A stretch of 64,000 nucleotides of DNA from positions 108,514 through 172,513 of the forward strand of contig MGJF01000002.1 of NCBI GenBank assembly GCA_001794125.1, in the 5' to 3' direction. Origin of the DNA: Candidatus Yanofskybacteria bacterium RIFCSPHIGHO2_01_FULL_43_32. GTDB taxonomy: Bacteria; Patescibacteriota; Minisyncoccia; 2-02-FULL-40-12; GWA2-44-9. Position numbers and translations under genes: made by a program. The notes under the pieces are model-generated. The model worked only from the letters and a program-made list of their open reading frames with translations, had not been told where the DNA came from and ran no database searches. This document shows positions 1 to 64,000 of this stretch, in pieces; within the stretch, counting starts at the first letter, position 1, and each line of letters begins with the position of its first letter.

Positions 1-1
1 T

Positions 2-1090
2 AGTGTTGCTCAAAACGCAACATTAAATGTTGTCAAAACAGTAATCAATGATAATGGTAGAACTAAAGTTGTTGCTGATTTTCCTTTGTTTGTGAAAGTC
101 GTAGGTGTCATCATGCCAGTTCTCTCTGGTGTAACCAACACCTTCTCTTCACCCTCCCCGGCCTATATTGTATCTGAAACCTCTGATCCTAATTATATTC
201 AAACATTTTCCGGGGATTGTGATGCTAATGGCTTGGTGCCTCATAATCCTGGTGATAATAAGTTTTGTATTATCACTAATAATGATATTGGTGCACCTGT
301 GATTCCCCCTGTGCCACCGTTAATTGATGTAGTTAAGGTTCCCAGTCCCTTGGCTTTGCCGGCAGGCCCCGGTCCTGTTACGTATACATATACGCTTACC
401 AATACCGGAACAGTTCCTGTAACTGACATAACGATGGTTGGCGACACTTGCAGTCCTATTAATCTTGTTTCCGGTGACAGCAATTCTGATGCCAAGCTTG
501 ATGTGAGTGAAACATGGATATATCGTTGCACTACGACGCTTTCCGAAACTCATACAAACATAGTCACCACAACAGGATGGGCTAATGGCATAAGTGCTGT
601 TGATATTGCAAGCGCTAAGGTTGTTGTCGGTGCTCCTATAGTACCGCCTTTGATTCACGTAACTAAAGTTCCGAGTCCGTTGGCCTTGTTTTCTGCGGGA
701 GGGGTAGTTACTTATACCGAAAAAGTTACAAACCCCGGAACCGTTGCGTTAAGTAATGTAAATCTTGTAGACGACAAATGCAGTCCATTAAAATATATTT
801 CAGGTGATGTAAACAGCAATTCAAAACTTGAGATGACTGAAACGTGGACTTATACTTGCAAATCTAATCTTACGCAAACCACAACAAATACAGTAACAGC
901 CGAGGGAAGTGCCAATGGCCTTACGGCAAGAGATATAGCGGTTGCCACTGTTGTTGTAGCTGCTCCAAAATTACCGGCTACGGGAATTACTCCTGATGTA
1001 AAAATTCCTTGGAACATAGTTATACCGGTTGGCATCTTAGCGGTTTTGGCTTCCTTCTATTTTGCCAGAAAAAAACAAATAACTATCTAA
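2..1090 (+). CDS. LPXTG-anchored cell-surface protein with tandem DUF11-like conserved repeats (5' partial; reading frame is open to window start)
   Basis: Frame is open from nt 2 (no stop upstream of the first M at 86). Repeated ~100-aa units (VKVPSPLAL...VTYTYTLTNTGTV...CSP...SGD.NS..KLD..ETW.Y.C). C-terminus has KLPATG followed by a hydrophobic helix and an ARKKQITI tail, which is a sortase sorting signal. Confidence 0.6.
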   Translation, partial: SVAQNATLNVVKTVINDNGRTKVVADFPLFVKVVGVIMPVLSGVTNTFSSPSPAYIVSETSDPNYIQTFSGDCDANGLVPHNPGDNKFCIITNNDIGAPVIPPVPPLIDVVKVPSPLALPAGPGPVTYTYTLTNTGTVPVTDITMVGDTCSPINLVSGDSNSDAKLDVSETWIYRCTTTLSETHTNIVTTTGWANGISAVDIASAKVVVGAPIVPPLIHVTKVPSPLALFSAGGVVTYTEKVTNPGTVALSNVNLVDDKCSPLKYISGDVNSNSKLEMTETWTYTCKSNLTQTTTNTVTAEGSANGLTARDIAVATVVVAAPKLPATGITPDVKIPWNIVIPVGILAVLASFYFARKKQITI

Positions 1091-1094
1091 TCAC

Positions 1095-1235
1095 ATGTTA
1101 TTAACTATCGGACTTGTACTTTTGGGTCTGTGGCTTGTAGGATTCACCTTTTTTCACGTAGCCGGTTTTCTTATCCATGTCCTTCTCGTTGTGGCTGTAA
1201 TAGTAGTACTTCTAAGAATTATAAGAGGAAAATAG
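1095..1235 (+). CDS. small membrane protein, lmo0937-like family (46 aa)
   Basis: ATG 1095, TAG 1233-1235. Peptide MLLTIGLVLLGLWLVGFTFFHVAGFLIHVLLVVAVIVVLLRIIRGK matches the GxWLxGF...HxAGxLIHxLLVxAVIV pattern of lmo0937-type small membrane proteins. It is too short to appear in the supplied ORF track. Confidence 0.4.
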   Translation: MLLTIGLVLLGLWLVGFTFFHVAGFLIHVLLVVAVIVVLLRIIRGK

Positions 1236-1253
1236 GATATTTTGGCCTAAGGC

Positions 1254-1300
1254 AGGAAAGGCCTCGCTGTGGCGGGGCCTTTCCATTATTAATTTTTTTG
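1254..1300 (+). terminator. intrinsic terminator (9-bp stem GGAAAGGCC/GGCCTTTCC followed by a T-run)
   Basis: Hairpin caggaaaggcctcgctgtggcggggcctttcc followed by attattaattttttt. Confidence 0.45.
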
Positions 1301-1308
1301 GAAAATCT

Positions 1309-1926
1309 ATGCAACTAAAAACACCATCAAAAAGAACATCGGTAACGGCTGTTCTTGCGGGATTTGTTGCGTTATCTCCGGCACTTTTTCTTTATTTTAT
1401 TCCAAAAATATCAACACATCGCAATCCGGTACCGATTACTGAAAATGTGGTTGTTCTTCAAACACAAGAACAAACAAGTGTTGGATTACCGTTGCGTCTA
1501 AAAATCCCGGTAATTAATATTGATTCCGCTGTAGAGTATGTGGGACTTGATTTTGACGGAGCGATGGATGTGCCAAAAAGCCAAGATAATGTAGGGTGGT
1601 TTGAAATTGGTTCACGTCCCGGAGGCAACGGCAGCGCAGTTATTGCCGGACACTACGGTCAGCAAAATAATAAGGGGTCAGTGTTTGATGACTTACACAA
1701 ATTACGCAAAGGCGATAAATTATATGTTGAAGATGAAAAGGGTGCGATTGTTGCCTTTGTAGTGCGTGAGAGCCGGAGATATGACCCGAAGGCAGATGCT
1801 TCAGAGGTTTTTAGTTCAAGTGATGGAAAAGCCCACCTCAACCTTGTTACTTGCGAAGGGGTTTGGGATGAAGCAACACAGCAGTACCCTAAACGGTTGG
1901 TGCTATTTACCGACAGAGAAGAATAG
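1309..1926 (+). CDS. sortase (transpeptidase)
   Basis: N-terminal TM anchor, catalytic His in VIAGHYG, catalytic Cys in LNLVTCEG (TLxTC-like). Adjacent to the LPATG substrate. Confidence 0.8.
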   Translation: MQLKTPSKRTSVTAVLAGFVALSPALFLYFIPKISTHRNPVPITENVVVLQTQEQTSVGLPLRLKIPVINIDSAVEYVGLDFDGAMDVPKSQDNVGWFEIGSRPGGNGSAVIAGHYGQQNNKGSVFDDLHKLRKGDKLYVEDEKGAIVAFVVRESRRYDPKADASEVFSSSDGKAHLNLVTCEGVWDEATQQYPKRLVLFTDREE

Positions 1927-1930
1927 CGCT

Positions 1931-2103
1931 CCATCTTATCTCAAACATCGCTCAGGCCATATGCCTTCCTTCGAACCAAAATAGATTTGCTCCAGCGGCA
2001 AATCTTTCTTGTCTCTCGGCATTTCGCAGAACCAAGCCGAAATACCCCCGAGTCCTTCTCTGAAGGCACATGCCCTTCGCTTGATAAACTGGGATGAGGT
2101 GTC
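1931..2103 (+). repeat. Rep-A: ~175-bp palindromic MITE-like repeat with terminal inverted repeats, copy 1
   Basis: Aligns along its length with 51455-51638 (+) and 41805-41968 (reverse complement). Shared core is cacatgccttcc..tcgaacc..gaatagatttgctccggcggcaaatctttcttgtctctcggcat...aatgcctccgagtccttctctgaaggcacatg. The outer ends are inverted repeats (cttcatccca / tgggatgaag) and the interior is a long imperfect palindrome. Confidence 0.55.
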
Positions 2104-2108
2104 GCTTC

Positions 2109-2138
2109 TTCAACGGCTCACACATGTGAGCCGTTGAA
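2109..2138 (+). repeat. perfect 13-bp-stem hairpin ttcaacggctcacacatgtgagccgttgaa, also present at 61313-61340
   Basis: Identical 28-nt palindromic sequence at two loci. It directly abuts Rep-A copy 1 here. Confidence 0.5.
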
Positions 2139-2226
2139 ATTTGTGGGGAAAATGATATTTTATAGTTTGAGTACTCGGCTAAGATAGGGGCAGTGTGTTC
2201 TTGTAGAAAATTATCTAATTAATGTA

Positions 2227-3285
2227 ATGAAATTATTCCAGGAAAGAAAAATAGTTCGTGCTATTCAAAGTCAAATAAATAACTCTGACGAGCCAGGGGC
2301 TTATCGCACGTCGAATTTTGTACCAAAAGAAAGTTTCATTTTATATTTTTCTCAGTGGTTAATTAATGAAAAAGATAAATTAAATCGAGCTTCCCGCATC
2401 AAGCGTTACTTTATTGGGCTTAGACAAAACGAGGTCTCCGCTGCAGAACTGATGCAGGTGCTTCAATATTGCATTGATGACGGATATGTAACTAGAACTG
2501 AGTCTGACGGATACAGATTAACAAGTGCCGGAGCTTATCTGGCATCTTTATTTTTTTGGCTTCCTTCGATACCTGTTGCGGTATCTATAATAGCGATAGT
2601 AATTTCTTTTCTTGGCTTTTCTTATTCTAGGTCAACTTTTGAAAAACTTCTTCCAGAGCACCAAGCGAATATTATTTTTTCAGAAGAATCAATAAAGATT
2701 GCCGTTGACTCTAAAGGAGTTTGGTTTCAACCAGTCATTAAAAATATAGGGGTGACAACAGCAAGGGAGGTAAGATTTAGAATATATATTACACTTTTTC
2801 AAAAAAATAATCCGATTGCAGTTCCTGAATATTCCGTTAATCGAGTTTTTAATGACTATCTTGTGGCTGATTTAAATCCGGGTGAGAAAGCAAGTTTTGG
2901 GAGTTTTTCAATCGGAAGAACGTCAACAGCTAAAAATGGCAAAATCTTTGATTTATTTGAAGTCAAACCAGATGTGGCTATTATTTTTCACCTAAACTAT
3001 GTTGACCCTCTCTCTAAAAAAATAATGAGTAAGTTTTTTATTTTCCATTATTTTTATGGCAGGCTTTCCGCGAATTCACTAATTGGGGATGACTATCAAA
3101 TTATCAAGGATAAGATTGTTCAATATCTAGAGAACGAAGAAAACAAAGACCAAGAACTTGTTAATTTTGTCCGAGAAAAATATGAATTAAAAAAACACTT
3201 AGGTACCTCTGATGGCTTTAGTAAAATTTCGTTTGACTTTTTTATTTGTTTTCTAAGGATAGCTTCGTTCTTTTCTATAATTTAA
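2227..3285 (+). CDS. hypothetical membrane-anchored protein with N-terminal winged-helix-like segment
   Basis: Residues ~60-100 (VSAAELMQVLQYCIDDGYVTRTESDGYRLTSAGAYLA) look like a wHTH. They are followed by one TM helix (LFFWLPSIPVAVSIIAIVISFLGF) and a ~210-aa domain of unknown function. The gene is more AT-rich than its neighbours and is flanked by Rep-A and Rep-C repeats. Confidence 0.4.
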   Translation: MKLFQERKIVRAIQSQINNSDEPGAYRTSNFVPKESFILYFSQWLINEKDKLNRASRIKRYFIGLRQNEVSAAELMQVLQYCIDDGYVTRTESDGYRLTSAGAYLASLFFWLPSIPVAVSIIAIVISFLGFSYSRSTFEKLLPEHQANIIFSEESIKIAVDSKGVWFQPVIKNIGVTTAREVRFRIYITLFQKNNPIAVPEYSVNRVFNDYLVADLNPGEKASFGSFSIGRTSTAKNGKIFDLFEVKPDVAIIFHLNYVDPLSKKIMSKFFIFHYFYGRLSANSLIGDDYQIIKDKIVQYLENEENKDQELVNFVREKYELKKHLGTSDGFSKISFDFFICFLRIASFFSII

Positions 3286-3360
3286 AGGTGAGGATGGTTT
3301 TCGCGAGGCTTTGCCTGATTTTCTCATTTAAATTTAAGCCCAGCCCCATCGTTTTTATGT

Positions 3361-3601
3361 CACTTTGACGAGTCCCACACTCATGCATGAGTGTGGGACG
3401 AGGCGAATAAAAAGCGACGAAAGGTAACTGACTTAGAGGAACGACCCGCAGGCGCTTGGGCTTGGTTCTGCCAAGCGCCGAGGGAGAAGAAATTTTTATC
3501 GTCCCGATTTTTGTTCACAAAAATCGAGGATCCTCGATTGCGAAGCAATCGGGACTGGAATAAAAATATTCTGGTTCCGAGAAGTCAGTTGCCTTGAGCG
3601 A
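3361..3601 (+). repeat. Rep-C leader repeat copy 1 (upstream of secD), carrying two hairpin insertions
   Basis: About 150 nt here (gaggcgaataaaaagcga...cttagaggaacgacccgcaggcgcttgggcttggtt...ccaagcgccgagggagaagaaatttttatcg...ctggaataaaaatattctggttccgagaag.cagttgccttgagcga) recur at 11207-11362, with ~90% identity by eye. This copy additionally contains a hairpin at 3372-3399 and an inserted hairpin tcccgatttttgttcacaaaaatcgaggatcctcgattgcgaagcaatcgggac. Confidence 0.5.
3372..3399 (+). mobile_element. 28-bp perfect palindromic insertion (gtcccacactcatg/catgagtgtgggac) flanked by direct GACGAG duplication
   Basis: Copy 1 reads ttgACGAG[tcccacactcatgcatgagtgtgg]GACGAGgcgaataaaa. Copy 2 at 11207 reads tttaACGAGgcgaataaaa with no insert. 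This is consistent with insertion of a small palindromic element with a target-site duplication. Confidence 0.4.
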
Positions 3602-3606
3602 AACTC

Positions 3607-4923
3607 TTGCGCTCAAAAATTAGATATGTTTTAATAAACTTCGTGAAAGTTAACTATTTACTCATTGGAATAATTGTCGGGTCTCTGTTGCTCTTTGTTT
3701 TTGTGTATCCGCAGGGCGTAAGCAAATGGGTACCTGTGCCGAACGTGCCATTTCGTCTTGGTTTAGATTTGCTTGGCGGTACTCATCTTGTTTATCAGGC
3801 CGACCTTTCCAAATCGGAAAACAAAAATGATGCCATGCAGGGCGTCAGGGATGTAATTGAAAGAAGGGTTAATTTTTTCGGCGTTGCCGAGCCGTTGATT
3901 CAGATAAGCGGACAGGACCGTCTGATTGTTGAACTTGCCGGCATCAGCGACGTCGGTCAGGCCATCAAGTTGATAGGCGAAACCCCATTTCTTGAATTTA
4001 AAGAAACAAAAGCCGATACGCAGGCGATATTAGAGGCCCAGCAAAAGGGTCAGAGATTAAATGAAGATCCGTTGCAATCTACAGGGCTTAATGGCAGGCA
4101 TTTGAAACGGGCTGCGGTTGCGTTTGACCAGCAGACCTATCAGCCGCAAGTGAGTTTGGAATTAACCGACGAGGGCGCTAAACTCTTTGCCGAAATAACC
4201 AAGAAAAATTTAGGCAAGATAGTTGCGATATATTTGGACGGAGTTCCCATATCTACTCCCGTAGTCCAATCGGAAATTAAAGACGGCAACGCGGTCATTA
4301 CGGGAAAGTTCACTCCGATCGAATCCAAACTATTGGCGACAAGATTGAATTCCGGCGCTTTGCCTGTGCCGATATCTTTGGTTTCCCAGCAAACCATCGG
4401 CGCGTCTTTGGGAGCCGAATCTTTGGCAAAAAGTTTGAAGGCGGGGATTTACGGTTTGATATTGGTGGCTTTGTTCATGATTTTATTTTACCGGTTGCCG
4501 GGGGTGGTTTCGGTAATCGCTTTGGGGGTGTATGTTTTAATAGTCTTGTCTATTTATAAATTTATTCCGGTTACGCTGACCTTAGCCGGTATCGCCGGAT
4601 TTATTCTTTCGCTGGGCATGGCGGTGGACGCCAACGTTTTGATATTTGCCAGAATGAGGGAGGAATTAAAGGCCGGAAAATCAATCCGCGCGTCAATGCA
4701 TGAAGGGTTTTCACGCGCCTGGCTTTCAGTAAGGGACAGCCACGTGACCACTCTTATCGGCGCGTTTGTGCTGTACACGTTTACGACCTCTATAGTGAAA
4801 GGATTTGCCTTGACTTTGGGCATCGGAGTTTTGACGAGCTTGTTTACGGCTACGGTTGTGACAAGAACTATTTTGAATTTGATAAGCGGACCGAAAATGG
4901 AGAATAAAAAGAGGTTGTTCTAA
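3607..4923 (+). CDS. secD: protein translocase subunit SecD
   Basis: N-terminal TM, large periplasmic domain, C-terminal 6-TM SecD/SecF core (LVALFMILFYRLPGVV..., GFILSLGMAVDANVLIFARMREE). The start is uncertain: TTG at 3607 per the ORF track, with an in-frame GTG at 3643 also possible. Confidence 0.85.
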   Translation: MRSKIRYVLINFVKVNYLLIGIIVGSLLLFVFVYPQGVSKWVPVPNVPFRLGLDLLGGTHLVYQADLSKSENKNDAMQGVRDVIERRVNFFGVAEPLIQISGQDRLIVELAGISDVGQAIKLIGETPFLEFKETKADTQAILEAQQKGQRLNEDPLQSTGLNGRHLKRAAVAFDQQTYQPQVSLELTDEGAKLFAEITKKNLGKIVAIYLDGVPISTPVVQSEIKDGNAVITGKFTPIESKLLATRLNSGALPVPISLVSQQTIGASLGAESLAKSLKAGIYGLILVALFMILFYRLPGVVSVIALGVYVLIVLSIYKFIPVTLTLAGIAGFILSLGMAVDANVLIFARMREELKAGKSIRASMHEGFSRAWLSVRDSHVTTLIGAFVLYTFTTSIVKGFALTLGIGVLTSLFTATVVTRTILNLISGPKMENKKRLF

Positions 4924-4924
4924 A

Positions 4925-5827
4925 ATGAATAAAATCTATAAAATAATGTTCTGGGTCTCGATATTGCTGGCGGCTTCGGCTGTTATTGTTGTCTTAGTGT
5001 TTGGCTTGAGGTTGGGAGTTGATTTTAAAGGGGGAAGTGTTCTTGAGCTGGAGTTTAATCCGTCGGCTGGCGGAGGGAGACCGGAAATTGAAGCCATTCA
5101 AAAACATCTTTCCGAATTTAAAGATTTGTCGCTGACCCCCTCCGGGGCAAACGGCCTTATAATAAGAACCGGAGAATTGTCGGAACAGGACCACCAGATT
5201 ATTCTGAATAAATTTAAAACAGCTTTTCCGTCCTCCGGCCTGGAAGAAAGAAAATTTGATTCAGTGGGGCCTTTGATCGGGAATGAATTAAGGAATAAAA
5301 GCGTTACCGCAATAATATTGGTGTTGTTGGGAGTAATTATTTATATAGCCATTGTGTTCAGAAAGTTGTCGGGAGTATTGCCCGGCTGGGCAATGGGTCT
5401 TGCCGCGATTGTCGCTCTTGTTCACGATATTGTCATACCAACTGGAGCATTTGCTTTGCTGGGTCATTTTTACGGAATTGAAATAAGCGCCGTATTCGTA
5501 GCCGCGGCTCTTACTATTTTGGGATATTCGGTTTCCGATACCGTGGTTGTGTTTGATAGGGTCAGGGAGAATATTTTAAGAGGCGGAAATAGAGAAGCTT
5601 TTGGCGCCGTGGTCCATAAAAGCATCATGCAAACTTTGACCAGATCGCTTAACACCACATTTACAACCTTATTGTCTTTGATAGCGATTTATTTGTTTGG
5701 TGGGGAGAGTATTAAATACTTTGCTTTGGCCATGATTATGGGTATTTTTCTGGGAGCGTATTCTTCCATATTTGTCGCGTCGCCCTTATTGGTTTGGTGG
5801 AATAAAAGGTACGGGGTTGACGGCTAA
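4925..5827 (+). CDS. secF: protein translocase subunit SecF
   Basis: Begins at the ATG immediately after the secD stop. Has the SecF membrane core (VFDRVRENI, six C-terminal TMs). Confidence 0.85.
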   Translation: MNKIYKIMFWVSILLAASAVIVVLVFGLRLGVDFKGGSVLELEFNPSAGGGRPEIEAIQKHLSEFKDLSLTPSGANGLIIRTGELSEQDHQIILNKFKTAFPSSGLEERKFDSVGPLIGNELRNKSVTAIILVLLGVIIYIAIVFRKLSGVLPGWAMGLAAIVALVHDIVIPTGAFALLGHFYGIEISAVFVAAALTILGYSVSDTVVVFDRVRENILRGGNREAFGAVVHKSIMQTLTRSLNTTFTTLLSLIAIYLFGGESIKYFALAMIMGIFLGAYSSIFVASPLLVWWNKRYGVDG

Positions 5828-5897
5828 GAATAGTAATGATATTATATGTTCAAAGTTTAATTAAAGGGAATTACTTGGAGGGTATCGCCCTGTTTAT

Positions 5898-6968
5898 ATG
5901 AGCAAAAACAATTTAAATCTGTCAGGTCAGAGCGCGGTCACAAAGACGGTCGCAAGTTTGGTCAAAAACTTATCGGCAAGAAACAGGGACATAATTTCCA
6001 GACGTTTTGGGTTGAAGAACGGCAGGAAAGAAACCCTTGAATCCATCGGCAAAAGCTACGGCATTACCAGAGAGAGAGTGAGACAGATAGAGGAATTTAC
6101 CCTGACACAATTATCCAAAGGAACCCTCAATCCCGAAGTGGAAAAATATGCCGCTTTGGCCAAGAATATTTTGAACGAGAACGGCGGAATTATGAAAGAA
6201 AAAGATCTGTTCAAGGCCTTCTCCGGCAGTGACGCCGAATCGGTTCTCAATTCGTCTTTGGTTTTTGTTTTGACCTTGGACAAAGACCTGATTAAATTCA
6301 ACGATAACGATGATCTTCATTCTTTCTGGGCGGCCGACAATAATGTTCTGAATAATTTTAAAAACATGGCCTCGTCCTGTATAAATATTTTGGGTAAGTC
6401 GGGAAAAGTAAGTGCGGAGACGGAATTTTATAATTTAGCTAAAAAGAACGATGTTCCGGGATTAAACGGAGATCTTAATCCAAGGCACCTGGCGACTTAT
6501 ATAACGATTTCCAAGAACGTGGGCAAGAATATTTTTAATGAAGTGGGGCTGGTGTCCTGGCCGGAAATCAGACCCAAAGGCGTAAAAGACAAGGCCTACT
6601 TGGTGCTGAAGAAGAATAATGATCCTAAGCATTTCAGCGAGATTGCCAAACTGATAAATGCCGCCGGATTTCAGGGCAAGAAAGCGAATGTTCAGACCGT
6701 CCACAATGAATTGATAAAAGACAACAGGTTCGTTCTGGTAGGCAGGGGAATGTACGCCTTATCAGAATGGGGCTATAAATCCGGAACAGTAAAAGACGTC
6801 CTCGTCGACCTCCTGAAGAATTCTTCAAAACCGATGCCCAAGACCGCTCTTTTGACCAAAGTGATGAACGCCAGAATGGTAAAAGAAAACACGATTCTCT
6901 TGAATCTCCAGGACTCCAAGACCTTCGTTAAGAACGAAGACGGAACCTACGAATTAAAAGAGGCCTAA
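5898..6968 (+). CDS. sigma-70 region 4 domain-containing protein (CPR-type, no other sigma regions)
   Basis: N-terminus LSARNRDIISRRFGL.NGRKETLESIGKSYGITRERVRQIEEFTLTQL is a clear sigma70_r4 HTH. The remaining ~270 aa are uncharacterised. Confidence 0.55.
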   Translation: MSKNNLNLSGQSAVTKTVASLVKNLSARNRDIISRRFGLKNGRKETLESIGKSYGITRERVRQIEEFTLTQLSKGTLNPEVEKYAALAKNILNENGGIMKEKDLFKAFSGSDAESVLNSSLVFVLTLDKDLIKFNDNDDLHSFWAADNNVLNNFKNMASSCINILGKSGKVSAETEFYNLAKKNDVPGLNGDLNPRHLATYITISKNVGKNIFNEVGLVSWPEIRPKGVKDKAYLVLKKNNDPKHFSEIAKLINAAGFQGKKANVQTVHNELIKDNRFVLVGRGMYALSEWGYKSGTVKDVLVDLLKNSSKPMPKTALLTKVMNARMVKENTILLNLQDSKTFVKNEDGTYELKEA

Positions 6969-6976
6969 AAACAAAA

Positions 6977-7006
6977 GAGCCCCGCTACAGAGTGGGGTTC
7001 TTTTTT
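6977..7006 (+). terminator. intrinsic terminator after the 5898-6968 gene
   Basis: gagccccgctacagagtggggttc followed by tttttt. Confidence 0.5.
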
Positions 7007-7013
7007 ATAGCTG

Positions 7014-7125
7014 ACGCAACCTCTATGCATGCGGAGGGAGACACCTTTTTAAAAATTTGTTAATTTTGTAAAAAGTGTCTCCCTCCGCCGGTTGTTTAAG
7101 TGGCAAATGGCGGTTGGCCATAGAG
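7014..7125 (+). repeat. Rep-B hairpin repeat, copy A
   Basis: caacctctatgcatgcggagggagacacc[AT-rich loop]ggtgtctccctccgccggttgtttaagt.. Same architecture as 11051, 15206, 22415(-), 37944(-) and 61398(-). Confidence 0.55.
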
Positions 7126-7186
7126 ATTCAAACTCTCTCTGATTAAAACCGGTTCAAAAGGCAGGTTGGACGTACCTTACGCAGGG

Positions 7187-7215
7187 TTGACTTTATAAAC
7201 TTTCTCTGCTATAAT
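7187..7215 (+). promoter_or_regulatory. sigma-70 consensus promoter (TTGACT -17 nt- TATAAT) driving the DUF397 gene
   Basis: TTGACT 7187-7192, 17-nt spacer, TATAAT 7210-7215. RBS aaaggaaaagag before ATG 7255. Confidence 0.55.
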
Positions 7216-7254
7216 TTAGAGCGCAGTCGGCAATGACTGCAGAAAGGAAAAGAG

Positions 7255-7464
7255 ATGCTCAGTCGTATCAGAGTTCGCGATAGGGACTTCAAGATTTCGT
7301 CTTGGTCCAAGAACAATCCGAAGACTTGCGTCGCTGTGGCTATCAAGCCCAACGGCGTGGCTGTCCGCAACAGCAATGACTCGACGAAGAATACCGTGTT
7401 CTTCACCAACGATGAGTGGTCCGCCTTCGTCAAGGGCGTCAAAAACAACGAATTCGGTGTCTAA
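7255..7464 (+). CDS. DUF397 domain protein (69 aa), GC-rich foreign-looking cassette
   Basis: FKISSWSKNNPKTCVAVAIKPNGVAVRNSNDSTKNTVFFTNDEWSAFVKGVKNNEF matches the DUF397 pattern (W.KSS.S..N.CVEVA...VAVRDS.D....L.FT..EW.AFV.GVK.GEF). That family is typical of Streptomyces and other Actinobacteria. The gene is about 52% GC against a ~42% background and has its own promoter and terminator. Confidence 0.65.
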   Translation: MLSRIRVRDRDFKISSWSKNNPKTCVAVAIKPNGVAVRNSNDSTKNTVFFTNDEWSAFVKGVKNNEFGV

Positions 7465-7471
7465 CCCGAAC

Positions 7472-7500
7472 GGGGGGCAGAAATACCCCCCCCTTTTTTT
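7472..7500 (+). terminator. intrinsic terminator (GGGGGG/CCCCCC stem plus T7-8)
   Basis: cggggggcagaaatacccccccc followed by ttttttt. Confidence 0.6.
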
Positions 7501-7513
7501 AACCATTAAATTT

Positions 7514-7912
7514 ATGAAAACAATATTTTACCCAGGATTAGGAGAAACAAAGAAAAACTATAAATCATTATCTAAACATTTAATCGTGGCTGATATTGAT
7601 TGGAATACAGGAAAAGCCACATCTTCAAAAAACTGCGACACAGTTGTGAGTTTTTCGCTTGGAGCTGTTTTTTCTCTGGAGGCAGCTCTTAAAAGAAAAC
7701 TAAAAAAACTTATTCTTTGTTCGCCTACCCCATTTGAATCATTGGGCAAACACAAGGCAGAACAGGTGATTTTTATAATTGGTGAAAGGGAAAAATTTTT
7801 ACAAAAAATATTCAAACCATTATGTAAGAAAAATGTAAAAATGATTATAGTGCCAAAGGGAGATCATCGAATAAACAAAAATTACAAAAAGATACTTCTG
7901 CAAAACATATAA
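7514..7912 (+). CDS. small alpha/beta-hydrolase-like protein (hypothetical)
   Basis: Start at MKTIFYPGLGETKKNY. Has a nucleophile-elbow-like VSFSLGAV and a late GDHRIN His. The gene is AT-rich. This is a low-confidence fold-level call. Confidence 0.3.
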   Translation: MKTIFYPGLGETKKNYKSLSKHLIVADIDWNTGKATSSKNCDTVVSFSLGAVFSLEAALKRKLKKLILCSPTPFESLGKHKAEQVIFIIGEREKFLQKIFKPLCKKNVKMIIVPKGDHRINKNYKKILLQNI

Positions 7913-8078
7913 AATATGGGGGTAACCATACCTTGAACCTCTCCTGCCAATTGCCATTTATCCGCCCAAACAACCGGCGACAGAGAGTTTTGCGGGCTAA
8001 AGCACCGCACACTCCGAGAGAGGTTGTGTAAGCTGTTCTCTTTTAATTTAGCGCTTGCAGTAGTATAATGCATAGGTA

Positions 8079-9329
8079 ATGGATCAATTCTCTTTTGCTT
8101 TAGATTCTCTGCAAACTGTTTTGTGGTTTCTTGCTGGTTATTGGTGGATATTTCTGCCGGTTTTGTTGTTTTTTGGCCTGATGACCGCCTTTGAGACCTA
8201 TACAAAAATGAAATACATCAAATCCATAAAATGGACTCTTGTGAATTTGAAAATTCCGCAAGACCCCGGCAAGAGTCCCAAGGCCACGGAGCAAATATTT
8301 GCCGCGCTCCACGGTACTTTGCCTCCTCCGATAATATGGAGAAACAAATTTTTTAAGGGTACTATGGTTAACTGGATTTCTTTAGAGATAGTCGGTATCG
8401 GAGGAGAAACCCATTTTTACGTAAGAATGCCGGAACAATTTAAGAAATTGGTTCAATCCCAGATTTACGCGCATTATCCCGATGCGGAAATTTCTGAAGT
8501 TGCCGACGACTATGTTAACTTACTGCCTGCGTCTTTGCCAAATGATGCGTACGACCTTTTTGGGTCGGAAATAATTTTAAGCAAGGAGGATTTTTACCCT
8601 ATCAGGACTTATCCCGAATTTGAAGAGAAGTCCAGCGGTCCCGATTATGTAAAAAGAATTGACCCCTTGGCATCCTTGGCGGAAGTTCTTTCGAGTTTAG
8701 AAGCGGGCGAATTCTTGGGCGTACAATTGATTATCAGGCCGACCGGAGACGGTTGGGTTAAAAAAGGCCAGTCCGAGATGGATAAATTGCAAGGCAAGAA
8801 GTCTAAAGCCGGAGAAAGCATGCTGTCTAATCTTGTTTTTGAAATTGATAAAATTATTCCCGGGCATGTGGAGGTTGAAAAATCAGAAAAGAAACCGGAA
8901 CAAACTCAATTAACTTCGGGCAAACAGGAAGCCATAAAAGCGGCTGAAAGAAAAATGTCTAAGCTTGGCTACGAATGCGGAATAAGATTTATGTATTCGG
9001 GGCCCAAAGAGAATTTTCACAGAGCTCACATATCCGGCGTAGTGGGGGTTTTTAAGCAGTATGCTTTGCAGACCATTAACAGCTTTAAGCTCAATGGTCC
9101 TACGATAACCGCCGGCAAATGGCCTTTCAAAAAACAGAAAGAGTATAACAAAAAAATATTTTTCTTAAATAAATATAAAAACCGGTCATTGCCGGCGAAG
9201 GCCTTTATACTGAACATAGAGGAATTAGCAACGATATACCATCTTCCTGATATCGGCGTGAAGTCGCCGTTACTGCCGAGGGTTGAAGCAAAGAAAGGCG
9301 AACCGCCGGTCGGGTTGCCCATAGGTTAG
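8079..9329 (+). CDS. hypothetical membrane-anchored protein, upstream partner of the TraD-like ATPase
   Basis: N-terminal TM (LWFLAGYWWIFLPVLLFFGLM), then a ~370-aa soluble part with no recognised motif. Separated by only 16 nt from the downstream ATPase on the same strand. Confidence 0.4.
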   Translation: MDQFSFALDSLQTVLWFLAGYWWIFLPVLLFFGLMTAFETYTKMKYIKSIKWTLVNLKIPQDPGKSPKATEQIFAALHGTLPPPIIWRNKFFKGTMVNWISLEIVGIGGETHFYVRMPEQFKKLVQSQIYAHYPDAEISEVADDYVNLLPASLPNDAYDLFGSEIILSKEDFYPIRTYPEFEEKSSGPDYVKRIDPLASLAEVLSSLEAGEFLGVQLIIRPTGDGWVKKGQSEMDKLQGKKSKAGESMLSNLVFEIDKIIPGHVEVEKSEKKPEQTQLTSGKQEAIKAAERKMSKLGYECGIRFMYSGPKENFHRAHISGVVGVFKQYALQTINSFKLNGPTITAGKWPFKKQKEYNKKIFFLNKYKNRSLPAKAFILNIEELATIYHLPDIGVKSPLLPRVEAKKGEPPVGLPIG

Positions 9330-9345
9330 GCCGGATAATTAAATT

Positions 9346-11016
9346 ATGGTTTCATCGGAACAAAAAGAAACGGTTTTTTTGGGGGAGACAAGCTTTAGGA
9401 ACAATAAGGTCCGTTTTGGCATTAAACAGGATGACCGCAGAAGGCACATGTATGTCGTCGGTTCAACCGGAATGGGAAAGTCCGAATTTCTCAAGAGTAT
9501 GGCCATTCAGGATATTGAAGCTGGACGGGGCGTATGTTTTATTGATCCTCACGGCGATTCGGCCGATGATCTGCTCGACTATGTTCCGGAAAACCGGATA
9601 AAAGACGTTATTTATTTTGATCCGGATGACCTGCAATATCCCATAGCATTTAACGTTATGGAGGGAATAGGGTTTGACTATAGGCACTTGGTTGCATCGG
9701 GTCTCGTGGGCGTGTTTAAAAAAATTTGGGGAGCTGAAGCGTGGTCCGGAAGGATGGAATATATTTTAAATAATACCATTTTGGCTCTTCTTGAATATCC
9801 GGATTCAACCCTTCTGGGAATCAATAGATTGATGTCCAGTAAAGAATATCGGAAAAAAGTTGTTGCCAATGTAACTGACCCGATCGTTAAAGCTTTTTGG
9901 ACTGACGAATTTGCCAAATACGCCGACAAATTTGCTACAGAAGCTACGGCGGCCATACAAAACAAAGTCGGACAATTCGCCTCAAATAATGTCATCAGAA
10001 ATATTCTCGGCCAGCCCAAATCCAAGATAAATATCAGAAAGATCATGGATGAAGGCAAAATCATGATTGTTAATGTTTCAAAAGGCAAGATTGGAGAAGA
10101 CGCCTCGCGTTTATTGGGAGCTTTTCTTATTACTAAAATACAATTGGCGGCGATGTCGAGAGTTGATACGCCCGAATCAGAAAGAAAGGATTTTTATCTG
10201 TATGTAGACGAGTTTCAAAATTTTGCGACGGAATCTTTCGCTAATATTTTGTCGGAAGCCAGAAAATATCATTTGAGCTTGGTGATGGCCCATCAATATA
10301 TAAAACAAATGGAAGAACCGGTTATGGATGCGGTGTTTGGAAACGTCGGCACTATTGTTTCTTTCAGGGTCGGCGCCGAAGATGCCGAATATTTGGAAAA
10401 ATGGTTCCAGCCAGATTTTATGATGAATGATATTGTAAATCTCGGGAAGCGTAGTATGTATCTGAAGTTGATGATAAGCGGTGTCTCGTCAAAAGGATTT
10501 TCGGCCTCAACGCTGGAAAGATTTCCCAAACTGGAAAACTCAAACCGCCAGGCAATAATTGACGCCTCACGTGAGGCTTATAGCACCCCGAAGAGTATCG
10601 TAGAAAAAGAAATAGCCGAATGGGCCGGGCCGGTTGCTGAAGAATCTTTCACGAGACCAATACCGGAGCGCAAAAGAGATGACAGGCCCTTCAGCTCGGT
10701 TCAGGGCAAGCCAGCTTATGGACCGCCTCCCCTTCGACCAAACTCAGGTCAGGGCAGAGAAGGGAGGCCTTATCCGCCGAGAAGAGAAGAAAATAGGCCG
10801 CCATCTAGACCGCCTCAAAATAATATTCAAACCATCAAGCCCAAAGAGGCGTCTTTGAGCGCCTTAACTGCCCCAGTCGATTTCAGGGGCCGTAAAATAG
10901 ATGATAAATGGAAGGGAAAGAAACCTTCCTTCGCTAAAGCTTCGGAGGGCAAAAAGGAAGTAGACACCGGCGAATTGAAGAAACTGCTGGAGGAGTCGTT
11001 GAAAAAGAAAGAATAA
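9346..11016 (+). CDS. TraD/TrwB/VirD4-like P-loop NTPase (type IV coupling-protein / DUF87-like family) with disordered Pro/Arg-rich C-terminal tail
   Basis: Walker A YVVGSTGMGKSEF, FIDPHGD, Walker B FYLYVDEFQNFA, LSLVMAHQY arginine-finger region. The last ~130 aa are low-complexity (PPPLRPNSGQGREGRPYPPRREENRPPSRPPQ). Confidence 0.5.
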   Translation: MVSSEQKETVFLGETSFRNNKVRFGIKQDDRRRHMYVVGSTGMGKSEFLKSMAIQDIEAGRGVCFIDPHGDSADDLLDYVPENRIKDVIYFDPDDLQYPIAFNVMEGIGFDYRHLVASGLVGVFKKIWGAEAWSGRMEYILNNTILALLEYPDSTLLGINRLMSSKEYRKKVVANVTDPIVKAFWTDEFAKYADKFATEATAAIQNKVGQFASNNVIRNILGQPKSKINIRKIMDEGKIMIVNVSKGKIGEDASRLLGAFLITKIQLAAMSRVDTPESERKDFYLYVDEFQNFATESFANILSEARKYHLSLVMAHQYIKQMEEPVMDAVFGNVGTIVSFRVGAEDAEYLEKWFQPDFMMNDIVNLGKRSMYLKLMISGVSSKGFSASTLERFPKLENSNRQAIIDASREAYSTPKSIVEKEIAEWAGPVAEESFTRPIPERKRDDRPFSSVQGKPAYGPPPLRPNSGQGREGRPYPPRREENRPPSRPPQNNIQTIKPKEASLSALTAPVDFRGRKIDDKWKGKKPSFAKASEGKKEVDTGELKKLLEESLKKKE

Positions 11017-11050
11017 ACAGCTCCAGCCAGCACAATTTATTTCGATAGTT

Positions 11051-11195
11051 CACACAACCTCCATGCATGCGGAGGGAGACGCCTTCATCCCACGAAGAAC
11101 CGCATAAAACCCTGCTGGGTTTTTGCTCTCTCTCGGCTACCCGCCTGCGAACGTTCTTCTTTGGAATGAAGGCGTCTCCCTCCGCCGGTTGCTAT
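11051..11195 (+). repeat. Rep-B hairpin repeat, copy B, with a ~90-bp element nested in its loop
   Basis: cacaacctccatgcatgcggagggagacgcc[...]ggcgtctccctccgccggttg. The usual AT-rich loop is replaced by 11083-11172. Confidence 0.5.
11083..11172 (+). mobile_element. short palindromic element with Rep-A-type terminal inverted repeats (cttcatccca ... tggaatgaagg) inserted in the Rep-B loop
   Basis: The terminal sequences match the Rep-A ends. The interior (cgaagaaccgc...gcgaacgttcttctt) is itself palindromic. Confidence 0.4.
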
Positions 11196-11206
11196 TGTTT
11201 TTATAT

Positions 11207-11362
11207 CACTTTAACGAGGCGAATAAAAAGCGAAAGGCAATTGGCTTAGAGGAACGACCCGCAGGCGCTTGGGCTTGGTTCCTCCAAGCGCCGAGGGAGA
11301 AGAAATTTTTATCGCTGGAATAAAAATATTCTGGTTCCGAGAAGCCAGTTGCCTTGAGCGAG
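11207..11362 (+). repeat. Rep-C leader repeat copy 2 (upstream of the HD-domain gene)
   Basis: See 3361-3601. It lacks the two hairpin insertions of copy 1. Confidence 0.5.
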
Positions 11363-11406
11363 TCTTGCTGTTTGGTAAGTTTGTGTTATTTTAGCGGTAT
11401 TGAGTT

Positions 11407-12675
11407 ATGTCCAACAAATACTACAAAAAATTTATCAGGATACCGCCGTCGGAGAGTATAGATATCAGGGATATTATGCCCATTGTCCATCACCCGCTTT
11501 TCCAGCGGCTCCTGCATATTTTGCAGTTAGGGGCGAATTTGGGAGTTTTTCCGGGGGCATCCCACAATCGTTTTGAGCATGCTCTTGGCGTTTACGGCAA
11601 GACCTCTCTTTTTTGCGAACGTCTGGTCAGAGAAAGTTTTCTGACCCGATATCAGGCCAAAAACATTTCGCTTTTCGGACTGCTTCACGATATCGGCCAT
11701 GGTCCGTTTTCTCATGTGATAGAAGAGCTTACGCCCGTGAATCACGATGAAAATGGATTTAAAATCATAGGCCAGCTGAATAAAGAAATAAAAGAATCAG
11801 GCGGCGACCCGAAATTTATCAAGGCCCTATTCGGGCGGAAAAATAGTTTTTATAAAATCGTGATGGATAAAAATCTTGGCATGGATAAGCTGGATTATCT
11901 TGAACGGGACGTATATCATACCGGATTCGGCCAAAGGCCGGACATAAAAAGCGTGTTTGATTATTTGAGTTTTATTGACGGGCATTTGGTAATAGACAAG
12001 AAATCGCTTGAAGCCGCCAAACAAACACAGCGCCTGTATATGTATATGTATAAGGAATTTTATCTGCATAAATCTTCCCAAATAAGCCAGCGTTTCTTGG
12101 AAAAAATGATCGCGATGTGGATAAAATTGGATAAAATAAATCCCGGCAAACTGTGGCTGATGAATGACACCGAGTTATCGGCCCATATTTATACGCACAA
12201 AAATCCTGTTTTGCAATTCTTCTACCAATCATATAAAACCAGAAATCTTCCCAAAACCGGACTGGTTATCCGGCTCAAGAATCGCCAGTCCAAAGAAAGA
12301 ATAAGCGGCAAAAAGATTAAAGTTATCGGAGAAGACAAATTATTTTTTGAAAAGTTTACAAAGCATTCGTCTTTTGGAGAGCTTGAAAAACTTGAAAATT
12401 TGATCGGCAAAGCTGTGGGAATTGAGCCGTATAAAATAGTTGTTGTTCCGATGACCACTCCATGGCGGTTTGTGCCCGAAGACATACTTTACCACGACGA
12501 CGGCAATATATTTTCCCTGAAAAAAACCCATCCGGAATATTTTGCCGCGATGAAATTAGAGGCCGACGACTATGTGGCCGTAAGAATTTGCATTATAGGA
12601 AACAGGGGCTTGATACATAAAAACTCCGAGCTGATTCACGGGCTTATTAAAAAACATCTGGGAGGCGGCAAGTAA
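11407..12675 (+). CDS. HD-domain phosphohydrolase (dNTP triphosphohydrolase / SAMHD1-like family)
   Basis: HNRFEHALGV and LLHDIGHGPFSH HD motifs. Confidence 0.7.
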   Translation: MSNKYYKKFIRIPPSESIDIRDIMPIVHHPLFQRLLHILQLGANLGVFPGASHNRFEHALGVYGKTSLFCERLVRESFLTRYQAKNISLFGLLHDIGHGPFSHVIEELTPVNHDENGFKIIGQLNKEIKESGGDPKFIKALFGRKNSFYKIVMDKNLGMDKLDYLERDVYHTGFGQRPDIKSVFDYLSFIDGHLVIDKKSLEAAKQTQRLYMYMYKEFYLHKSSQISQRFLEKMIAMWIKLDKINPGKLWLMNDTELSAHIYTHKNPVLQFFYQSYKTRNLPKTGLVIRLKNRQSKERISGKKIKVIGEDKLFFEKFTKHSSFGELEKLENLIGKAVGIEPYKIVVVPMTTPWRFVPEDILYHDDGNIFSLKKTHPEYFAAMKLEADDYVAVRICIIGNRGLIHKNSELIHGLIKKHLGGGK

Positions 12676-12677
12676 GA

Positions 12678-12724
12678 AACAAACAAACTAAAACCAAGTC
12701 AATGACTTGGTTTTAGTTTGTTTG
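12678..12724 (+). terminator. long perfect palindrome / terminator after the HD gene
   Basis: acaaacaaactaaaaccaagtcaatgacttggttttagtttgtttgt forms a ~20-bp stem. Confidence 0.5.
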
Positions 12725-12742
12725 TGCGCCCAGTTGGAATCT
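12722..12742 (-). other. partial duplicate of the tRNA-Lys 3' end (acceptor 3' strand plus part of T-arm), att-like
   Basis: tgtgcgcccagttggaatc here against tgtgcgcccagttggattcgaacc at 12934-12957. Same orientation, 190 bp apart. Confidence 0.45.
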
Positions 12743-12895
12743 CACATCGTCCGCAAAATGACTCGCCAGGCCTAGCATTTTGCTTCTCTCCTTGAAACCT
12801 TGCGGTTTCAATTCCCTGCCTTCGGCAGGCTTCCACCACGGGAAAGAACTTTTCTTTCCCGACCCCTATCTTGTTCGAATCTTCCAGGAGCGGCA

Positions 12896-12931
12896 AAAGA
12901 TAAGACCGGTATTTAGCCGGTCTTATCTTTT
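12896..12931 (-). terminator. hairpin terminator immediately 3' of tRNA-Lys (minus strand)
   Basis: aaagataagaccggtatttagccggtcttatcttt with T/A runs on both sides. Could act bidirectionally. Confidence 0.45.
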
Positions 12932-12935
12932 GATG

Positions 12936-13008
12936 TGCGCCCAGTTGGATTCGAACCAACGACCGTCTCCTTAAAAGGGAGCTGCTCTACCAACTGAGCT
13001 ATGGGCGC
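12936..13008 (-). tRNA. tRNA-Lys (anticodon TTT)
   Basis: Minus strand reads GCGCCCATAGCTCAGTTGGTAGAGCAGCTCCCTTTTAAGGAGACGGTCGTTGGTTCGAATCCAACTGGGCGCA. The 7-bp acceptor, D, anticodon (loop CTTTTAA, U33, A37) and T arms all fold. The T-loop is TTCGAAT. CCA is not encoded. Confidence 0.8.
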
Positions 13009-13132
13009 GATATTAAATCTTAAGGCATACTATGTAATACAGATTAGCAAAAATTAAGCCACAATTCAACCCGAATATCAATTTTGAAATAGGTCTTCTA
13101 AAGTGCTATGTTGGATAGACAGGATATCTATT

Positions 13133-13975
13133 ATGGCCATGAAAAATAAAAACGTCAAATATACCAAATATCAGGCGGAAACCGTATATATTGGCGAGTC
13201 CATTGACTTAAAAAAGGTTCAGGAAGGCGTTAAACAGTACTCATATTTAAACAGAGAAGACCCTTTGGTAATCAAGCTTCTCAAAGACCAGTATGCCGTC
13301 CTTACCAAGTTTGGAACGGTAACCTTCTGGAATGTTCCTGTCAATTTGCGCAAGCAGTTTTTGGGAGAAGTCCGGCCGTATATCAAAAGCAAAAAAGAAC
13401 ATTACCCATATGACGAAGATACTAAGGTTTTGATCGGCGGAGGCATAGAAAAAGTAACTTTTGAGAAGGTTTACTCGGCTCATCTTGGTGTCGAAAAAAT
13501 AAAAATAATATCGTATGTTCTTTCGCAGTCGGTGGCGCTTGAAAGATACGAAGATGACATTGACAGGAACCTGTCGGATTTTGAGATAGTCGTTGATAAT
13601 TTAAAAACAAAAGGAAAGGCCCTGTTTTCCGAAAAAAAATTACTGAAACAGATCGGCAAGGTTTTCTCGGTCAAACAGACAACCGTTGTTCATCTTGCCT
13701 TGTTTGATAAGCCGGAATCGATCTGGGAATCGCCGGACTTGGAAACTCTTTATAACAAGATGAGTTCGGAATACGATCTAAAAGTCAGGTTCGATGTTCT
13801 TGATAAAAAAATAGATTATCTTTCGGACATTTCTAAAATGATGATGGAATTTCTCGCCGAGAAAAGAAATGCTTTTTTGGAAATTATCATTATTATTCTT
13901 ATCGCCATTGACATCGTACTTTGGTTTATACCCCCGTTTCCGGAAGTGGTGAAATATTTATCCAAATTTTTATGA
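13133..13975 (+). CDS. RMD1/YagE-family (DUF155) protein with C-terminal TM
   Basis: Length, the conserved block pattern and the single C-terminal TM (LEIIIIILIAIDIVLWFIPPF) fit DUF155. The start is taken at the in-frame ATG 13133 (MAMKNKN). The ORF track begins at GTG 13103. Confidence 0.45.
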   Translation: MAMKNKNVKYTKYQAETVYIGESIDLKKVQEGVKQYSYLNREDPLVIKLLKDQYAVLTKFGTVTFWNVPVNLRKQFLGEVRPYIKSKKEHYPYDEDTKVLIGGGIEKVTFEKVYSAHLGVEKIKIISYVLSQSVALERYEDDIDRNLSDFEIVVDNLKTKGKALFSEKKLLKQIGKVFSVKQTTVVHLALFDKPESIWESPDLETLYNKMSSEYDLKVRFDVLDKKIDYLSDISKMMMEFLAEKRNAFLEIIIIILIAIDIVLWFIPPFPEVVKYLSKFL

Positions 13976-14961
13976 AGCAAGAAATCTCAAAATTATTGCG
14001 GGTAGGCGTTTTAATGGGCGGCCCTTCTTCAGAGCACGATGTCTCTCTGAATACCGGTCAAAATGTTATTGAGAATTTAGATAAAGCAAAATACGAGCCG
14101 GTTGTTATTAAAATTTCTAAGACCGGTAAGTGGTTTTCAGGAAGCAAGCCGACAACTCCGGACAAAGTTTTCAAGTTGTGTGATGTTGTTTTTAACGCTC
14201 TTCACGGGACATTCGGCGAAGACGGCAAGATTCAGGGCATTTTGGAGCATAGCGGGGTTAAATATACCGGTTCAGGGATTGCCGGCTCAGCCATAGCCAT
14301 GGATAAATTCCATAGCCGGGAAATATTCAAACTGGCAGGACTCAACGTTCCTCGAACAATGAAATTAAAGAGAGGAGAAAACTATGCGGCACAGCTTAGT
14401 TTTTTTATAAATAAAATAGTAAAGCTTCCTGTTGTCGTGAAGCCGTGTTCAAGCGGTTCTTCTGTCGGGATTCAGATAGTGGAGAATGTGGCGAAATTGG
14501 AAAAAGCGGTTGTTGCGGCTTTCAAGTTGGATAAATTTGTTCTGGTAGAGGAGTTTATAAAGGGCCGGGAATTAACCTGCGGAGTTTTGGATAATCTCAA
14601 CGGTCAGCAGGTTTCCGCTCTTCCGGTGACGGAAATAATTCCCGTTAAAAATCATAAATTTTTTAATTATGACGCTAAATACAAAACAGGACATTCCAAC
14701 GAAATAACGCCGGCGCCGCTTGACGAAGCTCTGACTAAAAAAGTTCAGGACATAGCCGTCCGGGCCCATCAGGTTTTAGGGTGCAGCGGATATTCAAGAA
14801 CGGATATGATTTTAAAGCAGGGCAATGGCACAATATATATATTGGAAACAAATACTTTGCCGGGACTAACAAAGAATTCTCTTCTCCCGAAAGCCGCTCA
14901 AACAGCCGGTTTGACGTTCACTCAATTATTGGATAAGGTAATCGAAAGCTCTTTGGTGTAA
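13972..14961 (+). CDS. ddl: D-alanine--D-alanine ligase
   Basis: VGVLMGGPSSEHDVSL, ALHGTFGEDGKIQGILE, ATP-grasp C-terminal half. ATGA overlap with the upstream gene. Confidence 0.85.
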   Translation: MKQEISKLLRVGVLMGGPSSEHDVSLNTGQNVIENLDKAKYEPVVIKISKTGKWFSGSKPTTPDKVFKLCDVVFNALHGTFGEDGKIQGILEHSGVKYTGSGIAGSAIAMDKFHSREIFKLAGLNVPRTMKLKRGENYAAQLSFFINKIVKLPVVVKPCSSGSSVGIQIVENVAKLEKAVVAAFKLDKFVLVEEFIKGRELTCGVLDNLNGQQVSALPVTEIIPVKNHKFFNYDAKYKTGHSNEITPAPLDEALTKKVQDIAVRAHQVLGCSGYSRTDMILKQGNGTIYILETNTLPGLTKNSLLPKAAQTAGLTFTQLLDKVIESSLV

Positions 14962-14971
14962 GGGGTTAGGA

Positions 14972-15172
14972 ATGCTACGCTTATTCTTGTTTGCGGTGTA
15001 TATTGGTTTTGGAACATTTTTTATGATTCCAATTTTGTTCTTTTATGCACTTAAAGGAACTACCCTAAAAAAGTTTTTTCTTCGAATCGGATTGATCCTT
15101 GTTTATATAGTGGTATTCATATTTCTATATCCATATGCGTTTGTACTTATAACTGGTTATTCACTTCCTTAA
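14972..15172 (+). CDS. small hydrophobic protein (hypothetical, two TM)
   Basis: 66-aa ORF with an RBS-like aggaatg. Purely hydrophobic. Confidence 0.25.
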   Translation: MLRLFLFAVYIGFGTFFMIPILFFYALKGTTLKKFFLRIGLILVYIVVFIFLYPYAFVLITGYSLP

Positions 15173-15205
15173 TCGGACAAATGTCCGGTTTTTTAATTTT
15201 AATAA

Positions 15206-15327
15206 CTCACACAACCTCTATGCATGACTGCGGGGTGCCCTTTTCTAAAATCTTACTAATTTTATAAAAGGGCACGCCCTCCGCCAGTTGTTTAAGTAAT
15301 AGCTTACAATTGGCAATAGGGTTTCAA
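15206..15327 (+). repeat. Rep-B hairpin repeat, copy C
   Basis: cacacaacctctatgcatgactgcggggtgccc[ttttctaaaatcttactaattttataaaa]gggcacgccctccgccagttgtttaagt. Confidence 0.55.
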
Positions 15328-15590
15328 AGTAATAAAGCGCAGCCCGGCATCTTATTGAAGCCCGTCCGAACAGGCGGGCTTGGTGTCCACGCCATAGTTC
15401 GTAAGAGAAGCTATTCAAGCTTTAGGCTTTCCGTCAGATGAGTAATGCTATTCAATAAACATCATGATATGGCAGGCTGGACCCGCCGTCGTGAGGACAA
15501 GTGGAGCCAATCGCTGGAGCAATCGGAACGGGCTGAAATAAGGTGTCGGGCGGAGCTTGTCTGACAATGTTTTTATGTTAAGATAAAATC

Positions 15591-16910
15591 ATGATTAAAA
15601 GCAGGGTTTTATCTTCGGAACTCAAAAACAATGTCGGTAAAAACGTGGTCATCGCCGGCTGGTTGTATAAAAAACGTGAATTGGGAGGGATGACTTTTTT
15701 GATTGTCAGGGACAGAGACGGCTTGATTCAGGTTCTTGATGACAAATCCAAAGAATCCGAAAAACTAAAAGGACTTTATCCGGGAACCGTTTTAATCGTC
15801 GAAGGAGAGGTTGTTGAAGAAAAGCGGGCTCCAGGCGGAATTGAAATTCATGATCCCAAGCTTAAAATCGAGGTGCCGGTGGAGTTTGTTCCCCCGATAG
15901 AAATCGATAAACCGCTAAGCCATGACTCTGAAAATCTCGACACACTTTTTGATTATAGGGTCATTGGTTTACGCAACGTAAAAGAGTCGGCCGTATTTAA
16001 GATACTGGCTGAAGTTAAAGATTCAATGCGCCGGTTTCTTAAAAAAAATGATTTTGTAGAATTCAACAGCCCCAAGCTTTTAGCCGGTTCGACTGAAGGC
16101 GGCGCCGAGGTTTTTAAACTGGATTATTTCGGTAAACCGGCCACGCTTGCTCAATCAGCCCAGTTTTACAAACAGATAATGGTTGGAGTTTTTGAGCGAG
16201 TATTTGAAATTAATCCCACCTATCGCGCCGAACGAAGTGCTACGACCCGCCACATGACCGAGTTCATGCATCTTGACGTTGAGATGGGATTCATAGATTT
16301 TGAAGGATTGATTAATATTATCGGGAGAATGCTTAAAGAAATAACCGAACAGGTTTGGGAAAATTGTGAACCGGAACTTGTTTCATGGGAAGCGGTAAAA
16401 CCGGTATTACCGGAAGAAATTCCGGTTATGACACTGGCCGATATACATGAAAAATATTCGGCTGCTAATGAACAGCAAACTATCGGAGAAAAAGATTTGC
16501 GGCCAGATGAAGAACGCTGGATTTGCGAGTACGCGAAGGAGAAGTTCGGCAGTGAAGCGGTTTTTGTGATCGAATGGCCGGCAAGCGAAATGAAGTTTTA
16601 TCACAAACTTAACGAAAAAAATCCCAATATTGCCGACAGGTTTGACCTCATATTCAGAGGCGTGGAAATATGCACGGGCAGTATGCGCGAACATCGTTAT
16701 GATAAGCTTATCCGGCAATTGAAAGACCTTGCTGGAGGCGATCCGGAAAATCCGGGTTTTAAATATTATTTGCAGGCTTTTCAATTCGGCATGCCTCCTC
16801 ACGGGGGAGTCGGTATGGGCCTTGAGCGCTTGACCCAGAAGATCATCGGCCTTTCCAACGTAAAGGAAGCATCACTTTTTCCGCGAGACATGAACCGTCT
16901 TGCTCCCTGA
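15591..16910 (+). CDS. aspS: aspartate--tRNA ligase, archaeal/eukaryal-type (class IIb, ~440 aa; possibly non-discriminating)
   Basis: N-terminal OB-fold anticodon-binding domain, class II motifs (FRGVEICTGSMREH, GMPPHGGVGMGLERL). Length is typical of type-2 AspRS. AsnRS cannot be fully excluded. Confidence 0.75.
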   Translation: MIKSRVLSSELKNNVGKNVVIAGWLYKKRELGGMTFLIVRDRDGLIQVLDDKSKESEKLKGLYPGTVLIVEGEVVEEKRAPGGIEIHDPKLKIEVPVEFVPPIEIDKPLSHDSENLDTLFDYRVIGLRNVKESAVFKILAEVKDSMRRFLKKNDFVEFNSPKLLAGSTEGGAEVFKLDYFGKPATLAQSAQFYKQIMVGVFERVFEINPTYRAERSATTRHMTEFMHLDVEMGFIDFEGLINIIGRMLKEITEQVWENCEPELVSWEAVKPVLPEEIPVMTLADIHEKYSAANEQQTIGEKDLRPDEERWICEYAKEKFGSEAVFVIEWPASEMKFYHKLNEKNPNIADRFDLIFRGVEICTGSMREHRYDKLIRQLKDLAGGDPENPGFKYYLQAFQFGMPPHGGVGMGLERLTQKIIGLSNVKEASLFPRDMNRLAP

Positions 16911-16915
16911 CCACT

Positions 16916-17845
16916 ATGCGATCAAAGCTGTATATTTTAGCAATTTCTTTGGCGGGTTTAGTTATTGTGAGCATTCTTTTTGTCATGGATTCTTCTCAAA
17001 AGAACAATCTTGCAAATGCCGAACCGGCTTTTAACAGTTCCCAGGCTTATCTTCTTCCTATTTCCGAGCCGAGTTATTTTCCAATCTATGATTCTAAAAT
17101 CGAAAAACCGGTGATTGACGCTAAAGCGGGCATAGTTTACGATACGCGGTCCGGAAGATTTCTTTTCACAAAGAATTCGAGAATCAAACTGCCCGTTGCT
17201 TCTTTGACCAAGATATTGAGCGCGATTGTTGTATTGGAAAATATTGACACGAAAGAAGCGGTAGTAATTCCGAAAGAGGCGCTTAAGGTTGACGAGGAAA
17301 AGCAGAGCTTGTATCTGGGAGAAGAGATCACGGTTCAGAATCTTCTGAAACTGATGCTGATAGAATCTTCCAACGATGCCGCTTATGCTTTGGCTTGGCA
17401 TGTCAACGGCAAAGGAATCGGTTTCGTGGATAAAATGAACGAAAAAGCCCGGTCACTAAGCATGAACGACTCAAGCTTTCTTGACCCGGCCGGTTTGAGC
17501 GACGATGCTTACTCCACTTCGGAAGATCTGGTGAAGTTGATTAAATATTCCTTTAAACACGATTTGATCTGGCGGATTTTGACCGAGAAAAGCATTATCG
17601 TAAAATCAATCGACGGCAAGATAGAGCATAATGTTGAAAGCACGGACCAGCTTTTGGGAGTTATACCGGATATCTTTGGAGGCAAAACGGGATATACCGA
17701 TAATGCTCTGGGTTGTATGATATTGGTGGTGGATATTCCCGATAAAAATGATAAACTGATAAGCGTGGCACTTGGTTCGCGGTTGCGTTTTGACGACACA
17801 AAAAAATTAATCGACTGGGCTAAATCGGCACATAGATGGGACTAA
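16916..17845 (+). CDS. D-alanyl-D-alanine carboxypeptidase (peptidase S11, PBP5/6-like)
   Basis: SxxK (ASLTK), SxN (SSND), KTG (KTGYT) motifs, N-terminal signal/TM. Confidence 0.75.
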   Translation: MRSKLYILAISLAGLVIVSILFVMDSSQKNNLANAEPAFNSSQAYLLPISEPSYFPIYDSKIEKPVIDAKAGIVYDTRSGRFLFTKNSRIKLPVASLTKILSAIVVLENIDTKEAVVIPKEALKVDEEKQSLYLGEEITVQNLLKLMLIESSNDAAYALAWHVNGKGIGFVDKMNEKARSLSMNDSSFLDPAGLSDDAYSTSEDLVKLIKYSFKHDLIWRILTEKSIIVKSIDGKIEHNVESTDQLLGVIPDIFGGKTGYTDNALGCMILVVDIPDKNDKLISVALGSRLRFDDTKKLIDWAKSAHRWD

Positions 17846-18939
17846 ACTCTGAAATCTTCTCGGTTTTGAATGTGGTCAGAATATTCGTGGCGACCGCCTT
17901 GGCTTTTTTTGTTGCCTTATTAATCACCCCTGTCTGGACCAAAATTTTGCATAAATATAAGTTGGGAAAGCAAATTCGAACCGATACGGCATTTAAAAGT
18001 TTGCATACCGAAGGCGGACCGATTGCCGCAAAATTGCACCAGGCCAAAGAAGGAACTCCGACTATGGGCGGGGTGGTCATGTGGACAACGGTAGCGATTC
18101 TGACGATAGGTTTCTGGTTGCCGGCGCTCTATTTTGACGGGTTTTGGACGAGGATGAATTTTTTTAGCCGCTCTCAAACCTGGCTGCCTTTGGGGGTAAT
18201 GATATTCGGCGCGCTTTTGGGAGCCCTTGACGATTATATGGGAATCTTGCGCGTTGGTCCCAAAGGCGGCGGATTACGCATGAGTTACCGCATACTATTG
18301 TATATTTTGGCGGGCGCTGTCGGGGCGTGGTGGTTTTATTTCAAACTCGGTTTTAACAGCGTCAATTTCCCCTTTTTGGGCGACTTTTTGATCGGCTGGT
18401 GGTATATACCGTTTTTTGTTTTTACAATCGTGGCGACGGCGTTTTCCGCCAACGAGACAGACGGCTTGGATGGTTTGGCGGGCGGGATTTTTTTGACCAT
18501 GTTCGGGGCTTACGCGGTTATTGCGTTCGATCAGGGAAGAATGGACCTGGTAGTATTTCTCTCCGCTATCATGGGTTCTTTGGTCGCTTTTCTTTGGTTC
18601 AATATCTATCCGGCCAGATTTTTCATGGGGGATACCGGCTCAATGTCGCTGGGAGTTACTTTGGGCGTTGTGGCCATGCTTACGAATACTCCGTTTCTCC
18701 TGATCCCGATAGGCATTATTTTTTTTATTGAATCCGGTTCGGTGATTATTCAGCTAACTTCAAAAAAATTAAGGGGCAAGAAAATATTTTTATCTACTCC
18801 CATCCACCATCACTTCGAAGCTCTCGGCTGGCACGAAACGCAGGTAACGATGCGCTTCTGGATGATATCGGCCGTCGGCGCGATAATCGGACTTATTATA
18901 TTTCTTGTGGACAGCAAGATACCGCCATTGTTCAGGTAA
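17836..18939 (+). CDS. mraY: phospho-N-acetylmuramoyl-pentapeptide transferase
   Basis: NETDGLDGLAGG and 10-TM layout. Confidence 0.85.
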   Translation: MGLNSEIFSVLNVVRIFVATALAFFVALLITPVWTKILHKYKLGKQIRTDTAFKSLHTEGGPIAAKLHQAKEGTPTMGGVVMWTTVAILTIGFWLPALYFDGFWTRMNFFSRSQTWLPLGVMIFGALLGALDDYMGILRVGPKGGGLRMSYRILLYILAGAVGAWWFYFKLGFNSVNFPFLGDFLIGWWYIPFFVFTIVATAFSANETDGLDGLAGGIFLTMFGAYAVIAFDQGRMDLVVFLSAIMGSLVAFLWFNIYPARFFMGDTGSMSLGVTLGVVAMLTNTPFLLIPIGIIFFIESGSVIIQLTSKKLRGKKIFLSTPIHHHFEALGWHETQVTMRFWMISAVGAIIGLIIFLVDSKIPPLFR

Positions 18940-18965
18940 TTAAAAACCGAGAAAATTTTCTCGGT

Positions 18966-20831
18966 TCAAACAGGCGGTTCTGTTGGCATCTCAAACTGTT
19001 TTTTATACAATTCTTGGTACAGTTCGCATCGTCCCAGAAGTTCCTGACTAGTGCCGTGATCCACTATTCCGCCCTTATTAAGGACGACGATCATATCCGC
19101 GCTTACTATTGTGGAAAGGCGGTGGGCAATAATGATTGCCGTTTTTCCTTCTATTAATTTCCAGAGCGCTTCCTGAACCAATGACTCTGAAAGTGAGTCC
19201 AGGTGTGAAGTGGCTTCGTCCATGATAATGACCGAAGCATTCTGAAGAACGGCCCGGGCGATGGAAATTCTCTGCTGTTCTCCGCCCGATAATCTGACAC
19301 CTTTTTCGCCGATGAGTGTGTCGTAGCCCTTAGGTTTTTTGGTAATGAATTCGTGGGCGTTGGCTATTTTTGCCGCATTCACAATCTCTTCGTCTGTGGC
19401 GTTCTCTCTGCCGTAGGCTATATTTTCTTTTATGGTTCTGGAGAAAAGAAGAGCGTGCTGAGGCACTACGGTGATAAGCTCGTGTAGGCACCGGCTGTCG
19501 ATATTTCTCAAATCAACGCCGTCTATCGTAATTGTTCCGGCTGTCGAGTCGTAATATCTGTGAATAAGATTGGCCATGGTGCTTTTGCCGGAACCGGTGG
19601 GCCCGACGAATGCAACCTTTGAACCGGCGGGGATGAACAGGTCCATGTCTTCAAGAATTTGTTCGGCTTTATCGCCGTCTAACTTTGAAGTTTCCGAATA
19701 TGCGTCATCGGAATTTTCAATACTTTCCGGTATTTCAAAGTCTTCATACCTGAACGATACTCCTCTGAACTTAATGCCCTTCTTCACTCTGGACAACTTA
19801 ATCGGGTCCGGCGCTTCTCTGAGTCTGGGCTTTATATCCATCAAATCCGTAAATCTTTTCGCTTTCGAAAGTTCTATCTGCATCATCAGATATGTGGTTA
19901 TCATGTCCAGCAGGGGCTGGTATATCATTGATGTATAGGCAAGGAACATGACTATCTCTCCCACCGTCGTCATTTTTTTGGCGACCAGATAGGTCCCCAA
20001 TATGATAACGGAGATCCGGCCCAGGACTTCAAAAAATGAGGCCGAGAATCCGAGAATTCTCCACCATTTTGCGATAGCGAGTTTCAGCTTAAGCGCCGCC
20101 TGGCTATCTTTGTCAAAAAGAGCCAGTTCATGTTCGGCGGCATTGAAAGATATTACGGCTCCAATGTTGTTGATGCCTTCATAAGCGCGATGATAAGCTT
20201 TTTCGTAAAGCTTGTTTATCTTGGATTGGTTGGCATAAATTGGACCGGCTTTCTTCAGAGAGAAATATATATGCAGCGGTATGAAAAATACTGATGCCAA
20301 CGCCAGATACTTGTTCTGATAGGTTATCCAGACTATCAGGCAGACAATATTTACTATTCCGGGCAGGAAGAACTTGGCGATGTTCTCGTGGAGGATGCGA
20401 GTGAGGCTGTCTATGCCCCGGTCTACTCTTGAGAGTATCTCGCCCGAATTCTTGCTGTTATGGAAAGACATGTCCAAGGATTGAAGATGTGAAAGCGAGC
20501 TTCTGAACATTTTCGCTTCCACCAAACTCACAATCTCAAGGCTCAGATAAGAATAGAAGGAAAAGATCAAGCTTGTGCCTATTCTTAAGAAAAGAATAAG
20601 ACTGCAGATTTTCACCGCGCCCCAGAGCGCCGTATTCATGTTTATCTCTCCCGAGACTCCGCCGACAAGCACTTCATCGACCAGTTTCTTGTATAAGTAT
20701 GGGTCGATAAGGCGTATCAAGGCGAAAAGTATCGTTCCGGCGATGATTATCGCCAATTTCAGCTTGTAAGGAACCAAATAGGGCCATGCCCTTATTATGC
20801 TCTTAACTATGCCGTCTTTATTTTTTACCAC
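18966..20831 (-). CDS. ABC transporter, fused permease/ATP-binding exporter (MsbA-like)
   Basis: Six N-terminal TMs, Walker A GPTGSGKST, signature LSGGEQQRISIARA, Walker B IIMDEATS. Confidence 0.8.
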   Translation of the reverse strand: MVKNKDGIVKSIIRAWPYLVPYKLKLAIIIAGTILFALIRLIDPYLYKKLVDEVLVGGVSGEINMNTALWGAVKICSLILFLRIGTSLIFSFYSYLSLEIVSLVEAKMFRSSLSHLQSLDMSFHNSKNSGEILSRVDRGIDSLTRILHENIAKFFLPGIVNIVCLIVWITYQNKYLALASVFFIPLHIYFSLKKAGPIYANQSKINKLYEKAYHRAYEGINNIGAVISFNAAEHELALFDKDSQAALKLKLAIAKWWRILGFSASFFEVLGRISVIILGTYLVAKKMTTVGEIVMFLAYTSMIYQPLLDMITTYLMMQIELSKAKRFTDLMDIKPRLREAPDPIKLSRVKKGIKFRGVSFRYEDFEIPESIENSDDAYSETSKLDGDKAEQILEDMDLFIPAGSKVAFVGPTGSGKSTMANLIHRYYDSTAGTITIDGVDLRNIDSRCLHELITVVPQHALLFSRTIKENIAYGRENATDEEIVNAAKIANAHEFITKKPKGYDTLIGEKGVRLSGGEQQRISIARAVLQNASVIIMDEATSHLDSLSESLVQEALWKLIEGKTAIIIAHRLSTIVSADMIVVLNKGGIVDHGTSQELLGRCELYQELYKKQFEMPTEPPV

Positions 20832-20939
20832 TTTCGGTCGCCTCCCGTGTATTGAAAAAGAACGTCAGAATATCATACAGTATGGGACATTCATTGTCAA
20901 ATGTCAATCACTGATATTAAATGCTAACATCATAAATAA

Positions 20940-22019
20940 ATGGACAGAAGATTATTGGCCATAACTCTGATATTGATTATTTTCGGTCTGGTTGTTTTGT
21001 CTTCGGCCGGAATCGCGGACGGCCAAAAGAAATTCAGTTCGCCTTATTATTATCTGACTCATCAGTTGCTGTACGGTGTCATGCCCGGTCTTGCCGGGAT
21101 GTTTGTCTTCTCCCTGATAAATTATAAGTTTTGGAAAAAAATTTCACTGTTTGTTTTGGTCGGTTCATTGGCGCTGATGATAATGATATTCATGCCCGGT
21201 TTCGGACACGGGCTAAAAGGAGCGACTCGCTGGATAAGTTTGGGAGTATTTTCTTTTCAGCCGTCCGAAATACTCAAACTCTCCCTGATAATATATTTGG
21301 CGGCATGGTTCGGAAACAGAGATGAGAGAACCAAGAAGTGGTCTTACGGTATGTTGCCGTTTCTGATAGTCCTGTCTTTCGTGGCGCTTCTTCTTTTTCT
21401 TCAGCCGGACATCGGTACTTTGATAGTGGTTTCTTTAATCGCTCTGGGGATTTATTTTCTGGCCGGTCCGAGCTACAAACAATTCGCCGGAATTTTGCTG
21501 ATCCTGTTTTTGGGCCTGTCGGCCATAATCGTTGTCGAGCCGTACCGCTTTGACCGACTAAAAGCTTTTTGGGATCCGTCGGTAGACACGAAAGGAATTT
21601 CGTATCAGATAAACCAATCCCTGATTTCAATCGGTTCGGGAGGGTTGCTCGGGGTCGGTTACAATAATAGTTCTCAAAAGCAGGGAGGATTTTTGCCGGA
21701 AGTGATAGGCGACTCTATTTTTGCGATTATTGCCGAAGAGTTGGGGTTGGTGGGCTCGGCGCTTACTGTCGGATTGTTCGGAATACTGTGTTTCTTTATG
21801 ATAAACGTAGCCAAAAATGCATCCGACAAGTTCGGGACCTTGCTGGTAATGGGTATCAATATTTGGATAATGTCCCAGGCATTCGTGAACATAGCCGCCA
21901 TTTCCGGTCTTGTTCCTTTGACCGGGATTCCTTTGCCGTTCATAAGCTACGGCGGCACCGCTCTCGCGGTTCTTTTGTCGGGGATGGGGATGGTGTTTAA
22001 TGTGGCCCGGCACTCTTAG
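20940..22019 (+). CDS. ftsW: SEDS-family peptidoglycan glycosyltransferase FtsW/RodA
   Basis: 10-TM SEDS protein. Conserved loop FLPEVIGDSIFAIIAEELG. Confidence 0.8.
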   Translation: MDRRLLAITLILIIFGLVVLSSAGIADGQKKFSSPYYYLTHQLLYGVMPGLAGMFVFSLINYKFWKKISLFVLVGSLALMIMIFMPGFGHGLKGATRWISLGVFSFQPSEILKLSLIIYLAAWFGNRDERTKKWSYGMLPFLIVLSFVALLLFLQPDIGTLIVVSLIALGIYFLAGPSYKQFAGILLILFLGLSAIIVVEPYRFDRLKAFWDPSVDTKGISYQINQSLISIGSGGLLGVGYNNSSQKQGGFLPEVIGDSIFAIIAEELGLVGSALTVGLFGILCFFMINVAKNASDKFGTLLVMGINIWIMSQAFVNIAAISGLVPLTGIPLPFISYGGTALAVLLSGMGMVFNVARHS

Positions 22020-22051
22020 GGCGATACTTATTAATAATCAAAAAACCGCTG

Positions 22052-22315
22052 TTAAGCGGTTTTTTGAAGAAGGAGAGTGGTGTTGGATTTGAGGCGGGAG
22101 GCTTTATTTTTTTTGATGACTCCAGATTTGGTTGCTTTGTCTAATGTTTGGTAGACCTTCGGCAACATCTTCTTGGCCTCGTCTTTTTTGCCTGCGGCAA
22201 TTAGCTTTCGGAAATCCTTTACCATGGCTTTGTAAGCGACAATTTTCCTTGTATTTCTAACCCTCCTTGTTTTATTTTGTCTTAGCGCCTTTTTGGCGGA
22301 TTTTGTAATGGGCAT
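22052..22315 (-). CDS. rpsT: 30S ribosomal protein S20
   Basis: MPITKSAKKALRQNKTRRVRN... is canonical for S20. Confidence 0.85.
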   Translation of the reverse strand: MPITKSAKKALRQNKTRRVRNTRKIVAYKAMVKDFRKLIAAGKKDEAKKMLPKVYQTLDKATKSGVIKKNKASRLKSNTTLLLQKTA

Positions 22316-22414
22316 AGTTTATTTATTTAAGCTTGATTATCTTACTATATTAAAGCATATTTTGCAACAATTCCTTTTAGTTTGAACTTTTATTGCCAAT
22401 TGTCGTCTATTACC

Positions 22415-22500
22415 CAGGCAACCGGCGGAGGGCATGCCCTTTTATAAAATTAGCAAGATTTTAGAAAAGGGCATGCCGCAGCATGCATGGAGGTTGTGTC
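22415..22500 (-). repeat. Rep-B hairpin repeat, copy D (reverse orientation)
   Basis: Reverse complement: cacaacctccatgcatgctgcggcatgccc[ttttctaaaatcttgctaattttataaaa]gggcatgccctccgccggttg. Confidence 0.55.
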
Positions 22501-22516
22501 AACTATAGTTCAGATA

Positions 22517-24520
22517 TTACACCGCCGATTCGCTTTTTAGTTTTCTAATCTGTTCTTTTAATCCTAATGCCGTTTCGTAATCCATCTTTCGGATTGCCTT
22601 GTCCATCATCTTCTGGAGCTGTTTCATGGCATTCTGTCTTGATCCGTTGGTGAAGAAAATTATTTCATTGTCGCCGTTGCCGTATTTTTGTATCTCTTTC
22701 TGGCTGATAGGCAGGTCGAAGTTGCCTATTTCTTTTATAATCGTCCGAGGGGTTATGCCGTTTTCTTTGTTATGTTTTTCCTGTTTTTTCCGGCGCCTCT
22801 GTGTTTCTTTAACGGCAAAGTCAATGGATTTGGTTATTTTGTCGGCATACATGATAACGTGGCCGTTAACATTTCTTGCGGCGCGGCCCATTGTTTGGAT
22901 AAGAGTGGTGGCGTTTCTTAAAAATCCTTCTTTATCGGCATCCAATATCGCTATCAAAGAAACTTCAGGCAGATCCAGCCCCTCTCTCAAAAGATTCACC
23001 CCTACTAAAACATCGTAATTGCCGAGCCGGAGATCTTTTAATATTTTAAGCCGTTCGAGTGTTTTTATTTCAGAATGAAGGTAGTTGACCTTGATGCCTT
23101 GCTCCGCCAAATGTTCGGCCAAATCCTCGGCCATACGTTTGGTAAGGGTTGTAACAATTACCCGTTCGCCGTTCTTGGTTCTGGTTTTGATATTTTCCAC
23201 CAAATGGAGAATCTGGCCTTCCGTCGGCCTTATTTCTATGGTCGGATCCAAGAGCCCGGTCGGTCTGATAAGCTGTTCGGCGATGCCCTCTTTGCCGGCT
23301 TCACCCATCTCATATTTAGCCGGTGTTGCCGAAGTATAGATGGTTTTTTGGATTCTTTTTTGGAACTCCGGAAATTTTAGCGGGCGATTGTCTATGGCTG
23401 AAGGCAATCTGAATCCATAATCAACAAGAGTGGATTTTCTGGAATGATCGCCGGTAAACATTGAACGAAGCTGGGGAATTGTAATATGCGACTCGTCGAT
23501 TATCGTCAGGAACTCGCCCTTGGACAAAAAGAAATCCAAAAGCGAATAAGGGGGTTCTCCCTCTTTTCTGAAATCAAGGTGGCGGGAATAATTTTCAATT
23601 CCGTGGCAGTATCCCGTCTGACGCATCATTTCTATGTCTTGCAGGGTTTTTTCCTGAAGCCTGGAAGCTTCTTCAAATTTCTTTTCTTTTTTCAAGTGTT
23701 TAACGTGCTTCTGGAGCTCGCTTTTTATGTTTTCTATTGCCAGGCCTATTTTATCGTCCGAGGTTATCCAATATTTGGCCGGGAAGACGGAGGTCTCGAC
23801 TATTTTTTCGTATTTTAGGTCCTTCATCTCCAATTCTTCCGGGTCTGAAATAATTGCGCGTAATATTTTTTCTATTTTTTCGTTGCGAAATTTTATTTTA
23901 ATTACCTCTTGGGCGCTTGGGGCGACTATTTCCACCTCATCGGTTGTTTTTCTGAAACAGCCCCTTTTAAGTTCAATGTCGGGAATATATTGAAGGCGTA
24001 AAAGCCCCCGCACAAGTTCCTGTGAACTCATTTTTTTATTTTCAAATATCTGGAGGCCAAGGTTTTTATAGTCCTCGGGCGAGCCGAGATTGTATATGCA
24101 GGAAACAGAAGCCACTATTATTACATCATCCCGGCTGATCAGGGCTTGAGTGGCGGCATGTCTTAATCGGTCTATTTCCTGGTTTATTTTGGAGTCTTTT
24201 TCTATGTAGGTGTCGGTATGGGGGATATATGCTTCCGGCTGATAATAGTCATAATAGCTTACAAAGTAGTGAACGGCATTTTTAGGGAAAAATTCTTTGA
24301 ACTCTTTGTATAGTTGGGCAGCAAGAGTTTTGTTGTGAGAGATGATAAGGGTTGGTTTTTTGTGGTATTCAATTACTTTTGCCATTGTAAAAGTCTTGCC
24401 CGAACCGGTAACGCCCAAAAGCACCTGATGTTTTTGTCCGGATTTCAAACCGCCGATTAATTTGGCTATCGCGGCCGGCTGGTCTCCGGTGGGTTGGAAT
24501 TTTGAGTTGAGCTTAAACAT
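22517..24520 (-). CDS. uvrB: excinuclease ABC subunit B
   Basis: GVTGSGKT Walker A, helicase motifs, C-terminal UVR domain. Confidence 0.9.
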   Translation of the reverse strand: MFKLNSKFQPTGDQPAAIAKLIGGLKSGQKHQVLLGVTGSGKTFTMAKVIEYHKKPTLIISHNKTLAAQLYKEFKEFFPKNAVHYFVSYYDYYQPEAYIPHTDTYIEKDSKINQEIDRLRHAATQALISRDDVIIVASVSCIYNLGSPEDYKNLGLQIFENKKMSSQELVRGLLRLQYIPDIELKRGCFRKTTDEVEIVAPSAQEVIKIKFRNEKIEKILRAIISDPEELEMKDLKYEKIVETSVFPAKYWITSDDKIGLAIENIKSELQKHVKHLKKEKKFEEASRLQEKTLQDIEMMRQTGYCHGIENYSRHLDFRKEGEPPYSLLDFFLSKGEFLTIIDESHITIPQLRSMFTGDHSRKSTLVDYGFRLPSAIDNRPLKFPEFQKRIQKTIYTSATPAKYEMGEAGKEGIAEQLIRPTGLLDPTIEIRPTEGQILHLVENIKTRTKNGERVIVTTLTKRMAEDLAEHLAEQGIKVNYLHSEIKTLERLKILKDLRLGNYDVLVGVNLLREGLDLPEVSLIAILDADKEGFLRNATTLIQTMGRAARNVNGHVIMYADKITKSIDFAVKETQRRRKKQEKHNKENGITPRTIIKEIGNFDLPISQKEIQKYGNGDNEIIFFTNGSRQNAMKQLQKMMDKAIRKMDYETALGLKEQIRKLKSESAV

Positions 24521-24542
24521 TTTTAATGATAACCTTTTAGTG

Positions 24543-25133
24543 ATGATTAGTTATCTTGAAGGGAAAATTGAACATTCGGGGGATAGATTCGTGATTTTGA
24601 ACACGGGCGGTATAGGGTATAAGGTGAATATAGTCCCCAAATTGTTAAATAGTATATCAAAAAGTCAAGACAAGGTCAAGTTGTTCGTGCACTCACAACT
24701 GAACATGAGAGAGGGTACCTTTGATATGTATGGATTTGTTGACAGGGAAGGACTGGAACTCTTTAACTTGCTTATCAGCGTATCGGGAATAGGCCCCAAG
24801 AACGCTTTGAATATAATGTCTTCGGTGGAGCCGAAACATTTGAAGGCGGCGGTGGTAAACAATGACCCGGAGTATTTAAAAAAGATATCAGGTTTGGGAC
24901 CTAAAACCGCGCAGAGATTGATATTGGAACTGCAAAACAAGGTTGATTATCTTGAAATTGGAGACATGAAAGGGATGGATCTGGGCCAGGAAGGAGAGGC
25001 GATGGAAGCATTGGTGGCTCTTGGCTATACTCTTAGCCAAGCCAAAGATGCGCTCAAGGAAGACGCAAAGGGCAAAACATTGGAACAAAGGGTAAGAGAG
25101 GCACTCAAATTATTGGGGAAAAACCGCAGATGA
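24543..25133 (+). CDS. ruvA: Holliday junction DNA helicase RuvA
   Basis: MISYLEGKI..., tandem HhH (LISVSGIGPKNAL, ISGLGPKTAQRL). Start placed at the in-frame ATG 24543. Confidence 0.8.
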   Translation: MISYLEGKIEHSGDRFVILNTGGIGYKVNIVPKLLNSISKSQDKVKLFVHSQLNMREGTFDMYGFVDREGLELFNLLISVSGIGPKNALNIMSSVEPKHLKAAVVNNDPEYLKKISGLGPKTAQRLILELQNKVDYLEIGDMKGMDLGQEGEAMEALVALGYTLSQAKDALKEDAKGKTLEQRVREALKLLGKNRR

Positions 25134-25134
25134 G

Positions 25135-26052
25135 ATGACGAAATCTTTTCTACAAACACAAGATTGGCTGGATTTCCAGAAACATATTGGGCGGAAGACC
25201 TGGAGATTTGATGACGGAAAAATAAAAGCTAATATCATTCAACACGACTTACCTTTCGGGAAAAATTACCTTTACATTCCTCACGGACCGGAAGTTTGTT
25301 TTGGAGAAATTCAGAGCGGCCTAAAAAATGAAGTAGATAATTTTTTGAAATATTTAAAAGACCTCGGAAGGAAAAATAAATCCATTTTCGTGAAAATGGA
25401 GCCGTTGGAAGATGTGGCGATGGAAGTTATTTACCGCAAGAACTTGAAAAAATCTAAAAAATCAATCCAGCCGACAAAAACCGTCCTTGTAGATTTAAAC
25501 ATTCCAGAAGAAGTGCTTTTGTCAAAGATGCACCACAAGACGCGATACAATATTCACTTGGCCGAAAAGAAGGGGTTGAAACCGGAAGAAAAGGAAGACG
25601 TCAAAGAATTTTGGAAATTATTGGAAAAAACCGCCAAGAATGATAATTTTTCAACGCACAACCATGAATATTATGAAAAATTGATGGAGTTCTTTTCTAC
25701 CGACAAAGAACTTAAGACAAAAATGGTTTTTGAAATGTCCGGGGATAAGGCAGTAGCCGGAGCAGTATTATTAACTTATGGTGATACGGTTTATTATCTT
25801 CACGGAGCGATGGACCGTGATTATAAAAGCTGGATGGCGCCATACCTGATGCATTGGGAAATTATGAAGTGGGCCAAAGCGCAGGGGTACCATTATTATG
25901 ATTTCTGGGGAATTGACGCCAAACGCTGGCCGGGAGTGACCAGATTCAAACTCGGCTTCGGCGGCCACGAAACGGAATATCCCGGTTCATTCGACCTGCC
26001 CATTTCAAAAATCTGGTATCTGATATATAAAATTTCAAGAAAAATATTTTAG
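25135..26052 (+). CDS. FemAB-family aminoacyl-tRNA-dependent peptidoglycan bridge transferase (FemX-like)
   Basis: Pfam FemAB-like blocks (KTRYNIHLAEKKG, YYLHGAM, YLMHWEIMKWAKAQGYHYYDFWGI). Confidence 0.65.
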   Translation: MTKSFLQTQDWLDFQKHIGRKTWRFDDGKIKANIIQHDLPFGKNYLYIPHGPEVCFGEIQSGLKNEVDNFLKYLKDLGRKNKSIFVKMEPLEDVAMEVIYRKNLKKSKKSIQPTKTVLVDLNIPEEVLLSKMHHKTRYNIHLAEKKGLKPEEKEDVKEFWKLLEKTAKNDNFSTHNHEYYEKLMEFFSTDKELKTKMVFEMSGDKAVAGAVLLTYGDTVYYLHGAMDRDYKSWMAPYLMHWEIMKWAKAQGYHYYDFWGIDAKRWPGVTRFKLGFGGHETEYPGSFDLPISKIWYLIYKISRKIF

Positions 26053-27321
26053 ATGTTCAAGGAATCTTTACTTGATAAAACTTTATATCGCATCAAGAGA
26101 TTGATACCCAAATCGGTATTTGATTTTTTTGCGCCGTATTATCATGCCGCATTGGCCCACGCCGGCAGTATTATTTACGCGAATCCTTCCAAATCGTTGA
26201 AAGTCATCGGCGTTACCGGAACCAAAGGCAAATCAACTACGGTTTACTTGATTTCTAAAATTTTCGAAGGGGCCGGTATCCCAATAGCCGCAATCGGCTC
26301 TTTGGGGTTTAAAATAAAAGATAAAGAATGGCCGAATACTTTGAAAATGACCATGCCGGGCAGATTTAAACTCCAGAAATTTTTTTATGAAGCCAAAAAA
26401 GCGGGGTGTAAATATGTCGCGCTTGAAGTGACTTCCGAAGGTATTAAGCAGAAACGGCATTTGGGCATCAATTTTGACTGCGCCGTTTTTACCAACCTGC
26501 ACAGAGAACATCTTGAAAGCCACGGTTCTTTTGAGAATTACTATAAAGCGAAACAGGAATTATTTGCCAGAACTTCGAATGTTCATGTTTTAAACGCCGA
26601 TGACAAGAATGTGGAATTATTTTCCAAGTTTTCCTCAAAACGCACGATATTTTACGGCATTGAAAATGGCGATTTAAAAGCTGTGAATTTAGATTTGAAG
26701 CCGGACAGGGCCTCGTTTGAGGTTTACGGAACTAAATTTGATATTAATTTCGGAGGCAGGTTTAATGTTTTAAATTGTCTTGCGGCTTTGTCCGCCGCCG
26801 CCATGTACGGGATTGATCTTCCAAGAACAAAGCCGGCTCTTGAAAAAATAAAGGATATTCCGGGAAGAATGGAATTCATTCAAAAAGAACCGTTTGGCGC
26901 GGTGGTAGATTATGCTCATACTCCGGATTCATTGGAAGCGGTATATAAAACCCTAAAAAACGATTGCCATAAACTGATTTGTGTTTTGGGCGCCGCCGGA
27001 GGAGGAAGAGATAAGTGGAAGAGGCCGGAGTTCGGAAGAATTGCCGGCGAATATTGCGACGAAATAATCCTGACAGACGAGGATCCCTATGAAGAAGATC
27101 CGGAAAAAATAATCAACGAAGTTGCGTCGGGCATAAAGCTTGGCAAACGGATAACAATAGTATTGGACCGCAAAGAAGCCATCAAAACAGCCTTAGACAA
27201 GGCCGAAAAAGGCGATACCGTAGTGATAACGGGAAAGGGTTCGGAGGTTTCCATGGCCGTTGCCGGCGAAAGAAAAATACCCTGGTCCGACAAAGAAATT
27301 GTGCGCGGACTTTTGAAATAG
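26053..27321 (+). CDS. murE: UDP-N-acetylmuramoyl-L-alanyl-D-glutamate ligase (MurE-type Mur ligase)
   Basis: P-loop GVTGTKGKSTT and VVDYAHTPDSLEAV (MurE-type DYAHTPDAL). Confidence 0.7.
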   Translation: MFKESLLDKTLYRIKRLIPKSVFDFFAPYYHAALAHAGSIIYANPSKSLKVIGVTGTKGKSTTVYLISKIFEGAGIPIAAIGSLGFKIKDKEWPNTLKMTMPGRFKLQKFFYEAKKAGCKYVALEVTSEGIKQKRHLGINFDCAVFTNLHREHLESHGSFENYYKAKQELFARTSNVHVLNADDKNVELFSKFSSKRTIFYGIENGDLKAVNLDLKPDRASFEVYGTKFDINFGGRFNVLNCLAALSAAAMYGIDLPRTKPALEKIKDIPGRMEFIQKEPFGAVVDYAHTPDSLEAVYKTLKNDCHKLICVLGAAGGGRDKWKRPEFGRIAGEYCDEIILTDEDPYEEDPEKIINEVASGIKLGKRITIVLDRKEAIKTALDKAEKGDTVVITGKGSEVSMAVAGERKIPWSDKEIVRGLLK

Positions 27322-27331
27322 AAATTCAAGC

Positions 27332-27360
27332 TTGTCAATTAAATTATACTGCTGTATAGT
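27332..27360 (+). promoter_or_regulatory. near-consensus promoter TTGTCA-17-TATAGT upstream of the HNH gene
   Basis: TTGTCA 27332-27337, TATAGT 27355-27360. Confidence 0.45.
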
Positions 27361-27393
27361 CTACTCAATAGCCCGTTGACATGAAGGTTCCTC

Positions 27394-27996
27394 TTGGTAC
27401 TTCCCAGGGGAAGAAGTAAGGCCGGACTGCAGAAACTTTATGGCAACCAATTCAGGAACTGCAATCTCCATCACTTAGTACCTTCCAGTCGAGGAGGGGA
27501 AACTAATGAATTCAACTTATTTCCATGGAAAAAAAGATGCCATAACGCGTGGCACCACCTTTTTCTGAATATGACGATTTGGGAAGTTTATGAAACGTTT
27601 GACGGCATTTACGAAGAGATATTTTTCAGTGATAAAGAAAGAATTTACCGGCACTGGCTCGGCACGTGTCAGTTAAAAAAGGAAAGGGAGTTAGAGGCTC
27701 AAATTGAAAGGATTTACGGGGTTGAGTATCTTCAGGAAAAATGGATCGCCGCTTTCGGAGGAAACGATTTAAAGCAGGCAGAACAACTTCTAAAATTCAT
27801 GATGCTTTTTATGATTTTCGGTTCTCATATGGCAGACGCGGATTATCTTTTTGATAACGGCAATCTGACGGAATTCTTCGAGGAATATCAGGCCAATGAA
27901 GACCGGCTTAGAGCTTTTAATATTTGTTTTGGCGAGTCAGCCGGCCCCCAGAAGATAAAAGCCAAGATTTCTAAGATCTTGCGCCAACTCCCTTGA
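27394..27996 (+). CDS. HNH-motif protein (hypothetical)
   Basis: CNLHHLVPSSRGGETNEFNLFPWKKRCHNAWHHLF is an HNH-like His/Asn/Cys arrangement. The only in-frame start after the TGA at 27382 is TTG 27394 (preceded by aagg). The C-terminal 130 aa are unknown. Confidence 0.4.
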   Translation: MVLPRGRSKAGLQKLYGNQFRNCNLHHLVPSSRGGETNEFNLFPWKKRCHNAWHHLFLNMTIWEVYETFDGIYEEIFFSDKERIYRHWLGTCQLKKERELEAQIERIYGVEYLQEKWIAAFGGNDLKQAEQLLKFMMLFMIFGSHMADADYLFDNGNLTEFFEEYQANEDRLRAFNICFGESAGPQKIKAKISKILRQLP

Positions 27997-28079
27997 TTGG
28001 GGGTTTTTTAATTGGTAACATTACGTCAGATGTTATGACAGATTTTGAACCCCAACTTGCCGTTAAGAAAGAGAAAAAA

Positions 28080-28499
28080 ATGCCGACCGTCAGCGGTCCG
28101 GGACTTTTTTGGATGCTTATTATTTTGATGCTCGTTCTGTTCGGTCTTGCGGTAAGCATACTCGGCAGAACTCAAAATCTCGGCACAGATCTGCCGACGC
28201 CGACAGAAACCGTTTCTCCCGAAACCAAGCCCTCGAGAATTTATACTATTTCATACAAGAGCGGAGTATTCAGCCCCACCAACCTAAGAATCCATGCCGG
28301 AGATACGGTGAGATTTAAAAACGAGGGTATTTTTCCGATAAGAATAGTTTCCGGTCCGGACAGCAGATTGGTGGGTTTTGACAGTGTCGGAGACATTCCG
28401 CAGGGAAGCTATTTTTCTTTTACTTTTGCGGCAAAAGGAATATTTGATTATTATAATGACAGGAATCCGAAAGAAACGGGAACTATTATTGTCCGGTAA
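28080..28499 (+). CDS. membrane-anchored cupredoxin-like (EfeO-type) domain protein
   Basis: N-terminal TM, then YTISYKSGVFSPTNLRIHAGDTVRFKNEG, typical of the Cupredoxin_1 fold. Start is either ATG 28080 or the upstream in-frame 28035/27993. Confidence 0.35.
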   Translation: MPTVSGPGLFWMLIILMLVLFGLAVSILGRTQNLGTDLPTPTETVSPETKPSRIYTISYKSGVFSPTNLRIHAGDTVRFKNEGIFPIRIVSGPDSRLVGFDSVGDIPQGSYFSFTFAAKGIFDYYNDRNPKETGTIIVR

Positions 28500-28520
28500 T
28501 GGTTCGCAAGCTCATCATAA

Positions 28521-28799
28521 ATGAACAACCCCCTCACACTACAAGTTGAATCTCGGCTCGGCGCTCTGTATGTGTCTTTATTGGGGTTGTTCTTCGTTGG
28601 CTTGATCTTTATAGCTCTGAAAAATTTTAATTCGGATTCGATTATTTTGAATTCCCAAACCGCTCAAGTTAAAACCATCTCTACCACCGAAAGAGACTTG
28701 ATAAACGGCTGGATTACGGAGAACCAGATCGAAATTCCGCAAGGAAAGGGTTATAGATACGTAATTCAGCAGTATCCTTCCAAGCCGTGGTTTAAATAG
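28521..28799 (+). CDS. small membrane-anchored protein (hypothetical)
   Basis: Single N-terminal TM. No motifs recognised. Confidence 0.25.
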   Translation: MNNPLTLQVESRLGALYVSLLGLFFVGLIFIALKNFNSDSIILNSQTAQVKTISTTERDLINGWITENQIEIPQGKGYRYVIQQYPSKPWFK

Positions 28800-28821
28800 C
28801 CGTTGGCCAATAGCGAATAAT

Positions 28822-29655
28822 ATGAAATTCAAATCAGGACTATTTCTAAAAGAAGCAGTATTGTTTGGCGCCACGTTGGCAATAGGGATTTTTTCGGCTT
28901 ATCGGAACATTGCTTCATCCTCGCAGATAATGATTCCGGAAGTTAAATTTGGCTGGGGCGATGCCGTCTTTTTGTCGGCGTTGGCGCTCTTTTTTATATT
29001 TTTTTCAAAACATCAAAGAGTGGTTCATTTTTCTTTTAAATTATTTTTGGTCTTGATAGTTTTTTCCGGCAGCAGCGCGGTTGTAAATACCGTGTCGGGC
29101 CCGCCTTGGGATATTTGGGTTCCGCTTCTTGTTACGGCCGTATTTTTGTCGCTTAAGAGCGTCATTATCCATAATGCGGGAATAATTTTAGGAATAGCCG
29201 GTATCGGATCTTTACTGGGCCTGGCAATCTCTCCCGGAACCGCCGTTATAATAATGATAATATTGTCCTTCTATGACATTGTTGCCGTCTATACGACCAA
29301 ACATATGGTGAAGATGGCAAAAGTAATGATGGAATCGGGAGCTATTTTTGGATTTATAATTCCATTGCGGCTGAACGGATTTTTTTCGCATAAGCAAGAA
29401 GCTCAAATCGAGGCCGGAGCCGGGGGCCGGTTCATGATATTGGGTTCGGGCGACATTGGTTTGCCTGTTGTCCTGGCAAGTTCGGTGGCCGGATATTCTC
29501 TTGACGATGCGATAATTGTGGCGATATTTTCTTTGGCGGGTTTATTTCTGACCCATCTTATTTTTGTAAATCAGAGGGAAAGAAAACCCATGGCCGCTTT
29601 GCCGCCGATTGCGACGATGTCTATTATTGGATACCTTGTGTCTTTACTAATGTAA
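28822..29655 (+). CDS. presenilin/signal-peptide-peptidase-like intramembrane aspartyl protease (A22 family)
   Basis: Polytopic protein with a YD in a TM (SFYDIVAVY), GxGD (ILGSGDIGLP) and a C-terminal PAL-like AALPP motif, in the canonical order. Confidence 0.45.
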   Translation: MKFKSGLFLKEAVLFGATLAIGIFSAYRNIASSSQIMIPEVKFGWGDAVFLSALALFFIFFSKHQRVVHFSFKLFLVLIVFSGSSAVVNTVSGPPWDIWVPLLVTAVFLSLKSVIIHNAGIILGIAGIGSLLGLAISPGTAVIIMIILSFYDIVAVYTTKHMVKMAKVMMESGAIFGFIIPLRLNGFFSHKQEAQIEAGAGGRFMILGSGDIGLPVVLASSVAGYSLDDAIIVAIFSLAGLFLTHLIFVNQRERKPMAALPPIATMSIIGYLVSLLM

Positions 29656-29659
29656 AGAC

Positions 29660-29760
29660 AAATTCCAATTTTAAATTACAAATTTTAAATGAAATCCCAA
29701 TTTTTAAAATTTAAAACATTTAAACATTGAATTAAAATTTAAAATTTAAGTTTTGAATTT
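29660..29760. repeat. AT-rich low-complexity tract with reiterated aatttTaaa motifs immediately upstream of the RNase gene
   Basis: caaattccaattttaaattacaaattttaaatgaaatcccaatttttaaaatttaaaacatttaaacattgaattaaaatttaaaatttaag. Confidence 0.3.
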
Positions 29761-31116
29761 ATGAAACTAATATTCTATGGAGGCGCTAAAACTGTTACCG
29801 GGGCGAATTATCTTCTTGACCACGGCGACCTTAAAATTTTGGTGGATTGCGGGCTCAACCAAGGCTCCAAATATTCGGAGGATATGAATTACGAAAAATT
29901 CGCTTACAATCCGGCTGAAATAGATTTTGTATTCATTACCCACAGCCACACCGATCATGTGGGCCGGCTTCCCAAATTATTCAAGGAAGGTTTCCGTGGC
30001 AGGGTTATCGCTTCCAGGCCGACCGCGGATTTAGCCAAAAAGGCCTTGCCGGATAATTTGAACATAATAACCGAGGAAGCCAAAAGAGGAGGCAGGGAAC
30101 CGATATTTGAATTGAAAGATTTGGAAGGCGTTTTGGGGTTGGCGGAAGGTTTTGATTATGAAACACCCATTGATCTCGGAAACGGGACAAGAGCCGTGCT
30201 CCATGACGCGGGTCACATTCTCGGTTCAACGATAGTGGAAATAGATTTTGACGATAAGAAGATATATTTCACGGGCGATCTGGGCAATCCGCCGACTCCT
30301 TTGCTCCAGCCGCCTTATTTCCCCAAAGACGCCGACTATGCCGTGGTGGAATCCGCTTACGGTTCGAGAATTCACGAAGACCGCTCGTCCAGAAAAATTA
30401 TGCTGGAGAACGTGATTAGGGAAACTTTGACTAAAGGAGGCACTCTGATGATACCGTCCTTCGCAATGGAAAGAACACAGGAACTTTTGTACGAATTGAA
30501 TCAGCTTGTAAACCATAACCAGATACCCCGGGTTCCAATCTATGTTGATTCTCCTTTGGCGACTAATCTCACGGAGGTTTATAAGAAATACCCGAATTAT
30601 TTTAACAAGACTGCTCACCATGTCATTGAGTCGGGGGATGACATCTTCAATTTTCCGGGGCTGACATTCACAAGAACTTCCGACGAATCAAAAGCTATCA
30701 ACAACGTGAAGGGGGCGAAGATAATCATTGCCGGTTCCGGCATGTCCACTGGCGGGAGAATTCTGCATCACGAAATGAGATACCTGTCGGACCCTAATTC
30801 GGCTATCTTGTTTGTGGGATATCAGGTTCTGGGTTCGTTGGGACGCAGGATCTTGGACGGCGAGAAAAATGTCAGAATATTCGGCGAACAGGTTTCCGTT
30901 AATTGCCAGATACGGGCCATCGGCGGTTACTCGGCCCATGCCGACCAGGCCATGCTACTTAAATGGATAGCGGGCGCCGGCTCCGGCGGCAACCTCAAGA
31001 AAGTCTTCATGGTTCAGGGCGAAGAAGATTCTTCCGCAACTTTAGCGGAAAAAACCAGAACGGATTTGAAAATCGACGCAGTCGTGCCTTCTTTAGGCGA
31101 AAGTTTTGAGCTGTAA
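29761..31116 (+). CDS. MBL-fold beta-CASP family ribonuclease (CPSF/TTHA0252-like)
   Basis: HSHTDH, beta-CASP, C-terminal GGYSAHAD RMMBL motif. At ~450 aa it is shorter than RNase J. Confidence 0.75.
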   Translation: MKLIFYGGAKTVTGANYLLDHGDLKILVDCGLNQGSKYSEDMNYEKFAYNPAEIDFVFITHSHTDHVGRLPKLFKEGFRGRVIASRPTADLAKKALPDNLNIITEEAKRGGREPIFELKDLEGVLGLAEGFDYETPIDLGNGTRAVLHDAGHILGSTIVEIDFDDKKIYFTGDLGNPPTPLLQPPYFPKDADYAVVESAYGSRIHEDRSSRKIMLENVIRETLTKGGTLMIPSFAMERTQELLYELNQLVNHNQIPRVPIYVDSPLATNLTEVYKKYPNYFNKTAHHVIESGDDIFNFPGLTFTRTSDESKAINNVKGAKIIIAGSGMSTGGRILHHEMRYLSDPNSAILFVGYQVLGSLGRRILDGEKNVRIFGEQVSVNCQIRAIGGYSAHADQAMLLKWIAGAGSGGNLKKVFMVQGEEDSSATLAEKTRTDLKIDAVVPSLGESFEL

Positions 31117-31130
31117 TTTCTCTAAATCGT

Positions 31131-31190
31131 TTTATAAAAACAAAGAAGCTCCGCACAAGATGAAGTTTGGAACTTCTTTGTGCGGAGCGG
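31131..31190 (-). terminator. terminator for the GC-rich minus-strand cassette
   Basis: gctccgcacaa...ttgtgcggagc 11-bp stem (with an inner gaagtt/aacttc). Followed on the minus strand by cttctttgtttttataaaa. Confidence 0.5.
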
Positions 31191-31246
31191 AACTCCAACT
31201 ACCGTGTTTCTCCGACGACACTCGCAATTACGGTCGGACAGTTCTT

Positions 31247-31759
31247 TCACTTCGAGGTTGCGTGCGGCGCTCGAGTAGGGACTGATTTTCTTGGCGCCAA
31301 CACGACCGGGTGTGAAGTTGTCGGTGTCTTTCCGTCGATATGCTTGCGGTGCTGATGTTCCTGCGGATAGGCAGGAACGAAGAGGACAGACGGACTCCAT
31401 CCATACGTCGCGGGCGGATCAGTCAACAAGGTTCCGTCGAGTCGTCGTCGCGGTGACTCCGGCGGGAAGTCGAGCCATGACGATGCACCGGGGCGACTGC
31501 CGATGATGAAGATCTTCGGACCATCACAACCGGAGCAGATCACGGGAGGCGGCAGATGTTCGAGACGTGATACGATGGCGGCCGCTTCTGCGGGCGTCAG
31601 CGGCGGCGCGCTTGAGGTGATTGACTGCGTGCTCGGTTTGTTCGTCACGGTGCGCGTCTGTGCTTCTGCGCGAGTGTCCCACACGAAATTGACGGGGATT
31701 ACGAACATGGCGCAGATTACGATTGTCGGAATATCGAAGACTTTCTTTTTCTTTTCCAC
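31247..31759 (-). CDS. secreted/exported hypothetical protein, Pro-rich (GC-rich foreign-looking cassette)
   Basis: GTG start at 31759 with AGGAG 7 nt upstream. N-terminus KKKKVFDIPTIVICAMFVIPVNFVWDTRAEA is a signal peptide with an AxA site. About 60% GC. No recognisable domain. Confidence 0.45.
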   Translation of the reverse strand: MEKKKKVFDIPTIVICAMFVIPVNFVWDTRAEAQTRTVTNKPSTQSITSSAPPLTPAEAAAIVSRLEHLPPPVICSGCDGPKIFIIGSRPGASSWLDFPPESPRRRLDGTLLTDPPATYGWSPSVLFVPAYPQEHQHRKHIDGKTPTTSHPVVLAPRKSVPTRAPHATSK

Positions 31760-31816
31760 CGTTGTTCTCCTGCGCATTCAGCGCATACCGAGTTTTGACA
31801 GAACTAACCGTTTTAT

Positions 31817-31846
31817 ATTTTACAATATATTGAGTCATTTTGTCAA
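31817..31846 (-). promoter_or_regulatory. promoter TTGACA-18-TAAAAT on minus strand for the 31247-31759 gene
   Basis: Plus-strand tgtcaa 31841-31846 and atttta 31817-31822. Confidence 0.4.
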
Positions 31847-31924
31847 TATTAACTCAAAAAAAGGCTTCTTTGAGCGGTCAGTTATCCTCTTTAAATTTTT
31901 TAAAATATCTATTATCTTTTAATC

Positions 31925-32644
31925 ATGAGTGATGGAGAAGGAAAATTAAATCTGCCGGCATCAAAGCTTCCCCAAGAAGTAGAGCCGATAAAGGGTGATT
32001 TCAGGGCCTCTCTTCACTGGAGAGTTCTTCGCATTATGGCCGAGCTTATTGAAGGTTGGCAATTTTTGGCCGATTTCAAAAGAACGGTCACATTTTTCGG
32101 TTCGGCCAGATTTCCGGAAGGCAACCGCTGGTATGAAGAAGCCAGAAAGCTCGGTACGATGCTGGCCAAAAACGACCTTTCGGTTGTTACCGGCGGCGGA
32201 CCAGGAATAATGGAAGCGGGAAACAGGGGAGCCGTGGAAGGCAACGGCGAATCCATCGGAATCAACATTCAGTTGCCCATGGAACAGAGAATTAATCCTT
32301 ACGTGAAAAAAAGCGCCGGTTTCCACTATTTCTTTGTCAGGAAACTGATGCTCTCTTACGCCGCCAGGGCTTACGTCTTCTTTCCCGGAGGGTTTGGGAC
32401 TCTGGACGAGGCATTCGAAATATTGACACTTATCCAAACGAAGAAAATATCCGATAAAATTCCCGTCGTTCTGATAGGCAAAGAATTCTGGGACCCTATT
32501 CATAAATGGCTACACGAAGAGATATTCATCAAACAGCAGGCGGTGGATAAAGCGGATTTGAGCATGTATACCATTGTCGATACGGCTGAAGAGGCCTTTG
32601 AAATAGTCAAAAACGCTCCTCCGAGGGAAGAATTCTACTATTAA
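31925..32644 (+). CDS. LOG-family protein (cytokinin riboside 5'-monophosphate phosphoribohydrolase-like; TIGR00730)
   Basis: VTFFGSARF, VVTGGGPGIMEAGNRGA, PGGFGTLDEAFE motifs. Confidence 0.75.
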   Translation: MSDGEGKLNLPASKLPQEVEPIKGDFRASLHWRVLRIMAELIEGWQFLADFKRTVTFFGSARFPEGNRWYEEARKLGTMLAKNDLSVVTGGGPGIMEAGNRGAVEGNGESIGINIQLPMEQRINPYVKKSAGFHYFFVRKLMLSYAARAYVFFPGGFGTLDEAFEILTLIQTKKISDKIPVVLIGKEFWDPIHKWLHEEIFIKQQAVDKADLSMYTIVDTAEEAFEIVKNAPPREEFYY

Positions 32645-32733
32645 TTTGACCCGTTCGATAAGACTCAGGGTCAATGCTGAGCGAAGCCGAATGCATTGAT
32701 TTTTAGTAAAACCTGTGTTATATTCTCAATTCA

Positions 32734-35064
32734 ATGCCTGATTTTAAAGCTAACAATATTTTGATTCCCGAGCAGCTGCCGCTCATCGCCCTCAAGAATA
32801 CTGTCCTGTTTCCGAAGGTGGTCATTCCGCTTATTGTTCAGAGACCTAAATCGGTTGCCGCTCTTGAATATGCTTTGGCCCATGAACGGCTCGTGTTTTT
32901 TGTTACTCAAAAGAATATTCAAGACAATATCGGCCGCAAGGATATTTTTAATGTGGGAACGATCGGCAGGATTGTCTCTGTTTTCAAACTGCCTGACGGC
33001 TCTTCTAAAATAGATGTTGAAGGGTTGGTCAGGGCAAATATAACCGATCTTGTGAGCGAGGAGCCCTTTTTCAAGATTAAAGCCGAACCGTTCAACATGA
33101 TATTGAGAAACAACCTTGAAGAGAAGGCTTTTTTGAGGAGGGCAATAGAACAATTCAGAACTATTTCGGAGGCCCGCTCATTTCCGACGATATTGCCGGA
33201 AATAATTTACATGATGCTTCATCTCAAAGACACCGAACAGATTTTGAGCCTGATGACGGTAAATTTAAATCTGGACATCGAAGACCAGCAAAAAATCCTT
33301 GAACTGGAAAGCGCGATAGACGCTTTGAGGGAGATGAACGTTTATCTTGTTCGCGAGACGGAAATCATGGAAGCGGAAAAGACGGTTACCAAAGAGACCA
33401 AAAAACAAATCGGCAAGATGCAAAAGGAGCTCTTCTTGAGAGAGCAGTTGAAAAGCATCGAAAAAGAACTGGGCGTTGAAGATGAAAAAGACGAAATGGA
33501 CGTATTGAAGTCTAAAATTCTTTCGGCCGGAATGCCGAAGAGCACCGAAGATAAAGCCATTAAAGAATTAAACCGTCTCGGCAAAATGCCGTCCTTCAAT
33601 CCCGAAGTTTCCTACTTAAGAACTTATCTTGATTTGCTTACCGAATTGCCCTGGTCCAAAAAAACAAAAGAAAAAATAGATTTAAAGGAAGCCGAGAAGA
33701 TATTGAACGAAGACCATTACGGGCTCAACAAGGTCAAAGAAAGAATTTTAGAATATCTTGCCGTGCAAAAACAAGTCGGCAAGCTTAAGGGTCCGATATT
33801 GTGCCTTGTCGGTCCGCCCGGCACGGGCAAAACATCCGTCGGTCAGTCAATTGCCAGAGCTTTGGGGCGTAAATTCATCAGGGTTTCTCTGGGCGGGTTG
33901 AGGGATGAAGCCGAGATAAGAGGTCATCGCCGGACATATGTCGGCGCTATGCCGGGCAGAATTATTCAAGGAATAAACAGTTCAAAGGTTAAAAATCCCG
34001 TGTTTATGCTTGATGAAATAGACAAAATAGGAATGGATTTCCGGGGCGACCCTTCAGCGGCTCTCTTGGAAGCGTTGGACCCCCAGCAGAATCATTCATT
34101 TTCCGACCATTATTTGGAGGTGCCTTATGATCTGTCCGATGTAATGTTCATAACCACCGCCAATGTTTTGGACACCATTCCTCCCGCCTTGAGAGACCGG
34201 CTTGAAATCATAGAATTTCCGGGATACTCGGAAGCGGAGAAATTCCATATCGCCAAAAATTTCCTTTTGCCGAAATTGTTTAAAGAACACGGCCTCAAGA
34301 AAAAAGCTTTGGTTTTCCAAGATTCCGCTTTAGCCGATATTATAAGAAAACATACCCGCGAGGCCGGGGTCAGGGATCTGGAAAGGCAGTTGGCCGCCGT
34401 CATCAGAAAAATAACCCGAAAACTGGTTGAATCCCATTCCAGCAAGCAGGTTGTTGTAACCAAGACAGACATCCATAAATATTTAGGCCCCGTCAAATAT
34501 TCCCATCAGTTGGCGGAAACCAAGGACGAGGTCGGCGTTGTTACCGGTCTCGGCTGGACTCCGGTGGGCGGCGAGGTGTTTTTTATCGAGGTCTCTAAAA
34601 TGCCCGGCCGCGGAAAATTGATCTTGACGGGTCAGCTCGGTTCGGTAATGAAAGAGTCCGCTCAAGCCGGTTTAAGTTACGCCAGAACTTTTGCGGCAAA
34701 AAGAGGAATTAAAGAAGATTTCACCAAGGATGATATCCACATTCACGTCCCTTCGGGCGCGATAAAAAAGGACGGTCCGTCCGCTGGAACGGCTATGACT
34801 ACGGCTTTGGTGTCATTATTCTTGGGAAAGCCGGTCAGGAAAGAGGTAGCCATGACCGGAGAAGTTACTTTGCGCGGAAAAGTGCTTGAAATAGGCGGAC
34901 TTAAGGAAAAAGTCCTTGCCGCCCATCGCGCCGGGATAAAAACCATAATCGCTCCGAATGACAACAAAAAAGATTTGGAAGATATTCCTAAAGAAGTCAA
35001 AAAAGACCTCAGATTTGTCTTTGTCAAAACAATGGATGAGGTCTTGCGCGTTGCCCTAAAATAG
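32734..35064 (+). CDS. lon: ATP-dependent protease Lon
   Basis: LON N-domain, AAA+ GPPGTGKTS, proteolytic PSGAIKKDGPSAGTAMTTALVSL with catalytic Ser. Confidence 0.9.
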   Translation: MPDFKANNILIPEQLPLIALKNTVLFPKVVIPLIVQRPKSVAALEYALAHERLVFFVTQKNIQDNIGRKDIFNVGTIGRIVSVFKLPDGSSKIDVEGLVRANITDLVSEEPFFKIKAEPFNMILRNNLEEKAFLRRAIEQFRTISEARSFPTILPEIIYMMLHLKDTEQILSLMTVNLNLDIEDQQKILELESAIDALREMNVYLVRETEIMEAEKTVTKETKKQIGKMQKELFLREQLKSIEKELGVEDEKDEMDVLKSKILSAGMPKSTEDKAIKELNRLGKMPSFNPEVSYLRTYLDLLTELPWSKKTKEKIDLKEAEKILNEDHYGLNKVKERILEYLAVQKQVGKLKGPILCLVGPPGTGKTSVGQSIARALGRKFIRVSLGGLRDEAEIRGHRRTYVGAMPGRIIQGINSSKVKNPVFMLDEIDKIGMDFRGDPSAALLEALDPQQNHSFSDHYLEVPYDLSDVMFITTANVLDTIPPALRDRLEIIEFPGYSEAEKFHIAKNFLLPKLFKEHGLKKKALVFQDSALADIIRKHTREAGVRDLERQLAAVIRKITRKLVESHSSKQVVVTKTDIHKYLGPVKYSHQLAETKDEVGVVTGLGWTPVGGEVFFIEVSKMPGRGKLILTGQLGSVMKESAQAGLSYARTFAAKRGIKEDFTKDDIHIHVPSGAIKKDGPSAGTAMTTALVSLFLGKPVRKEVAMTGEVTLRGKVLEIGGLKEKVLAAHRAGIKTIIAPNDNKKDLEDIPKEVKKDLRFVFVKTMDEVLRVALK

Positions 35065-35113
35065 AGTATAGTAATTACCGTGCTCTTTTCAGAAAGAGGG
35101 ATAGTAGCTGCAG

Positions 35114-35335
35114 ATGTGCGCTCACGCGTGCGAGTTCCATAAGGGAAGAAAAAAGCATATATCATCTTGTTGCGTGCCGTGTTCTTGCGGAGAGAATATC
35201 GAACTGACCAAAATGGAGGCCCATCGGGCCAGTTGCCATCGTGTGGGATTAGATATCCCGAGAATGCCGATTTACGCGTCTGCCTGCCCTGTTGCCGGTA
35301 AATTTGTACCGGAAGGCATCAGAACCGCCGCCTAA
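35114..35335 (+). CDS. Cys-rich 73-aa ORF (possible small zinc-binding protein), or alternatively an unrecognised structured ncRNA
   Basis: ATG 35114 to TAA 35335, nine Cys, no convincing SD. The 250-nt Lon-MgtC spacer is GC-rich with many local hairpins and ends in a terminator. The coding call is weak. Confidence 0.2.
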   Translation: MCAHACEFHKGRKKHISSCCVPCSCGENIELTKMEAHRASCHRVGLDIPRMPIYASACPVAGKFVPEGIRTAA

Positions 35336-35345
35336 CTTAGGCGGT
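35318..35345 (+). terminator. intrinsic terminator (aaccgccgcctaacttaggcggttttt)
   Basis: 8-bp stem plus T-run, 60 nt upstream of the mgtC start. Confidence 0.5.
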
Positions 35346-35407
35346 TTTTGTTATTCTTTGTTAGTTATTCCTTGCCTAATTTTATATTTGTACTAATATT
35401 GTTTGAT

Positions 35408-35944
35408 ATGGCACAGCTTACGCAATTTTTAGCATATTTGGATTGGACGATGATTTCGAGATTATTGGTTGCCGCTTTGCTTGGCGGAATTGTCGGGTTT
35501 GAAAGAGAGCGTTCGGGAAAGGTTGCCGGTTTAAGAACCCATACTCTGGTTTCAATAGGAGCGGCGTTATTGTCCATTACCTCCATAAAATTGTTTTTTC
35601 AATTTCCTTCAATCGGAGGACAGGCGGGTTTTGACTACCATTTGATAGCAAATATCATTGTCGGCATAGGTTTTATAGGAGCGGGGACAATATTAAGAAG
35701 GGAAAATCGCATTGAGGGTACAACTACGGCCGCGAGTTTGTGGGTTGTAGCGGCAATCGGTATTGCCAGCGGATTAGGATATTATCAAGAAGCGATAGCA
35801 ACGACGGTAATCGTATATGTTGTTTTGGCCGGGCTTTGGCTGGTGGAAAAATACCTGACCCGGGATATTCGTTATAAAGGGCGGGGAATTTTCGGTCAAC
35901 TCAAACAAAGTGAAAATCCCGGACCTGAATATACTGAAAAGTAA
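35408..35944 (+). CDS. mgtC: MgtC/SapB-family membrane protein
   Basis: ISRLLVAALLGGIVGFERE...AGLRTHTLVSIGAAL signature. Confidence 0.7.
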   Translation: MAQLTQFLAYLDWTMISRLLVAALLGGIVGFERERSGKVAGLRTHTLVSIGAALLSITSIKLFFQFPSIGGQAGFDYHLIANIIVGIGFIGAGTILRRENRIEGTTTAASLWVVAAIGIASGLGYYQEAIATTVIVYVVLAGLWLVEKYLTRDIRYKGRGIFGQLKQSENPGPEYTEK

Positions 35945-37067
35945 ACAATTTATTTATGCCACTGCTGTTCTGATAGGAACCATGGTTGGGGTGGGGGTCT
36001 TTGGAATTCCCTTTGCTTTTTCTAAGGCCGGCTTTTGGATGGGTTTTTTATTCCTGATATTTATCGGTTTTATAACGCTTCTTTTGAACCTTATGTATGG
36101 CGAAGTGGTTTTGAGGACCCACGAAGAGCATCAGATAACCGGTTATACCGAAAAATATCTCGGGCCGTGGTTTAAAAGAGCCATTTTCTTTTCCGTGGCC
36201 CTCGGACTGTATTCCGCTCTGCTTGCATACATAGTTATTGCCGGAGATTTTCTGAACAATATCTTCTCTTCTGTTCTTTATGCCTCCCCGGCCTCATATA
36301 GTTTAGTGTTTTTTTTCGTTCTTTCGGTTCTGGTCTTATTGGGAATCAGAAGAATTTCCTGGGTTGAACTGCTTTTGGTGGGCTTGTTTACCGTGGTGGT
36401 GCTCATGATATTCGGTGTTGGTATAAATAAAATAGATTTGTCTAATCTTGCCGGAATTCAACGGGAATTCTGGTTCTTGCCCTATGGAGTTTTACTTTTC
36501 GCTTTTGCGGGATTTTCATCAATTCCCATTCAGAGAAGCATATTGAACGGACAAGAAGGCGGCTTGAAAAAATCCATCTCGTTGGCGATTGTTTTAACCG
36601 GCGCGCTTTATTTGCTGTTTGCTTTTACGGTTCTGGGCATATCGGGAAGCGTGACTACACCGGATGCCGTATCGGGTTTATATGAATTTTTGGGCGGCAA
36701 AATAATATTTCTTGGTTCGTTTTTCGGCATTTTGGCCGTCAGCACTTCTTTTTTAATGCTGGGCTCGGCTTTTTTGGACATGTTCCGTCTCGATTATAAT
36801 GTTCCGAGGAAATTGGCCTGGCTCTTGGTTGTTGCCCCTCCTTTGGTTTTATTCTTGGGCGGTTTGCGGACCTTTATTGATATCATAAGCTTGGCCGGTT
36901 CAGTTGCCATCGGGCTTGAAGGGATAGTTTTGACATTCGTTTACATAAAATCAAAATCAAAAGGGGACAGGGTCCCGGAATATAGTTTGGAACTTCCGAA
37001 ATTTATTTATTATCTCCTCATCTTCATGTTCGGAACGGGGATTGTGTATGCACTATTCATCAAATAA
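35910..37067 (+). CDS. amino-acid permease-like transporter (Trp/Tyr permease / Aa_trans superfamily)
   Basis: 11 TM, N-terminal GTMVGVGVFGIPFAFSKAG motif. Overlaps the mgtC 3' end if ATG 35910 is used. Confidence 0.5.
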   Translation: MKIPDLNILKSKQFIYATAVLIGTMVGVGVFGIPFAFSKAGFWMGFLFLIFIGFITLLLNLMYGEVVLRTHEEHQITGYTEKYLGPWFKRAIFFSVALGLYSALLAYIVIAGDFLNNIFSSVLYASPASYSLVFFFVLSVLVLLGIRRISWVELLLVGLFTVVVLMIFGVGINKIDLSNLAGIQREFWFLPYGVLLFAFAGFSSIPIQRSILNGQEGGLKKSISLAIVLTGALYLLFAFTVLGISGSVTTPDAVSGLYEFLGGKIIFLGSFFGILAVSTSFLMLGSAFLDMFRLDYNVPRKLAWLLVVAPPLVLFLGGLRTFIDIISLAGSVAIGLEGIVLTFVYIKSKSKGDRVPEYSLELPKFIYYLLIFMFGTGIVYALFIK

Positions 37068-37100
37068 AAAAGCCCCGCCTGACGAAGCGCGGGGCTTTCT
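37065..37100. terminator. bidirectional terminator between convergent genes
   Basis: aaaaaaagccccgcctgacgaagcgcggggctttct, A-run before and T-rich after. Confidence 0.5.
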
Positions 37101-37231
37101 GTCGTGCGGGGCACTGTTGTATTAGAATTTTTTGACAGGTTGCTGTTTGGGAGGACAGCCCGTCATGGTGCGGGGATTTCTTCGGCGAAGCTTCGCAAGC
37201 ATCCGCCGGAACCAGGATTTCTTTGTCTTCC

Positions 37232-37813
37232 TCATTTCGCCTCCTTAGCAAGTTCTTGTTTCAGCCAGAATTTTCGAGTGGCAAGTACTGCGATTAAGAA
37301 GCAGAAGACTGCGGCACTAGCGGGATAAAATCGTTCTTCGACTACCCAACTCTTCCCGCCTGCCATTGATAGGTAGTTGGCGATGAAATAACTGGAATAT
37401 ACAAGAATTGGCATGTCCTGGGGCTTTCTCCATGCATCGACGAGTTGCGGGATACCGGCGATGAGCATGGCCGTCGTGCTTGCGATAGTAGCCATCTTTT
37501 CGCCGGAGAAATACCAGATTACCATGCTTACAATCGTCAGCGAAGCAACCATTGTCTCAAACCACGTCCATGCTGCCTTATTGCCGGCCTTCAAGATAAA
37601 GTACACGGTCAATGTGCCTCCGATGGTATAGACCACCGGCAAAAGAAAATTTCCCTCCTGAACGATGATTGTGGCGGCAACAACCGCATCAAGTGCACTC
37701 CATAATGCCCATGTGAGAAAGTTCTGTTTCGCCTTGCCGCTTCTGATCTGCTTCCACAGTGGGAAATATGTCAGGAGAGCAAGGATGCTGCCGGCCCAAA
37801 TGAGAGCGTTCAT
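37232..37813 (-). CDS. PQ-loop-like 6-7 TM membrane protein (hypothetical), moderately GC-rich cassette
   Basis: ATG with GGGAGA SD. TMs with a GIPQLVDAW (PQ-loop) and an FPLWKQIRSGK pseudo-repeat. About 50% GC. Confidence 0.4.
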   Translation of the reverse strand: MNALIWAGSILALLTYFPLWKQIRSGKAKQNFLTWALWSALDAVVAATIIVQEGNFLLPVVYTIGGTLTVYFILKAGNKAAWTWFETMVASLTIVSMVIWYFSGEKMATIASTTAMLIAGIPQLVDAWRKPQDMPILVYSSYFIANYLSMAGGKSWVVEERFYPASAAVFCFLIAVLATRKFWLKQELAKEAK

Positions 37814-37844
37814 CTCTTATCTCCCAAATTGTCAAAGATAAAAG

Positions 37845-37873
37845 ATTATAACACACATTTTTTGTATTTTCAA
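37845..37873 (-). promoter_or_regulatory. consensus promoter TTGAAA-17-TATAAT (minus strand)
   Basis: Plus-strand tttcaa 37868-37873, attata 37845-37850. Confidence 0.45.
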
Positions 37874-37943
37874 CTTTTACTAAGTATCCTGCATTATCCG
37901 GAAGAGTTTGAACTTCTCTTGCTAATTGTCATTTACAACCAAA

Positions 37944-38025
37944 GCAACCGGCGGAGGGTGTGCCCTTTTATAAAATTAGCAAGATTTTAGAAAAGGGCAC
38001 CCCGCAGTCACGCATGGAGGTTGTG
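37944..38025 (-). repeat. Rep-B hairpin repeat, copy E (reverse orientation)
   Basis: Reverse complement: cacaacctccatgcgtgactgcggggtgccc[ttttctaaaatcttgctaattttataaaa]gggcacaccctccgccggttg. Confidence 0.55.
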
Positions 38026-38056
38026 AGGTGCTATGGATATGGCATAATTATAAAAC

Positions 38057-39409
38057 ATGACCATGCTGGCAAAGTTGTTGAACAAACTCGAACAATTTTT
38101 ATTTTATTTCCTGCTGTTTGCGATTCCGTTCCAGACGCGGAAAATATTGTGGCACCAGAACTGGAATTTTAACGAATGGCAGGCGATATCTCTTTATGGC
38201 ACAGATATCCTGCTGATTATTCTTTTCGGGTTCTGGGTTCTCGGCAGAGTAAAGCCAAAGATCGAAAAATATGATTATTTTTTATTTGCCCTTATTGCTA
38301 TCTCGGCAGTATCCATAAAAAACTCTTCCAGCTATATCTTAAGCGCTTATAATGTTTTAAAACTCGCAGAATTAGTTGTTTTCTATTTCTACGTAAAAAG
38401 CTACGCGGTTTATAAATTTGGTTTGATAGGGTCAATGACAGCTTTGATTTGCGGGGGATTGTTTCAGGCGGTAATTGCGATTATCCAATTCTTTAAGCAG
38501 TCCAGTTTAGGGTTAAAGTTGTTGGGCGAAAGCGTCTTATCATCTGATTTAATCGGTATTGCCTCGTTTTATAATCTGAACAGCGAGAAAATAATCCGGG
38601 CCTACGGAACTACGCCTCACCCGAATATTCTGGCCGCGTACCTATTTTTGGCTGCCTTTTCTTTTTATTTTGTCTACCTTTATTTTCACATTTACCACCA
38701 AAACAAAATCTACCACCCTAAATTCAGCATATTTCTTCTGGCAAGTTACCCCCTTATTCTGCTTTCCTTGTTTTTTACATTTGCCCGGGTGATGATATTT
38801 TTATGGTTTGCCGGATTTGCCGCAAGGGCGGTCCTTGTCTTGAACAAAAAGAATTTCAGGAGAATTTTTGCCCGCGGGCTGAACAGGGTCAAATTGACCA
38901 AAATTTTGGTTATTAGCGCTGCGGTTGTTGTGTTATTCGGAGTTTTTTACTGGCCGGAGGCAATTAGTAGGGTTAAAATCTCTTCTGAAGAGGAGGCGGT
39001 TCAGTTAAGGATTTTTTACAACAAGGAATCGTTGAAATCGTTAAATTGGTTCGGCGCCGGCGCCGGAAATTTTGTTAATTGGCTGATGGTCCAAGACCCC
39101 AATTTGCCTCGCAATTTGTATCAGCCGGTTCACAATATCTATCTGCTTATCTATTCGGAAATGGGAATTTTGGGCATTGCCGCGTTTATATTATTTCTTA
39201 TTTTCCTTATTAAAGATTTTATTGTTGGCACTAAAATGGAGAAGCTATACCACTACTCTTTTTTGATATTATTTTTATCTTTCTTGTTCGTCGGTCTGTT
39301 TGACCATTTTTTGTTGACCCTCCAGCAGGGGAGGTTAATGTTCTGGCTTCTCTGCGCCGGGTTGACCCCTCACCTTTGGAGGATTGGCGGGCTTCATGTC
39401 CATGATTAG
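38057..39409 (+). CDS. O-antigen ligase/polymerase-family (Wzy_C-like) polytopic membrane protein
   Basis: About 12 TM with a large loop in the C-terminal third. No nucleotide-binding motifs. Confidence 0.5.
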   Translation: MTMLAKLLNKLEQFLFYFLLFAIPFQTRKILWHQNWNFNEWQAISLYGTDILLIILFGFWVLGRVKPKIEKYDYFLFALIAISAVSIKNSSSYILSAYNVLKLAELVVFYFYVKSYAVYKFGLIGSMTALICGGLFQAVIAIIQFFKQSSLGLKLLGESVLSSDLIGIASFYNLNSEKIIRAYGTTPHPNILAAYLFLAAFSFYFVYLYFHIYHQNKIYHPKFSIFLLASYPLILLSLFFTFARVMIFLWFAGFAARAVLVLNKKNFRRIFARGLNRVKLTKILVISAAVVVLFGVFYWPEAISRVKISSEEEAVQLRIFYNKESLKSLNWFGAGAGNFVNWLMVQDPNLPRNLYQPVHNIYLLIYSEMGILGIAAFILFLIFLIKDFIVGTKMEKLYHYSFLILFLSFLFVGLFDHFLLTLQQGRLMFWLLCAGLTPHLWRIGGLHVHD

Positions 39410-39497
39410 ATATAGTCAACAATAGTTTAAGTATAAACACAGTTAAGAATGTCTAAGCCGACCGCTGCTGGGATACATATCCTCCAAAGGTGAGGTG

Positions 39498-39526
39498 TTG
39501 ACATTGTTTAGAGATGGTAATATAAT
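39498..39526 (+). promoter_or_regulatory. perfect consensus promoter TTGACA-17-TATAAT
   Basis: TTGACA 39498-39503, TATAAT 39521-39526. Followed by SD AAGGAGG 39565-39571 and ATG 39577. Confidence 0.55.
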
Positions 39527-39576
39527 GTTTAAACAACAATAGTCTGGCAAACGCAGTTCTTCACAAGGAGGTTCGC

Positions 39577-39837
39577 ATGCTCGTTCCGTGTCCTTTCAGG
39601 GGCGACCACAAAATTCGAGAGGGCCACATGCACGGCCCGAGCCAGTGTCCGCCGCCGGCTGGTGAACACGGTGACCACCGCCGCAACAAGCGTCTTCGCG
39701 CTCGGTTTCGTGCCAGGCAGTCAGAAGGTATCATTGAGAACCGTGGCGTGGCTGTTGCCGGCGTCGGCGGGAATCAGGCCAAGTCCCATCGGCAGGGAAA
39801 GAAGGCGGCCAAGACCAAGACCGGGACCAGTGTCTAA
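39577..39837 (+). CDS. 86-aa basic, His/Pro/Arg-rich hypothetical protein (GC-rich cassette)
   Basis: MLVPCPFRGDHKIREGHMHGPSQCPPPAGEHGDHRRNKRLRARFRARQSEG... About 62% GC. Textbook promoter, SD and terminators. No known domain. Confidence 0.4.
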   Translation: MLVPCPFRGDHKIREGHMHGPSQCPPPAGEHGDHRRNKRLRARFRARQSEGIIENRGVAVAGVGGNQAKSHRQGKKAAKTKTGTSV

Positions 39838-39852
39838 CGACTGTCTTCGGTC

Positions 39853-39912
39853 GGGGGCGACAACGTGTCGCCCCCTAATTTTTTAAATGGAGCATTTGCT
39901 CCTTTTTTGTTT
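39853..39912 (+). terminator. two tandem intrinsic terminators
   Basis: gggggcgacaacgtgtcgccccc followed by taatttttt, then ggagcatttgctcc followed by ttttttgtttt. Confidence 0.55.
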
Positions 39913-40188
39913 TCTTAAAATCGCTCAACCCTAACCCATTCTCGGGCACGGCATAAATTCTTGCTGGAATTTTGCCTCGTATTACAGAGATTCCCGGACT
40001 AAAGCACCGTGAACCTTCTCCGAGCCACTCCGTCGAGTTCCGTAAGTCCCTCTAATAGATTAGGGTTTCGCTTTTGCTTAATTAAGAGCGACCAGCCATA
40101 TACCCACAGGGAGAACTTGCGCAGGCCCGAAGCTTGGTGCTTGGTGAGGGCCGAGCATGTAGATAGCGCCGAGCCGCTGGAGCGAGGC

Positions 40189-40221
40189 GACTATCGGTCG
40201 AGTCGGGGGTATGTGGCTGGG
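40189..40221 (+). promoter_or_regulatory. conserved ~33-nt core of a ~60-nt motif (gctgagg.gactatcggtcgagtcgggggtatgtggctggg.gcga) ~40 nt upstream of the UDG start; second copy at 52103-52134 upstream of rseP
   Basis: Near-identical 32-nt core in both places. Looser similarity extends ~15 nt on each side. Confidence 0.3.
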
Positions 40222-40260
40222 AGCGAATCTGTTCACAACCCAAACAGCTTATAGTAAACT

Positions 40261-40890
40261 ATGATGATGGATAGAACCGAACTCCTAAGACAAATCAAAG
40301 ACGAAGTCATTAACCCCGCCCTTGCTGGCAAGGGCGGGGCAGGTCTCGAAGAGTCCCCGCTTTATAAGGAGCGTATTAAAAACAAGGTTTTTCCTGTTAT
40401 CGGAGAGGGAAGCCATCGTGCCAGGATAATGTTTATAGGCGAGGCTCCCGGCAAGAACGAGGCGGCAACCGGAAGGCCGTTCTGCGGAGCCGCCGGGAAG
40501 ATATTGGATGAATTGCTTGCCTCGGTCGGCATAGACCGCAAAGATGTTTATGTAACTAATATCGTCAAAGACAGGCCGCCGTTCAACAGAGACCCGTTAC
40601 CCGAAGAAATTAAGGCCTACGGACCGTTTTTGGACAGGCAGATAGAGATAATCCAGCCGGAGGTTATCGCCACTCTCGGCCGGTTCTCGATGGATTACGT
40701 CATGAGAAAATTTGGCCTTGAATCACAGCTCTGTTCAATCAGCCAAATGCACGGCAAAATATTTGAAACAGAGACCCCATTCGGAAAAATAAAAATCGTT
40801 CCACTATATCACCCCGCCGTGGCGATATATAATAAAACTACCAAAGATACCCTGGTGAAGGATTTCCGGATTTTAAAAGATTTTAAGTAA
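40261..40890 (+). CDS. uracil-DNA glycosylase, family 4
   Basis: MFIGEAPGKNEAATGRPFCGAAGKILDELL, GEAPG motif with the Fe-S Cys pattern. Confidence 0.8.
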   Translation: MMMDRTELLRQIKDEVINPALAGKGGAGLEESPLYKERIKNKVFPVIGEGSHRARIMFIGEAPGKNEAATGRPFCGAAGKILDELLASVGIDRKDVYVTNIVKDRPPFNRDPLPEEIKAYGPFLDRQIEIIQPEVIATLGRFSMDYVMRKFGLESQLCSISQMHGKIFETETPFGKIKIVPLYHPAVAIYNKTTKDTLVKDFRILKDFK

Positions 40891-40903
40891 AACCACTTCG
40901 TGC

Positions 40904-41581
40904 ATGGAAACTTTTTTTAATTTTTTTCAATCACATTTTCCGGCCCTGATCCACTATAAGTATTTATTTATTTTTCTGGGGGCTGCCATAGAGGGAATGA
41001 ATACGACCATATTGGCCGGTTTCTTGGCCTCCATTGCCAGCATATCTCTCTGGCCGGCATTTTTTATCTGCCTTACGGGCGAGGTTATCAATGGATTTGC
41101 GTGGTATGCCGTCGGATACTATGCCGGGTCTAAGCCAATAGACAAATGGGGCCGTAAAGATAAAAAAAGCAGGAAGATAATCGAAAAAGTTGAAGAATAT
41201 TTCAAACGCTACAGCGGCCGGGCGATATTGTTTGCAAAGATTACTTGGTCGCTGACAATCGCAACTATGATAACCGCCGGCTCGTTCAAGTATGATTTAA
41301 AGAGATTTGCTTTGTATAATTTTCTGGGCTCGGTTATGTGGATAGGGATGGTGTTTTTTGTCGGATTCTTTTTTGGCCAGAGTTATAAATTTCTTTTCGA
41401 CTATCTTAAAAACTTTGTATTTATATTTATTTTCCTCGGCGGAGCAATCGCGCTCGGCTATATCCTGAAGATAATATTCCGGTCGGCCTTTATCCGGTCC
41501 CTGTTTTTAGCCGACCGCATCAAGGAATTTAGCGACAAACTTAAAAACGGGATTGATAAGTTCTTGTCGGACGAGGAATAG
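40904..41581 (+). CDS. DedA/TVP38-family membrane protein
   Basis: Conserved DedA block (F.KITWSLTIATMITAGSFKY...FALYNFLGSVMWIG). Confidence 0.7.
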   Translation: METFFNFFQSHFPALIHYKYLFIFLGAAIEGMNTTILAGFLASIASISLWPAFFICLTGEVINGFAWYAVGYYAGSKPIDKWGRKDKKSRKIIEKVEEYFKRYSGRAILFAKITWSLTIATMITAGSFKYDLKRFALYNFLGSVMWIGMVFFVGFFFGQSYKFLFDYLKNFVFIFIFLGGAIALGYILKIIFRSAFIRSLFLADRIKEFSDKLKNGIDKFLSDEE

Positions 41582-41644
41582 ACTGCTCAACCCCCACCCA
41601 TTTCCGACCTATTGCCTGCGCCTCCGGTCTTCTTCGGACAAATA

Positions 41645-41756
41645 CTCAAATTAGATCTCAATTTGCTTAATAAATCTTAGCATCCGTTCCTCCGCCGAAG
41701 AGGCGGATTTTCCGGCTAAGATTTATAAAATAAGCAAATTATCAACTAATTTGAGC
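41645..41756. repeat. large imperfect inverted repeat (~37-bp arms) around a short GC hairpin
   Basis: ctcaaattagatctcaatttgcttaataaatcttagc ... gctaagatttataaaataagcaaattatcaactaatttgag, flanking ttcctccgccgaagaggcggatttt. Lies directly next to Rep-A copy 2. Confidence 0.35.
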
Positions 41757-41804
41757 ATTATGTTGCCCTCGGAGGCAAACGGTCTAAAATGGGTTGGGGT
41801 TTCA

Positions 41805-41968
41805 CTTATTTTAAAAACCGCTCGGGATATATGCCTTCAGAGAAGGACTCGGAGGCATTCAGGCTTGGTTCTGCGAAATGCCGAGAGACAAGAAAGATTT
41901 GCCGCCGGAACAAATCTATTCTGGTTCGATGAAGGTATATGTCCTGGCGGTTCTATGGGATGAAGTAG
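41805..41968 (-). repeat. Rep-A palindromic MITE-like repeat, copy 2 (reverse orientation)
   Basis: Reverse complement aligns with copies 1 and 3 along the full length. Confidence 0.55.
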
Positions 41969-42026
41969 AGCGAGTGACCTGTGGATTGCCAGATTTGTGC
42001 GAATTTGCTATTATTAACCCTATTAT

Positions 42027-43205
42027 ATGATTACTAAAAAGACCCCTTATATTGTCGTTATTTTGCTGTTTTTGGCCTTTGCCCGCTTATCCTATGCCGC
42101 TGCCGACGATACCCGTTATTTTGTTAAATCCACCTCCGGCTGGTGGAAAAAATCCTTCGGTGTCAGGCATAATTTTGATAACGGTTTTACCGCCGACCTA
42201 ACCGATTTTCAGCTTCGCGTCGCGAAGATTTTCGGGGTAGAAATTGAACCCGTTAAGAAGTTAAACGTCCTGCCCGATTTATCGCAGGCGCCGGTAACAA
42301 GCGGAAAGGTTCAGGCGCAAAGAGCTAAACCGGCAGAACAAGTTCCCTGGGGCATAAAAACAATTTACAATGATCCCTTGCTTTCAAAATCATCGGGAGG
42401 TTTAGGCGTTAATGTTGCGGTATTAGACACGGGAGTTCTTAAAACTCATCCTGACCTTAAAAACAGGGTCAAAGCTTGTAAAGATTTTTCCGGTCCGTCA
42501 GCTATTGCTGACGGAAAATGCGACGACAAAAACGGCCACGGAACCCATGTTACGGGTATAATCGCCGCAGATGGCGGTTTGGACGGACTTGGAATATACG
42601 GCATGGCTCCTGAAGCCGGTGTCTTTGCTTATAAGGTTTGTTCTAATAACGGCACTTGTTGGGCAGATGATATCGCTGTTGCCTTAAGGACTGCTGCCGA
42701 CGATGGGGCTAACATTGTAAACATGAGCTTGGGTTCTGATAATCCGAGCCCATTGATAATCGATGCCACCAATTATGCCATTTCCAAAAACGTTTTAGTT
42801 GTTGCCGCCGCCGGCAATGACGGCCCTTATGCCGGAAGTATTGATTATCCCGGGGCAGATGCCAATGCGATTGCCGTAGGAGCCGTTAACGCCGATATAA
42901 AAATTCCGGACTGGAGTTCGCGGGGGAATAATTTCACCTCCAAGCCCTATGTTGTTGAAGAAAAAGACATTGAATTTGCCGCTCCGGGCGTAAATATTGA
43001 ATCAACATGGAAAGACGGCAGATACGCTATTTTGTCGGGGACCTCCATGGCTTCTCCCCACGTTGCGGGATTAGCCGCCAAATTATGGCAAAAGGATATT
43101 GTAGATTCTGCTAATGTTGTCCGCGATGCTTTGCGCAAGCTTACCGCAGACCTGCTGCCTATCGGCGATGATGATTCTTCTGGATTCGGATTTCCGCATC
43201 TCTGA
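42027..43205 (+). CDS. secreted subtilisin-like serine protease (peptidase S8)
   Basis: Signal peptide. Catalytic triad contexts AVLDTGV, HGTHVTGIIAA, GTSMASPHVAG. Confidence 0.85.
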   Translation: MITKKTPYIVVILLFLAFARLSYAAADDTRYFVKSTSGWWKKSFGVRHNFDNGFTADLTDFQLRVAKIFGVEIEPVKKLNVLPDLSQAPVTSGKVQAQRAKPAEQVPWGIKTIYNDPLLSKSSGGLGVNVAVLDTGVLKTHPDLKNRVKACKDFSGPSAIADGKCDDKNGHGTHVTGIIAADGGLDGLGIYGMAPEAGVFAYKVCSNNGTCWADDIAVALRTAADDGANIVNMSLGSDNPSPLIIDATNYAISKNVLVVAAAGNDGPYAGSIDYPGADANAIAVGAVNADIKIPDWSSRGNNFTSKPYVVEEKDIEFAAPGVNIESTWKDGRYAILSGTSMASPHVAGLAAKLWQKDIVDSANVVRDALRKLTADLLPIGDDDSSGFGFPHL

Positions 43206-43288
43206 TCAGTTTTTAATTTATGGTTTAGGGTTTTTAGCAAGCAGTCTTTTGGGGCTGCTTTTTTATTCTGTGGACTTAACACTGGAAA

Positions 43289-43313
43289 CTGTAAACTAAA
43301 AGCTGTAAACTAA
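43289..43313 (+). promoter_or_regulatory. direct repeat ctgtaaactaa x2 (3-nt spacer) 6 nt upstream of the 43319 start
   Basis: aactgtaaactaaaagctgtaaactaatttatATG. Possible regulator binding site. Confidence 0.3.
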
Positions 43314-43318
43314 TTTAT

Positions 43319-43939
43319 ATGAAAATTAACCATGTCGTCAAAACCCTGGTCTTATCCGACTTCTTTATTAATGCCGGTTTTTCTATTTTTGCCCCGGTAT
43401 TCGCGATATTCGTCACCAAACAAATTGAGGGGGGGACTTTGGCGGTTGTCGGTTTTGCCGCCGCCATTTTTCAGATATTCAAATCAGGCCTTCAAATCCC
43501 GATTGCCAAATATTTGGACAAGAATCACGGCGAATATGACGATTTTTATTCTATGGTTTTGGGCACTTTTCTTATTGCGCTAGTGCCGTTTTTGTATTTA
43601 TTTGCAACAAAAGCAAGCCATATCTATATGATCCAGGCGCTTTACGGCATCGGGGCATCTTTCGCCATCCCTCCCTGGTATGCGATTTTTACCAGACATG
43701 TCGATAAAATGCAGGAGAATGTGGAATGGTCTCTGGACTCTATCGCCATCGGGATCGGCGCGGCGGCTTCCGCTGCCATGGGCGGACTTTTAGCGGAAAA
43801 ATTCGGTTTTCAGTTCGTATTTCTGTTGGGAGGTATGTTTGCCGTTTTTGGCGCTGTTCAGCAAATTAAAATTTTCAGGGACTTGAGGGGTAAAGTATCT
43901 CGTGGCACAGTCAGGCCGTTGCCTGACGGCGCTAAATAA
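43319..43939 (+). CDS. half-size (6-TM) MFS-like membrane protein (possibly a truncated transporter)
   Basis: Six TMs with MFS-like loop spacing. 206 aa is about half a normal MFS transporter. Confidence 0.35.
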   Translation: MKINHVVKTLVLSDFFINAGFSIFAPVFAIFVTKQIEGGTLAVVGFAAAIFQIFKSGLQIPIAKYLDKNHGEYDDFYSMVLGTFLIALVPFLYLFATKASHIYMIQALYGIGASFAIPPWYAIFTRHVDKMQENVEWSLDSIAIGIGAAASAAMGGLLAEKFGFQFVFLLGGMFAVFGAVQQIKIFRDLRGKVSRGTVRPLPDGAK

Positions 43940-44112
43940 ACTTGTTCGCCCTCCGCTTACTTTCGTAAAGCGGTACGGGCCCTAAAGGGTTTGTCCAATT
44001 TTTTCGTTAAAATCTCCGCTTGCTCCTCACCATAGTTCACTATGGCTCGTCGCAATGCTCGATTTTGCCTCGAACTTGGCCAAACGAACTGCGTTTATAA
44101 AAACAAAATAAT

Positions 44113-45834
44113 ATGATAAATAAAGAAATTGCAAAAATTTTGTACGAAATGTCGATTTTGCTTGAAATGAAAGAAGTGGGATTTAAGCCGCGCGCGTATG
44201 AGAAGGCCGCCGATTCCATTGAATCCCTGGCCGAAGATATCGGTAATATTTATAAGCATGGAGGCCTGAAAGCTCTTGAAGACATTCCCGGCGTCGGTCC
44301 GTCTATCGGCGAAAAAATAGAGGAATATATCAAAACAAAACAGGTCAAAGAATACAAGAAGCTCAAAAAAGAAATTCCGGTGGATATTGAAGGCTTGGTG
44401 TCCGTCGAAGGCATTGGGCCGAAGACAATTCTCCGTCTTTATAAAAAACTCGGTATTAAAACCCGCGACCAGCTGGAAAAAGCCGCTGCGGCAGGCAAAC
44501 TCGTTAAAGGCGGATTCGGCAAAAAAACTCAGGACAATATCTTGAAAGGCATCAGCTTTCTGAAAAAAGAGCATGGCCGGTATCTTTTGGGGGAAATAAT
44601 GCCTATAGCAGAGACAATACTTGAGAAGATTCGGGCTTTGCCGGAGGTCCAATCCGCCGAGTTTGGAGGTTCTTTGCGCCGGATGAAGGAAACTGTCGGC
44701 GATTTGGATTTCATCGCTTTTTCAGACAAGCCTGCCGAGGTGGTTGAAAAATTCCTCAAATTTTCTGAAGTTAAAAGTATCTACTCTAAAGGCAGGCACA
44801 AGGCCCTGGTTCGTTTAAGCATTGATATCGATGCGGATATCTGGGTTCTGGACCCAAAATCAACGGGCGCCGCCCTTATCGGCTGGACCGGCGATAAACA
44901 ACACAACATCGCTCTGCGGACTCTTGCTGAAAAAAAAGGCTGGATGCTGAATGATTACGGCTTATGGCGCGGGAAAACGTTGTTGGCTTCTAAAACCGAA
45001 GAGGAAGTTTACAAAAAGCTCGGCATGGATTGGATACCGCCGGAGCTTCGCGAAAACAAAGGCGAAATAGAAGCCGCGCTTGAAGGCAAATTGCCGCAAC
45101 TTATCGGTTATGACGATATAAAAGGCGATTTACAAGTCCAGACTGACTGGACCGACGGTAGGAATTCTATTGAAGAGATGGCCAAAGCTGCCAAAGAATT
45201 AGGCCATGAATATATACTCATCACTGACCACACCAAGTCCCTTGCCATGACCGGAGGAAGCGACGAGAAACGCCTTGTTGAACAAATGGCCGAGATAGAT
45301 AAAATAAATTTAAAATTCAAAAATCAAAATTCAAAATTTAAGGTCTTGAAAGGCGCCGAGGTGAACATCATGCCCGACGGCACTCTGGATATAGATGATG
45401 AAACGCTGGCAAAACTGGATATCGTCGGCGCCGCCGTCCATTCCAAATTCAATATGTCCGAGAAAGACATGACCGCCCGCATCAAAAGAGCGATGGAAAA
45501 TCCGAATGTGGATATAATCTTCCATCCGACGGGGCGCCTCATCCAAAAACGCGAGGCATACAAAGTGGACATGGACGATCTGCTCAAAACCGCAAAGAGA
45601 ACCAAAACCGTGATGGAAATAGACGCTTTTCCCGACCGTCTGGACCTCAAGGACGAATATATCCGCAAAGCGGTAGAAATGGGCGTGAAACTCTCCATTG
45701 ACACCGATGCTCATGTGCTGGTCCACTTACAATATCTTAAGTACGGCATCGGCCAGGCACGCCGCGGTTGGGCGGAGAAAAAAGATATCATCAACACCCG
45801 CTCCTGGCAGGAAATGTTGAAACTGCTCAAATAA
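44113..45834 (+). CDS. DNA polymerase X family protein with C-terminal PHP domain
   Basis: N-terminal Pol-beta-like HhH repeats (GVGPSIGEKI, GIGPKTILRL), nucleotidyltransferase GS...DLD, C-terminal PHP (ITDHTKSLAMTGG, HPTGRL). Confidence 0.8.
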   Translation: MINKEIAKILYEMSILLEMKEVGFKPRAYEKAADSIESLAEDIGNIYKHGGLKALEDIPGVGPSIGEKIEEYIKTKQVKEYKKLKKEIPVDIEGLVSVEGIGPKTILRLYKKLGIKTRDQLEKAAAAGKLVKGGFGKKTQDNILKGISFLKKEHGRYLLGEIMPIAETILEKIRALPEVQSAEFGGSLRRMKETVGDLDFIAFSDKPAEVVEKFLKFSEVKSIYSKGRHKALVRLSIDIDADIWVLDPKSTGAALIGWTGDKQHNIALRTLAEKKGWMLNDYGLWRGKTLLASKTEEEVYKKLGMDWIPPELRENKGEIEAALEGKLPQLIGYDDIKGDLQVQTDWTDGRNSIEEMAKAAKELGHEYILITDHTKSLAMTGGSDEKRLVEQMAEIDKINLKFKNQNSKFKVLKGAEVNIMPDGTLDIDDETLAKLDIVGAAVHSKFNMSEKDMTARIKRAMENPNVDIIFHPTGRLIQKREAYKVDMDDLLKTAKRTKTVMEIDAFPDRLDLKDEYIRKAVEMGVKLSIDTDAHVLVHLQYLKYGIGQARRGWAEKKDIINTRSWQEMLKLLK

Positions 45835-45841
45835 AATCGAA

Positions 45842-46225
45842 TTGATAAATATTGCCATGTTTAGAAAGTTTAAAAAAATTCCGAAGGCGATAGAAAGAAA
45901 AATTACATTTGACGGAGAAACTATCTGTGCTCTTGGGCGTGCTTTTAAAAAGAATCCGGAAGTGGTAAGGGATTTGGCTGGGGTGGTGGGAGAAGAAAAT
46001 ATGAAAATTTTTACTGACATACTAATCAATACTAACGAAATGGAAATTAAATACGATCCGTCTGAAGAATTAAAAACACTTTACGGCCAGATAGCCAAAA
46101 GGGAACTGGAAAGAATAGATGCCGAAGACGAGGACGATGAAGATCTTTTATGCGGGCATTCCGTTGAGGATCATAAAGAAGCCCTCGAGTCGGTTATTGA
46201 AAAAATGCAACCGACTATAAACTAA
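45842..46225 (+). CDS. hypothetical acidic protein
   Basis: ORF only. Acidic stretch EDEDDEDLL. Confidence 0.3.
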   Translation: MINIAMFRKFKKIPKAIERKITFDGETICALGRAFKKNPEVVRDLAGVVGEENMKIFTDILINTNEMEIKYDPSEELKTLYGQIAKRELERIDAEDEDDEDLLCGHSVEDHKEALESVIEKMQPTIN

Positions 46226-46229
46226 GGTA

Positions 46230-46442
46230 ATGCGTATTAACGTCAAAGCGAAGCCGAACTCAAATGAAAATAAAGTTGAAAAAATAGACGACCTTAATTT
46301 TGTGGTATCAGTTAAAGACCCGCCTGTTCAAGGGCGGGCAAATCGGGCGATAGTCAAACTGCTTTCAGAATATTTTCATACCCTAAATATCCGGATAGTT
46401 TCCGGTCACATTTCGAGGCAGAAAATTGTTGAGATAAAATAA
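46230..46442 (+). CDS. DUF167 (YggU/UPF0235) family protein
   Basis: Length and V.AKPNS.EN.V...D.L.V.V...P..G.AN.A.VK.L.. pattern. Confidence 0.55.
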   Translation: MRINVKAKPNSNENKVEKIDDLNFVVSVKDPPVQGRANRAIVKLLSEYFHTLNIRIVSGHISRQKIVEIK

Positions 46443-46496
46443 TTCTTAGCGTGGGATTTGCGTCAGGCACTCGAAAAAAGGTAAAATTATTGCAGG

Positions 46497-47630
46497 ATGA
46501 GCTACAGAATCTTACTTCTCGGGGGCGGCAGCGGAGGGCACGTCTTTCCGCTGGTTGCCGTTGCCAACGCTTTGAAAGAAAAAACCCAGCAAACGGGGAT
46601 TCCTTTGGAGTTGATGGTTTTGGGAGAAGGTAAGTTCATGGAAGAAGCGGCAGTAGAAGCTGGATTGAATTTCAAACCTATTTTGGCCGGAAAACTAAGA
46701 AGATATTTCAGTCCGCTGACGATTCTGGATATTTTCAAAATGCCGGTCGGGTTTTTCCAGGCCTTATGGCACGTTTTCCGGTTTATGCCCGACATCGTCT
46801 TTGCCAAGGGCGGGTATGCGTCTTTGCCGGGCGCGTTGGCGGCGAAGCTTTATTTTATTCCTTTGCTTGCCCACGAGTCGGATTCTATTCCCGGTCTTGC
46901 CAATAGAATCTTAGGAAAATTGGCAAAGACGGTTTTTGTTTCCTTCAATTCAAGTCAGAAATACTTTAAGGCCGGCAAAACGGTTTTAACGGGAAACCCT
47001 GTCCGGAAAGAATTGCTGACAGGCGACAGAATGGCGGCCATGGCAAAATTTGGCCTGAATCCCGGCCTCAAGACCATATTGGTGATTGGAGGCAGCCAAG
47101 GCGCCCAAAAAATAAACCGGATAATTCTGGACTCGCTTGTGATGGTGGTCAAAGATTTTCAAGTATTGCACCAATGCGGCGAAAGTCAGTACCAGTCAAT
47201 AAAGACAGAAATTGAAAAATTAATCAAAGAAGGCGAGGGTGAATATGCCGATTCTCTGAAAAACAATTATAAGCTTTATCCTTTTTTCAGCGAGAAAGAA
47301 ATGGCAATGGTTTATGCCGCATCGGACATAATCATATCACGAGCCGGAGCCGGCTCTATCTTTGAGATTGCCATACTTGGGAAGCCCGCTATAATTATTC
47401 CCATAACAAATTCCAGTTCGGATCATCAGCTTGAAAATGCACTCGAATTCTCAAAATTCGGCGCAGCCATGATAGAAGAAGAGAATCTTACGCCCCATAT
47501 AATAATTAATCAGATTCAATCTATTCTTGAGCCCGATAAATATAATTCCATAGGTGAAAAATTAAAAACCTTTGCCACGCCTGATGCGGCGGATAAGATC
47601 GCCTCCGCATTGCTGGCTCCGCAAGTATAA
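46497..47630 (+). CDS. murG: undecaprenyldiphospho-muramoylpentapeptide beta-N-acetylglucosaminyltransferase
   Basis: GGGSGGHVFPLVAV N-terminal motif. GT28 C-terminal domain (GGSQGA, ELTA-like). Confidence 0.85.
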   Translation: MSYRILLLGGGSGGHVFPLVAVANALKEKTQQTGIPLELMVLGEGKFMEEAAVEAGLNFKPILAGKLRRYFSPLTILDIFKMPVGFFQALWHVFRFMPDIVFAKGGYASLPGALAAKLYFIPLLAHESDSIPGLANRILGKLAKTVFVSFNSSQKYFKAGKTVLTGNPVRKELLTGDRMAAMAKFGLNPGLKTILVIGGSQGAQKINRIILDSLVMVVKDFQVLHQCGESQYQSIKTEIEKLIKEGEGEYADSLKNNYKLYPFFSEKEMAMVYAASDIIISRAGAGSIFEIAILGKPAIIIPITNSSSDHQLENALEFSKFGAAMIEEENLTPHIIINQIQSILEPDKYNSIGEKLKTFATPDAADKIASALLAPQV

Positions 47631-47633
47631 AAC

Positions 47634-47798
47634 ATGCAAGTTCAATTAATAGTGGGTTTAGTCATAACCGGTTTGGTTGTCTTGTATGTCTACTTAAAAA
47701 AAACCGGCCGACATGAGGCGAATCTTCCGGCGGTTTCAGAAGATGTTAATCTGCCGGCAATAAAAAATGACATGGAAAACAACGGGCCACAACAATAA
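47634..47798 (+). CDS. possible 54-aa single-TM peptide
   Basis: ATG 47634 to TAA 47798, hydrophobic N-terminus. Overlaps the holB start in another frame. Weak. Confidence 0.15.
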   Translation: MQVQLIVGLVITGLVVLYVYLKKTGRHEANLPAVSEDVNLPAIKNDMENNGPQQ

Positions 47799-48498
47799 TA
47801 AGAAGTATTTTGAGAATGTCGTGAAGCAGGGTGTTTTGTCGCACGCTTACCTTTTTTCCGGGCCGGAAGGAATAGGCAAGAAGATGTTTGCCTATGACAT
47901 ATTTCGCCTGGTAAATCAGCGGGAACCGGAGAGTGACCCTGATTTTAAATTGCTCACTCCTCGTTTGGAGGAAGAAGAGACCAAGATATATATTGAGGAT
48001 ATCCGCAAACTGAAATCATGTCTGTCCCTGAAGCCCTACGCTGGCCCATACAAATTCGTGGTTATAAATGATGCCGACCGGCTGGTACCGGAGGCCGCCA
48101 ACGCTTTTTTGAAAATGCTGGAGGAGCCTTCGCTTTTTACCGTCATTATTTTAATAAGCTCTAAGCCGAAATTAATTCTTCCGACAGTCTTGTCCAGATG
48201 CGAGAAAGTGCAATTTTTGCCTTTGAACGAAAGGGGGATTGATAAGGCAACCGCCAAAGCGGTAGATGAGTTTATGAATGTGGCAAGACAAGGAATAACC
48301 GAACGTATGCAATATGCCGAAAAATTATTTGCCGGGAAAGGTTATCAGGGTCTTGTCATCGGCCTGATACACACTCTCCGGGCACGGGAAAACCCAAACC
48401 ATAAAGTTTTAAAAAATCTTCTAAAGCTTAACTCTCTGCTCTCTCAGCCTCAATTCAACCACCGCCTGGCTCTGGAAAACTTTCTTATCAATCTATAA
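47767..48498 (+). CDS. holB: DNA polymerase III subunit delta'
   Basis: LSHAYLFSGPEGIGKK, FKLLTP..., AAA+ clamp-loader core without an SRC arginine context. Confidence 0.65.
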   Translation: MTWKTTGHNNNKKYFENVVKQGVLSHAYLFSGPEGIGKKMFAYDIFRLVNQREPESDPDFKLLTPRLEEEETKIYIEDIRKLKSCLSLKPYAGPYKFVVINDADRLVPEAANAFLKMLEEPSLFTVIILISSKPKLILPTVLSRCEKVQFLPLNERGIDKATAKAVDEFMNVARQGITERMQYAEKLFAGKGYQGLVIGLIHTLRARENPNHKVLKNLLKLNSLLSQPQFNHRLALENFLINL

Positions 48499-48525
48499 AG
48501 GTCTTTTTTGGTATTCAAACATAAC

Positions 48526-48554
48526 TTGATTATATTTGAATTGTGCTGTATAAT
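48526..48554 (+). promoter_or_regulatory. promoter TTGATT-17-TATAAT for the two-gene GC-rich operon, flanked by TTCAAA/TTTGAA dyad
   Basis: TTGATT 48526-48531, TATAAT 48549-48554. SD AAGAGGT 48585-48591. Inverted ttcaaa(48514)/tttgaa(48535) around the -35. Confidence 0.5.
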
Positions 48555-48598
48555 ATTGAACTGGTGGTCTTTGGCAATTGAATAAGAGGTAAGAAAAA

Positions 48599-50152
48599 AT
48601 GACGGGACTAATTTTTCAGGGAATCCTGATTGCGGCCCTCGCAGGTCTGGCTATCAAGTTTTTCCTGGACTACCAGAGAAATAATCTGGAAATTACGTGG
48701 GGAGAATACGGCCTTGGGCTTTTGGCAATCAGCTTCGTGTTGACTCCGCTGATAGTCTGGGCCGGCTGGTCGGTAGTAAGGTCGAGCAACCTTTCGTTCA
48801 ATGAGTACAGGAACGGTTGGGAACTGCAGGCTGTGGCCGAACCGGTTCAGTGTGCCCGTGACGGCCCTTGCTGGCACGAGTATGACTGCGACCCGTACAT
48901 CGTCATGGTTTCGTATCAGTGCAATTGTACGACGGATAAAGACGGACGCAGTTCGTGTAGTACGTGCTGGCGTCCGGAAACGCGTTATCACGATTGCCCG
49001 TATGTTACAGTAGAGACATCGTATTCCGTGCAGACGACTCTTGGCAGTTACACGATTGCCGAGCATCGGTTTCCGGAAAATCCGCAATCTCATCGGTGGC
49101 GGACTTCGAAAAACATTCCCCAGTATGTAATTGACAGAGTTGGCGTTAGTGAGCCGCAGTTTTGGAAAGCGGCTGACGTCAGAGTCCGGGCAGGAAAGCC
49201 CGGGCCTGTAACGGCGCGAGCCAGTTACGACAACTACATTTTGGCGAGTGATTCAACTATTCTGAACCAATATTCGGGAGAAGTTGAAAAGTTGCTTGCC
49301 GTGAAAATGTTGCCGGAGTTGTCTCACGGTTTGTATGATTACTACATGGCGAGGAAGGCCTACTCTGTCGGCCCGACGCTTCGTGTAGATACAGGAGCGT
49401 GGTCCGAAAAAGTGGCATACCTGAACGCGGCACTCGGTTCGGAACTTCAGGGAGATCTTCACGTTGTTCTGATTCATGATGCTGACCTCAGAAAGGTCGG
49501 CAGTAGTCCGGATGAATATGCCCTAACGCTAAAAGCCTACTGGCAGAATACGAAACACTTCCAGAAGGATGCTTTGAGTAAAAATACCATTGTCGTTGTT
49601 GTTGGAACAAAGGACGGTGAGTCTGTCAGTTGGGTCCGCGCGATGATCGGCATGCCGCTTGGCAACGAGCGGATGATTACCGAGATCCGAAACAGTCTTG
49701 TGGGTGTGCCGTTTTTGCCGGAGGCGGTTATCGGAGGCATCCGGGGCCATTTTGAAATCTATGGCCAGAAGGTAAAAAGCAGTCAGGAAGTGAACGGCCG
49801 TCTGGGCTCTATCATCTGGGGACGGGAATTGAAAGAAACCCGTTTCAGGCGAGTGAGCATGTCGTCCAAAGATCCTGACGATTTCGGGCAAGGCTTCAGA
49901 TACCTTGCCAATGAAATCCAACTCACATGGTTCCAGCATGGCATGATCCTTTTTCTGTCATTGCTGGGGTGCGGTGTCGTGTGGTACGCTGCTGCAGCGC
50001 ACGGCATTCGTGATCCGCGCAATCATTCCGGGCCATTCGATGTCAACCGCATCAAGAAGTGGTGGAAGTCCCAGTGGCGGGAGATGCGGGCCTGGATCCG
50101 TGTTCAGAAAACCAGCATCGCCGACAAGGTCGGCGGAAGGAGGACGGAATGA
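48599..50152 (+). CDS. hypothetical 3-TM membrane protein with large Cys-rich extracytoplasmic domain and basic Trp-rich C-terminal tail (GC-rich cassette gene 1)
   Basis: TM1 LIFQGILIAALAGLAIKFF, TM2 GLGLLAISFVLTPLIVWAGWSVV. 10 Cys between residues 85 and 130 (CARDGPCWHEYDCDPY...CNCTTDKDGRSSCSTCW...CPY). TM3 MILFLSLLGCGVVWYAAAA. Tail KKWWKSQWREMRAWIRVQK. About 53% GC. No family recognised. Confidence 0.5.
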   Translation: MTGLIFQGILIAALAGLAIKFFLDYQRNNLEITWGEYGLGLLAISFVLTPLIVWAGWSVVRSSNLSFNEYRNGWELQAVAEPVQCARDGPCWHEYDCDPYIVMVSYQCNCTTDKDGRSSCSTCWRPETRYHDCPYVTVETSYSVQTTLGSYTIAEHRFPENPQSHRWRTSKNIPQYVIDRVGVSEPQFWKAADVRVRAGKPGPVTARASYDNYILASDSTILNQYSGEVEKLLAVKMLPELSHGLYDYYMARKAYSVGPTLRVDTGAWSEKVAYLNAALGSELQGDLHVVLIHDADLRKVGSSPDEYALTLKAYWQNTKHFQKDALSKNTIVVVVGTKDGESVSWVRAMIGMPLGNERMITEIRNSLVGVPFLPEAVIGGIRGHFEIYGQKVKSSQEVNGRLGSIIWGRELKETRFRRVSMSSKDPDDFGQGFRYLANEIQLTWFQHGMILFLSLLGCGVVWYAAAAHGIRDPRNHSGPFDVNRIKKWWKSQWREMRAWIRVQKTSIADKVGGRRTE

Positions 50153-50814
50153 ACGGTCGACGAAGCAAGAGGGGTTCGGTGCCGGTTCTGCTCATCATCA
50201 CTGTTGTGGTGTTGGGCGGTCTGTTCGCCGGTGGCGTGTCGTTATACGGCTACGCTAACGGAGTCCGCAACAATCTGGTTAGTCAGGAGACGGCGCTCAA
50301 TGCGCAGTATCAAGACAACCAGAATGAGCTTGGGAACTATGAAGTCGCGTTCTACGAGCAGACAGGGCTGGCAAATCTTAAGTCGGAGAAGATGGATAAG
50401 ATCATCTCCGATGCGGTCAAGGGCCGGTATGAAGGGAAGGACGGCCAGCCCGTTGAACGCGGGCAAGGCGGAGCCTTCTTCTCCGCTATGGTCGAGGCTT
50501 ATCCTGATCTTCGCGGTCAGCTCGATGTTTATGACAAGATAATTTCATTCGTTGCCTCCGGGCGCGAGGCCTACAAAGCCAAGCAGTCCAAACAGCTTGA
50601 CATGCTCCGCGCGTACGAGAGTTACAGGCAGACCGGATGGGTCCGGAGCCTGTTTGTCAATTGGATCGGTTATCCGTCGCTTCGGGCCCAGATCGGACAG
50701 AAGGTCGTTCGTGGAACGGACGCCTTGTCTCAAATGGAACTGATTGTTACCACCGAGACGACAAATCAATCGTATGAGTCGGGCAAGATGAAGGCGCTCA
50801 CAGTTCCCGAGTAG
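50149..50814 (+). CDS. LemA-family protein (GC-rich cassette gene 2)
   Basis: ATGA-coupled to gene 1. N-terminal TM then NNLVSQETALNAQYQDNQNEL...YPDLRGQLDVYDKIIS...QLDMLRAYESYRQ, the LemA (PF04011) layout. Confidence 0.55.
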   Translation: MNGRRSKRGSVPVLLIITVVVLGGLFAGGVSLYGYANGVRNNLVSQETALNAQYQDNQNELGNYEVAFYEQTGLANLKSEKMDKIISDAVKGRYEGKDGQPVERGQGGAFFSAMVEAYPDLRGQLDVYDKIISFVASGREAYKAKQSKQLDMLRAYESYRQTGWVRSLFVNWIGYPSLRAQIGQKVVRGTDALSQMELIVTTETTNQSYESGKMKALTVPE

Positions 50815-50837
50815 GAATGATGGCCAGAAATGGTCTC

Positions 50838-50868
50838 GGGCCGCGGATTACGCGGCCCGTTTTTTTTA
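50838..50868 (+). terminator. strong intrinsic terminator
   Basis: gggccgcggattacgcggccc followed by gttttttttatt. Confidence 0.6.
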
Positions 50869-50894
50869 TTAAAATTTTGTGATATATTATAAAA

Positions 50895-51449
50895 ATGTAT
50901 AAGGACCACATAAATCAGAGGAAAAAGGATTTTGATGCCGCGGTTGAACATGTCAGAGGCGAGATAGGAGCTATCAGGACCGGCCGGGCCCATGCTTCCA
51001 TGGTTGAAGATATTCAAGTTGATTATATGGATTCTAAATTCAGAATTAAAGAATTGGCAACTATTAATACTCCCGAACCGCGAATGATTCTTATCCAGCC
51101 ATGGGATAAGCAGGCCATACCCAATATTGTTAAAAGTATCAAAGAAAGTTCTTTAGGCTTAAATCCGATTGACGATGCCACCGGCATTAGATTGAATATC
51201 CCGCCGTTGACCGAGGAACGCAGATTGGAATTTATTAAATTGCTTCACCAAAAAATAGAGTGGGGCAAGGTCAGGGTAAGGCAGGTGCGGGAAGATGTCT
51301 TAAAAAAGGTCCAAGCCGAGGTCAAAGAGAAAAAAGCCAGGGAAGACGATCTGTTCAAAGCCAAAGAAGAACTTCAAAAAATAATAAATGATCTGAACCG
51401 TGTCTTTGACGACATGACAAAGAAGAAAGAACAAGAATTGATGTCGTGA
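50895..51449 (+). CDS. frr: ribosome recycling factor
   Basis: Canonical RRF sequence throughout. Confidence 0.9.
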   Translation: MYKDHINQRKKDFDAAVEHVRGEIGAIRTGRAHASMVEDIQVDYMDSKFRIKELATINTPEPRMILIQPWDKQAIPNIVKSIKESSLGLNPIDDATGIRLNIPPLTEERRLEFIKLLHQKIEWGKVRVRQVREDVLKKVQAEVKEKKAREDDLFKAKEELQKIINDLNRVFDDMTKKKEQELMS

Positions 51450-51454
51450 TAAGT

Positions 51455-51638
51455 TCCGCCTTCATCCCAAATCACCGCTCAGGACACATGCCTTCCTCGA
51501 ACCGGAATAGATTTGCTCCGGCGGCAAATCTTTCTTGTCTCTCGGCATTATTTAAGAACCAAGCAAATAATGCCTCCGAGTCCTTCTCTGAAGGCACATG
51601 TCCTTCGCCTGATAAACTGGAATGAAGGTGCCGCTTTT
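51455..51638 (+). repeat. Rep-A palindromic MITE-like repeat, copy 3
   Basis: Aligns with 1931-2103 and rc(41805-41968). Ends are ccgccttcatccca / tggaatgaaggtgccgc. Confidence 0.55.
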
Positions 51639-51655
51639 TAAATTACACTTGCTAA

Positions 51656-52081
51656 ATGCAAAAAGTTCAAGCTAAATCTTATGGTGTTATACCAATTTTC
51701 AAGAATGAAGATGGTTTTTATGTTCTGCTTGTAAAAAACTCAAAGGGTGGTCATTGGGGCTTACCTAAAGGAACACCGGAAAAAGACGAAAAACCTATTG
51801 ATACCGCTACAAGAGAATTGTTTGAGGAAACTGGCATAAAGGACATTGAAATAAAAGCAGATATCTCTTTTGAAGAAAAATATGATTTTGAAAAAGACGG
51901 TATTCTTTATAACAAAACAAATACTTATTACCCCGGATTTGTAAGTGAAATGACAAAGGGTTCCCAATTAGATCAAATCGACGAATTAAAATGGGTAAAA
52001 ATAAACGAAGCTAAAAATACTATTATCCATTGGTCAGCTATTGATGTTGTCAATAAATTGTCTAGCTGGCTAAATCAATAA
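51656..52081 (+). CDS. Nudix hydrolase
   Basis: Nudix box GHWGLPKGTPEKDEKPIDTATRELFEETGI. Confidence 0.75.
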   Translation: MQKVQAKSYGVIPIFKNEDGFYVLLVKNSKGGHWGLPKGTPEKDEKPIDTATRELFEETGIKDIEIKADISFEEKYDFEKDGILYNKTNTYYPGFVSEMTKGSQLDQIDELKWVKINEAKNTIIHWSAIDVVNKLSSWLNQ

Positions 52082-52102
52082 AAACATCGCCGGAAGCTGA
52101 GG

Positions 52103-52134
52103 ACTATCGGTCGAGTCGGGGGTATGTGGCTGGG
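52103..52134 (+). promoter_or_regulatory. second copy of the UDG/rseP upstream motif, embedded in a long stem (aaaacatcgcc...ggcgatgtttt)
   Basis: actatcggtcgagtcgggggtatgtggctggg identical to 40190-40221. Sits 44 nt upstream of the rseP ATG. Confidence 0.3.
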
Positions 52135-52177
52135 GCGATGTTTTGAGTTTTCAGTTTTTAGTTATAGAATAACAACA

Positions 52178-53260
52178 ATGATTACCGCGATAATTTTTAT
52201 TATAGTTCTGGGGGTGCTGGTTTTTGTCCACGAGTTCGGGCATTTTATTTTTGCCAAAAAAGCCGGAATGAAAGTAGAAGAATTCGGGTTCGGATTCCCG
52301 CCCCGCATCTGGGGTATTAAAAAGGGCGAAACGCTCTACTCAATAAACGCGATTCCTTTCGGCGGATTCGTTAAAATTCTCGGGGAAGGAGGAGAAGAAG
52401 CAAATAATCCGAGAAGTTTTTCTTCCAAGCCGGCCGGCCCGCGGCTCAAGGTCATTGTCGCCGGTGTAACCATGAACTTCTTTTTAGCCGTTGTTCTTTT
52501 AATGGTTACCAACTTTTTTGGGTTAAGAATTGGGCTGATTGATGACAAGACCGCATCAATCGCCAAGAATAAAGCCGTCCAAATAATTGAAATTTCCAAA
52601 GAAAGCCCGGCGGATAAAGCAGGCCTGAAACTTCTTGACGAAGTCAGCGGATTTAAACTGAACGGTTCTTTCAGGGCCGTTTCTAATGCGGAGGATGTTC
52701 AATCTTTCATACGTGAAAATATCGGCCAGCCCATAACATTAGTAATTAAAAGAAACAAAGAAATACTGGAAAAAAGTATTGTTCCAAGACTTAATCCGCC
52801 GGCCGGTCAGGGGGCGCTTGGAGTTTCAATGGCTTTGACCGGCGTGGTTTCTTATCCGTGGTACGAGGCGGTCTGGAGAGGCGTGTATGATGCGGTTATA
52901 CTTACCATGAATGTGGTCATCGGATATTTTGTTTTATTTAAAACACTTTTGTTTAAGGGTAAATTGATTGCCGATGTTTCGGGGCCGATCGGAATAGCCA
53001 CTCTTACCGGCCAGGTCGCAAGAATGGGAATAAACTACCTCATGCAGTTCACGGCGATGATTTCCGTCAATTTGGCGGTTTTGAACATTATTCCCTTTCC
53101 GGCCTTGGACGGAGGCAGGGCTTTGCTTATAATTATAGAGAAGTTAAAGGGCTCGCCGGTTAACAAAAAAGCCGAACAGTTGGTAAACACCGTCGGCTTC
53201 GCGTTGTTGGTGGCCCTTATGGTTTACGTAACAGCTAAAGATATAACAAGATTCTTTTAA
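52178..53260 (+). CDS. rseP: RIP site-2 metalloprotease RseP (peptidase M50 with PDZ)
   Basis: HEFGHFIFAKKAG (HExxH), PDZ segment, LNIIPFPALDGG. Start at in-frame ATG 52178. Confidence 0.8.
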   Translation: MITAIIFIIVLGVLVFVHEFGHFIFAKKAGMKVEEFGFGFPPRIWGIKKGETLYSINAIPFGGFVKILGEGGEEANNPRSFSSKPAGPRLKVIVAGVTMNFFLAVVLLMVTNFFGLRIGLIDDKTASIAKNKAVQIIEISKESPADKAGLKLLDEVSGFKLNGSFRAVSNAEDVQSFIRENIGQPITLVIKRNKEILEKSIVPRLNPPAGQGALGVSMALTGVVSYPWYEAVWRGVYDAVILTMNVVIGYFVLFKTLLFKGKLIADVSGPIGIATLTGQVARMGINYLMQFTAMISVNLAVLNIIPFPALDGGRALLIIIEKLKGSPVNKKAEQLVNTVGFALLVALMVYVTAKDITRFF

Positions 53261-54495
53261 TGAAACTTTCCAAATTATTCACAAAAACAGTTCGGGAGGC
53301 GCCGGCGGATGAGCCGTCAAAGAATGCCCAGCTTTTGATACGGGGCGGTTTTGTTTTCAAGAATTCCGCCGGAATATATTCTTTCCTGCCTCTCGGCTGG
53401 CGGGTTCTTGGTAAGATTGCCAATATTATCCGCGAAGAGATAAATGCCATCGGCGGACAGGAAATTTTTATGCCGGCGTTGGTGGAGAAAAAATATATGG
53501 AGCCAACCGGCCGGTGGAATCTTGACGTAGGATTTTTTGCAAAAGGCCTGAACGAAAAGGAATCAAATTATGTTTTGGGCTGGAGCCATGAGGAGGTTCT
53601 TACGGCCATCGCTTCCAAATTTATCAATTCCTATAAAGATCTGCCCTTTTCGGCTTATCAGATTCAAACCAAGTTTCGCCATGAACCGCGGGCTAAATCC
53701 GGCCTTTTGCGGGGCAGGGAATTTATGATGAAAGATCTGTATAGTTTTCATGCTTCCGAAGAAGATCTGGATGTTTATTATGAGGAGGCAAAGAATGCTT
53801 ATTTAAAGATTTTTGAGCGTTGCGGATTGAGGGCCGTCTATACTTTGGCTGCCGGAGGGGTTTTTACCGATAAGTTTACCCATGAATTTCAGGTCGTGTC
53901 GGATGTCGGCGAAGACACTATTTATATTTGCGACAAATGCGGGTATGCCGAGAATAAAGAGATTACCAAACTTAAAGACGGCGATAAATGTCCGAAATGC
54001 GACGGCAAAGTATCAGATAAAAAATCTATTGAAGTCGGAAACATATTTGATCAGGGGACTAAATACTCCGAAGCCCTTGGCTTGGAATTTACCGATGAGG
54101 CGGGAAATAAAAACCCTGTAATTATGGGGGCATACGGTATCGGTCTGGGAAGAGTGATGGGAACTGCGGTAGAAATACATAACGACGAGAAAGGAATTGT
54201 CTGGCCGGAAAACATCGCGCCCTACAAAGTTCATTTGGTTTCTCTTGAACAGAACGAAGAAGCGGATAAAATTTATGACGATTTAGAAAAATCAGGAGTA
54301 GAGGTTTTATATGATGACAGGGACGACAAAACCGCCGGAGAAAAATTTGCCGATGCCGATCTCATCGGCTGTCCGGTCAGAATTGTCGTAAGCAAGAAAA
54401 CTCTTGAAAAAAACAGTGTTGAACTCAAAAAAAGGAATGAAAAAGAGGCAAAATTAGTGCCTCTCGGTGAAATAAAGAACTACTTGACGGCCTGA
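53260..54495 (+). CDS. proS: proline--tRNA ligase (short form without editing domain)
   Basis: Class II motifs, FRHEPRAKSGLLRGREFMMKDLYSF, C-terminal anticodon-binding domain. 411 aa. Confidence 0.85.
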   Translation: MKLSKLFTKTVREAPADEPSKNAQLLIRGGFVFKNSAGIYSFLPLGWRVLGKIANIIREEINAIGGQEIFMPALVEKKYMEPTGRWNLDVGFFAKGLNEKESNYVLGWSHEEVLTAIASKFINSYKDLPFSAYQIQTKFRHEPRAKSGLLRGREFMMKDLYSFHASEEDLDVYYEEAKNAYLKIFERCGLRAVYTLAAGGVFTDKFTHEFQVVSDVGEDTIYICDKCGYAENKEITKLKDGDKCPKCDGKVSDKKSIEVGNIFDQGTKYSEALGLEFTDEAGNKNPVIMGAYGIGLGRVMGTAVEIHNDEKGIVWPENIAPYKVHLVSLEQNEEADKIYDDLEKSGVEVLYDDRDDKTAGEKFADADLIGCPVRIVVSKKTLEKNSVELKKRNEKEAKLVPLGEIKNYLTA

Positions 54496-55706
54496 AAACC
54501 CCTCTCCAGTGAATAGGCGATATCGTCCATGTTTTCTATGCCTGCTGAAAAGCGGATTAAATTATCACTTATACCTTGGGCTAATCTTTCTTCTCTCGGC
54601 AAACTATAATGAGTTGAGAGAGCGGGGCAACAAATAAGAGTGTCCACACAACCCAAACTTACAGCAAGAGTGATTATTCCTTCTCCGTCTCTCTGGTCTT
54701 GGGCTAATTTGTTCAGGAAAGTTTTTGTTTTGGAACCGTCCGAATCATCCAGTTCAAAAGAGATCATCCCGCCAAATCCGGTCATAAGCCGTCTGGCGAC
54801 GTCATTATTGGGATGTTCGGATAATCCCGGGTAATAAACTTTTTGGACTAAAGGGCAGTTCTTTAAAAATCCGGCGGCTATGCCATGACCGTTTCTATTG
54901 TGTTTTTCCATGCGATCAGGAAGGGTTATCATATTCATTGCGATTCTCTGCGCGACTTCGGGTTCCATCATTCCGCCCGAACTATTGTACCGTTCCCGTA
55001 TATTTTCCATTATTTTTGAGGAAGTTATAATTGCTCCTCCGGTGGCATTTCCGAAACCGTTTATATATTTTGTTAAACTTTGGATTGAAATATCCGCTCT
55101 TTTCCTCAATGGTTTTTGATTATATGGACTGGCAAACGTATTATCCACCACGACCAGAATGTCATCCCTTCCGGCTTGTTCCAAGACAGTTTTGATTATT
55201 TCAAAATCGCATATATCTATCACCGGATTGCTTGGCGTCTCAAGAAATACCATTTTTGTGGCGGGCGTCAGTTCTTCAAGAAGGTTTGTTGGCTGGCGGG
55301 CATCTACAAATTTTGTTTCTATGCCAAATTTGTGAAGTTCTTTCAAAAATCTAACAGTACCCCCGTATAGGTTTCTATGGGCGATAACCTCATCTCCCAA
55401 TTCAAGCAAGCTTAATAGCGTAACTTTAATGGCGGTCATACCGGAGTCAAAAACTTGAGCAGCTTCCCCGTCTTCTAAAACACATAAGGAATCTTCCAGA
55501 AAACGATGATTGGGGCTGCTTATTCTGGAATAAGCGTCGTATTTGGCGGTTCCGGCGAAAATTTCCATTCCCTGCTCAACCGTATCAAATCTAAAAGTGC
55601 TTGTTTGATAAATTGGAAAAGCGTGCGATCTGGATTCAGAACCCCTGTTTCCTTGATGGCCATGAATTAGTTGACTCACATTGCTGAAGCGGTGTTTAAG
55701 GGCCAT
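54480..55706 (-). CDS. PLP-dependent Cys/Met metabolism enzyme (cystathionine gamma-synthase/beta-lyase or methionine gamma-lyase family)
   Basis: AFPIYQTSTF, DNTFASPYNQKPL, Lys in S.TKYINGFG, C-terminal GISDNLIRFSAGIE. Confidence 0.75.
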   Translation of the reverse strand: MALKHRFSNVSQLIHGHQGNRGSESRSHAFPIYQTSTFRFDTVEQGMEIFAGTAKYDAYSRISSPNHRFLEDSLCVLEDGEAAQVFDSGMTAIKVTLLSLLELGDEVIAHRNLYGGTVRFLKELHKFGIETKFVDARQPTNLLEELTPATKMVFLETPSNPVIDICDFEIIKTVLEQAGRDDILVVVDNTFASPYNQKPLRKRADISIQSLTKYINGFGNATGGAIITSSKIMENIRERYNSSGGMMEPEVAQRIAMNMITLPDRMEKHNRNGHGIAAGFLKNCPLVQKVYYPGLSEHPNNDVARRLMTGFGGMISFELDDSDGSKTKTFLNKLAQDQRDGEGIITLAVSLGCVDTLICCPALSTHYSLPREERLAQGISDNLIRFSAGIENMDDIAYSLERGFQAVK

Positions 55707-55841
55707 TTAAGCTCCATTTTCAAAGTTCGTCAGTTAATAGAATACTGATAAATTGGTAAATAGTCAATCTGGCTTATTTCCCGAATTATTTTTTTTGATT
55801 GTTTATAAAGTTTTTGATATGGTAAACTATCGTTGTAATTT

Positions 55842-56891
55842 ATGTTAAACAAACTCTTTGGACATTGGTCAAAGGATATCGGCATAGACTTGGGTACGGC
55901 AAATACTCTGGTTTATGTTCGCGGGAAAGGGATTGTCATCAACGAACCGTCAATTGTGGCCGTGAACCAAAAAACCGGCAAAATATTGGCTATCGGCAAA
56001 GAAGCCAGAACGATGGTTGGCCGGACCCCCGGATATATCACGGTTTCCCGCCCTTTGATTAACGGCGTTGTTTCCGATTTTGAAGTGACCGAGCAGATGC
56101 TTAAATATTTTATTGATAAGGTCCATCAGGAGAGTTTTACTTTGTTGCCCCGGCCGAGAGTGGTGGTCGGAATTCCTTCAGGAGTTACGGAAGTGGAAAA
56201 AAGGGCCGTTGAAGACGCGACCTACAATGCCGGCGCGAGAGAGGTTTATCTTATTGAAGAGCCGATGGCCGCGGCTATCGGAGCGCGTCTGCCCGTTCAT
56301 GAGGCGGTGGCAAATGTAATAGTGGATATGGGCGGCGGCACGACCGAAGTGGCGGTTATTTCCATGGGCGGTGTCATTGCTTCCCGTTCTCTGCGGGTAG
56401 CCGGAGACAAGCTCAACGAAGACATCGTCAGATATTTGAGAGAAGAAAGAAATCTTTTGGTGGGAGAAGCCACGGCAGAAAATTTGAAATTAACCCTGGG
56501 TTCGGCTTATCCTTCCGAAGAGGAGGGAGAAGGCCGCGTGAGAGGCAGGGATTTAGTTTCCGGCTTGCCCAAGGAAATATCCATAACTTCAGAAGAGATC
56601 AGGGAAGCGATGCAGCGTTCCGTAAAAAGCATTGTTCTTGCCGTTAAAAATACAATTGAAGAAACCCCTCCCGAACTGACAGCCGATCTGATAAACAGGC
56701 ACATATTCTTGGCCGGCGGCGGAGCGTTGTTAAACGGTCTGGATAAAATGATAGCCCACGAAACCAAATTATTCGTCAAAATAGTGGATGATCCTTTGAC
56801 CGCCGTGGCAAGGGGATGCGGTTTTGTGCTTGAAAATGTGGACCAGCTAAAAAACGTTCTGGTTGCCACCCAAAAAGACGATTACTTTTAA
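55842..56891 (+). CDS. mreB: rod shape-determining protein MreB
   Basis: Actin-fold motifs DIGIDLGTANTLVYV, VVDMGGGTTEVAVIS, GIFLAGGGALL. Confidence 0.9.
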   Translation: MLNKLFGHWSKDIGIDLGTANTLVYVRGKGIVINEPSIVAVNQKTGKILAIGKEARTMVGRTPGYITVSRPLINGVVSDFEVTEQMLKYFIDKVHQESFTLLPRPRVVVGIPSGVTEVEKRAVEDATYNAGAREVYLIEEPMAAAIGARLPVHEAVANVIVDMGGGTTEVAVISMGGVIASRSLRVAGDKLNEDIVRYLREERNLLVGEATAENLKLTLGSAYPSEEEGEGRVRGRDLVSGLPKEISITSEEIREAMQRSVKSIVLAVKNTIEETPPELTADLINRHIFLAGGGALLNGLDKMIAHETKLFVKIVDDPLTAVARGCGFVLENVDQLKNVLVATQKDDYF

Positions 56892-56899
56892 AAAAAATT

Positions 56900-57694
56900 A
56901 TGGCCAGACCGTCTTTTAAAACATTTCTCCTCCTCACCACTATTATTACCGGCGCTGTTTTTTTTAATAAGTACGCCATAAAAGACGGCCTGATTTTTTT
57001 TCCGGAATCTTTTATGAAATTGGGAAATTACTTGTTTATAAAAGCAGAAAGTTTTGGCGGTTTTATGGAAAAAATAAAAAATTTCAACCGTCTCGCAAGC
57101 GAAAATGATAAATTAAAACAGAATCAGGAGGCGATTTTGGGCTTGAAAGCAAGAGTTGACGACCTGGAAGATGAAAATGGTTTTTTAAGACGCTCCGGCC
57201 GTATTGCCCAGAAATTCGACCACCCCGTTGTTTATGCCGGTATTTTCAATCTTAATCTTGCTCCTGCCGGATATAATGTCCTGTTGAACAAGGGAGCCCA
57301 AGATGGCGTATCTGTCGATGATGTTGTGGTCACCGCCGAAGGAATATTGGTCGGAAAAATCCAGAAGGTTATGCGGAACTTTTCGAGGGTTCTTTTTGTT
57401 TCCGATCCTGAATTAAAAATTACCGCCAAAACGCTTAATTCCGGTACGACAGGCATCGTACGGGGCGCTTTGGGTGAGGGTATGTATTTTGATTTTGTCA
57501 TCCAAGAAGACGAAATAAAAGAGGGAGATGTGCTGATATCGACCGGCAATGACATGTTCCCCCCGGCCCTGGTTATCGGTTCCGTAGAAAATATTGAGGT
57601 CAACGCAACCCAAATATTCAAGAAGATCCGCATCCGCCCCGCCATTAAAGACACCCAATTAGGCAGGGTATTGGTAATAAAATTAAACAAATGA
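56900..57694 (+). CDS. mreC: rod shape-determining protein MreC
   Basis: N-terminal TM, coiled-coil, beta-rich C-terminal domain, position after mreB. Confidence 0.7.
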   Translation: MARPSFKTFLLLTTIITGAVFFNKYAIKDGLIFFPESFMKLGNYLFIKAESFGGFMEKIKNFNRLASENDKLKQNQEAILGLKARVDDLEDENGFLRRSGRIAQKFDHPVVYAGIFNLNLAPAGYNVLLNKGAQDGVSVDDVVVTAEGILVGKIQKVMRNFSRVLFVSDPELKITAKTLNSGTTGIVRGALGEGMYFDFVIQEDEIKEGDVLISTGNDMFPPALVIGSVENIEVNATQIFKKIRIRPAIKDTQLGRVLVIKLNK

Positions 57695-58053
57695 AAACTT
57701 GGTTGATCGCAGCTTTCTTTTTAGCGGGCATATTTCTTGACGGTATAATTTTTCCGGGATTTTTCGGTTTCAGAGAAAGTTTTTTGACGATAATTTTTCT
57801 TGTGGTTATGCTTCTGTACCATAAAGCCGATTTTCAGGGCTTGATTATCGGAGCAATATTCGCCGGGTTAGTCGAATTTTATTGGGGATTAAAAATGGGA
57901 ACTTTGATGCTGCCCTTATTGGCGTCAGCGGGAATATTTTTTTTGTTAAACATATTCTTTAATATCAAAAGCGGGGTTTTGACGGCGCTTTCCGGCGCGG
58001 TCATGTTCGTTATCTTTTGGGAGGCATCGACTCTAATAACTAAAATATTGTAA
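57691..58053 (+). CDS. mreD: rod shape-determining protein MreD-like small membrane protein
   Basis: 4-TM 120-aa protein overlapping the mreC stop. Call is positional. Confidence 0.45.
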   Translation: MKTWLIAAFFLAGIFLDGIIFPGFFGFRESFLTIIFLVVMLLYHKADFQGLIIGAIFAGLVEFYWGLKMGTLMLPLLASAGIFFLLNIFFNIKSGVLTALSGAVMFVIFWEASTLITKIL

Positions 58054-58057
58054 TTTA

Positions 58058-59938
58058 ATGTCAAAAAAAGAGTATAAAATTTCAATTAGCGGGGACTGGG
58101 TTGCTCCGGAGGAAACGCTTTTAGATTCGGGCAGTGAATACTCGGATCTTGAAACGCCAATTTCAGCTAATGCTTTCAAACTGATTTTTATAGCAGCCGT
58201 TATTCTATTTGTTGCAGTCATGGCGCTTACTTTTAAAATAGGGATTGCCGGCCATGATTCTTTTGCAAATCTTGCCCTACAGAATAAGTCTGTGAATTTT
58301 CTTATTCCCCCCCCTAGGGGTATTATCACGGATCGATTTGGAAAGCCATTGGTAAAAAATTTGCCAAGCTTTGATCTGCTGATTGTTTCAAGAGGAATCA
58401 GAGAAAATCAATCGGAAGATAATCAGAACAGGATTGCCGAAATTTTAAAAATTCAACCGGAAGAATTTAAAACTTTTATTTCAGACGGGATTAAAACAAG
58501 TTCCATTTTTTTTGCCGCAACCGACCTGAATAAAGATCAAGTTCTGGCAATCAAGTACCTCAATCCCGACGGCTACTATATTGTCCCGAACACCAAGCGT
58601 TATTACTTAGACGGCCATCAATTTTCTCAAGTTGCGGGTTATGTCGGGAAAGTCAACAAAAACGACTTGAAGGACGAATATTATTATTCCACCGATATAA
58701 TCGGCCGTTTGGGGGCAGAAGCCCAATACGAAGAAATTTTAAGAGGGGAACATGGAAGGATTTTATTCGGCAAAGAAAAAGACGAGAATTTGAATAAGGA
58801 CCCGGTTCAAGGGAATAACTTAGTTTTGAATATTGATTACGATTTGCAAAAGAAACTGTATAATGAACTTTACGGAGTTTTAACTTCGGCGGGTCTGTCC
58901 CGCGGGGCGGCGGTAATTCAGAATCCCCGGAACGGCGCCGTGTTGGCGATGGTGAGTTTCCCTTCTTTTGATAACAATATCTTTATAAAAGGCCTGTCGG
59001 ATAGCCAGTTTAAGAATCTCTTTGAAAGTAATGCCAAACCGCTTTTTAACAGGGTAATAAGCGGATTATATAATCCCGGTTCGACCATCAAGCCCTTCAT
59101 GGGCATGGCGGCGCTTCAGGAAGGAATAATTACTTCTCAAGACACCATTCGCGACTGTGTTAGTTTGGTCGTTCCCAATCCTTTTGATAAAAACTCCCCC
59201 TATGTGTTTAAGAATTGGAGACAGGATTACGGCCTTTTCAATTTGAGGCGGGCCATTGCCCAATCATGCAACGTTTTCTTTTTTGCCATAGGGGGCGGAT
59301 TCGGAAATATTTCCGGTCTTGGCGCGGAAAAAATAGCGAAATATCTTTCGACCGGACTGGCTAATGTAAAATTAGGAATAGATATGCCGGGAGAAGAGTA
59401 TGGTTTTGTTCCCGACCCTGATTGGAAACTCCAAACAAGAGGTGAAAATTGGTATCAGGGGGATACTTATAATATTTCCGTAGGCCAAGGCGACTTATTG
59501 GTCACTCCTTTGTGGTTGAATACCTATGTTTCGGCCATTGCCAATGGGGGCACTCTTTATAAACCCATGGTCGCCCAGAAGACGGTTGATGAAAGGAACA
59601 ACGATTTGGAAGTATTTATGCAAAAAGCGCTCGCAAAACTGCCTTTCAAGGACGATGTCATTCGGGAGATGAAAAGCGATATGGAAGAAACGGTAATTTC
59701 CGGAACGGCCGGGACGCTGAAAGATTTACCCGTTAGAGTGGGCGCGAAGACCGGTACGGCCGAAGTGGTAAAAGGCAAAAGCATCAACTCCCTGTTCACC
59801 GCTTTTGCTCCTTTTGAAAATCCGGAACTTAATATTACGGTTTTGATAGAAGGTTCGGCTTCAAATCAAGGACTGGCTATTCGGGTAGCCCACAATGTAT
59901 TAAAATGGTATTTTGGAGAATATCAACAGAACCCTTGA
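58058..59938 (+). CDS. mrdA: penicillin-binding protein 2 (class B transpeptidase)
   Basis: N-terminal TM, dimerisation domain, SxxK (GSTIKPF), SxN (SCNVFF), KTG (KTGTAE). Confidence 0.85.
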   Translation: MSKKEYKISISGDWVAPEETLLDSGSEYSDLETPISANAFKLIFIAAVILFVAVMALTFKIGIAGHDSFANLALQNKSVNFLIPPPRGIITDRFGKPLVKNLPSFDLLIVSRGIRENQSEDNQNRIAEILKIQPEEFKTFISDGIKTSSIFFAATDLNKDQVLAIKYLNPDGYYIVPNTKRYYLDGHQFSQVAGYVGKVNKNDLKDEYYYSTDIIGRLGAEAQYEEILRGEHGRILFGKEKDENLNKDPVQGNNLVLNIDYDLQKKLYNELYGVLTSAGLSRGAAVIQNPRNGAVLAMVSFPSFDNNIFIKGLSDSQFKNLFESNAKPLFNRVISGLYNPGSTIKPFMGMAALQEGIITSQDTIRDCVSLVVPNPFDKNSPYVFKNWRQDYGLFNLRRAIAQSCNVFFFAIGGGFGNISGLGAEKIAKYLSTGLANVKLGIDMPGEEYGFVPDPDWKLQTRGENWYQGDTYNISVGQGDLLVTPLWLNTYVSAIANGGTLYKPMVAQKTVDERNNDLEVFMQKALAKLPFKDDVIREMKSDMEETVISGTAGTLKDLPVRVGAKTGTAEVVKGKSINSLFTAFAPFENPELNITVLIEGSASNQGLAIRVAHNVLKWYFGEYQQNP

Positions 59939-60007
59939 ATTTTATATTAAAAAGCGTAATATATCTTAATCAACGTTTAGCCCTCTTTCGCTAAAGCTAC
60001 GGAAGGG

Positions 60008-60067
60008 CACTTCTTCGCTCAATGAAGAAATGCCCGCACTTCGAAGCTCCGAAGGAGCGAAGAAGTG
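60008..60067 (+). promoter_or_regulatory. 13-bp-stem leader hairpin whose 3' arm covers the greA start codon, just downstream of the SD
   Basis: cacttcttcgctc (60008-60020) pairs with gagcgaagaagtg (60055-60067). SD aaggag 60050-60055. GTG start 60065 lies inside the 3' arm. Confidence 0.3.
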
Positions 60068-60523
60068 GACAATCAATATTTTTCAAAAGAAGGATTGGAA
60101 AAATTAAAAAGAGAGCTCGAAGAGAGGCTTAATGTTATGCGTCCGGAAATAGCCCAGCGTATCAAGGAAGCGAAGGAACTGGGTGATTTGTCCGAAAACG
60201 CGGAATATGATTCAGCCAAAGAAGCCCAGGCCTTGAACGAGGGCAGAATAGAGGATATAAAAAGCACTCTGGAAAGCGCGGTAATTATAACCGGAAACAA
60301 TCTTAGCGGAACCGTCGGTGTCGGTTCGGGCATAAAGGTAGAATCTAAAGACGGAACCCGTTCGTTTGTCATTGTCGGGGCAGCCGAATCCGATCCGATA
60401 AAAGGGTTTATTTCAAATGAGTCTCCTTTGGGAAAAGCATTTTTGGGACACAAGAAGGGAGATAAACTTGAAGTAAGGACGCCTAAGGGAATTGTGGAAT
60501 ATAAAATTGTTGAGGTAAACTAA
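60065..60523 (+). CDS. greA: transcription elongation factor GreA
   Basis: N-terminal coiled-coil with GDLSENAEYDSAKEAQ. C-terminal FKBP-like domain (ISNESPLGKAFLGHKKGDKLEV). GTG start. Confidence 0.8.
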   Translation: MDNQYFSKEGLEKLKRELEERLNVMRPEIAQRIKEAKELGDLSENAEYDSAKEAQALNEGRIEDIKSTLESAVIITGNNLSGTVGVGSGIKVESKDGTRSFVIVGAAESDPIKGFISNESPLGKAFLGHKKGDKLEVRTPKGIVEYKIVEVN

Positions 60524-60592
60524 ACGAACGCCCCTTTATTTAACAAACCTATCCAGGACGATGAATCAGTCGGAATAGGGCGTTCGTTTTTG
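60524..60592 (+). terminator. large-loop terminator after greA
   Basis: aacgaacgccc ... gggcgttcgtt followed by tttg. Confidence 0.35.
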
Positions 60593-60595
60593 ATT

Positions 60596-60626
60596 ATGAA
60601 AAAAGGGCCCCGTTGCGGGGCCCTTT
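60596..60626. terminator. bidirectional GC-clamped terminator (agggccccgttgcggggccct)
   Basis: A-run on one side and ttt on the other. Ends the minus-strand GC-rich gene. Confidence 0.55.
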
Positions 60627-60669
60627 GGCTTCTCCTTTCGAATCTCTGTCTGGCTGGCGCGGTCCCGGC

Positions 60670-61134
60670 TTAGTAGGTCAGGCCGGGACCGAAAAACTCG
60701 ACTTCCAGCGGGAGTTCGTCTCGGACGATATTGAGCTTCTCCTTGGCATTGTCGACGTCGGCGCTCGCCGCGTAGACGTTGTTCTGGGCGATCTTGATGG
60801 CCTCGTCGAGCTCCGCCCTCATTTCCTTGAGCATGGCGGCATCGATGATGGTCTCCGGCGTATCGGTCTCCACCTCCCCCAACTTCTTGCGGAGATCTTT
60901 CAGCGCCGCTTCGGCGCTGGCCAGCTTGCTCTTGGCGACGGTAAGTTCGTCCTCGTACCGCTCGTTGAGCGGGATGGCACGCTCGTCGGGGTTGAACCCG
61001 ATCCACCTGTCGCCGACGAGGCCGATGTGGCGGGTGACCGAGCGCTGATTGAGCCCTTTCCCCGTAGGGATGGTGACTTGCGCACGCTTGCCGTTGGCCA
61101 ACTTGCTGACCGAGCTGACCGCGTAACTCTTCAT
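60670..61134 (-). CDS. hypothetical protein with AbrB/SpoVT-like N-terminal segment and long coiled-coil (GC-rich cassette)
   Basis: ATG 61134 with AAGGAGAC SD. N-terminus KLANGKRAQVTIPTGKGL resembles a swapped-hairpin DNA-binding motif. Residues 60-140 are heptad-rich. About 60% GC. The supplied ORF starts 27 nt further upstream, without an SD. Confidence 0.45.
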   Translation of the reverse strand: MKSYAVSSVSKLANGKRAQVTIPTGKGLNQRSVTRHIGLVGDRWIGFNPDERAIPLNERYEDELTVAKSKLASAEAALKDLRKKLGEVETDTPETIIDAAMLKEMRAELDEAIKIAQNNVYAASADVDNAKEKLNIVRDELPLEVEFFGPGLTY

Positions 61135-61150
61135 GGCTGTCTCCTTCGTC

Positions 61151-61185
61151 CCCAGCACCACTTTTAAAACAAAGGTGGTGCTGGG
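61151..61185 (-). promoter_or_regulatory. perfect 11-bp stem hairpin in the 5' UTR of the 60670-61134 gene
   Basis: cccagcaccac ttttaaaacaaag gtggtgctggg, between the promoter and the SD. Confidence 0.35.
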
Positions 61186-61225
61186 TTTACGGGTTTCCGA
61201 ACGAATTGTCAGTGAACGTATCTAC

Positions 61226-61255
61226 ATTATAGCACACTTTTAACCATTGTGTCAA
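61226..61255 (-). promoter_or_regulatory. consensus promoter TTGACA-18-TATAAT (minus strand)
   Basis: Plus-strand tgtcaa 61250-61255, attata 61226-61231. Confidence 0.5.
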
Positions 61256-61312
61256 ATTAAGTAAAAACCGGCCTCCGCCATCCGCCAACTGGCGGAGGCG
61301 GATGAGCCGGTT

Positions 61313-61340
61313 TCAACGGCTCACACATGTGAGCCGTTGA
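61313..61340. repeat. second copy of the tcaacggctcacacatgtgagccgttga hairpin
   Basis: Identical to 2109-2138. Preceded by another hairpin (aaaccggcctccgcc...ggcggaggcggatgagccggttt). Confidence 0.45.
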
Positions 61341-61397
61341 TTTGTCGTATCAAAGAGAGTTTGATCCCTTATTGCCAAGTATCAGCTAACCACCTAA

Positions 61398-61455
61398 ACA
61401 ACCAACGGAGGGAGATTGCCTGCCTGCCGGCAGGCAGGTGTCAGCGATGTGGAGT
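61398..61455 (-). repeat. degenerate Rep-B-like copy with replaced loop (cctgcctgccggcaggcagg palindrome)
   Basis: caaccaacggagggaga...ggtgtc...agcgatgtggag resembles the Rep-B flanks in reverse orientation. Confidence 0.3.
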
Positions 61456-61528
61456 TTTTGTTTATTTTTTGTTAGTATTTAGATATTGTTTAGAAATTAG
61501 GATTTAGAAATTAGAAATTGTTTTTGCC

Positions 61529-62983
61529 ATGGCTTTAGACGAAATTCGTAAGACAAAAATTAAGAAAGTTGAAGAATTAAGGAAATCAGGTATTGACCCG
61601 TATCCGGCAAGTTCGGCGCGGACAAATTCCATTAAGGAAGCTATTGAAAATTATGATGAATGGAAGGACAAAAACACGATTACTTTAGCCGGAAGAATAA
61701 TGGCAAGAAGAGAACACGGCGGTTCCACGTTTTTTGATATTGACGATGGTTCCGGCAATATTCAGGCATATATTAAAGAAGACGTGGTCGGCTCTGATGA
61801 ATACAAACATTTTCAGGAGTCCGTAGATCGCGGAGATTTTATTGAAGTAGAAGGACAGCTTAAAGACACTAAAAGGCAGGAAAAAACTATTTATGTAAAC
61901 AAGTATAGTTTGCTTACCAAGGCATTATTGCCTTTGCCGGAAAAATGGCACGGCTTGGAAAATGAAGAAGAACGGCTCCGCAAGAGATATCTGGACTTAA
62001 TCATGAATCCGGAAGAGAAAGAGCTGTTTATTAAAAAATCCCGTTTTTGGCAGGCGACCAGAGAATTTTTAATTAAAGAAGGCGGGCTGGAAGTGGAAAC
62101 CCCCGTTCTTGAGCAGATTCCCGGCGGAGCTGATGCGGAACCGTTTAAGACGCATATGAACGCTTTAGACATGGATCTTTATTTGAGAATTGCTCCGGAA
62201 CTTCATTTGAAACGGTTGGTTGTTGCCGGATTTGAAAAAGTTTTTGAAATAGGCAGGATATTTCGAAATGAGGGAATTGATCGCGAGCATTTGCAGGACT
62301 ATACCCAGATGGAAATGTATTGGGCGTACTATGATTATGAAAAGTTGATGGAACTTGTCGAACGGCTGGTAAGGAATGTAGTTATGGAAACCCTCGGAAC
62401 TCTTTCGCATCAATACCGTGGCAAGGATATTAACTGGGAAAACAAATGGAAACATTACGATTATTTTGATGAATTTAATAAATATACCTGCTTGAATTTA
62501 AGGGATATAAGCGAAAGGGATTTAAAAAAATATGCGGAAAAAGAAGGGATAGACACCTCGCTTCATGTCGGTAAGGGCAGGTTAATTGACGTAATATTCA
62601 AAAAGAAAGTGCGGCCGGAATTATGGGAAACTGGATTTTTGGTTTTGCCACCGGTTGATATAGAACCATTGGCAAAAAGATCGCCTGAAAACTATAATAA
62701 GGTGAAAAGATTTCAAATAATGGCTGGGGGCACGGAATTGGGCAAAGGGTTTTCAGAATTAAACGATCCGCTGGACCAGCGCAAGCGTTTTGAAGAGCAA
62801 ACAAAACTTCGGGAAAAAGGGGATAAAGAAGCCCAAAGAATGGATGATGACTTTGTTGAGGCATTGGAATACGGCATGCCGCCGACAGCGGGATTTGCCT
62901 ATTCTGAAAGATTATTTTCTTTTATAATGGACAGGTCGGTTAGAGAAACCGTATTTTTCCCATTAATGAAGCATAGAGATTAA
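61529..62983 (+). CDS. lysS: lysine--tRNA ligase (class II)
   Basis: N-terminal OB-fold, class II motifs (FRNEGID, GGTELGKGFSELNDP, GMPPTAGFAYSERL). Confidence 0.9.
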   Translation: MALDEIRKTKIKKVEELRKSGIDPYPASSARTNSIKEAIENYDEWKDKNTITLAGRIMARREHGGSTFFDIDDGSGNIQAYIKEDVVGSDEYKHFQESVDRGDFIEVEGQLKDTKRQEKTIYVNKYSLLTKALLPLPEKWHGLENEEERLRKRYLDLIMNPEEKELFIKKSRFWQATREFLIKEGGLEVETPVLEQIPGGADAEPFKTHMNALDMDLYLRIAPELHLKRLVVAGFEKVFEIGRIFRNEGIDREHLQDYTQMEMYWAYYDYEKLMELVERLVRNVVMETLGTLSHQYRGKDINWENKWKHYDYFDEFNKYTCLNLRDISERDLKKYAEKEGIDTSLHVGKGRLIDVIFKKKVRPELWETGFLVLPPVDIEPLAKRSPENYNKVKRFQIMAGGTELGKGFSELNDPLDQRKRFEEQTKLREKGDKEAQRMDDDFVEALEYGMPPTAGFAYSERLFSFIMDRSVRETVFFPLMKHRD

Positions 62984-62984
62984 T

Positions 62985-64000
62985 ATGTTAGATATAAAAT
63001 TTATTAGAAATAATCAGGAGAAAGTCAGAGAAGCCATCAAGAACAAGAATGTTGATTTGGATTTGGATAAACTTTTGGCTGCCGATGAAAGGCGCAGGCA
63101 CTTATTGAGCGAATCAGAAGCGCTGAAGGCGGAACAAAACAAGCGTTCCAAGGGCCCGCAGTCGCCGGTTGATTTGGAAGAATTAAAGGCCCTAAAAGAG
63201 AAGAAGAAATTGGTAGAGAATGAGTTGGCTTGCGTAGAAGAGGATTTTGGAAAATTGATGTCGCAGGTGCCTAATATTCCATCCGAAGATACTCCGGTCG
63301 GGCCCGATGAATCGGGGAATAAGATTTTAGGGCAATGGGGTAAGATAAAGAATTTTGATTTCAAACCCAAGGAGCATTGGGAGCTTGGTGAGTCTTTGGA
63401 TTTGATTGACAGCGAAAGAGCGGCCAAAGTTTCCGGAGCGAGGTTTACTTACCTGAAACGCGGATTGGTTTTGATGGAATTTGCTATTATTCAATACGGA
63501 CTTTCGGTTTTAACTGATGAAAAATTACTAAAGAAAATTATAAAAAAATCAGGATTGGATATAAGACTGACTCCATTTATCCCTATCCTTCCGCCTGTTT
63601 TCATAAAACCTGATGTTTTTCAAAAAATGGCCCGTCTGGAACCGAAAGAAGAAAGATATCACATTCCAACCGACGACTTATATTTGATTGGAAGTGCCGA
63701 GCATACTATGGGTTCTATGCATATGGATGAAACGTTTAAAGAAGAGGATTTGCCTGTCCGTTACGTAGGATTTTCTACCGCTTTCAGAAGGGAGGCCGGT
63801 TCTTATGGAAAGGACATGAAAGGTATTTTGAGAGTTCATCAATTTGATAAATTGGAGATGGAATCATTTTGTCTGCCGGAGAATTCTATAAAAGAACAGG
63901 ATTTCTTTGTGGCTATTCAGGAATATTTCTTCCAAGAATTAAATATACCCTATCAGGTTGTGGCAATTTGCACAGGCGATATGGGAGGACCTGATGCCAG
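62985..64000 (+). CDS. serS: serine--tRNA ligase (3' partial, runs off window)
   Basis: ATG 62985 right after the lysS stop. N-terminal coiled-coil arm (MLDIKFIRNNQEKVREAIKNKN...), then class II core (FRREAGSYGKD). It is absent from the ORF track because no stop falls in the window. Confidence 0.85.
   Translation, partial: MLDIKFIRNNQEKVREAIKNKNVDLDLDKLLAADERRRHLLSESEALKAEQNKRSKGPQSPVDLEELKALKEKKKLVENELACVEEDFGKLMSQVPNIPSEDTPVGPDESGNKILGQWGKIKNFDFKPKEHWELGESLDLIDSERAAKVSGARFTYLKRGLVLMEFAIIQYGLSVLTDEKLLKKIIKKSGLDIRLTPFIPILPPVFIKPDVFQKMARLEPKEERYHIPTDDLYLIGSAEHTMGSMHMDETFKEEDLPVRYVGFSTAFRREAGSYGKDMKGILRVHQFDKLEMESFCLPENSIKEQDFFVAIQEYFFQELNIPYQVVAICTGDMGGPDA

Follow-up and report, generated by a model that had tools for sequence, protein, structure and literature searches.

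Ever since the description of bld mutants, it has been an open question what BldB and the other DUF397 proteins do biochemically. They are still termed enigmatic in recent work, which also states that the family is absent outside Actinobacteria (PMC10294661, PMC7159879). DUF397 proteins are described as having a single domain of no more than 100 aa, in which a terminal alpha-helix comes after the beta-strands (Kaur et al. 2020). Two motifs have been published, CxE within strand 2 and RDS where strand 3 ends (PMC7159879), also given in the forms CVEVA and VAVRDSK (PMC10294661). In Streptomyces and other Actinobacteria, the DUF397 gene is paired with a gene for an XRE-family regulator, WhiJ. BldB lacks DNA-binding activity and forms hetero-oligomers with paralogues whose genes adjoin whiJ genes (PMC10294661). 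In S. clavuligerus, the RNA and ribosome footprints of DUF397 genes exceed those of the paired XRE genes (PMC8269248). The DUF397 protein SCO4542 is reported to repress WhiJ (PMC8269248).

The DUF397 gene studied here (7255..7464; 69 aa) lies in a 64 kb stretch of DNA, referred to as the window, in which neighbouring proteins are identical to those of Candidatus Yanofskybacteria MAGs, as expected from the original prediction of a CPR genome. Features are on the forward strand unless stated. The product matches PF04149 with a score of 46.6 bits (gathering cut-off 24; E 3.9e-12) across profile positions 6–55 of 55, and PF04149 is also found in all but one of 95 homologous clusters, confirming that the ORF is a true DUF397 gene. 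Its AF2 model (pLDDT 84.8) has three strands (residues 26–31, 34–39 and 47–50), a bridge at 13–14 and a C-terminal helix (52–63), in agreement with the published size and fold; no solved DUF397 structure was found for comparison. The claim that the protein matches the family residue for residue at conserved positions was not upheld. Despite the clear PF04149 match, the CxE/RDS signature is lacking, as the window protein has C-V-A-V-A and V-A-V-R-N-S-N, with the Cys and Arg retained and both acidic residues replaced. At the site of the CxE Glu, members of the CPR clade have A, M, E, Q, S, T or L; RDS is often RNS in this clade, which bears its own signature, SSWSKNNPKTCV. The replacement of the acidic residues is a clade-specific deviation. 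The Cys (Cys25 in the window protein) is kept without exception in CPR and actinobacterial DUF397 sequences alike. The window contains a single DUF397 gene, and L042 and L049 are the only compared loci in which tandem copies were observed.

The original prediction described the gene as standing alone. However, a conserved partner gene (7514..7912; 132 aa, GC 0.31, GC3 0.26), encoding a predicted mini alpha/beta-hydrolase, begins 49 nt downstream. Copies of this gene encoding proteins that are 92%, 92% and 70% identical sit 3' of DUF397 in three other contexts, and the same downstream partner is found in four unrelated genomic contexts. When approximately 28 non-actinobacterial DUF397 loci (mostly CPR, going by record title) were compared, an alpha/beta-hydrolase-like ORF was found directly 3' of DUF397 in 18, with a gap of 35–90 nt. 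The partners fall into three size classes, 132–148, approximately 160–190 and 212–253 aa. Metagenomic loci found via the hydrolase include DUF397 42–87 nt 5' of it in 16 of 23 cases. Approximately 25 sequence-distinct Parcubacteria cassettes have differing flanks, a constant orientation and always a gap of 35–90 nt, and one putative viral contig holds both genes. The linkage is not obligatory, as approximately 10 of the 28 DUF397 loci have no hydrolase within 4 kb and 6–7 of the 23 hydrolase loci lack DUF397. A neighbour analysis of the hydrolase-less DUF397 loci revealed no other recurrent partner. Pairwise distances of DUF397 and partner correlate (Mantel r 0.65, with 0/5000 permutations as high), as expected for any two co-inherited genes. 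Apparent fusions were not counted: P0137 resembles a read-through product on a contig of 1.4 kb, the ORFs of P0100, P0109 and P0110 are called too long and in a different frame, and the N-terminal domain of P0173 is unrelated. We conclude that DUF397 is not an orphan here. It opens a conserved cassette of two genes, the second of which encodes a mini alpha/beta hydrolase, and this pairing and architecture recur in many Parcubacteria/Patescibacteria genomes.

The assignment of the 132 aa partner to the alpha/beta-hydrolase fold comes from structure prediction. Its AF2 model (pLDDT 96.5, pTM 0.91) has five main strands, a few two-residue strand fragments and four helices. When the model was used to query the PDB with Foldseek, the top matches were nearly all esterases, cutinases and serine hydrolases, including RBBP9 (TMq 0.55–0.71; probability 0.94–1.00 in nearly all), and an acyl-protein thioesterase/lysophospholipase was also among the neighbours. 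The predicted catalytic residues, Ser48 (in SFSLGA), Glu93 and His118, follow the nucleophile-acid-His order. Ser48 is in a nucleophile elbow, S-F-S48-L-G, after the strand at 43–47, Glu93 follows the strand at 82–90 and His118 that at 108–113. PGLGE probably forms the oxyanion loop. Across 26–29 sequences, among them partners down to 38% identity, Glu93 and His118 do not vary and Ser48 is nearly invariant. Weak profile matches to the alpha/beta hydrolases 3trd and 9pjb align the elbow and the His motif. Pfam returned nothing for the 132 aa protein at E<=1, and the NCBIfam match to BioV (pimeloyl-ACP methyl ester esterase), at 15.6 bits against a cut-off of 150, falls outside curated membership. 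Larger partners at other loci have sub-threshold matches to Abhydrolase/Hydrolase_4, and only that of L032 passes a cut-off (FSH1, 25.9 bits against 21). In all, 56 homologues of the hydrolase were found. The family is tiny: a set of 1.84 billion proteins contains 38 representatives at E<=1e-10.

The expression signals of the two genes differ. A sigma-70-type promoter (7187..7215) precedes DUF397, consisting of a -35 TTGACT (7187–7192), a 17-nt spacer and a TG-extended -10 TATAAT (7210–7215). It matches the consensus at 11 of 12 positions and is the sole such site within 6800–7700. The 5' leader (7223..7248), defined from sequence and folding, contains a 6–7 bp hairpin, GCAGTC..GACTGC (7223–7240), followed by a Shine-Dalgarno (SD) sequence, AAGGA (7244–7248); the hairpin is kept in L007 with a G-C to A-T change. 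Between the genes is an intrinsic-terminator-like hairpin (7472..7500) with GGGGGG, an 8-nt loop, CCCCCC and a T run. The promoter and the G6/C6 terminator had both been predicted correctly. Promoters matching at least 10 of 12 positions lie 5' of DUF397 in 14 of 24 cassettes, and an SD of at least 4 nt in 18 of 24. The sequences of the intercistronic gaps are unrelated, yet a GC-rich hairpin folds in 25/25 distinct gaps, and 22 of the 25 passed a scan for a hairpin plus T-tract terminator. A strong terminator in this position may alternatively serve to insulate two independent genes from each other. The hydrolase gene in the window has neither an SD nor a promoter-like site of its own and appears to be dependent on read-through; an SD is likewise missing ahead of 24 of 26 hydrolase partners. 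Rfam searches of the leader and intergenic regions at gathering thresholds found tRNA-Lys as the sole match, and an E-value scan of 6900–8000 found nothing beyond generic hairpin noise. Composition differs too, in that a GC3-rich DUF397 gene recurrently adjoins a GC3-poor hydrolase gene. In most of 17 cassettes for which both values were available, including that in the window, GC content lies above the locus average in DUF397 and below it in the partner, and the hydrolase uses AT3-rich codons, many of them ATA.

The location given by the original prediction, in the gap after a sigma-region-4 gene, was correct. The segment between this Sigma70_r4/HARE-HTH gene (5898..6968) and a DUF8128 gene is an insertion (6969..8078). 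Within it lie the cassette and one copy of an intergenic repeat specific to the lineage (7002–7135), and it is bracketed by inverted copies of a 13-mer (7012–7024 on the forward and 8019–8031 on the reverse strand). The cassette itself (7187..7922) is approximately 735 bp, as DNA homology with copies at other genomic sites (L007, L010 and L011) extends from the promoter to approximately 10 nt past the hydrolase stop. L010 is from a Zambryskibacteria genome. It is missing from this site in four related Yanofskybacteria contigs. In three of these (L198, L200 and L201) the site is empty, with the flanking genes only 6–46 nt apart, and in L199 it contains a 630-nt insert that includes the repeat without the cassette. 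The assembly of L198 carries the cassette at another place. In one genome pair, the flanking genes have pS values of 0.76–0.79, compared with 0.55 for DUF397 and 0.43 for the partner, so that the cassette has diverged far less than its flanks. With the genes' own codon usage, saturation is expected at 0.76–0.79. Simulated values were as low as those observed in 3/1000 and 0/1000 cases, respectively. We conclude that the cassette has been exchanged horizontally among Parcubacteria/Patescibacteria genomes. The repeat was considered as its vehicle and rejected, as the motif is absent beside the cassettes of other genomes. Both cassette genes are under purifying selection, with dN/dS of 0.04–0.16 for DUF397 (0.10–0.16 for the gene in the window) and 0.05–0.18 for the partner (0.05–0.07 for the hydrolase against its two closest copies, L007 and L010), and amino-acid conservation across orders is 83–92%.

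By analogy with BldB and WhiJ, we tentatively favour a model in which DUF397, made abundantly in CPR bacteria, binds the product of the downstream gene, a scarce mini-hydrolase with a Ser-Glu-His triad, and modulates or gates it. This may well be the case, though we stop short of calling it probable. The cassette layout would set a very skewed stoichiometry, with DUF397 far in excess. DUF397 would be transcribed from the near-consensus promoter and translated from a good SD and GC3-rich codons, with the leader and 3' hairpins probably stabilising its mRNA. The hydrolase, with no promoter, no SD and AT3-rich codons, would be made solely from transcripts that read through the terminator. DUF397 might then act as an inhibitor, as a lid or specificity subunit, or as a stabiliser of the hydrolase, for which the fold neighbours that bear on the substrate are carboxylesterases, thioesterases and cutinases. 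DUF397 would, in this model, be a portable regulatory module that binds proteins and has exchanged a transcription factor for an enzyme as its client. More speculatively, BldB-type proteins would be a general regulatory subunit and not a peculiarity of actinobacterial development. In Parcubacteria an abundant DUF397 oligomer would then gate, as part of a mobile two-protein switch, an alpha/beta hydrolase of 132 aa that is possibly the smallest known with a complete Ser-Glu-His triad. If this more doubtful extension is true, the biochemical role of DUF397 could be approached in vitro with the CPR pair as a minimal system.

The same arrangement could be that of a toxin-antitoxin or effector-immunity pair, a selfish, addictive and mobile cassette in which the mini-hydrolase does harm, for instance as an esterase or lipase that attacks membranes or an essential ester, and the abundant DUF397 is its antidote. 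The gene order is that of type II systems, where an antidote made in excess is encoded ahead of a scarce toxin, and the cassette moves between genomes, occupies different sites and occurs on a putative viral contig. DUF397 was originally proposed as a toxin-antitoxin component (PMC2701414). However, the supposed toxin is found without DUF397 in the 6–7 loci noted above, Pfam detected no DNA-binding domain in either product, and a PADLOC defence-system scan matched neither. In addition, 14 Streptomyces DUF397 proteins showed no toxin-antitoxin behaviour (PMC10364602), and the very low dN/dS and the conservation across orders fit a housekeeping-like role better than an arms-race element. We consider this explanation unlikely.

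It is also improbable that two independent genes merely travel together, with the terminator fully insulating a highly expressed DUF397, whose target would be unlinked, from a weakly and separately expressed hydrolase. The strength of the terminator, the opposite codon compositions and the sizeable minority of loci in which each gene is solitary would be accounted for, whereas the adjacency would not, as it holds with the same orientation and gap range across approximately 25 distinct cassettes with differing flanks and three hydrolase size classes. Separate expression is also difficult to reconcile with the apparent dependence of the hydrolase on read-through.

A further alternative, which we regard as very unlikely, is that DUF397 is a substrate or carrier, bearing an acyl or other ester or thioester group on the invariant Cys25 or on the serines of SSWS, which the mini-hydrolase removes in the manner of an acyl-protein thioesterase or a BioV-like esterase. 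The invariance of the Cys, the acyl-protein thioesterase/lysophospholipase and RBBP9 among the fold neighbours and the faint BioV match are consistent with this, but all of the matches are weak or fold-generic, that to BioV being far below its cut-off, and no acylating enzyme is linked to the cassette. Excess of a substrate over its enzyme is normal, so stoichiometry is uninformative here.

The original prediction also noted an Actinobacteria-like composition of the gene. As a compositional outlier in a CPR genome the gene stands, its GC3 of 0.74 (GC 0.52) being 3.5 SD above the window mean of 0.467 +/- 0.078. An Actinobacteria-like composition is therefore right in direction but not in magnitude, as an actinobacterial copy (L037) has a GC of 0.74 and a GC3 of 0.98. 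The high GC3 has persisted after approximately one synonymous substitution per site between copies, which points to maintenance rather than to a fading donor signature. Translational selection was rejected as its cause, because the ribosomal protein S20 gene in the window is ordinary (GC3 0.48) and the shift affects NNY, NNR and four-fold codons alike. The 95 closest clusters are small proteins, 57–100% identical, and their named sources are Yanofsky-, Taylor-, Minisyncoccota or Parcubacteria, except for one record labelled Verrucomicrobiota. In a genome scan, the 18 most similar DUF397s were all non-actinobacterial (mostly CPR by record title; up to 87–91% identity), and the best actinobacterial match was 54% identical. 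Copies belonging to neither CPR nor Actinobacteria also occur (L038–L041 and L048–L050). An NJ tree split into Actinobacteria and the rest misplaces only 3 of 77 sequences, with bootstrap support that is weak because only 61 columns could be aligned. The nearest relatives are thus from CPR, not Actinobacteria, and the foreign flavour of the gene is real but the exchange runs among CPR genomes. The predicted lack of an XRE partner was confirmed and extended. An HMM built from 32 actinobacterial WhiJ-like ORFs lying 5' of DUF397 found nothing in the 64 kb, searched in all six frames (best match spurious, E 0.075), or in the non-actinobacterial loci examined, while the Acidimicrobiales locus L037 was recovered with an E of 3e-86. 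The view that DUF397 is an orphan recently acquired from Actinobacteria and stranded without its XRE partner, which would explain the GC3 and the missing XRE gene, is already contradicted by these relatives, the near-clean tree split, the signature of the CPR clade, the maintained GC3 and the conserved non-XRE partner, and is scarcely credible.

A well-populated Parcubacteria clade with a different, predicted enzymatic partner overturns the Actinobacteria-only distribution of DUF397. The CPR pair offers a simpler test bed for the family, as it involves two small soluble proteins, one with a predicted assayable activity, and an unusually small alpha/beta hydrolase would be of interest for minimal-fold work and enzyme engineering. 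A mobile promoter-to-stop cassette under strong purifying selection is probably important to the biology of streamlined CPR genomes; scavenging of lipids or esters and interaction with a host are possible roles.

LipA of B. subtilis, at 181 aa, is a minimal alpha/beta hydrolase. Like LipA, BioV (profile length 167) and the RBBP9/YdeN-type proteins (approximately 180–190 aa), the cassette hydrolase has the core fold, a nucleophile elbow (S-F-S-L-G), an acid after the next-to-last strand and a His after the last, but it is approximately 50 residues shorter and its acid is Glu. In RsbQ-RsbP of Bacillus subtilis, a small alpha/beta hydrolase is encoded beside, and works with, a partner that is non-enzymatic or regulatory. 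There is no PAS/PP2C partner in the cassette, and this comparison illustrates a possible logic only. With type II toxin-antitoxin modules, as proposed for XRE-DUF397 pairs (Makarova et al. 2009), the cassette shares a small, mobile two-gene form, varied contexts and a first gene predicted to be expressed far above the second. It differs in having no DNA-binding antitoxin, in having a terminator between the genes instead of translational coupling, and in that both genes are often solitary; actinobacterial DUF397 proteins, moreover, were non-toxic.

The closest parallel is with the WhiJ-BldB pairs. As in these, the small protein belongs to PF04149, falls within 60–100 aa with predicted beta-strands and a C-terminal helix, and has the invariant Cys and the EW.AF..G.K.GEF C-terminal helix of actinobacterial DUF397. 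The partner gene is adjacent, and the small protein is apparently in excess, as measured in S. clavuligerus (PMC8269248) and as suggested here by the promoter, terminator and SD. However, DUF397 is the second gene in Actinobacteria and the first here, a median of 19 paralogues per actinobacterial genome contrasts with a single copy per locus and one in 64 kb, and the Glu of CxE is variable in the CPR clade, which often has RNS for RDS. The host phylum here is Patescibacteria, and where the actinobacterial partner is an HTH-DUF5753 regulator, that of the cassette is a mini alpha/beta hydrolase with the fold of an enzyme.

The 69-aa product of the gene at 7255..7464 (+) is a DUF397 protein, matching Pfam PF04149 over positions 6-55 of the 55-position profile (E 3.9e-12, 46.6 bits; gathering score 24). 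As the original prediction had it, the gene has its own promoter and G6/C6 terminator. A consensus scan found a TTGACT-17 nt-TG-extended TATAAT site at 7187-7215 (+; 11/12 matches), the sole promoter-like site within 6800-7700, and recovered a terminator-like hairpin (G6, 8-nt loop, C6 and a T run) at 7472-7500 (+). The leader from promoter to start codon holds a 6-7 bp hairpin (7223-7240, +) and a Shine-Dalgarno sequence, AAGGA (7244-7248, +). The gene has a GC of 0.52 and a GC3 of 0.74; among the window's 54 ORFs with 120 aa or more, mean GC3 is 0.467 ± 0.078 and the maximum 0.63. The long antisense ORF at 7216..7506 is a by-product of this GC3-rich sense frame. The gene upstream (5898..6968, +) encodes Sigma70_r4 and HARE-HTH domains, as expected from the predicted position downstream of a sigma-region-4 gene. 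As the proteins of neighbouring genes are identical to Candidatus Yanofskybacteria MAG entries (OGN01638/40/42), the CPR-like character of the genome is confirmed.

The gene had been described as stand-alone, which it is not: an ORF encoding a small alpha/beta-hydrolase-like protein follows at 7514..7912 (+). A DUF397 search of the protein database returned 95 clusters (57-100% identity, nearly all 64-75 aa) whose named sources are Yanofsky-, Taylor-, Minisyncoccota, Parcubacteria or Patescibacteria, the exception being P0069, a cluster labelled Verrucomicrobiota. When the contigs of four clusters were inspected, three had a same-strand 132-aa ORF, without a Pfam match, 45-90 nt 3' of DUF397. 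The three neighbourhoods differ widely: IF3-L35-L20/Band_7/GIY-YIG in a second Yanofskybacteria MAG, NYN-domain genes in a Zambryskibacteria MAG and, in a third lineage, an ABC ATPase with a peptidase M16 gene. The window ORF and these three copies are 70-92% identical. More widely, 18 non-actinobacterial loci out of ~28 have an alpha/beta-hydrolase-like ORF that starts 35-90 nt past the DUF397 stop. The ORFs form three size classes (132-148, ~160-190 and 212-253 aa), the larger ones giving weak, consistent Pfam matches to Abhydrolase, Hydrolase_4 and FSH1. Conversely, 16 of 23 metagenomic partner loci have DUF397 42-87 nt upstream, and the remainder have unrelated upstream genes. In comparisons of cassette copies, with dS ~0.65-1.2 for the closer pairs, dN/dS ranges over 0.04-0.16 (DUF397) and 0.05-0.18 (hydrolase); both are real genes under selection.

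No such 132-aa ORF follows DUF397 in the fourth contig, L014 (GCA_040384145.1, labelled Verrucomicrobiota; 359 kb, GC 0.50). At 5001-7278 it has a DUF397 of the CPR type, which shares 59% identity with the window's and bears the SSWSKNNPKTCVAVA signature, and a 470-aa GDSL lipase/esterase gene ~640 nt downstream. Either the DUF397 gene has left CPR by transfer, or it lies beside another serine esterase by chance. L118 (IMGVR_UViG_3300009515_000007), a 39-kb contig classed as viral, encodes a 67-aa CPR-type DUF397, a 70-aa ORF and a 136-aa mini-hydrolase consecutively at 2998-4125. The contig may represent a phage or prophage that transports the pair, or its viral classification may be wrong.

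The partner is predicted to be a minimal serine hydrolase. Its family motifs are PGLGE, S-F-S48-L-G-A, I-I-G-E-K-E93 and G-D-H118; across aligned sequences down to 38% identity, all keep E93 and H118 and nearly all keep S48. In an AlphaFold2 model (29-sequence alignment; pLDDT 96.5, pTM 0.91), Ser48 follows strand 43-47, Glu93 strand 82-90 and His118 strand 108-113, so that the modelled order of strands and helices is the canonical nucleophile-acid-His order. Nearly all Foldseek matches in the PDB (TMq 0.55-0.71) are alpha/beta hydrolases, among them esterases, cutinases, RBBP9 and lysophospholipase, and the partner profile matched alpha/beta hydrolases among PDB sequences marginally (E 0.02-0.05), with the elbow and His motifs aligned. 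With no Pfam match and an NCBIfam score of 15.6 bits for BioV (cut-off 150), the partner is a member of neither curated collection. Family members are few: when 1.84 billion representatives were searched in full with HMMER, 136 proteins reached E<=1e-3 and 38 reached E<=1e-10, most of them with 130-150 aa. Classical 'minimal' alpha/beta hydrolases such as Bacillus subtilis LipA have ~170-190 aa; at 132 aa the partner is well under this size, also when set against the BioV profile and RBBP9 chain lengths. In one homologue, P0173 (276 aa), the mini-hydrolase is preceded by a fused 143-aa N-terminal domain that, as read by eye, shows a nucleotidyltransferase-like GS...DxD pattern; the gene call may have merged two genes.

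The cassette is mobile within CPR. Window DNA is homologous to cassettes at other sites from ~7190, at the promoter, to ~10 nt beyond the hydrolase stop; this ~735 bp encodes no recombinase. The surrounding string SecD-SecF-(Sigma70_r4+HARE-HTH)-DUF8128-(TraD/VirD4-like HerA-type ATPase), window 3607-11016, is kept in 4/4 related Yanofskybacteria contigs (L198-L201), making five genomes with the window, and their DUF8128 orthologues are 57-84% identical. Three of the four (L198, L200, L201) have a gap of 6-46 nt between the sigma_r4 and DUF8128 genes and no cassette; L199 has a 630-nt spacer, again without a cassette, sharing a lineage-specific repeat with the window. Assembly GCA_001794205.1 holds both L198, with no cassette at this site, and L008, with one between Band_7 and GIY-YIG genes. 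Between this assembly and the window genome, five syntenic genes are 58-78% identical and saturated at synonymous sites (pS 0.76-0.79), whereas DUF397 is 83% identical with pS 0.55 and the hydrolase 92% identical with pS 0.43. Resampling codons from each gene's own usage (1000 simulations) gave saturation expectations of 0.79 ± 0.09 and 0.76 ± 0.07, and the observed values were reached in 3/1000 and 0/1000 simulations, respectively. As cassette pS falls below that of the saturated flanks for the same genome pair, we conclude that the cassette postdates the divergence of these genomes. The Zambryskibacteria copy is as close to the window (hydrolase 92% identical).

Several other features of the window were recorded. 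Because the sigma-r4/HARE-HTH and DUF8128 genes almost abut, the arrangement suggests that a sigma-like protein with region 4 only and a coupling-protein-like ATPase are linked in an operon. In region 4 alone, the former also matches MzaA, an anti-phage-system sigma factor. A lineage-specific intergenic repeat family lies at 7002-7135, 11040-11191 and 15197-15328, where a long GC-rich inverted repeat (GCGGAGGGAGAC...GTCTCCCTCCGC) comes after its core ACRCAACCTCYATGCATG (5 matches against 0.01 expected). The core recurs at 22482-22499(-) and 38009-38026(-), with a partial inverted copy at 8019-8031(-), and inverted copies of a 13-mer of this family bracket the insert at 7012-8031. L199 carries this repeat at the corresponding site. 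The repeat does not flank cassettes in other genomes and has no Rfam match. The spacer at 6969-7254 has a folding z of -5.85. A second family comprises direct copies at 3398-3601 and 11214-11361 (94-100% identical, separated by ~7.8 kb) and, at 1973-2082, an inverted copy of 70% identity, all intergenic and flanking the secDF...TraD-like block. Short stretches of GC 0.53-0.62 in this 0.43-GC window (31247-31777, 39577-40254, 48599-50542 and 60613-61167) hold doubtful ORFs only and could be structured RNAs missed by Rfam, which at gathering thresholds found only tRNA-Lys (12936-13008).

The layout of the cassette recurs. All 25 sequence-distinct gaps between the two genes are predicted to fold into a GC-rich stem-loop, the gap sequences being mutually unrelated, and 22/25 passed a hairpin-plus-T-tract terminator scan. 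A promoter matching at least 10/12 positions precedes DUF397 in 14/24 cassettes and a Shine-Dalgarno sequence of at least 4 nt in 18/24, while the hydrolase lacks the latter in 24/26 and has no promoter-like site before it in the scanned part of the window (6800-7700). From this layout we infer a large excess of DUF397 over the hydrolase, whose message would be produced only via read-through of the terminator. Codon usage also divides the pair: GC3 of DUF397 versus hydrolase is 0.74 versus 0.26 in the window and 0.78 versus 0.23 in L026, a second cassette locus, and in most of the 17 cassettes with both values, the window's own included, the locus GC is exceeded by DUF397 and not reached by the partner. 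In the window, two-fold and four-fold codons are affected alike, and 7/13 hydrolase Ile codons are ATA. Across the window's cassette (7255-7912) and 16 others the split, with DUF397 rich and the hydrolase poor in GC3 when set against the respective host genome, persists over ~1 synonymous substitution per site. As the ribosomal S20 gene is without the bias, ordinary translational selection offers no obvious fit.

The best explanation, a tentative one, is that DUF397 acts as a stoichiometric protein-binding modulator of the mini-hydrolase. A toxin-antitoxin or immunity-like pair seems unlikely, and so, equally, do independent hitch-hiking genes. The linkage is non-obligatory, which speaks against a strict toxin-antidote relation and also weakens the modulator model. 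Pairwise distances of the two proteins correlate across 26 cassettes (Mantel r 0.65, 0/5000 permutations as high), a value that co-inheritance alone would also give. We consider it very unlikely that DUF397 is itself an acyl carrier or a substrate of the predicted enzyme.

Least credible of all is the reading of the gene as an orphan import from Actinobacteria. None of the 18 sequences most similar to the window DUF397 is actinobacterial, and record titles place most of them in CPR; the best actinobacterial match has 54% identity. When Actinobacteria were split from the rest by neighbour joining, 3/77 sequences were misplaced (61 columns, weak bootstrap support). A scan of one genome per GTDB species found 483 relatives; most of the best 30 are labelled Patescibacteria, a few have other or no phylum labels, and Actinobacteria appear at <=56% identity only. 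The CPR clade has the signature SSWSKNNPKTCV, does not conserve the CxE Glu of actinobacterial DUF397, and in the window reads RNS for the actinobacterial RDS motif. A WhiJ-like XRE ORF lies directly upstream of DUF397 in 32 actinobacterial loci; an HMM of these ORFs matched nothing in the six window frames or in the non-actinobacterial loci fetched by then, in line with the absence of an XRE partner noted from the sequence. Both the original observation and its interpretation thus stand in part: the gene encodes DUF397 and lacks an XRE partner, but it is neither alone nor actinobacterial. A few DUF397 genes occur in contigs labelled Peribacteria, Nitrospirae, Bacteroidota, Cloacimonadota, Desulfarculaceae and an Endozoicomonas relative, where neighbour analysis found no recurrent partner.

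Two papers confine the family to Actinobacteria (PMC7159879, PMC10294661), and our literature search found no mention of DUF397 together with Patescibacteria. Some of these proteins already carry the NCBI label 'DUF397 domain-containing protein' and UniRef calls the partner 'Alpha/beta hydrolase', so individual annotations exist; the pairing and its properties appear to be undescribed. In Streptomyces, BldB does not bind DNA, hetero-oligomerises with paralogues encoded beside whiJ genes and acts via WhiJ-type regulators (PMC10294661). DUF397 exceeds its paired XRE in transcripts and ribosome footprints, and one DUF397 represses WhiJ (PMC8269248); overexpression of 14 DUF397 proteins was not toxic (PMC10364602). 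The CPR cassette shares with WhiJ-BldB a genetically linked partner and, as inferred here, DUF397 in excess, but its client would differ, being a mini-hydrolase rather than a WhiJ-type regulator.

Follow-up and report, generated by a model that had tools for sequence, protein, structure and literature searches.

LemA and TPM-domain proteins are very widespread bacterial membrane proteins, and to our knowledge there is no agreed function for either. The initial annotation named DUF2207 proteins (PF09972) as another partner type encoded adjacent to LemA-type genes. On four annotated plasmids (L005, L011, L012 and L013), LemA adjoins YgcG/TPM genes, and in three of these loci (L005, L011 and L013) LemA comes first. 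LemA is structurally represented by TM0961 of Thermotoga maritima (2ETD), while the solved TPM structures available for comparison comprise TLP18.3 (3PW9), Psb32 (8C7I), BA41 (5ANP), PG_0361 (2KW7), cg2496 (2KPT) and Rhom172_1776 (7TBR). TPM proteins have been described as acting in assembly or as adapters, not as enzymes (PMC13456599, PMC11237479); examples are Psb32/TLP18.3 in photosystem II repair, AscF in the respiratory supercomplex, and MOLO-1, an auxiliary subunit of a receptor.

The operon described here lies within a 64,000-nucleotide stretch of Candidatus Yanofskybacteria DNA (the window) and its products are probably the paired subunits of a highly divergent membrane module of the LemA/TPM type, which would act as an envelope scaffold or chaperone complex. 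Both genes are on the forward strand: gene 1 (48599..50152) encodes a 517-amino-acid, three-TM protein, the TPM-fold partner, and gene 2 (50149..50814) a 221-amino-acid, LemA-like protein with one TM segment. The two are joined by an ATGA overlap, in which the ATG of gene 2 at 50149 runs into the TGA of gene 1 at 50150-50152, and the Shine-Dalgarno sequence of gene 2 (AAGGAGG, 50137..50143) is embedded in the 3' end of gene 1, 5 nt upstream of that ATG. A longer gene 2 beginning at a GTG at 50059 was rejected, as the N-termini of homologues align with the ATG at 50149, which has the Shine-Dalgarno sequence. Gene 1 is preceded by its own Shine-Dalgarno sequence, AGAGGT (48585..48590), 8 nt before the ATG and kept in relatives as AGGAGGT. 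Transcription may start from a sigma-70-like promoter, TTGATT-17-TATAAT (48526..48554), with 10 of 12 consensus matches and both hexamers kept in 5 relatives. Downstream, a predicted intrinsic terminator (50837..50869) consists of a hairpin of 9 GC pairs, CGGGCCGCG-GATTA-CGCGGCCCG, followed by T8. The genes are GC-rich (0.525 for gene 1 and 0.548 for gene 2), and their GC3 values, 0.60 and 0.67, are the top two among 42 long ORFs of the window (median 0.476). These features bear out the initial annotation of a self-contained, translationally coupled, GC-rich two-gene membrane operon. An Rfam search of the operon yielded nothing beyond sub-threshold chance matches.

The TTCAAA/TTTGAA dyad that had been noted near the promoter as a possible operator is present, but its extent had been understated. 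It is an inverted repeat (48513..48541) with 12-nt arms, ATTCAAACATAA at 48513-48524 and TTATATTTGAAT at 48530-48541, which are complementary at 11 of 12 positions, are separated by a 5-nt spacer and centre on the -35 hexamer. The relative L099 (86% identity) carries a dyad at the same position with two compensatory double changes, and L105 (82% identity) a different, perfect dyad (12/12); in these two close relatives symmetry is thus preserved through compensatory changes, whereas the sequence itself is not. Relatives with 77% identity or less have no dyad at that promoter position. A stable RNA hairpin was rejected as an explanation of the dyad, the folding energy of -4.1 kcal/mol (z -0.4) being no better than that of shuffled sequence.

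The architecture of gene 1 largely agrees with what had been read from it. Its three TM segments are apparent from hydrophobic stretches at residues 1-24, 35-60 and 447-468, with which the AlphaFold helices at 2-25, 34-65 and 444-467 concur, and basic residues flank the predicted cytoplasmic ends of these segments. TM1 and TM2 form a helical hairpin (48602..48793), followed by a long beta-hairpin domain (residues 66-158; 48794..49072), predicted to be extracytoplasmic, with modelled strands at 66-84, 94-112, 118-134, 138-146 and 149-158. The "10 cysteines in 45 residues" previously ascribed to this region are in fact 8 in 49, at positions 85, 91, 97, 108, 110, 120, 123 and 133; a ninth, C458, sits in TM3. 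In a 42-sequence alignment of gene 1, C85, C91, C97 and C133 are invariant, and the cysteine count is even in 99 of 123 homologues, which would be consistent with disulfide bonding; an Obscuribacterales homologue has lost every cysteine. The alignments next delimit a middle alpha/beta region (residues 159-261; 49073..49381) with the conserved elements PGPVT and YDNYILAS. TM3 (49928..49999) leads into a predicted cytoplasmic tail (residues 468-517; 50000..50149), basic and Trp-rich as described (13 K/R against 5 D/E), with a helix at 482-512. This long tail is restricted to the closest relatives, while other homologues stop shortly past TM3.

Between the middle region and TM3, residues 262-410 of the gene 1 model form a predicted TPM-fold domain, an alpha-beta-alpha sandwich that it has in common with the solved TPM structures. 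The domain contains the invariant polar residues D286, K328-N329 and N356-E357 and the highly conserved motifs QGDLH, SKN and TGMPxGNE; such motifs could point to catalysis or ligand binding instead of a scaffold role. At the sequence level, Pfam and NCBIfam scans of gene 1 passed no model and gave neither TPM nor DUF2207, a Pfam scan of 42 homologues at E<=1 likewise detected neither, and the family profile matched PDB sequences no better than chance. Sub-threshold Pfam TPM_phosphatase matches were obtained in the same region for two of three phage homologues, at 15-17 bits against a gathering threshold of 22.1 bits (PF04536). Trimmed sub-alignments of gene 1 also aligned in the expected register by hhalign to a 7-sequence TPM reference, with marginal scores (P 0.002-0.005, probability 7-13%), while a whole-length comparison with the raw TPM alignment did not recover TPM. 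Matches of gene 1 homologues to PF19545 (DUF6069), FtsX and holins, weak except for DUF6069 (8.5e-6 at best), are assumed to be noise from the TM segments. Compared with YgcG-type TPM proteins, gene 1 has the two-TM hairpin in place of a signal peptide, about 200 extra residues before the TPM domain (the Cys-rich beta-hairpin stalk and the middle domain) and no Gly-rich C-terminal tail. DUF2207 proteins resemble it in having a big outward-facing domain flanked by TM helices.

Gene 2 opens with a basic N-terminus (MNGRRSKRGS) ahead of a TM anchor at residues ~13-35, or ~7-35 at its widest (50185..50253), which is predicted to be oriented N-in, C-out. The anchor is followed by a LemA-like helical domain assigned by hhalign (residues 35-171; 50251..50661), which includes an EAYPDL motif; the predicted helices of the protein span 13-72, 80-90, 109-117 and 125-161. 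The alignments define a further family-specific C-terminal extension (GYPS...ARIG...G..AL.QM..IV.T...Y.SG; 50662..50811), modelled as a small beta-hairpin (179-188) and two helices. Gene 2 had been assigned to the LemA family. Direct searches did not bear this out, as there was no Pfam match at E<=1, no meaningful NCBIfam match, and no match of the family profile to PDB sequences; a distant relationship emerges only in profile-profile comparison. By hhalign, the 59-sequence gene 2 family (A5) matches 10 annotated LemA sequences with a probability of 96.6% (E 6.6e-10) over 131 columns, nearly the entire LemA domain, while a smaller gene 2 alignment reaches 86% and the phage gene 2 family 81% (E 1.2e-5), the last over the complementary C-terminal helices. 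Sub-threshold LemA is also the commonest Pfam family among gene 2 members (8 of 59 in one scan and 7 of 8 in another), and the best relatives score 14-21 bits (top 20.9; E 8.2e-5 to 0.037), with no family member reaching the gathering threshold of 26.2 bits (PF04011). Structural comparison was less decisive: Foldseek placed LemA 2etd at rank 2 of 350,542 chains for the gene 2 model, which is not significant (E 0.4), and the predicted fold gave no significant superposition on 2ETD. LemA and gene 2 have in common an N-terminal membrane anchor followed by a helical domain of ~150 residues, an E-x-YP-x-L motif with later R..Y and FP elements, and a neighbouring gene for a TPM-fold membrane protein, while the conserved C-terminal extension of ~50 residues is absent from canonical LemA. 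Gene 2 thus appears to be a distant LemA relative. When LemA and TPM profile HMMs were run against the ORFs of the window, no canonical LemA or TPM gene was found.

At this locus a LemA-type and a TPM-type membrane protein are encoded side by side in the same orientation, and this pairing is strict across cellular genomes. In 77 of 78 GTDB loci gene 1 is directly followed by a gene 2 homologue on its own strand, and the remaining locus is cut by a contig end; the carriers are Patescibacteria, Melainabacteria and a few others. One carrier, Aeromicrobium sp. 179-A 4D2 NHS (L089), is in culture. The searches found more than 444 homologues of gene 1 and more than 207 of gene 2; clustered at 50% identity, the gene 2 family comprises at least 881 clusters. 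Gene 1 precedes rather than follows the LemA-like gene; plasmid loci L005, L011 and L013 have the opposite order, and L012 shares that of the operon. Two independent natural fusions of the two genes (P0027 and P0307) retain TM3, a linker and the gene 2 TM segment, and therefore both large domains should lie on the same side of the membrane. The persistence of a LemA-TPM partnership despite near-total sequence divergence, together with these fusions, argues that the two proteins form an obligate complex. Clustering the flanks of the 78 loci all against all gave no conserved third gene; the third large cluster (77 loci) consists, by its listed members, of ORFs that overlap the two genes in another frame or antisense to them. 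In the Yanofskybacteria clade the pair keeps its place between holB and frr as protein identity falls from 86% to 72%, while its genomic location differs between lineages and tandem duplications occur in Melainabacteria. Such patchy distribution, foreign composition and tandem duplication fit accessory or conflict genes better than housekeeping chaperones.

Homologues of the pair are also widespread in phages. Gene 1 matches phrog_2087 (E 1.8e-20) and gene 2 matches phrog_1383 (E 4.3e-22), and hhalign against these phage families is full-length in both cases, with 99.8% probability and E values of 1.5e-27 and 1.9e-28. The phage pair occurs in Ackermannviridae, T4-like, T5-like, ICP1 and jumbo phages, with both genes adjacent in five phage families; examples are Aeh1p307/Aeh1p306, orf00251/orf00252 of Shigella phage AG3, and the pairs of ICP1, pVp-1 and Serratia phage 3M. 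Gene 2 relatives are present in at least 497 phage records. In gene order and in the 3-TM plus 1-TM layout the phage pair is the same as the operon pair, while its proteins are shorter (320-370 and 182-189 amino acids) and 21-31% identical to those of the operon. The phage gene 1 homologues lack residues ~158-177 and ~385-405 and retain only K328, N329 and N356 of the invariant polar set, not D286 or E357; the phage gene 2 branch has lost the EAYPDL motif. The cellular type was additionally found on IMG/VR viral contigs at 36-43% identity, one of these contigs measuring 196 kb and encoding a phage DNA polymerase and a homing endonuclease. The phage genes lie among small early or accessory genes outside the structural modules, beside rIIA in Serratia phage 3M.

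In the arrangement that we favour, gene 1 would enter the membrane as a two-helix hairpin and expose about 380 residues outside the cytoplasm, arranged as a disulfide-rich beta-hairpin stalk, the middle alpha/beta region and the TPM-fold domain, before the chain returns through TM3 to its basic cytoplasmic tail. Gene 2, anchored by a single N-terminal helix (N-in), would display its LemA-like helical domain on that outer side as well. Translational coupling would ensure joint production of the two proteins, which may then assemble into a heteromeric complex. By analogy with characterised TPM proteins, this complex would most likely serve as a scaffold or chaperone without enzymatic activity, helping to stabilise or assemble protein complexes of the envelope or membrane, and large lytic phages would use copies of their own to control the envelope of the infected host. 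Literature searches on LemA with TPM, DUF2207, htpX or phage, and on the PHROG identifiers, returned no functional study of this operon family.

The main rival reading takes the pair for a mobile superinfection-exclusion, anti-phage or counter-defence membrane cassette, of which the cellular copies in Patescibacteria and Melainabacteria would be domesticated, protective phage genes; its early expression by a phage would alter the cell envelope and block competitors. It can draw on the matches of both proteins to phage families at E values of about 1e-20, on the hundreds of phage records and the viral contigs with the cellular type, on the early or accessory setting of the phage genes, next to rIIA in Serratia phage 3M, and on the highest GC3 in the window, the varying location and the Melainabacteria duplications. 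No PADLOC-DB 2.0.0 model, however, matches either protein (E<=1), the holB-frr position in Yanofskybacteria is stable with only housekeeping genes among the neighbours examined, and neither LemA nor TPM proteins are known to confer exclusion or defence; we regard this reading as unlikely. Considerably less plausible still is that gene 2 encodes a structural protein of phage virions and that the locus is a prophage remnant. Although phrog_1383 and many phage records bear the label 'virion structural protein', other records call the relatives 'membrane protein', 'hypothetical' or even 'major capsid protein', the phage genes lie outside the structural modules, and gene 2 has a TM anchor and pairs with a 3-TM protein; the label is most likely a mislabel. 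The pair is flanked in the window by murG, holB, frr, rseP and proS, and the neighbours examined here and in the Yanofskybacteria relatives are housekeeping genes only, with neither an integrase nor any other phage gene among them. These flanks, together with the same synteny in relatives, led to the rejection of a prophage remnant in the window.

Two further readings concern gene 1 itself. The initial annotation held that gene 1 fitted neither the TPM nor the DUF2207 pattern, proposed a new LemA-associated module with an unrelated partner, and named a TPM match as one result that would speak against it. The failure of Pfam and NCBIfam to find TPM or DUF2207 in gene 1, or of Pfam to do so in its 42 homologues, and the ~60% of the protein (N-terminal TMs, Cys-rich beta domain and middle domain) with no YgcG-type counterpart agree with that proposal, but gene 1 matches TPM at fold level, with sub-threshold TPM_phosphatase matches in its phage homologues, and the proposal is therefore already contradicted at that level; it now seems very improbable. 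What is new here is the domain layout surrounding the TPM fold, the inverted order of the genes, the range of taxa and the link to phages. We give an equally small chance to gene 1 being an outer-face enzyme, a phosphatase or nucleotidase, with gene 2 as its regulator. The TPM fold and the invariant D286, K328-N329 and N356-E357 could be so interpreted, and phosphatase or ATPase activities have been reported for TLP18.3, Rv2345 and BA41 (summarised in PMC13456599). The loss of D286 and E357 from the phage homologues counts against it, as does the fact that TPM-domain activities are weak and disputed and that AscF binds neither metal nor nucleotide (PMC13456599).

Compared with the scaffold or chaperone reading, a broader proposal is put forward more tentatively, namely that the pair represents an ancient membrane module, exchanged between large lytic phages and a small number of bacterial lineages, with a role in virus-host conflict at the envelope. 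Excluding competing phages, or keeping the host membrane stable through a long infection, would be examples of such a role. A previously unannotated family can now be assigned to the LemA/TPM system, with a new N-terminal architecture, and the phage connection would correct a propagated annotation. Hundreds of sequenced large lytic phages carry the pair, and some are tractable in the laboratory; among them are model or therapy-relevant phages such as ICP1, Kuttervirus/Ackermannviridae, T5-like phages, Aeh1 and jumbo phages, and they offer genetic systems for studying LemA/TPM function. If the conflict-module proposal is true, ICP1, T5-like or Kuttervirus phages would provide the first experimentally tractable entry to the function of the LemA/TPM superfamily. 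For the Patescibacteria, organisms with poorly known surface biology, the operon provides a candidate envelope-associated complex.

The two genes form a real and well-delimited operon on the forward strand, in which gene 1 (48599-50152) encodes a protein of 517 aa and gene 2 (50149-50814) one of 221 aa. A promoter-like site, TTGATT-17-TATAAT (48526-48554), lies upstream of gene 1, and a hairpin with nine G-C pairs followed by T8 (50837-50869) lies downstream of gene 2. The initial annotation, which described a GC-rich, translationally coupled pair, is upheld on both points: the gene 2 ATG (50149) overlaps the gene 1 TGA as ATGA, with AAGGAGG 5 nt before it, and the GC3 values of gene 1 (0.60) and gene 2 (0.67) are the two highest among the 42 long ORFs of the window, whose median is 0.476. 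A longer gene 2 frame from a GTG at 50059 was rejected, since homologues do not use that start. The pair sits among housekeeping genes, with murG and a holB-like gene on one side and frr, a NUDIX gene, rseP and proS on the other. The NUDIX-like gene (51656-52081), just 3' of frr, deviates the other way in composition (GC 0.32; GC3 0.24 against the same median). The window corresponds to a Candidatus Yanofskybacteria (Patescibacteria/CPR) genome, and two hypothetical proteins of a RIFCSPLOWO2_02_FULL bin, A3I26_03520 and A3I26_03515, are 100% identical to the two products.

The dyad read as a possible operator at the promoter is present as an inverted repeat centred on the -35 hexamer, with 12-nt arms (48513-48524 and 48530-48541) complementary at 11 of 12 positions. 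It recurs at the same place in a relative with 86% identity (L099, 2593-2621), retained through two compensatory double substitutions, and in another with 82% identity (L105, 1411-1441) as a different sequence forming a perfect 12/12 dyad; none was found in relatives at <=77% identity. Position and symmetry are thus kept while sequence is not, and the symmetry seems to be under selection. As an RNA hairpin, the dyad of the window (-4.1 kcal/mol) is no stabler than shuffled sequence, and that of L105 is strong (-16.1 kcal/mol, z -6.2); the element is a candidate operator or DNA/RNA structure.

Relatives of gene 1 numbered 96 in GTDB species representatives, and 78 loci were kept. These belong to many Patescibacteria lineages and many Melainabacteria/Obscuribacterales, together with a small number of MAGs that bear the label Proteobacteria, Bryobacterales or Anaerolineales, and a single cultured Actinomycetota isolate, Aeromicrobium sp. 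179-A 4D2 NHS (L089, NZ_JBFOKO010000003.1), the sole record of the scan not labelled a MAG. This isolate has both genes intact (gene 1-like ORF 3830-5338, gene 2-like ORF 5377-6072) and is a possible experimental host. The two genes are obligate partners: 77 of the 78 loci have a gene 2 homologue directly 3' of gene 1 on the same strand, and the remaining locus ends at a contig edge. Flanking genes vary from lineage to lineage, and the flanks of the 78 loci show no further recurrent family; within the Yanofskybacteria clade, the order murG-holB-pair-frr-rseP-proS is retained down to 72% identity. Duplication is frequent in Melainabacteria, either of the whole pair in tandem (Melainabacteria/Obscuribacterales loci L046, L048, L049, L051, L058 and L059) or as one gene 1 followed by two gene 2 paralogues (e.g. 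L044, L047, L062, L063, L075 and L083). Additional gene 2 fragments may be present in L079 and L083.

The proposed three TM segments and basic tail of gene 1 agree with the three hydrophobic segments found and with a tail holding 13 K/R versus 5 D/E. In its AlphaFold model (pLDDT 88.3, pTM 0.78), TM1 and TM2 are followed by long, cysteine-bearing beta-hairpins (residues 66-158), an alpha/beta region, TM3 (residues 444-467) and a cytoplasmic helix. Two independent natural fusions of gene 1 to gene 2, from different branches (P0027, 690 aa; P0307, 680 aa), retain TM3 and the gene 2 TM, joined by a short linker. Such a chain is topologically feasible only with both large domains on the same side of the membrane, predicted by the positive-inside rule to be the outside. 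The cysteine cluster also exists, although it comprises eight cysteines (residues 85-133) and not the ten first counted. Cysteine counts are even in 99 of 123 gene 1 homologues, a pattern that fits disulfides. An Obscuribacterales homologue with 37% identity (L002, 4501-5898) has none of the eight beta-hairpin cysteines, while its remainder aligns well; the cluster is thus expendable in some lineages and, because this homologue lacks all of them, is probably structural rather than catalytic. Genes for DoxX and for VKOR, a disulfide-forming enzyme, lie about 4 kb 5' of the pair in a Patescibacteria contig (L014, 1-674), a linkage seen in one lineage only, on two near-identical contigs (L014, L015); a nearby VKOR would fit an outward-facing, disulfide-rich domain.

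Pfam gave zero matches to either gene at E<=1, NCBIfam nothing meaningful, and a Pfam scan of all members of the gene 2 alignment A1 (34 sequences) and the gene 1 alignment A2 (42 sequences) no LemA, TPM or DUF2207; PDB sequences searched with the family profiles of both genes yielded nothing. Since these searches found no match, the LemA-family label is not a database-level assignment; what stands is remote homology. Against A3, an alignment of ten plasmid-record proteins annotated "LemA family protein", A1 aligned by hhalign at 86% (E 5e-6) in a stretch of 36 columns surrounding the E-AYPDL-K motif. Searching 1.84 billion cluster representatives with a gene 2 profile returned 881 clusters, and the more diverse 59-sequence alignment built from them (A5) matched A3 at 96.6% (E 6.6e-10) over 131 columns, covering residues 35-171 and nearly the whole LemA domain. 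LemA was the commonest sub-threshold Pfam family among gene 2 members (8/59, best E 8.2e-5) and appeared in 7 of 8 selected Melainabacteria-type homologues, every match falling below the cut-off of 26.2 bits. Unlike LemA, the gene 2 family has a conserved C-terminal extension of ~50 residues of its own. These profile comparisons indicate that gene 2 is homologous to LemA at the superfamily level, outside the Pfam family.

The claim that gene 1 fits neither TPM nor DUF2207 fails for TPM, since at the fold level gene 1 conceals a TPM domain. Its motif DLHVVLI...PDEYALTLKAYWQ...SKNTIVVVVGTKDGESVSW...GMPLGNE is suggestive of TPM domains, trimmed hhalign reproduces the helix-strand-helix-strand order in the register expected of TPM (P ~0.002), and Pfam TPM_phosphatase is sub-threshold in two of three phage homologues, exactly at the TPM-like region. 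The sequence signal suggests the domain weakly and consistently; TPM domains are very divergent in sequence (PMC13456599). Rather than a new kind of LemA partner, the operon holds a LemA-TPM pair in cryptic form and with an elaborated architecture. Canonical LemA genes directly adjoin YgcG/TPM genes in four records of the plasmid sample (L005, L011, L012, L013). The 47-kb Clostridioides difficile plasmid pCd11_3 (L006, 2923-4277), which resembles a phage in content (ssb, sigma factor, HNH endonuclease), carries a canonical LemA gene followed by an unannotated 268-aa gene, and LemA modules may be common on mobile elements.

Homologues of the pair also occur in phages. In PHROGs, gene 1 matched phrog_2087 (E 1.8e-20) and gene 2 phrog_1383 (E 4.3e-22), labelled "virion structural protein"; tblastn found relatives of gene 2 in 231 phage records and of gene 1 in 68, and a phage query matched 497 records. 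Carriers include Ackermannviridae (Salmonella, Escherichia, Dickeya, Klebsiella and Serratia phages), T4-like Aeromonas phages, T5-like Vibrio, Pectobacterium and Providencia phages, ICP1, jumbo phages (RaK2, PBECO4, Erwinia phages, XacN1, FLC9) and Lak megaphages. Each of the five families examined has the two genes side by side in the cellular order, placed among small early/accessory genes and encoding a 3-TM protein of ~320-370 aa and then a 1-TM protein of ~182-189 aa; loci from Ackermannviridae, Straboviridae, Demerecviridae and ICP1 are L100 3797-5480, L101 3784-5465, L102 3948-5474, L103 2456-4049 and L104 2334-4034. By hhalign, homology between the cellular and phage families spans the entire proteins (99.8%; E 1.5e-27 and 1.9e-28), and an independent comparison of the phage gene 2 family with LemA gives a match to the C-terminal half of the latter (81%, E 1.2e-5). 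Seven IMG/VR viral contigs likewise carry the cellular-type pair, one of them a putative jumbo-phage contig of 196 kb (L113, UViG_3300050034_000187; 42% identity), where IS200/IS605-type transposase genes and a phage DNA polymerase gene preceded/interrupted by a homing-endonuclease-like ORF lie nearby.

The two proteins would form a complex on the outward side of the cytoplasmic membrane. The favoured role, by analogy, is that of a scaffold or chaperone that helps to maintain the envelope or membrane complexes, because the best-characterised TPM proteins serve in the assembly or repair of membrane complexes or as their adapters, and the phosphatase activities reported for them are weak (PMC13456599, PMC11237479). 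An enzymatic role is less likely. The chief alternative is a phage-type role in exclusion or conflict, favoured by genes that are mobile, patchily distributed, foreign in composition and duplicated; PADLOC models gave no match to the pair, and no paper on its phage homologues was found. A virion-structural role, as some phage annotations imply, is also less likely: the labels disagree with one another ("virion structural protein", "membrane protein", "major capsid protein" in Pectobacterium phage DU_PP_V, and "4-alpha-glucanotransferase" for a gene 1 homologue of Klebsiella virus vB_KpnM-20), and the structural ones look like propagated errors. Under the favoured scaffold or chaperone role, phages may reuse the pair to manage the host envelope, and the value added here is the link between the cellular pair and a large, mis-annotated phage gene pair.
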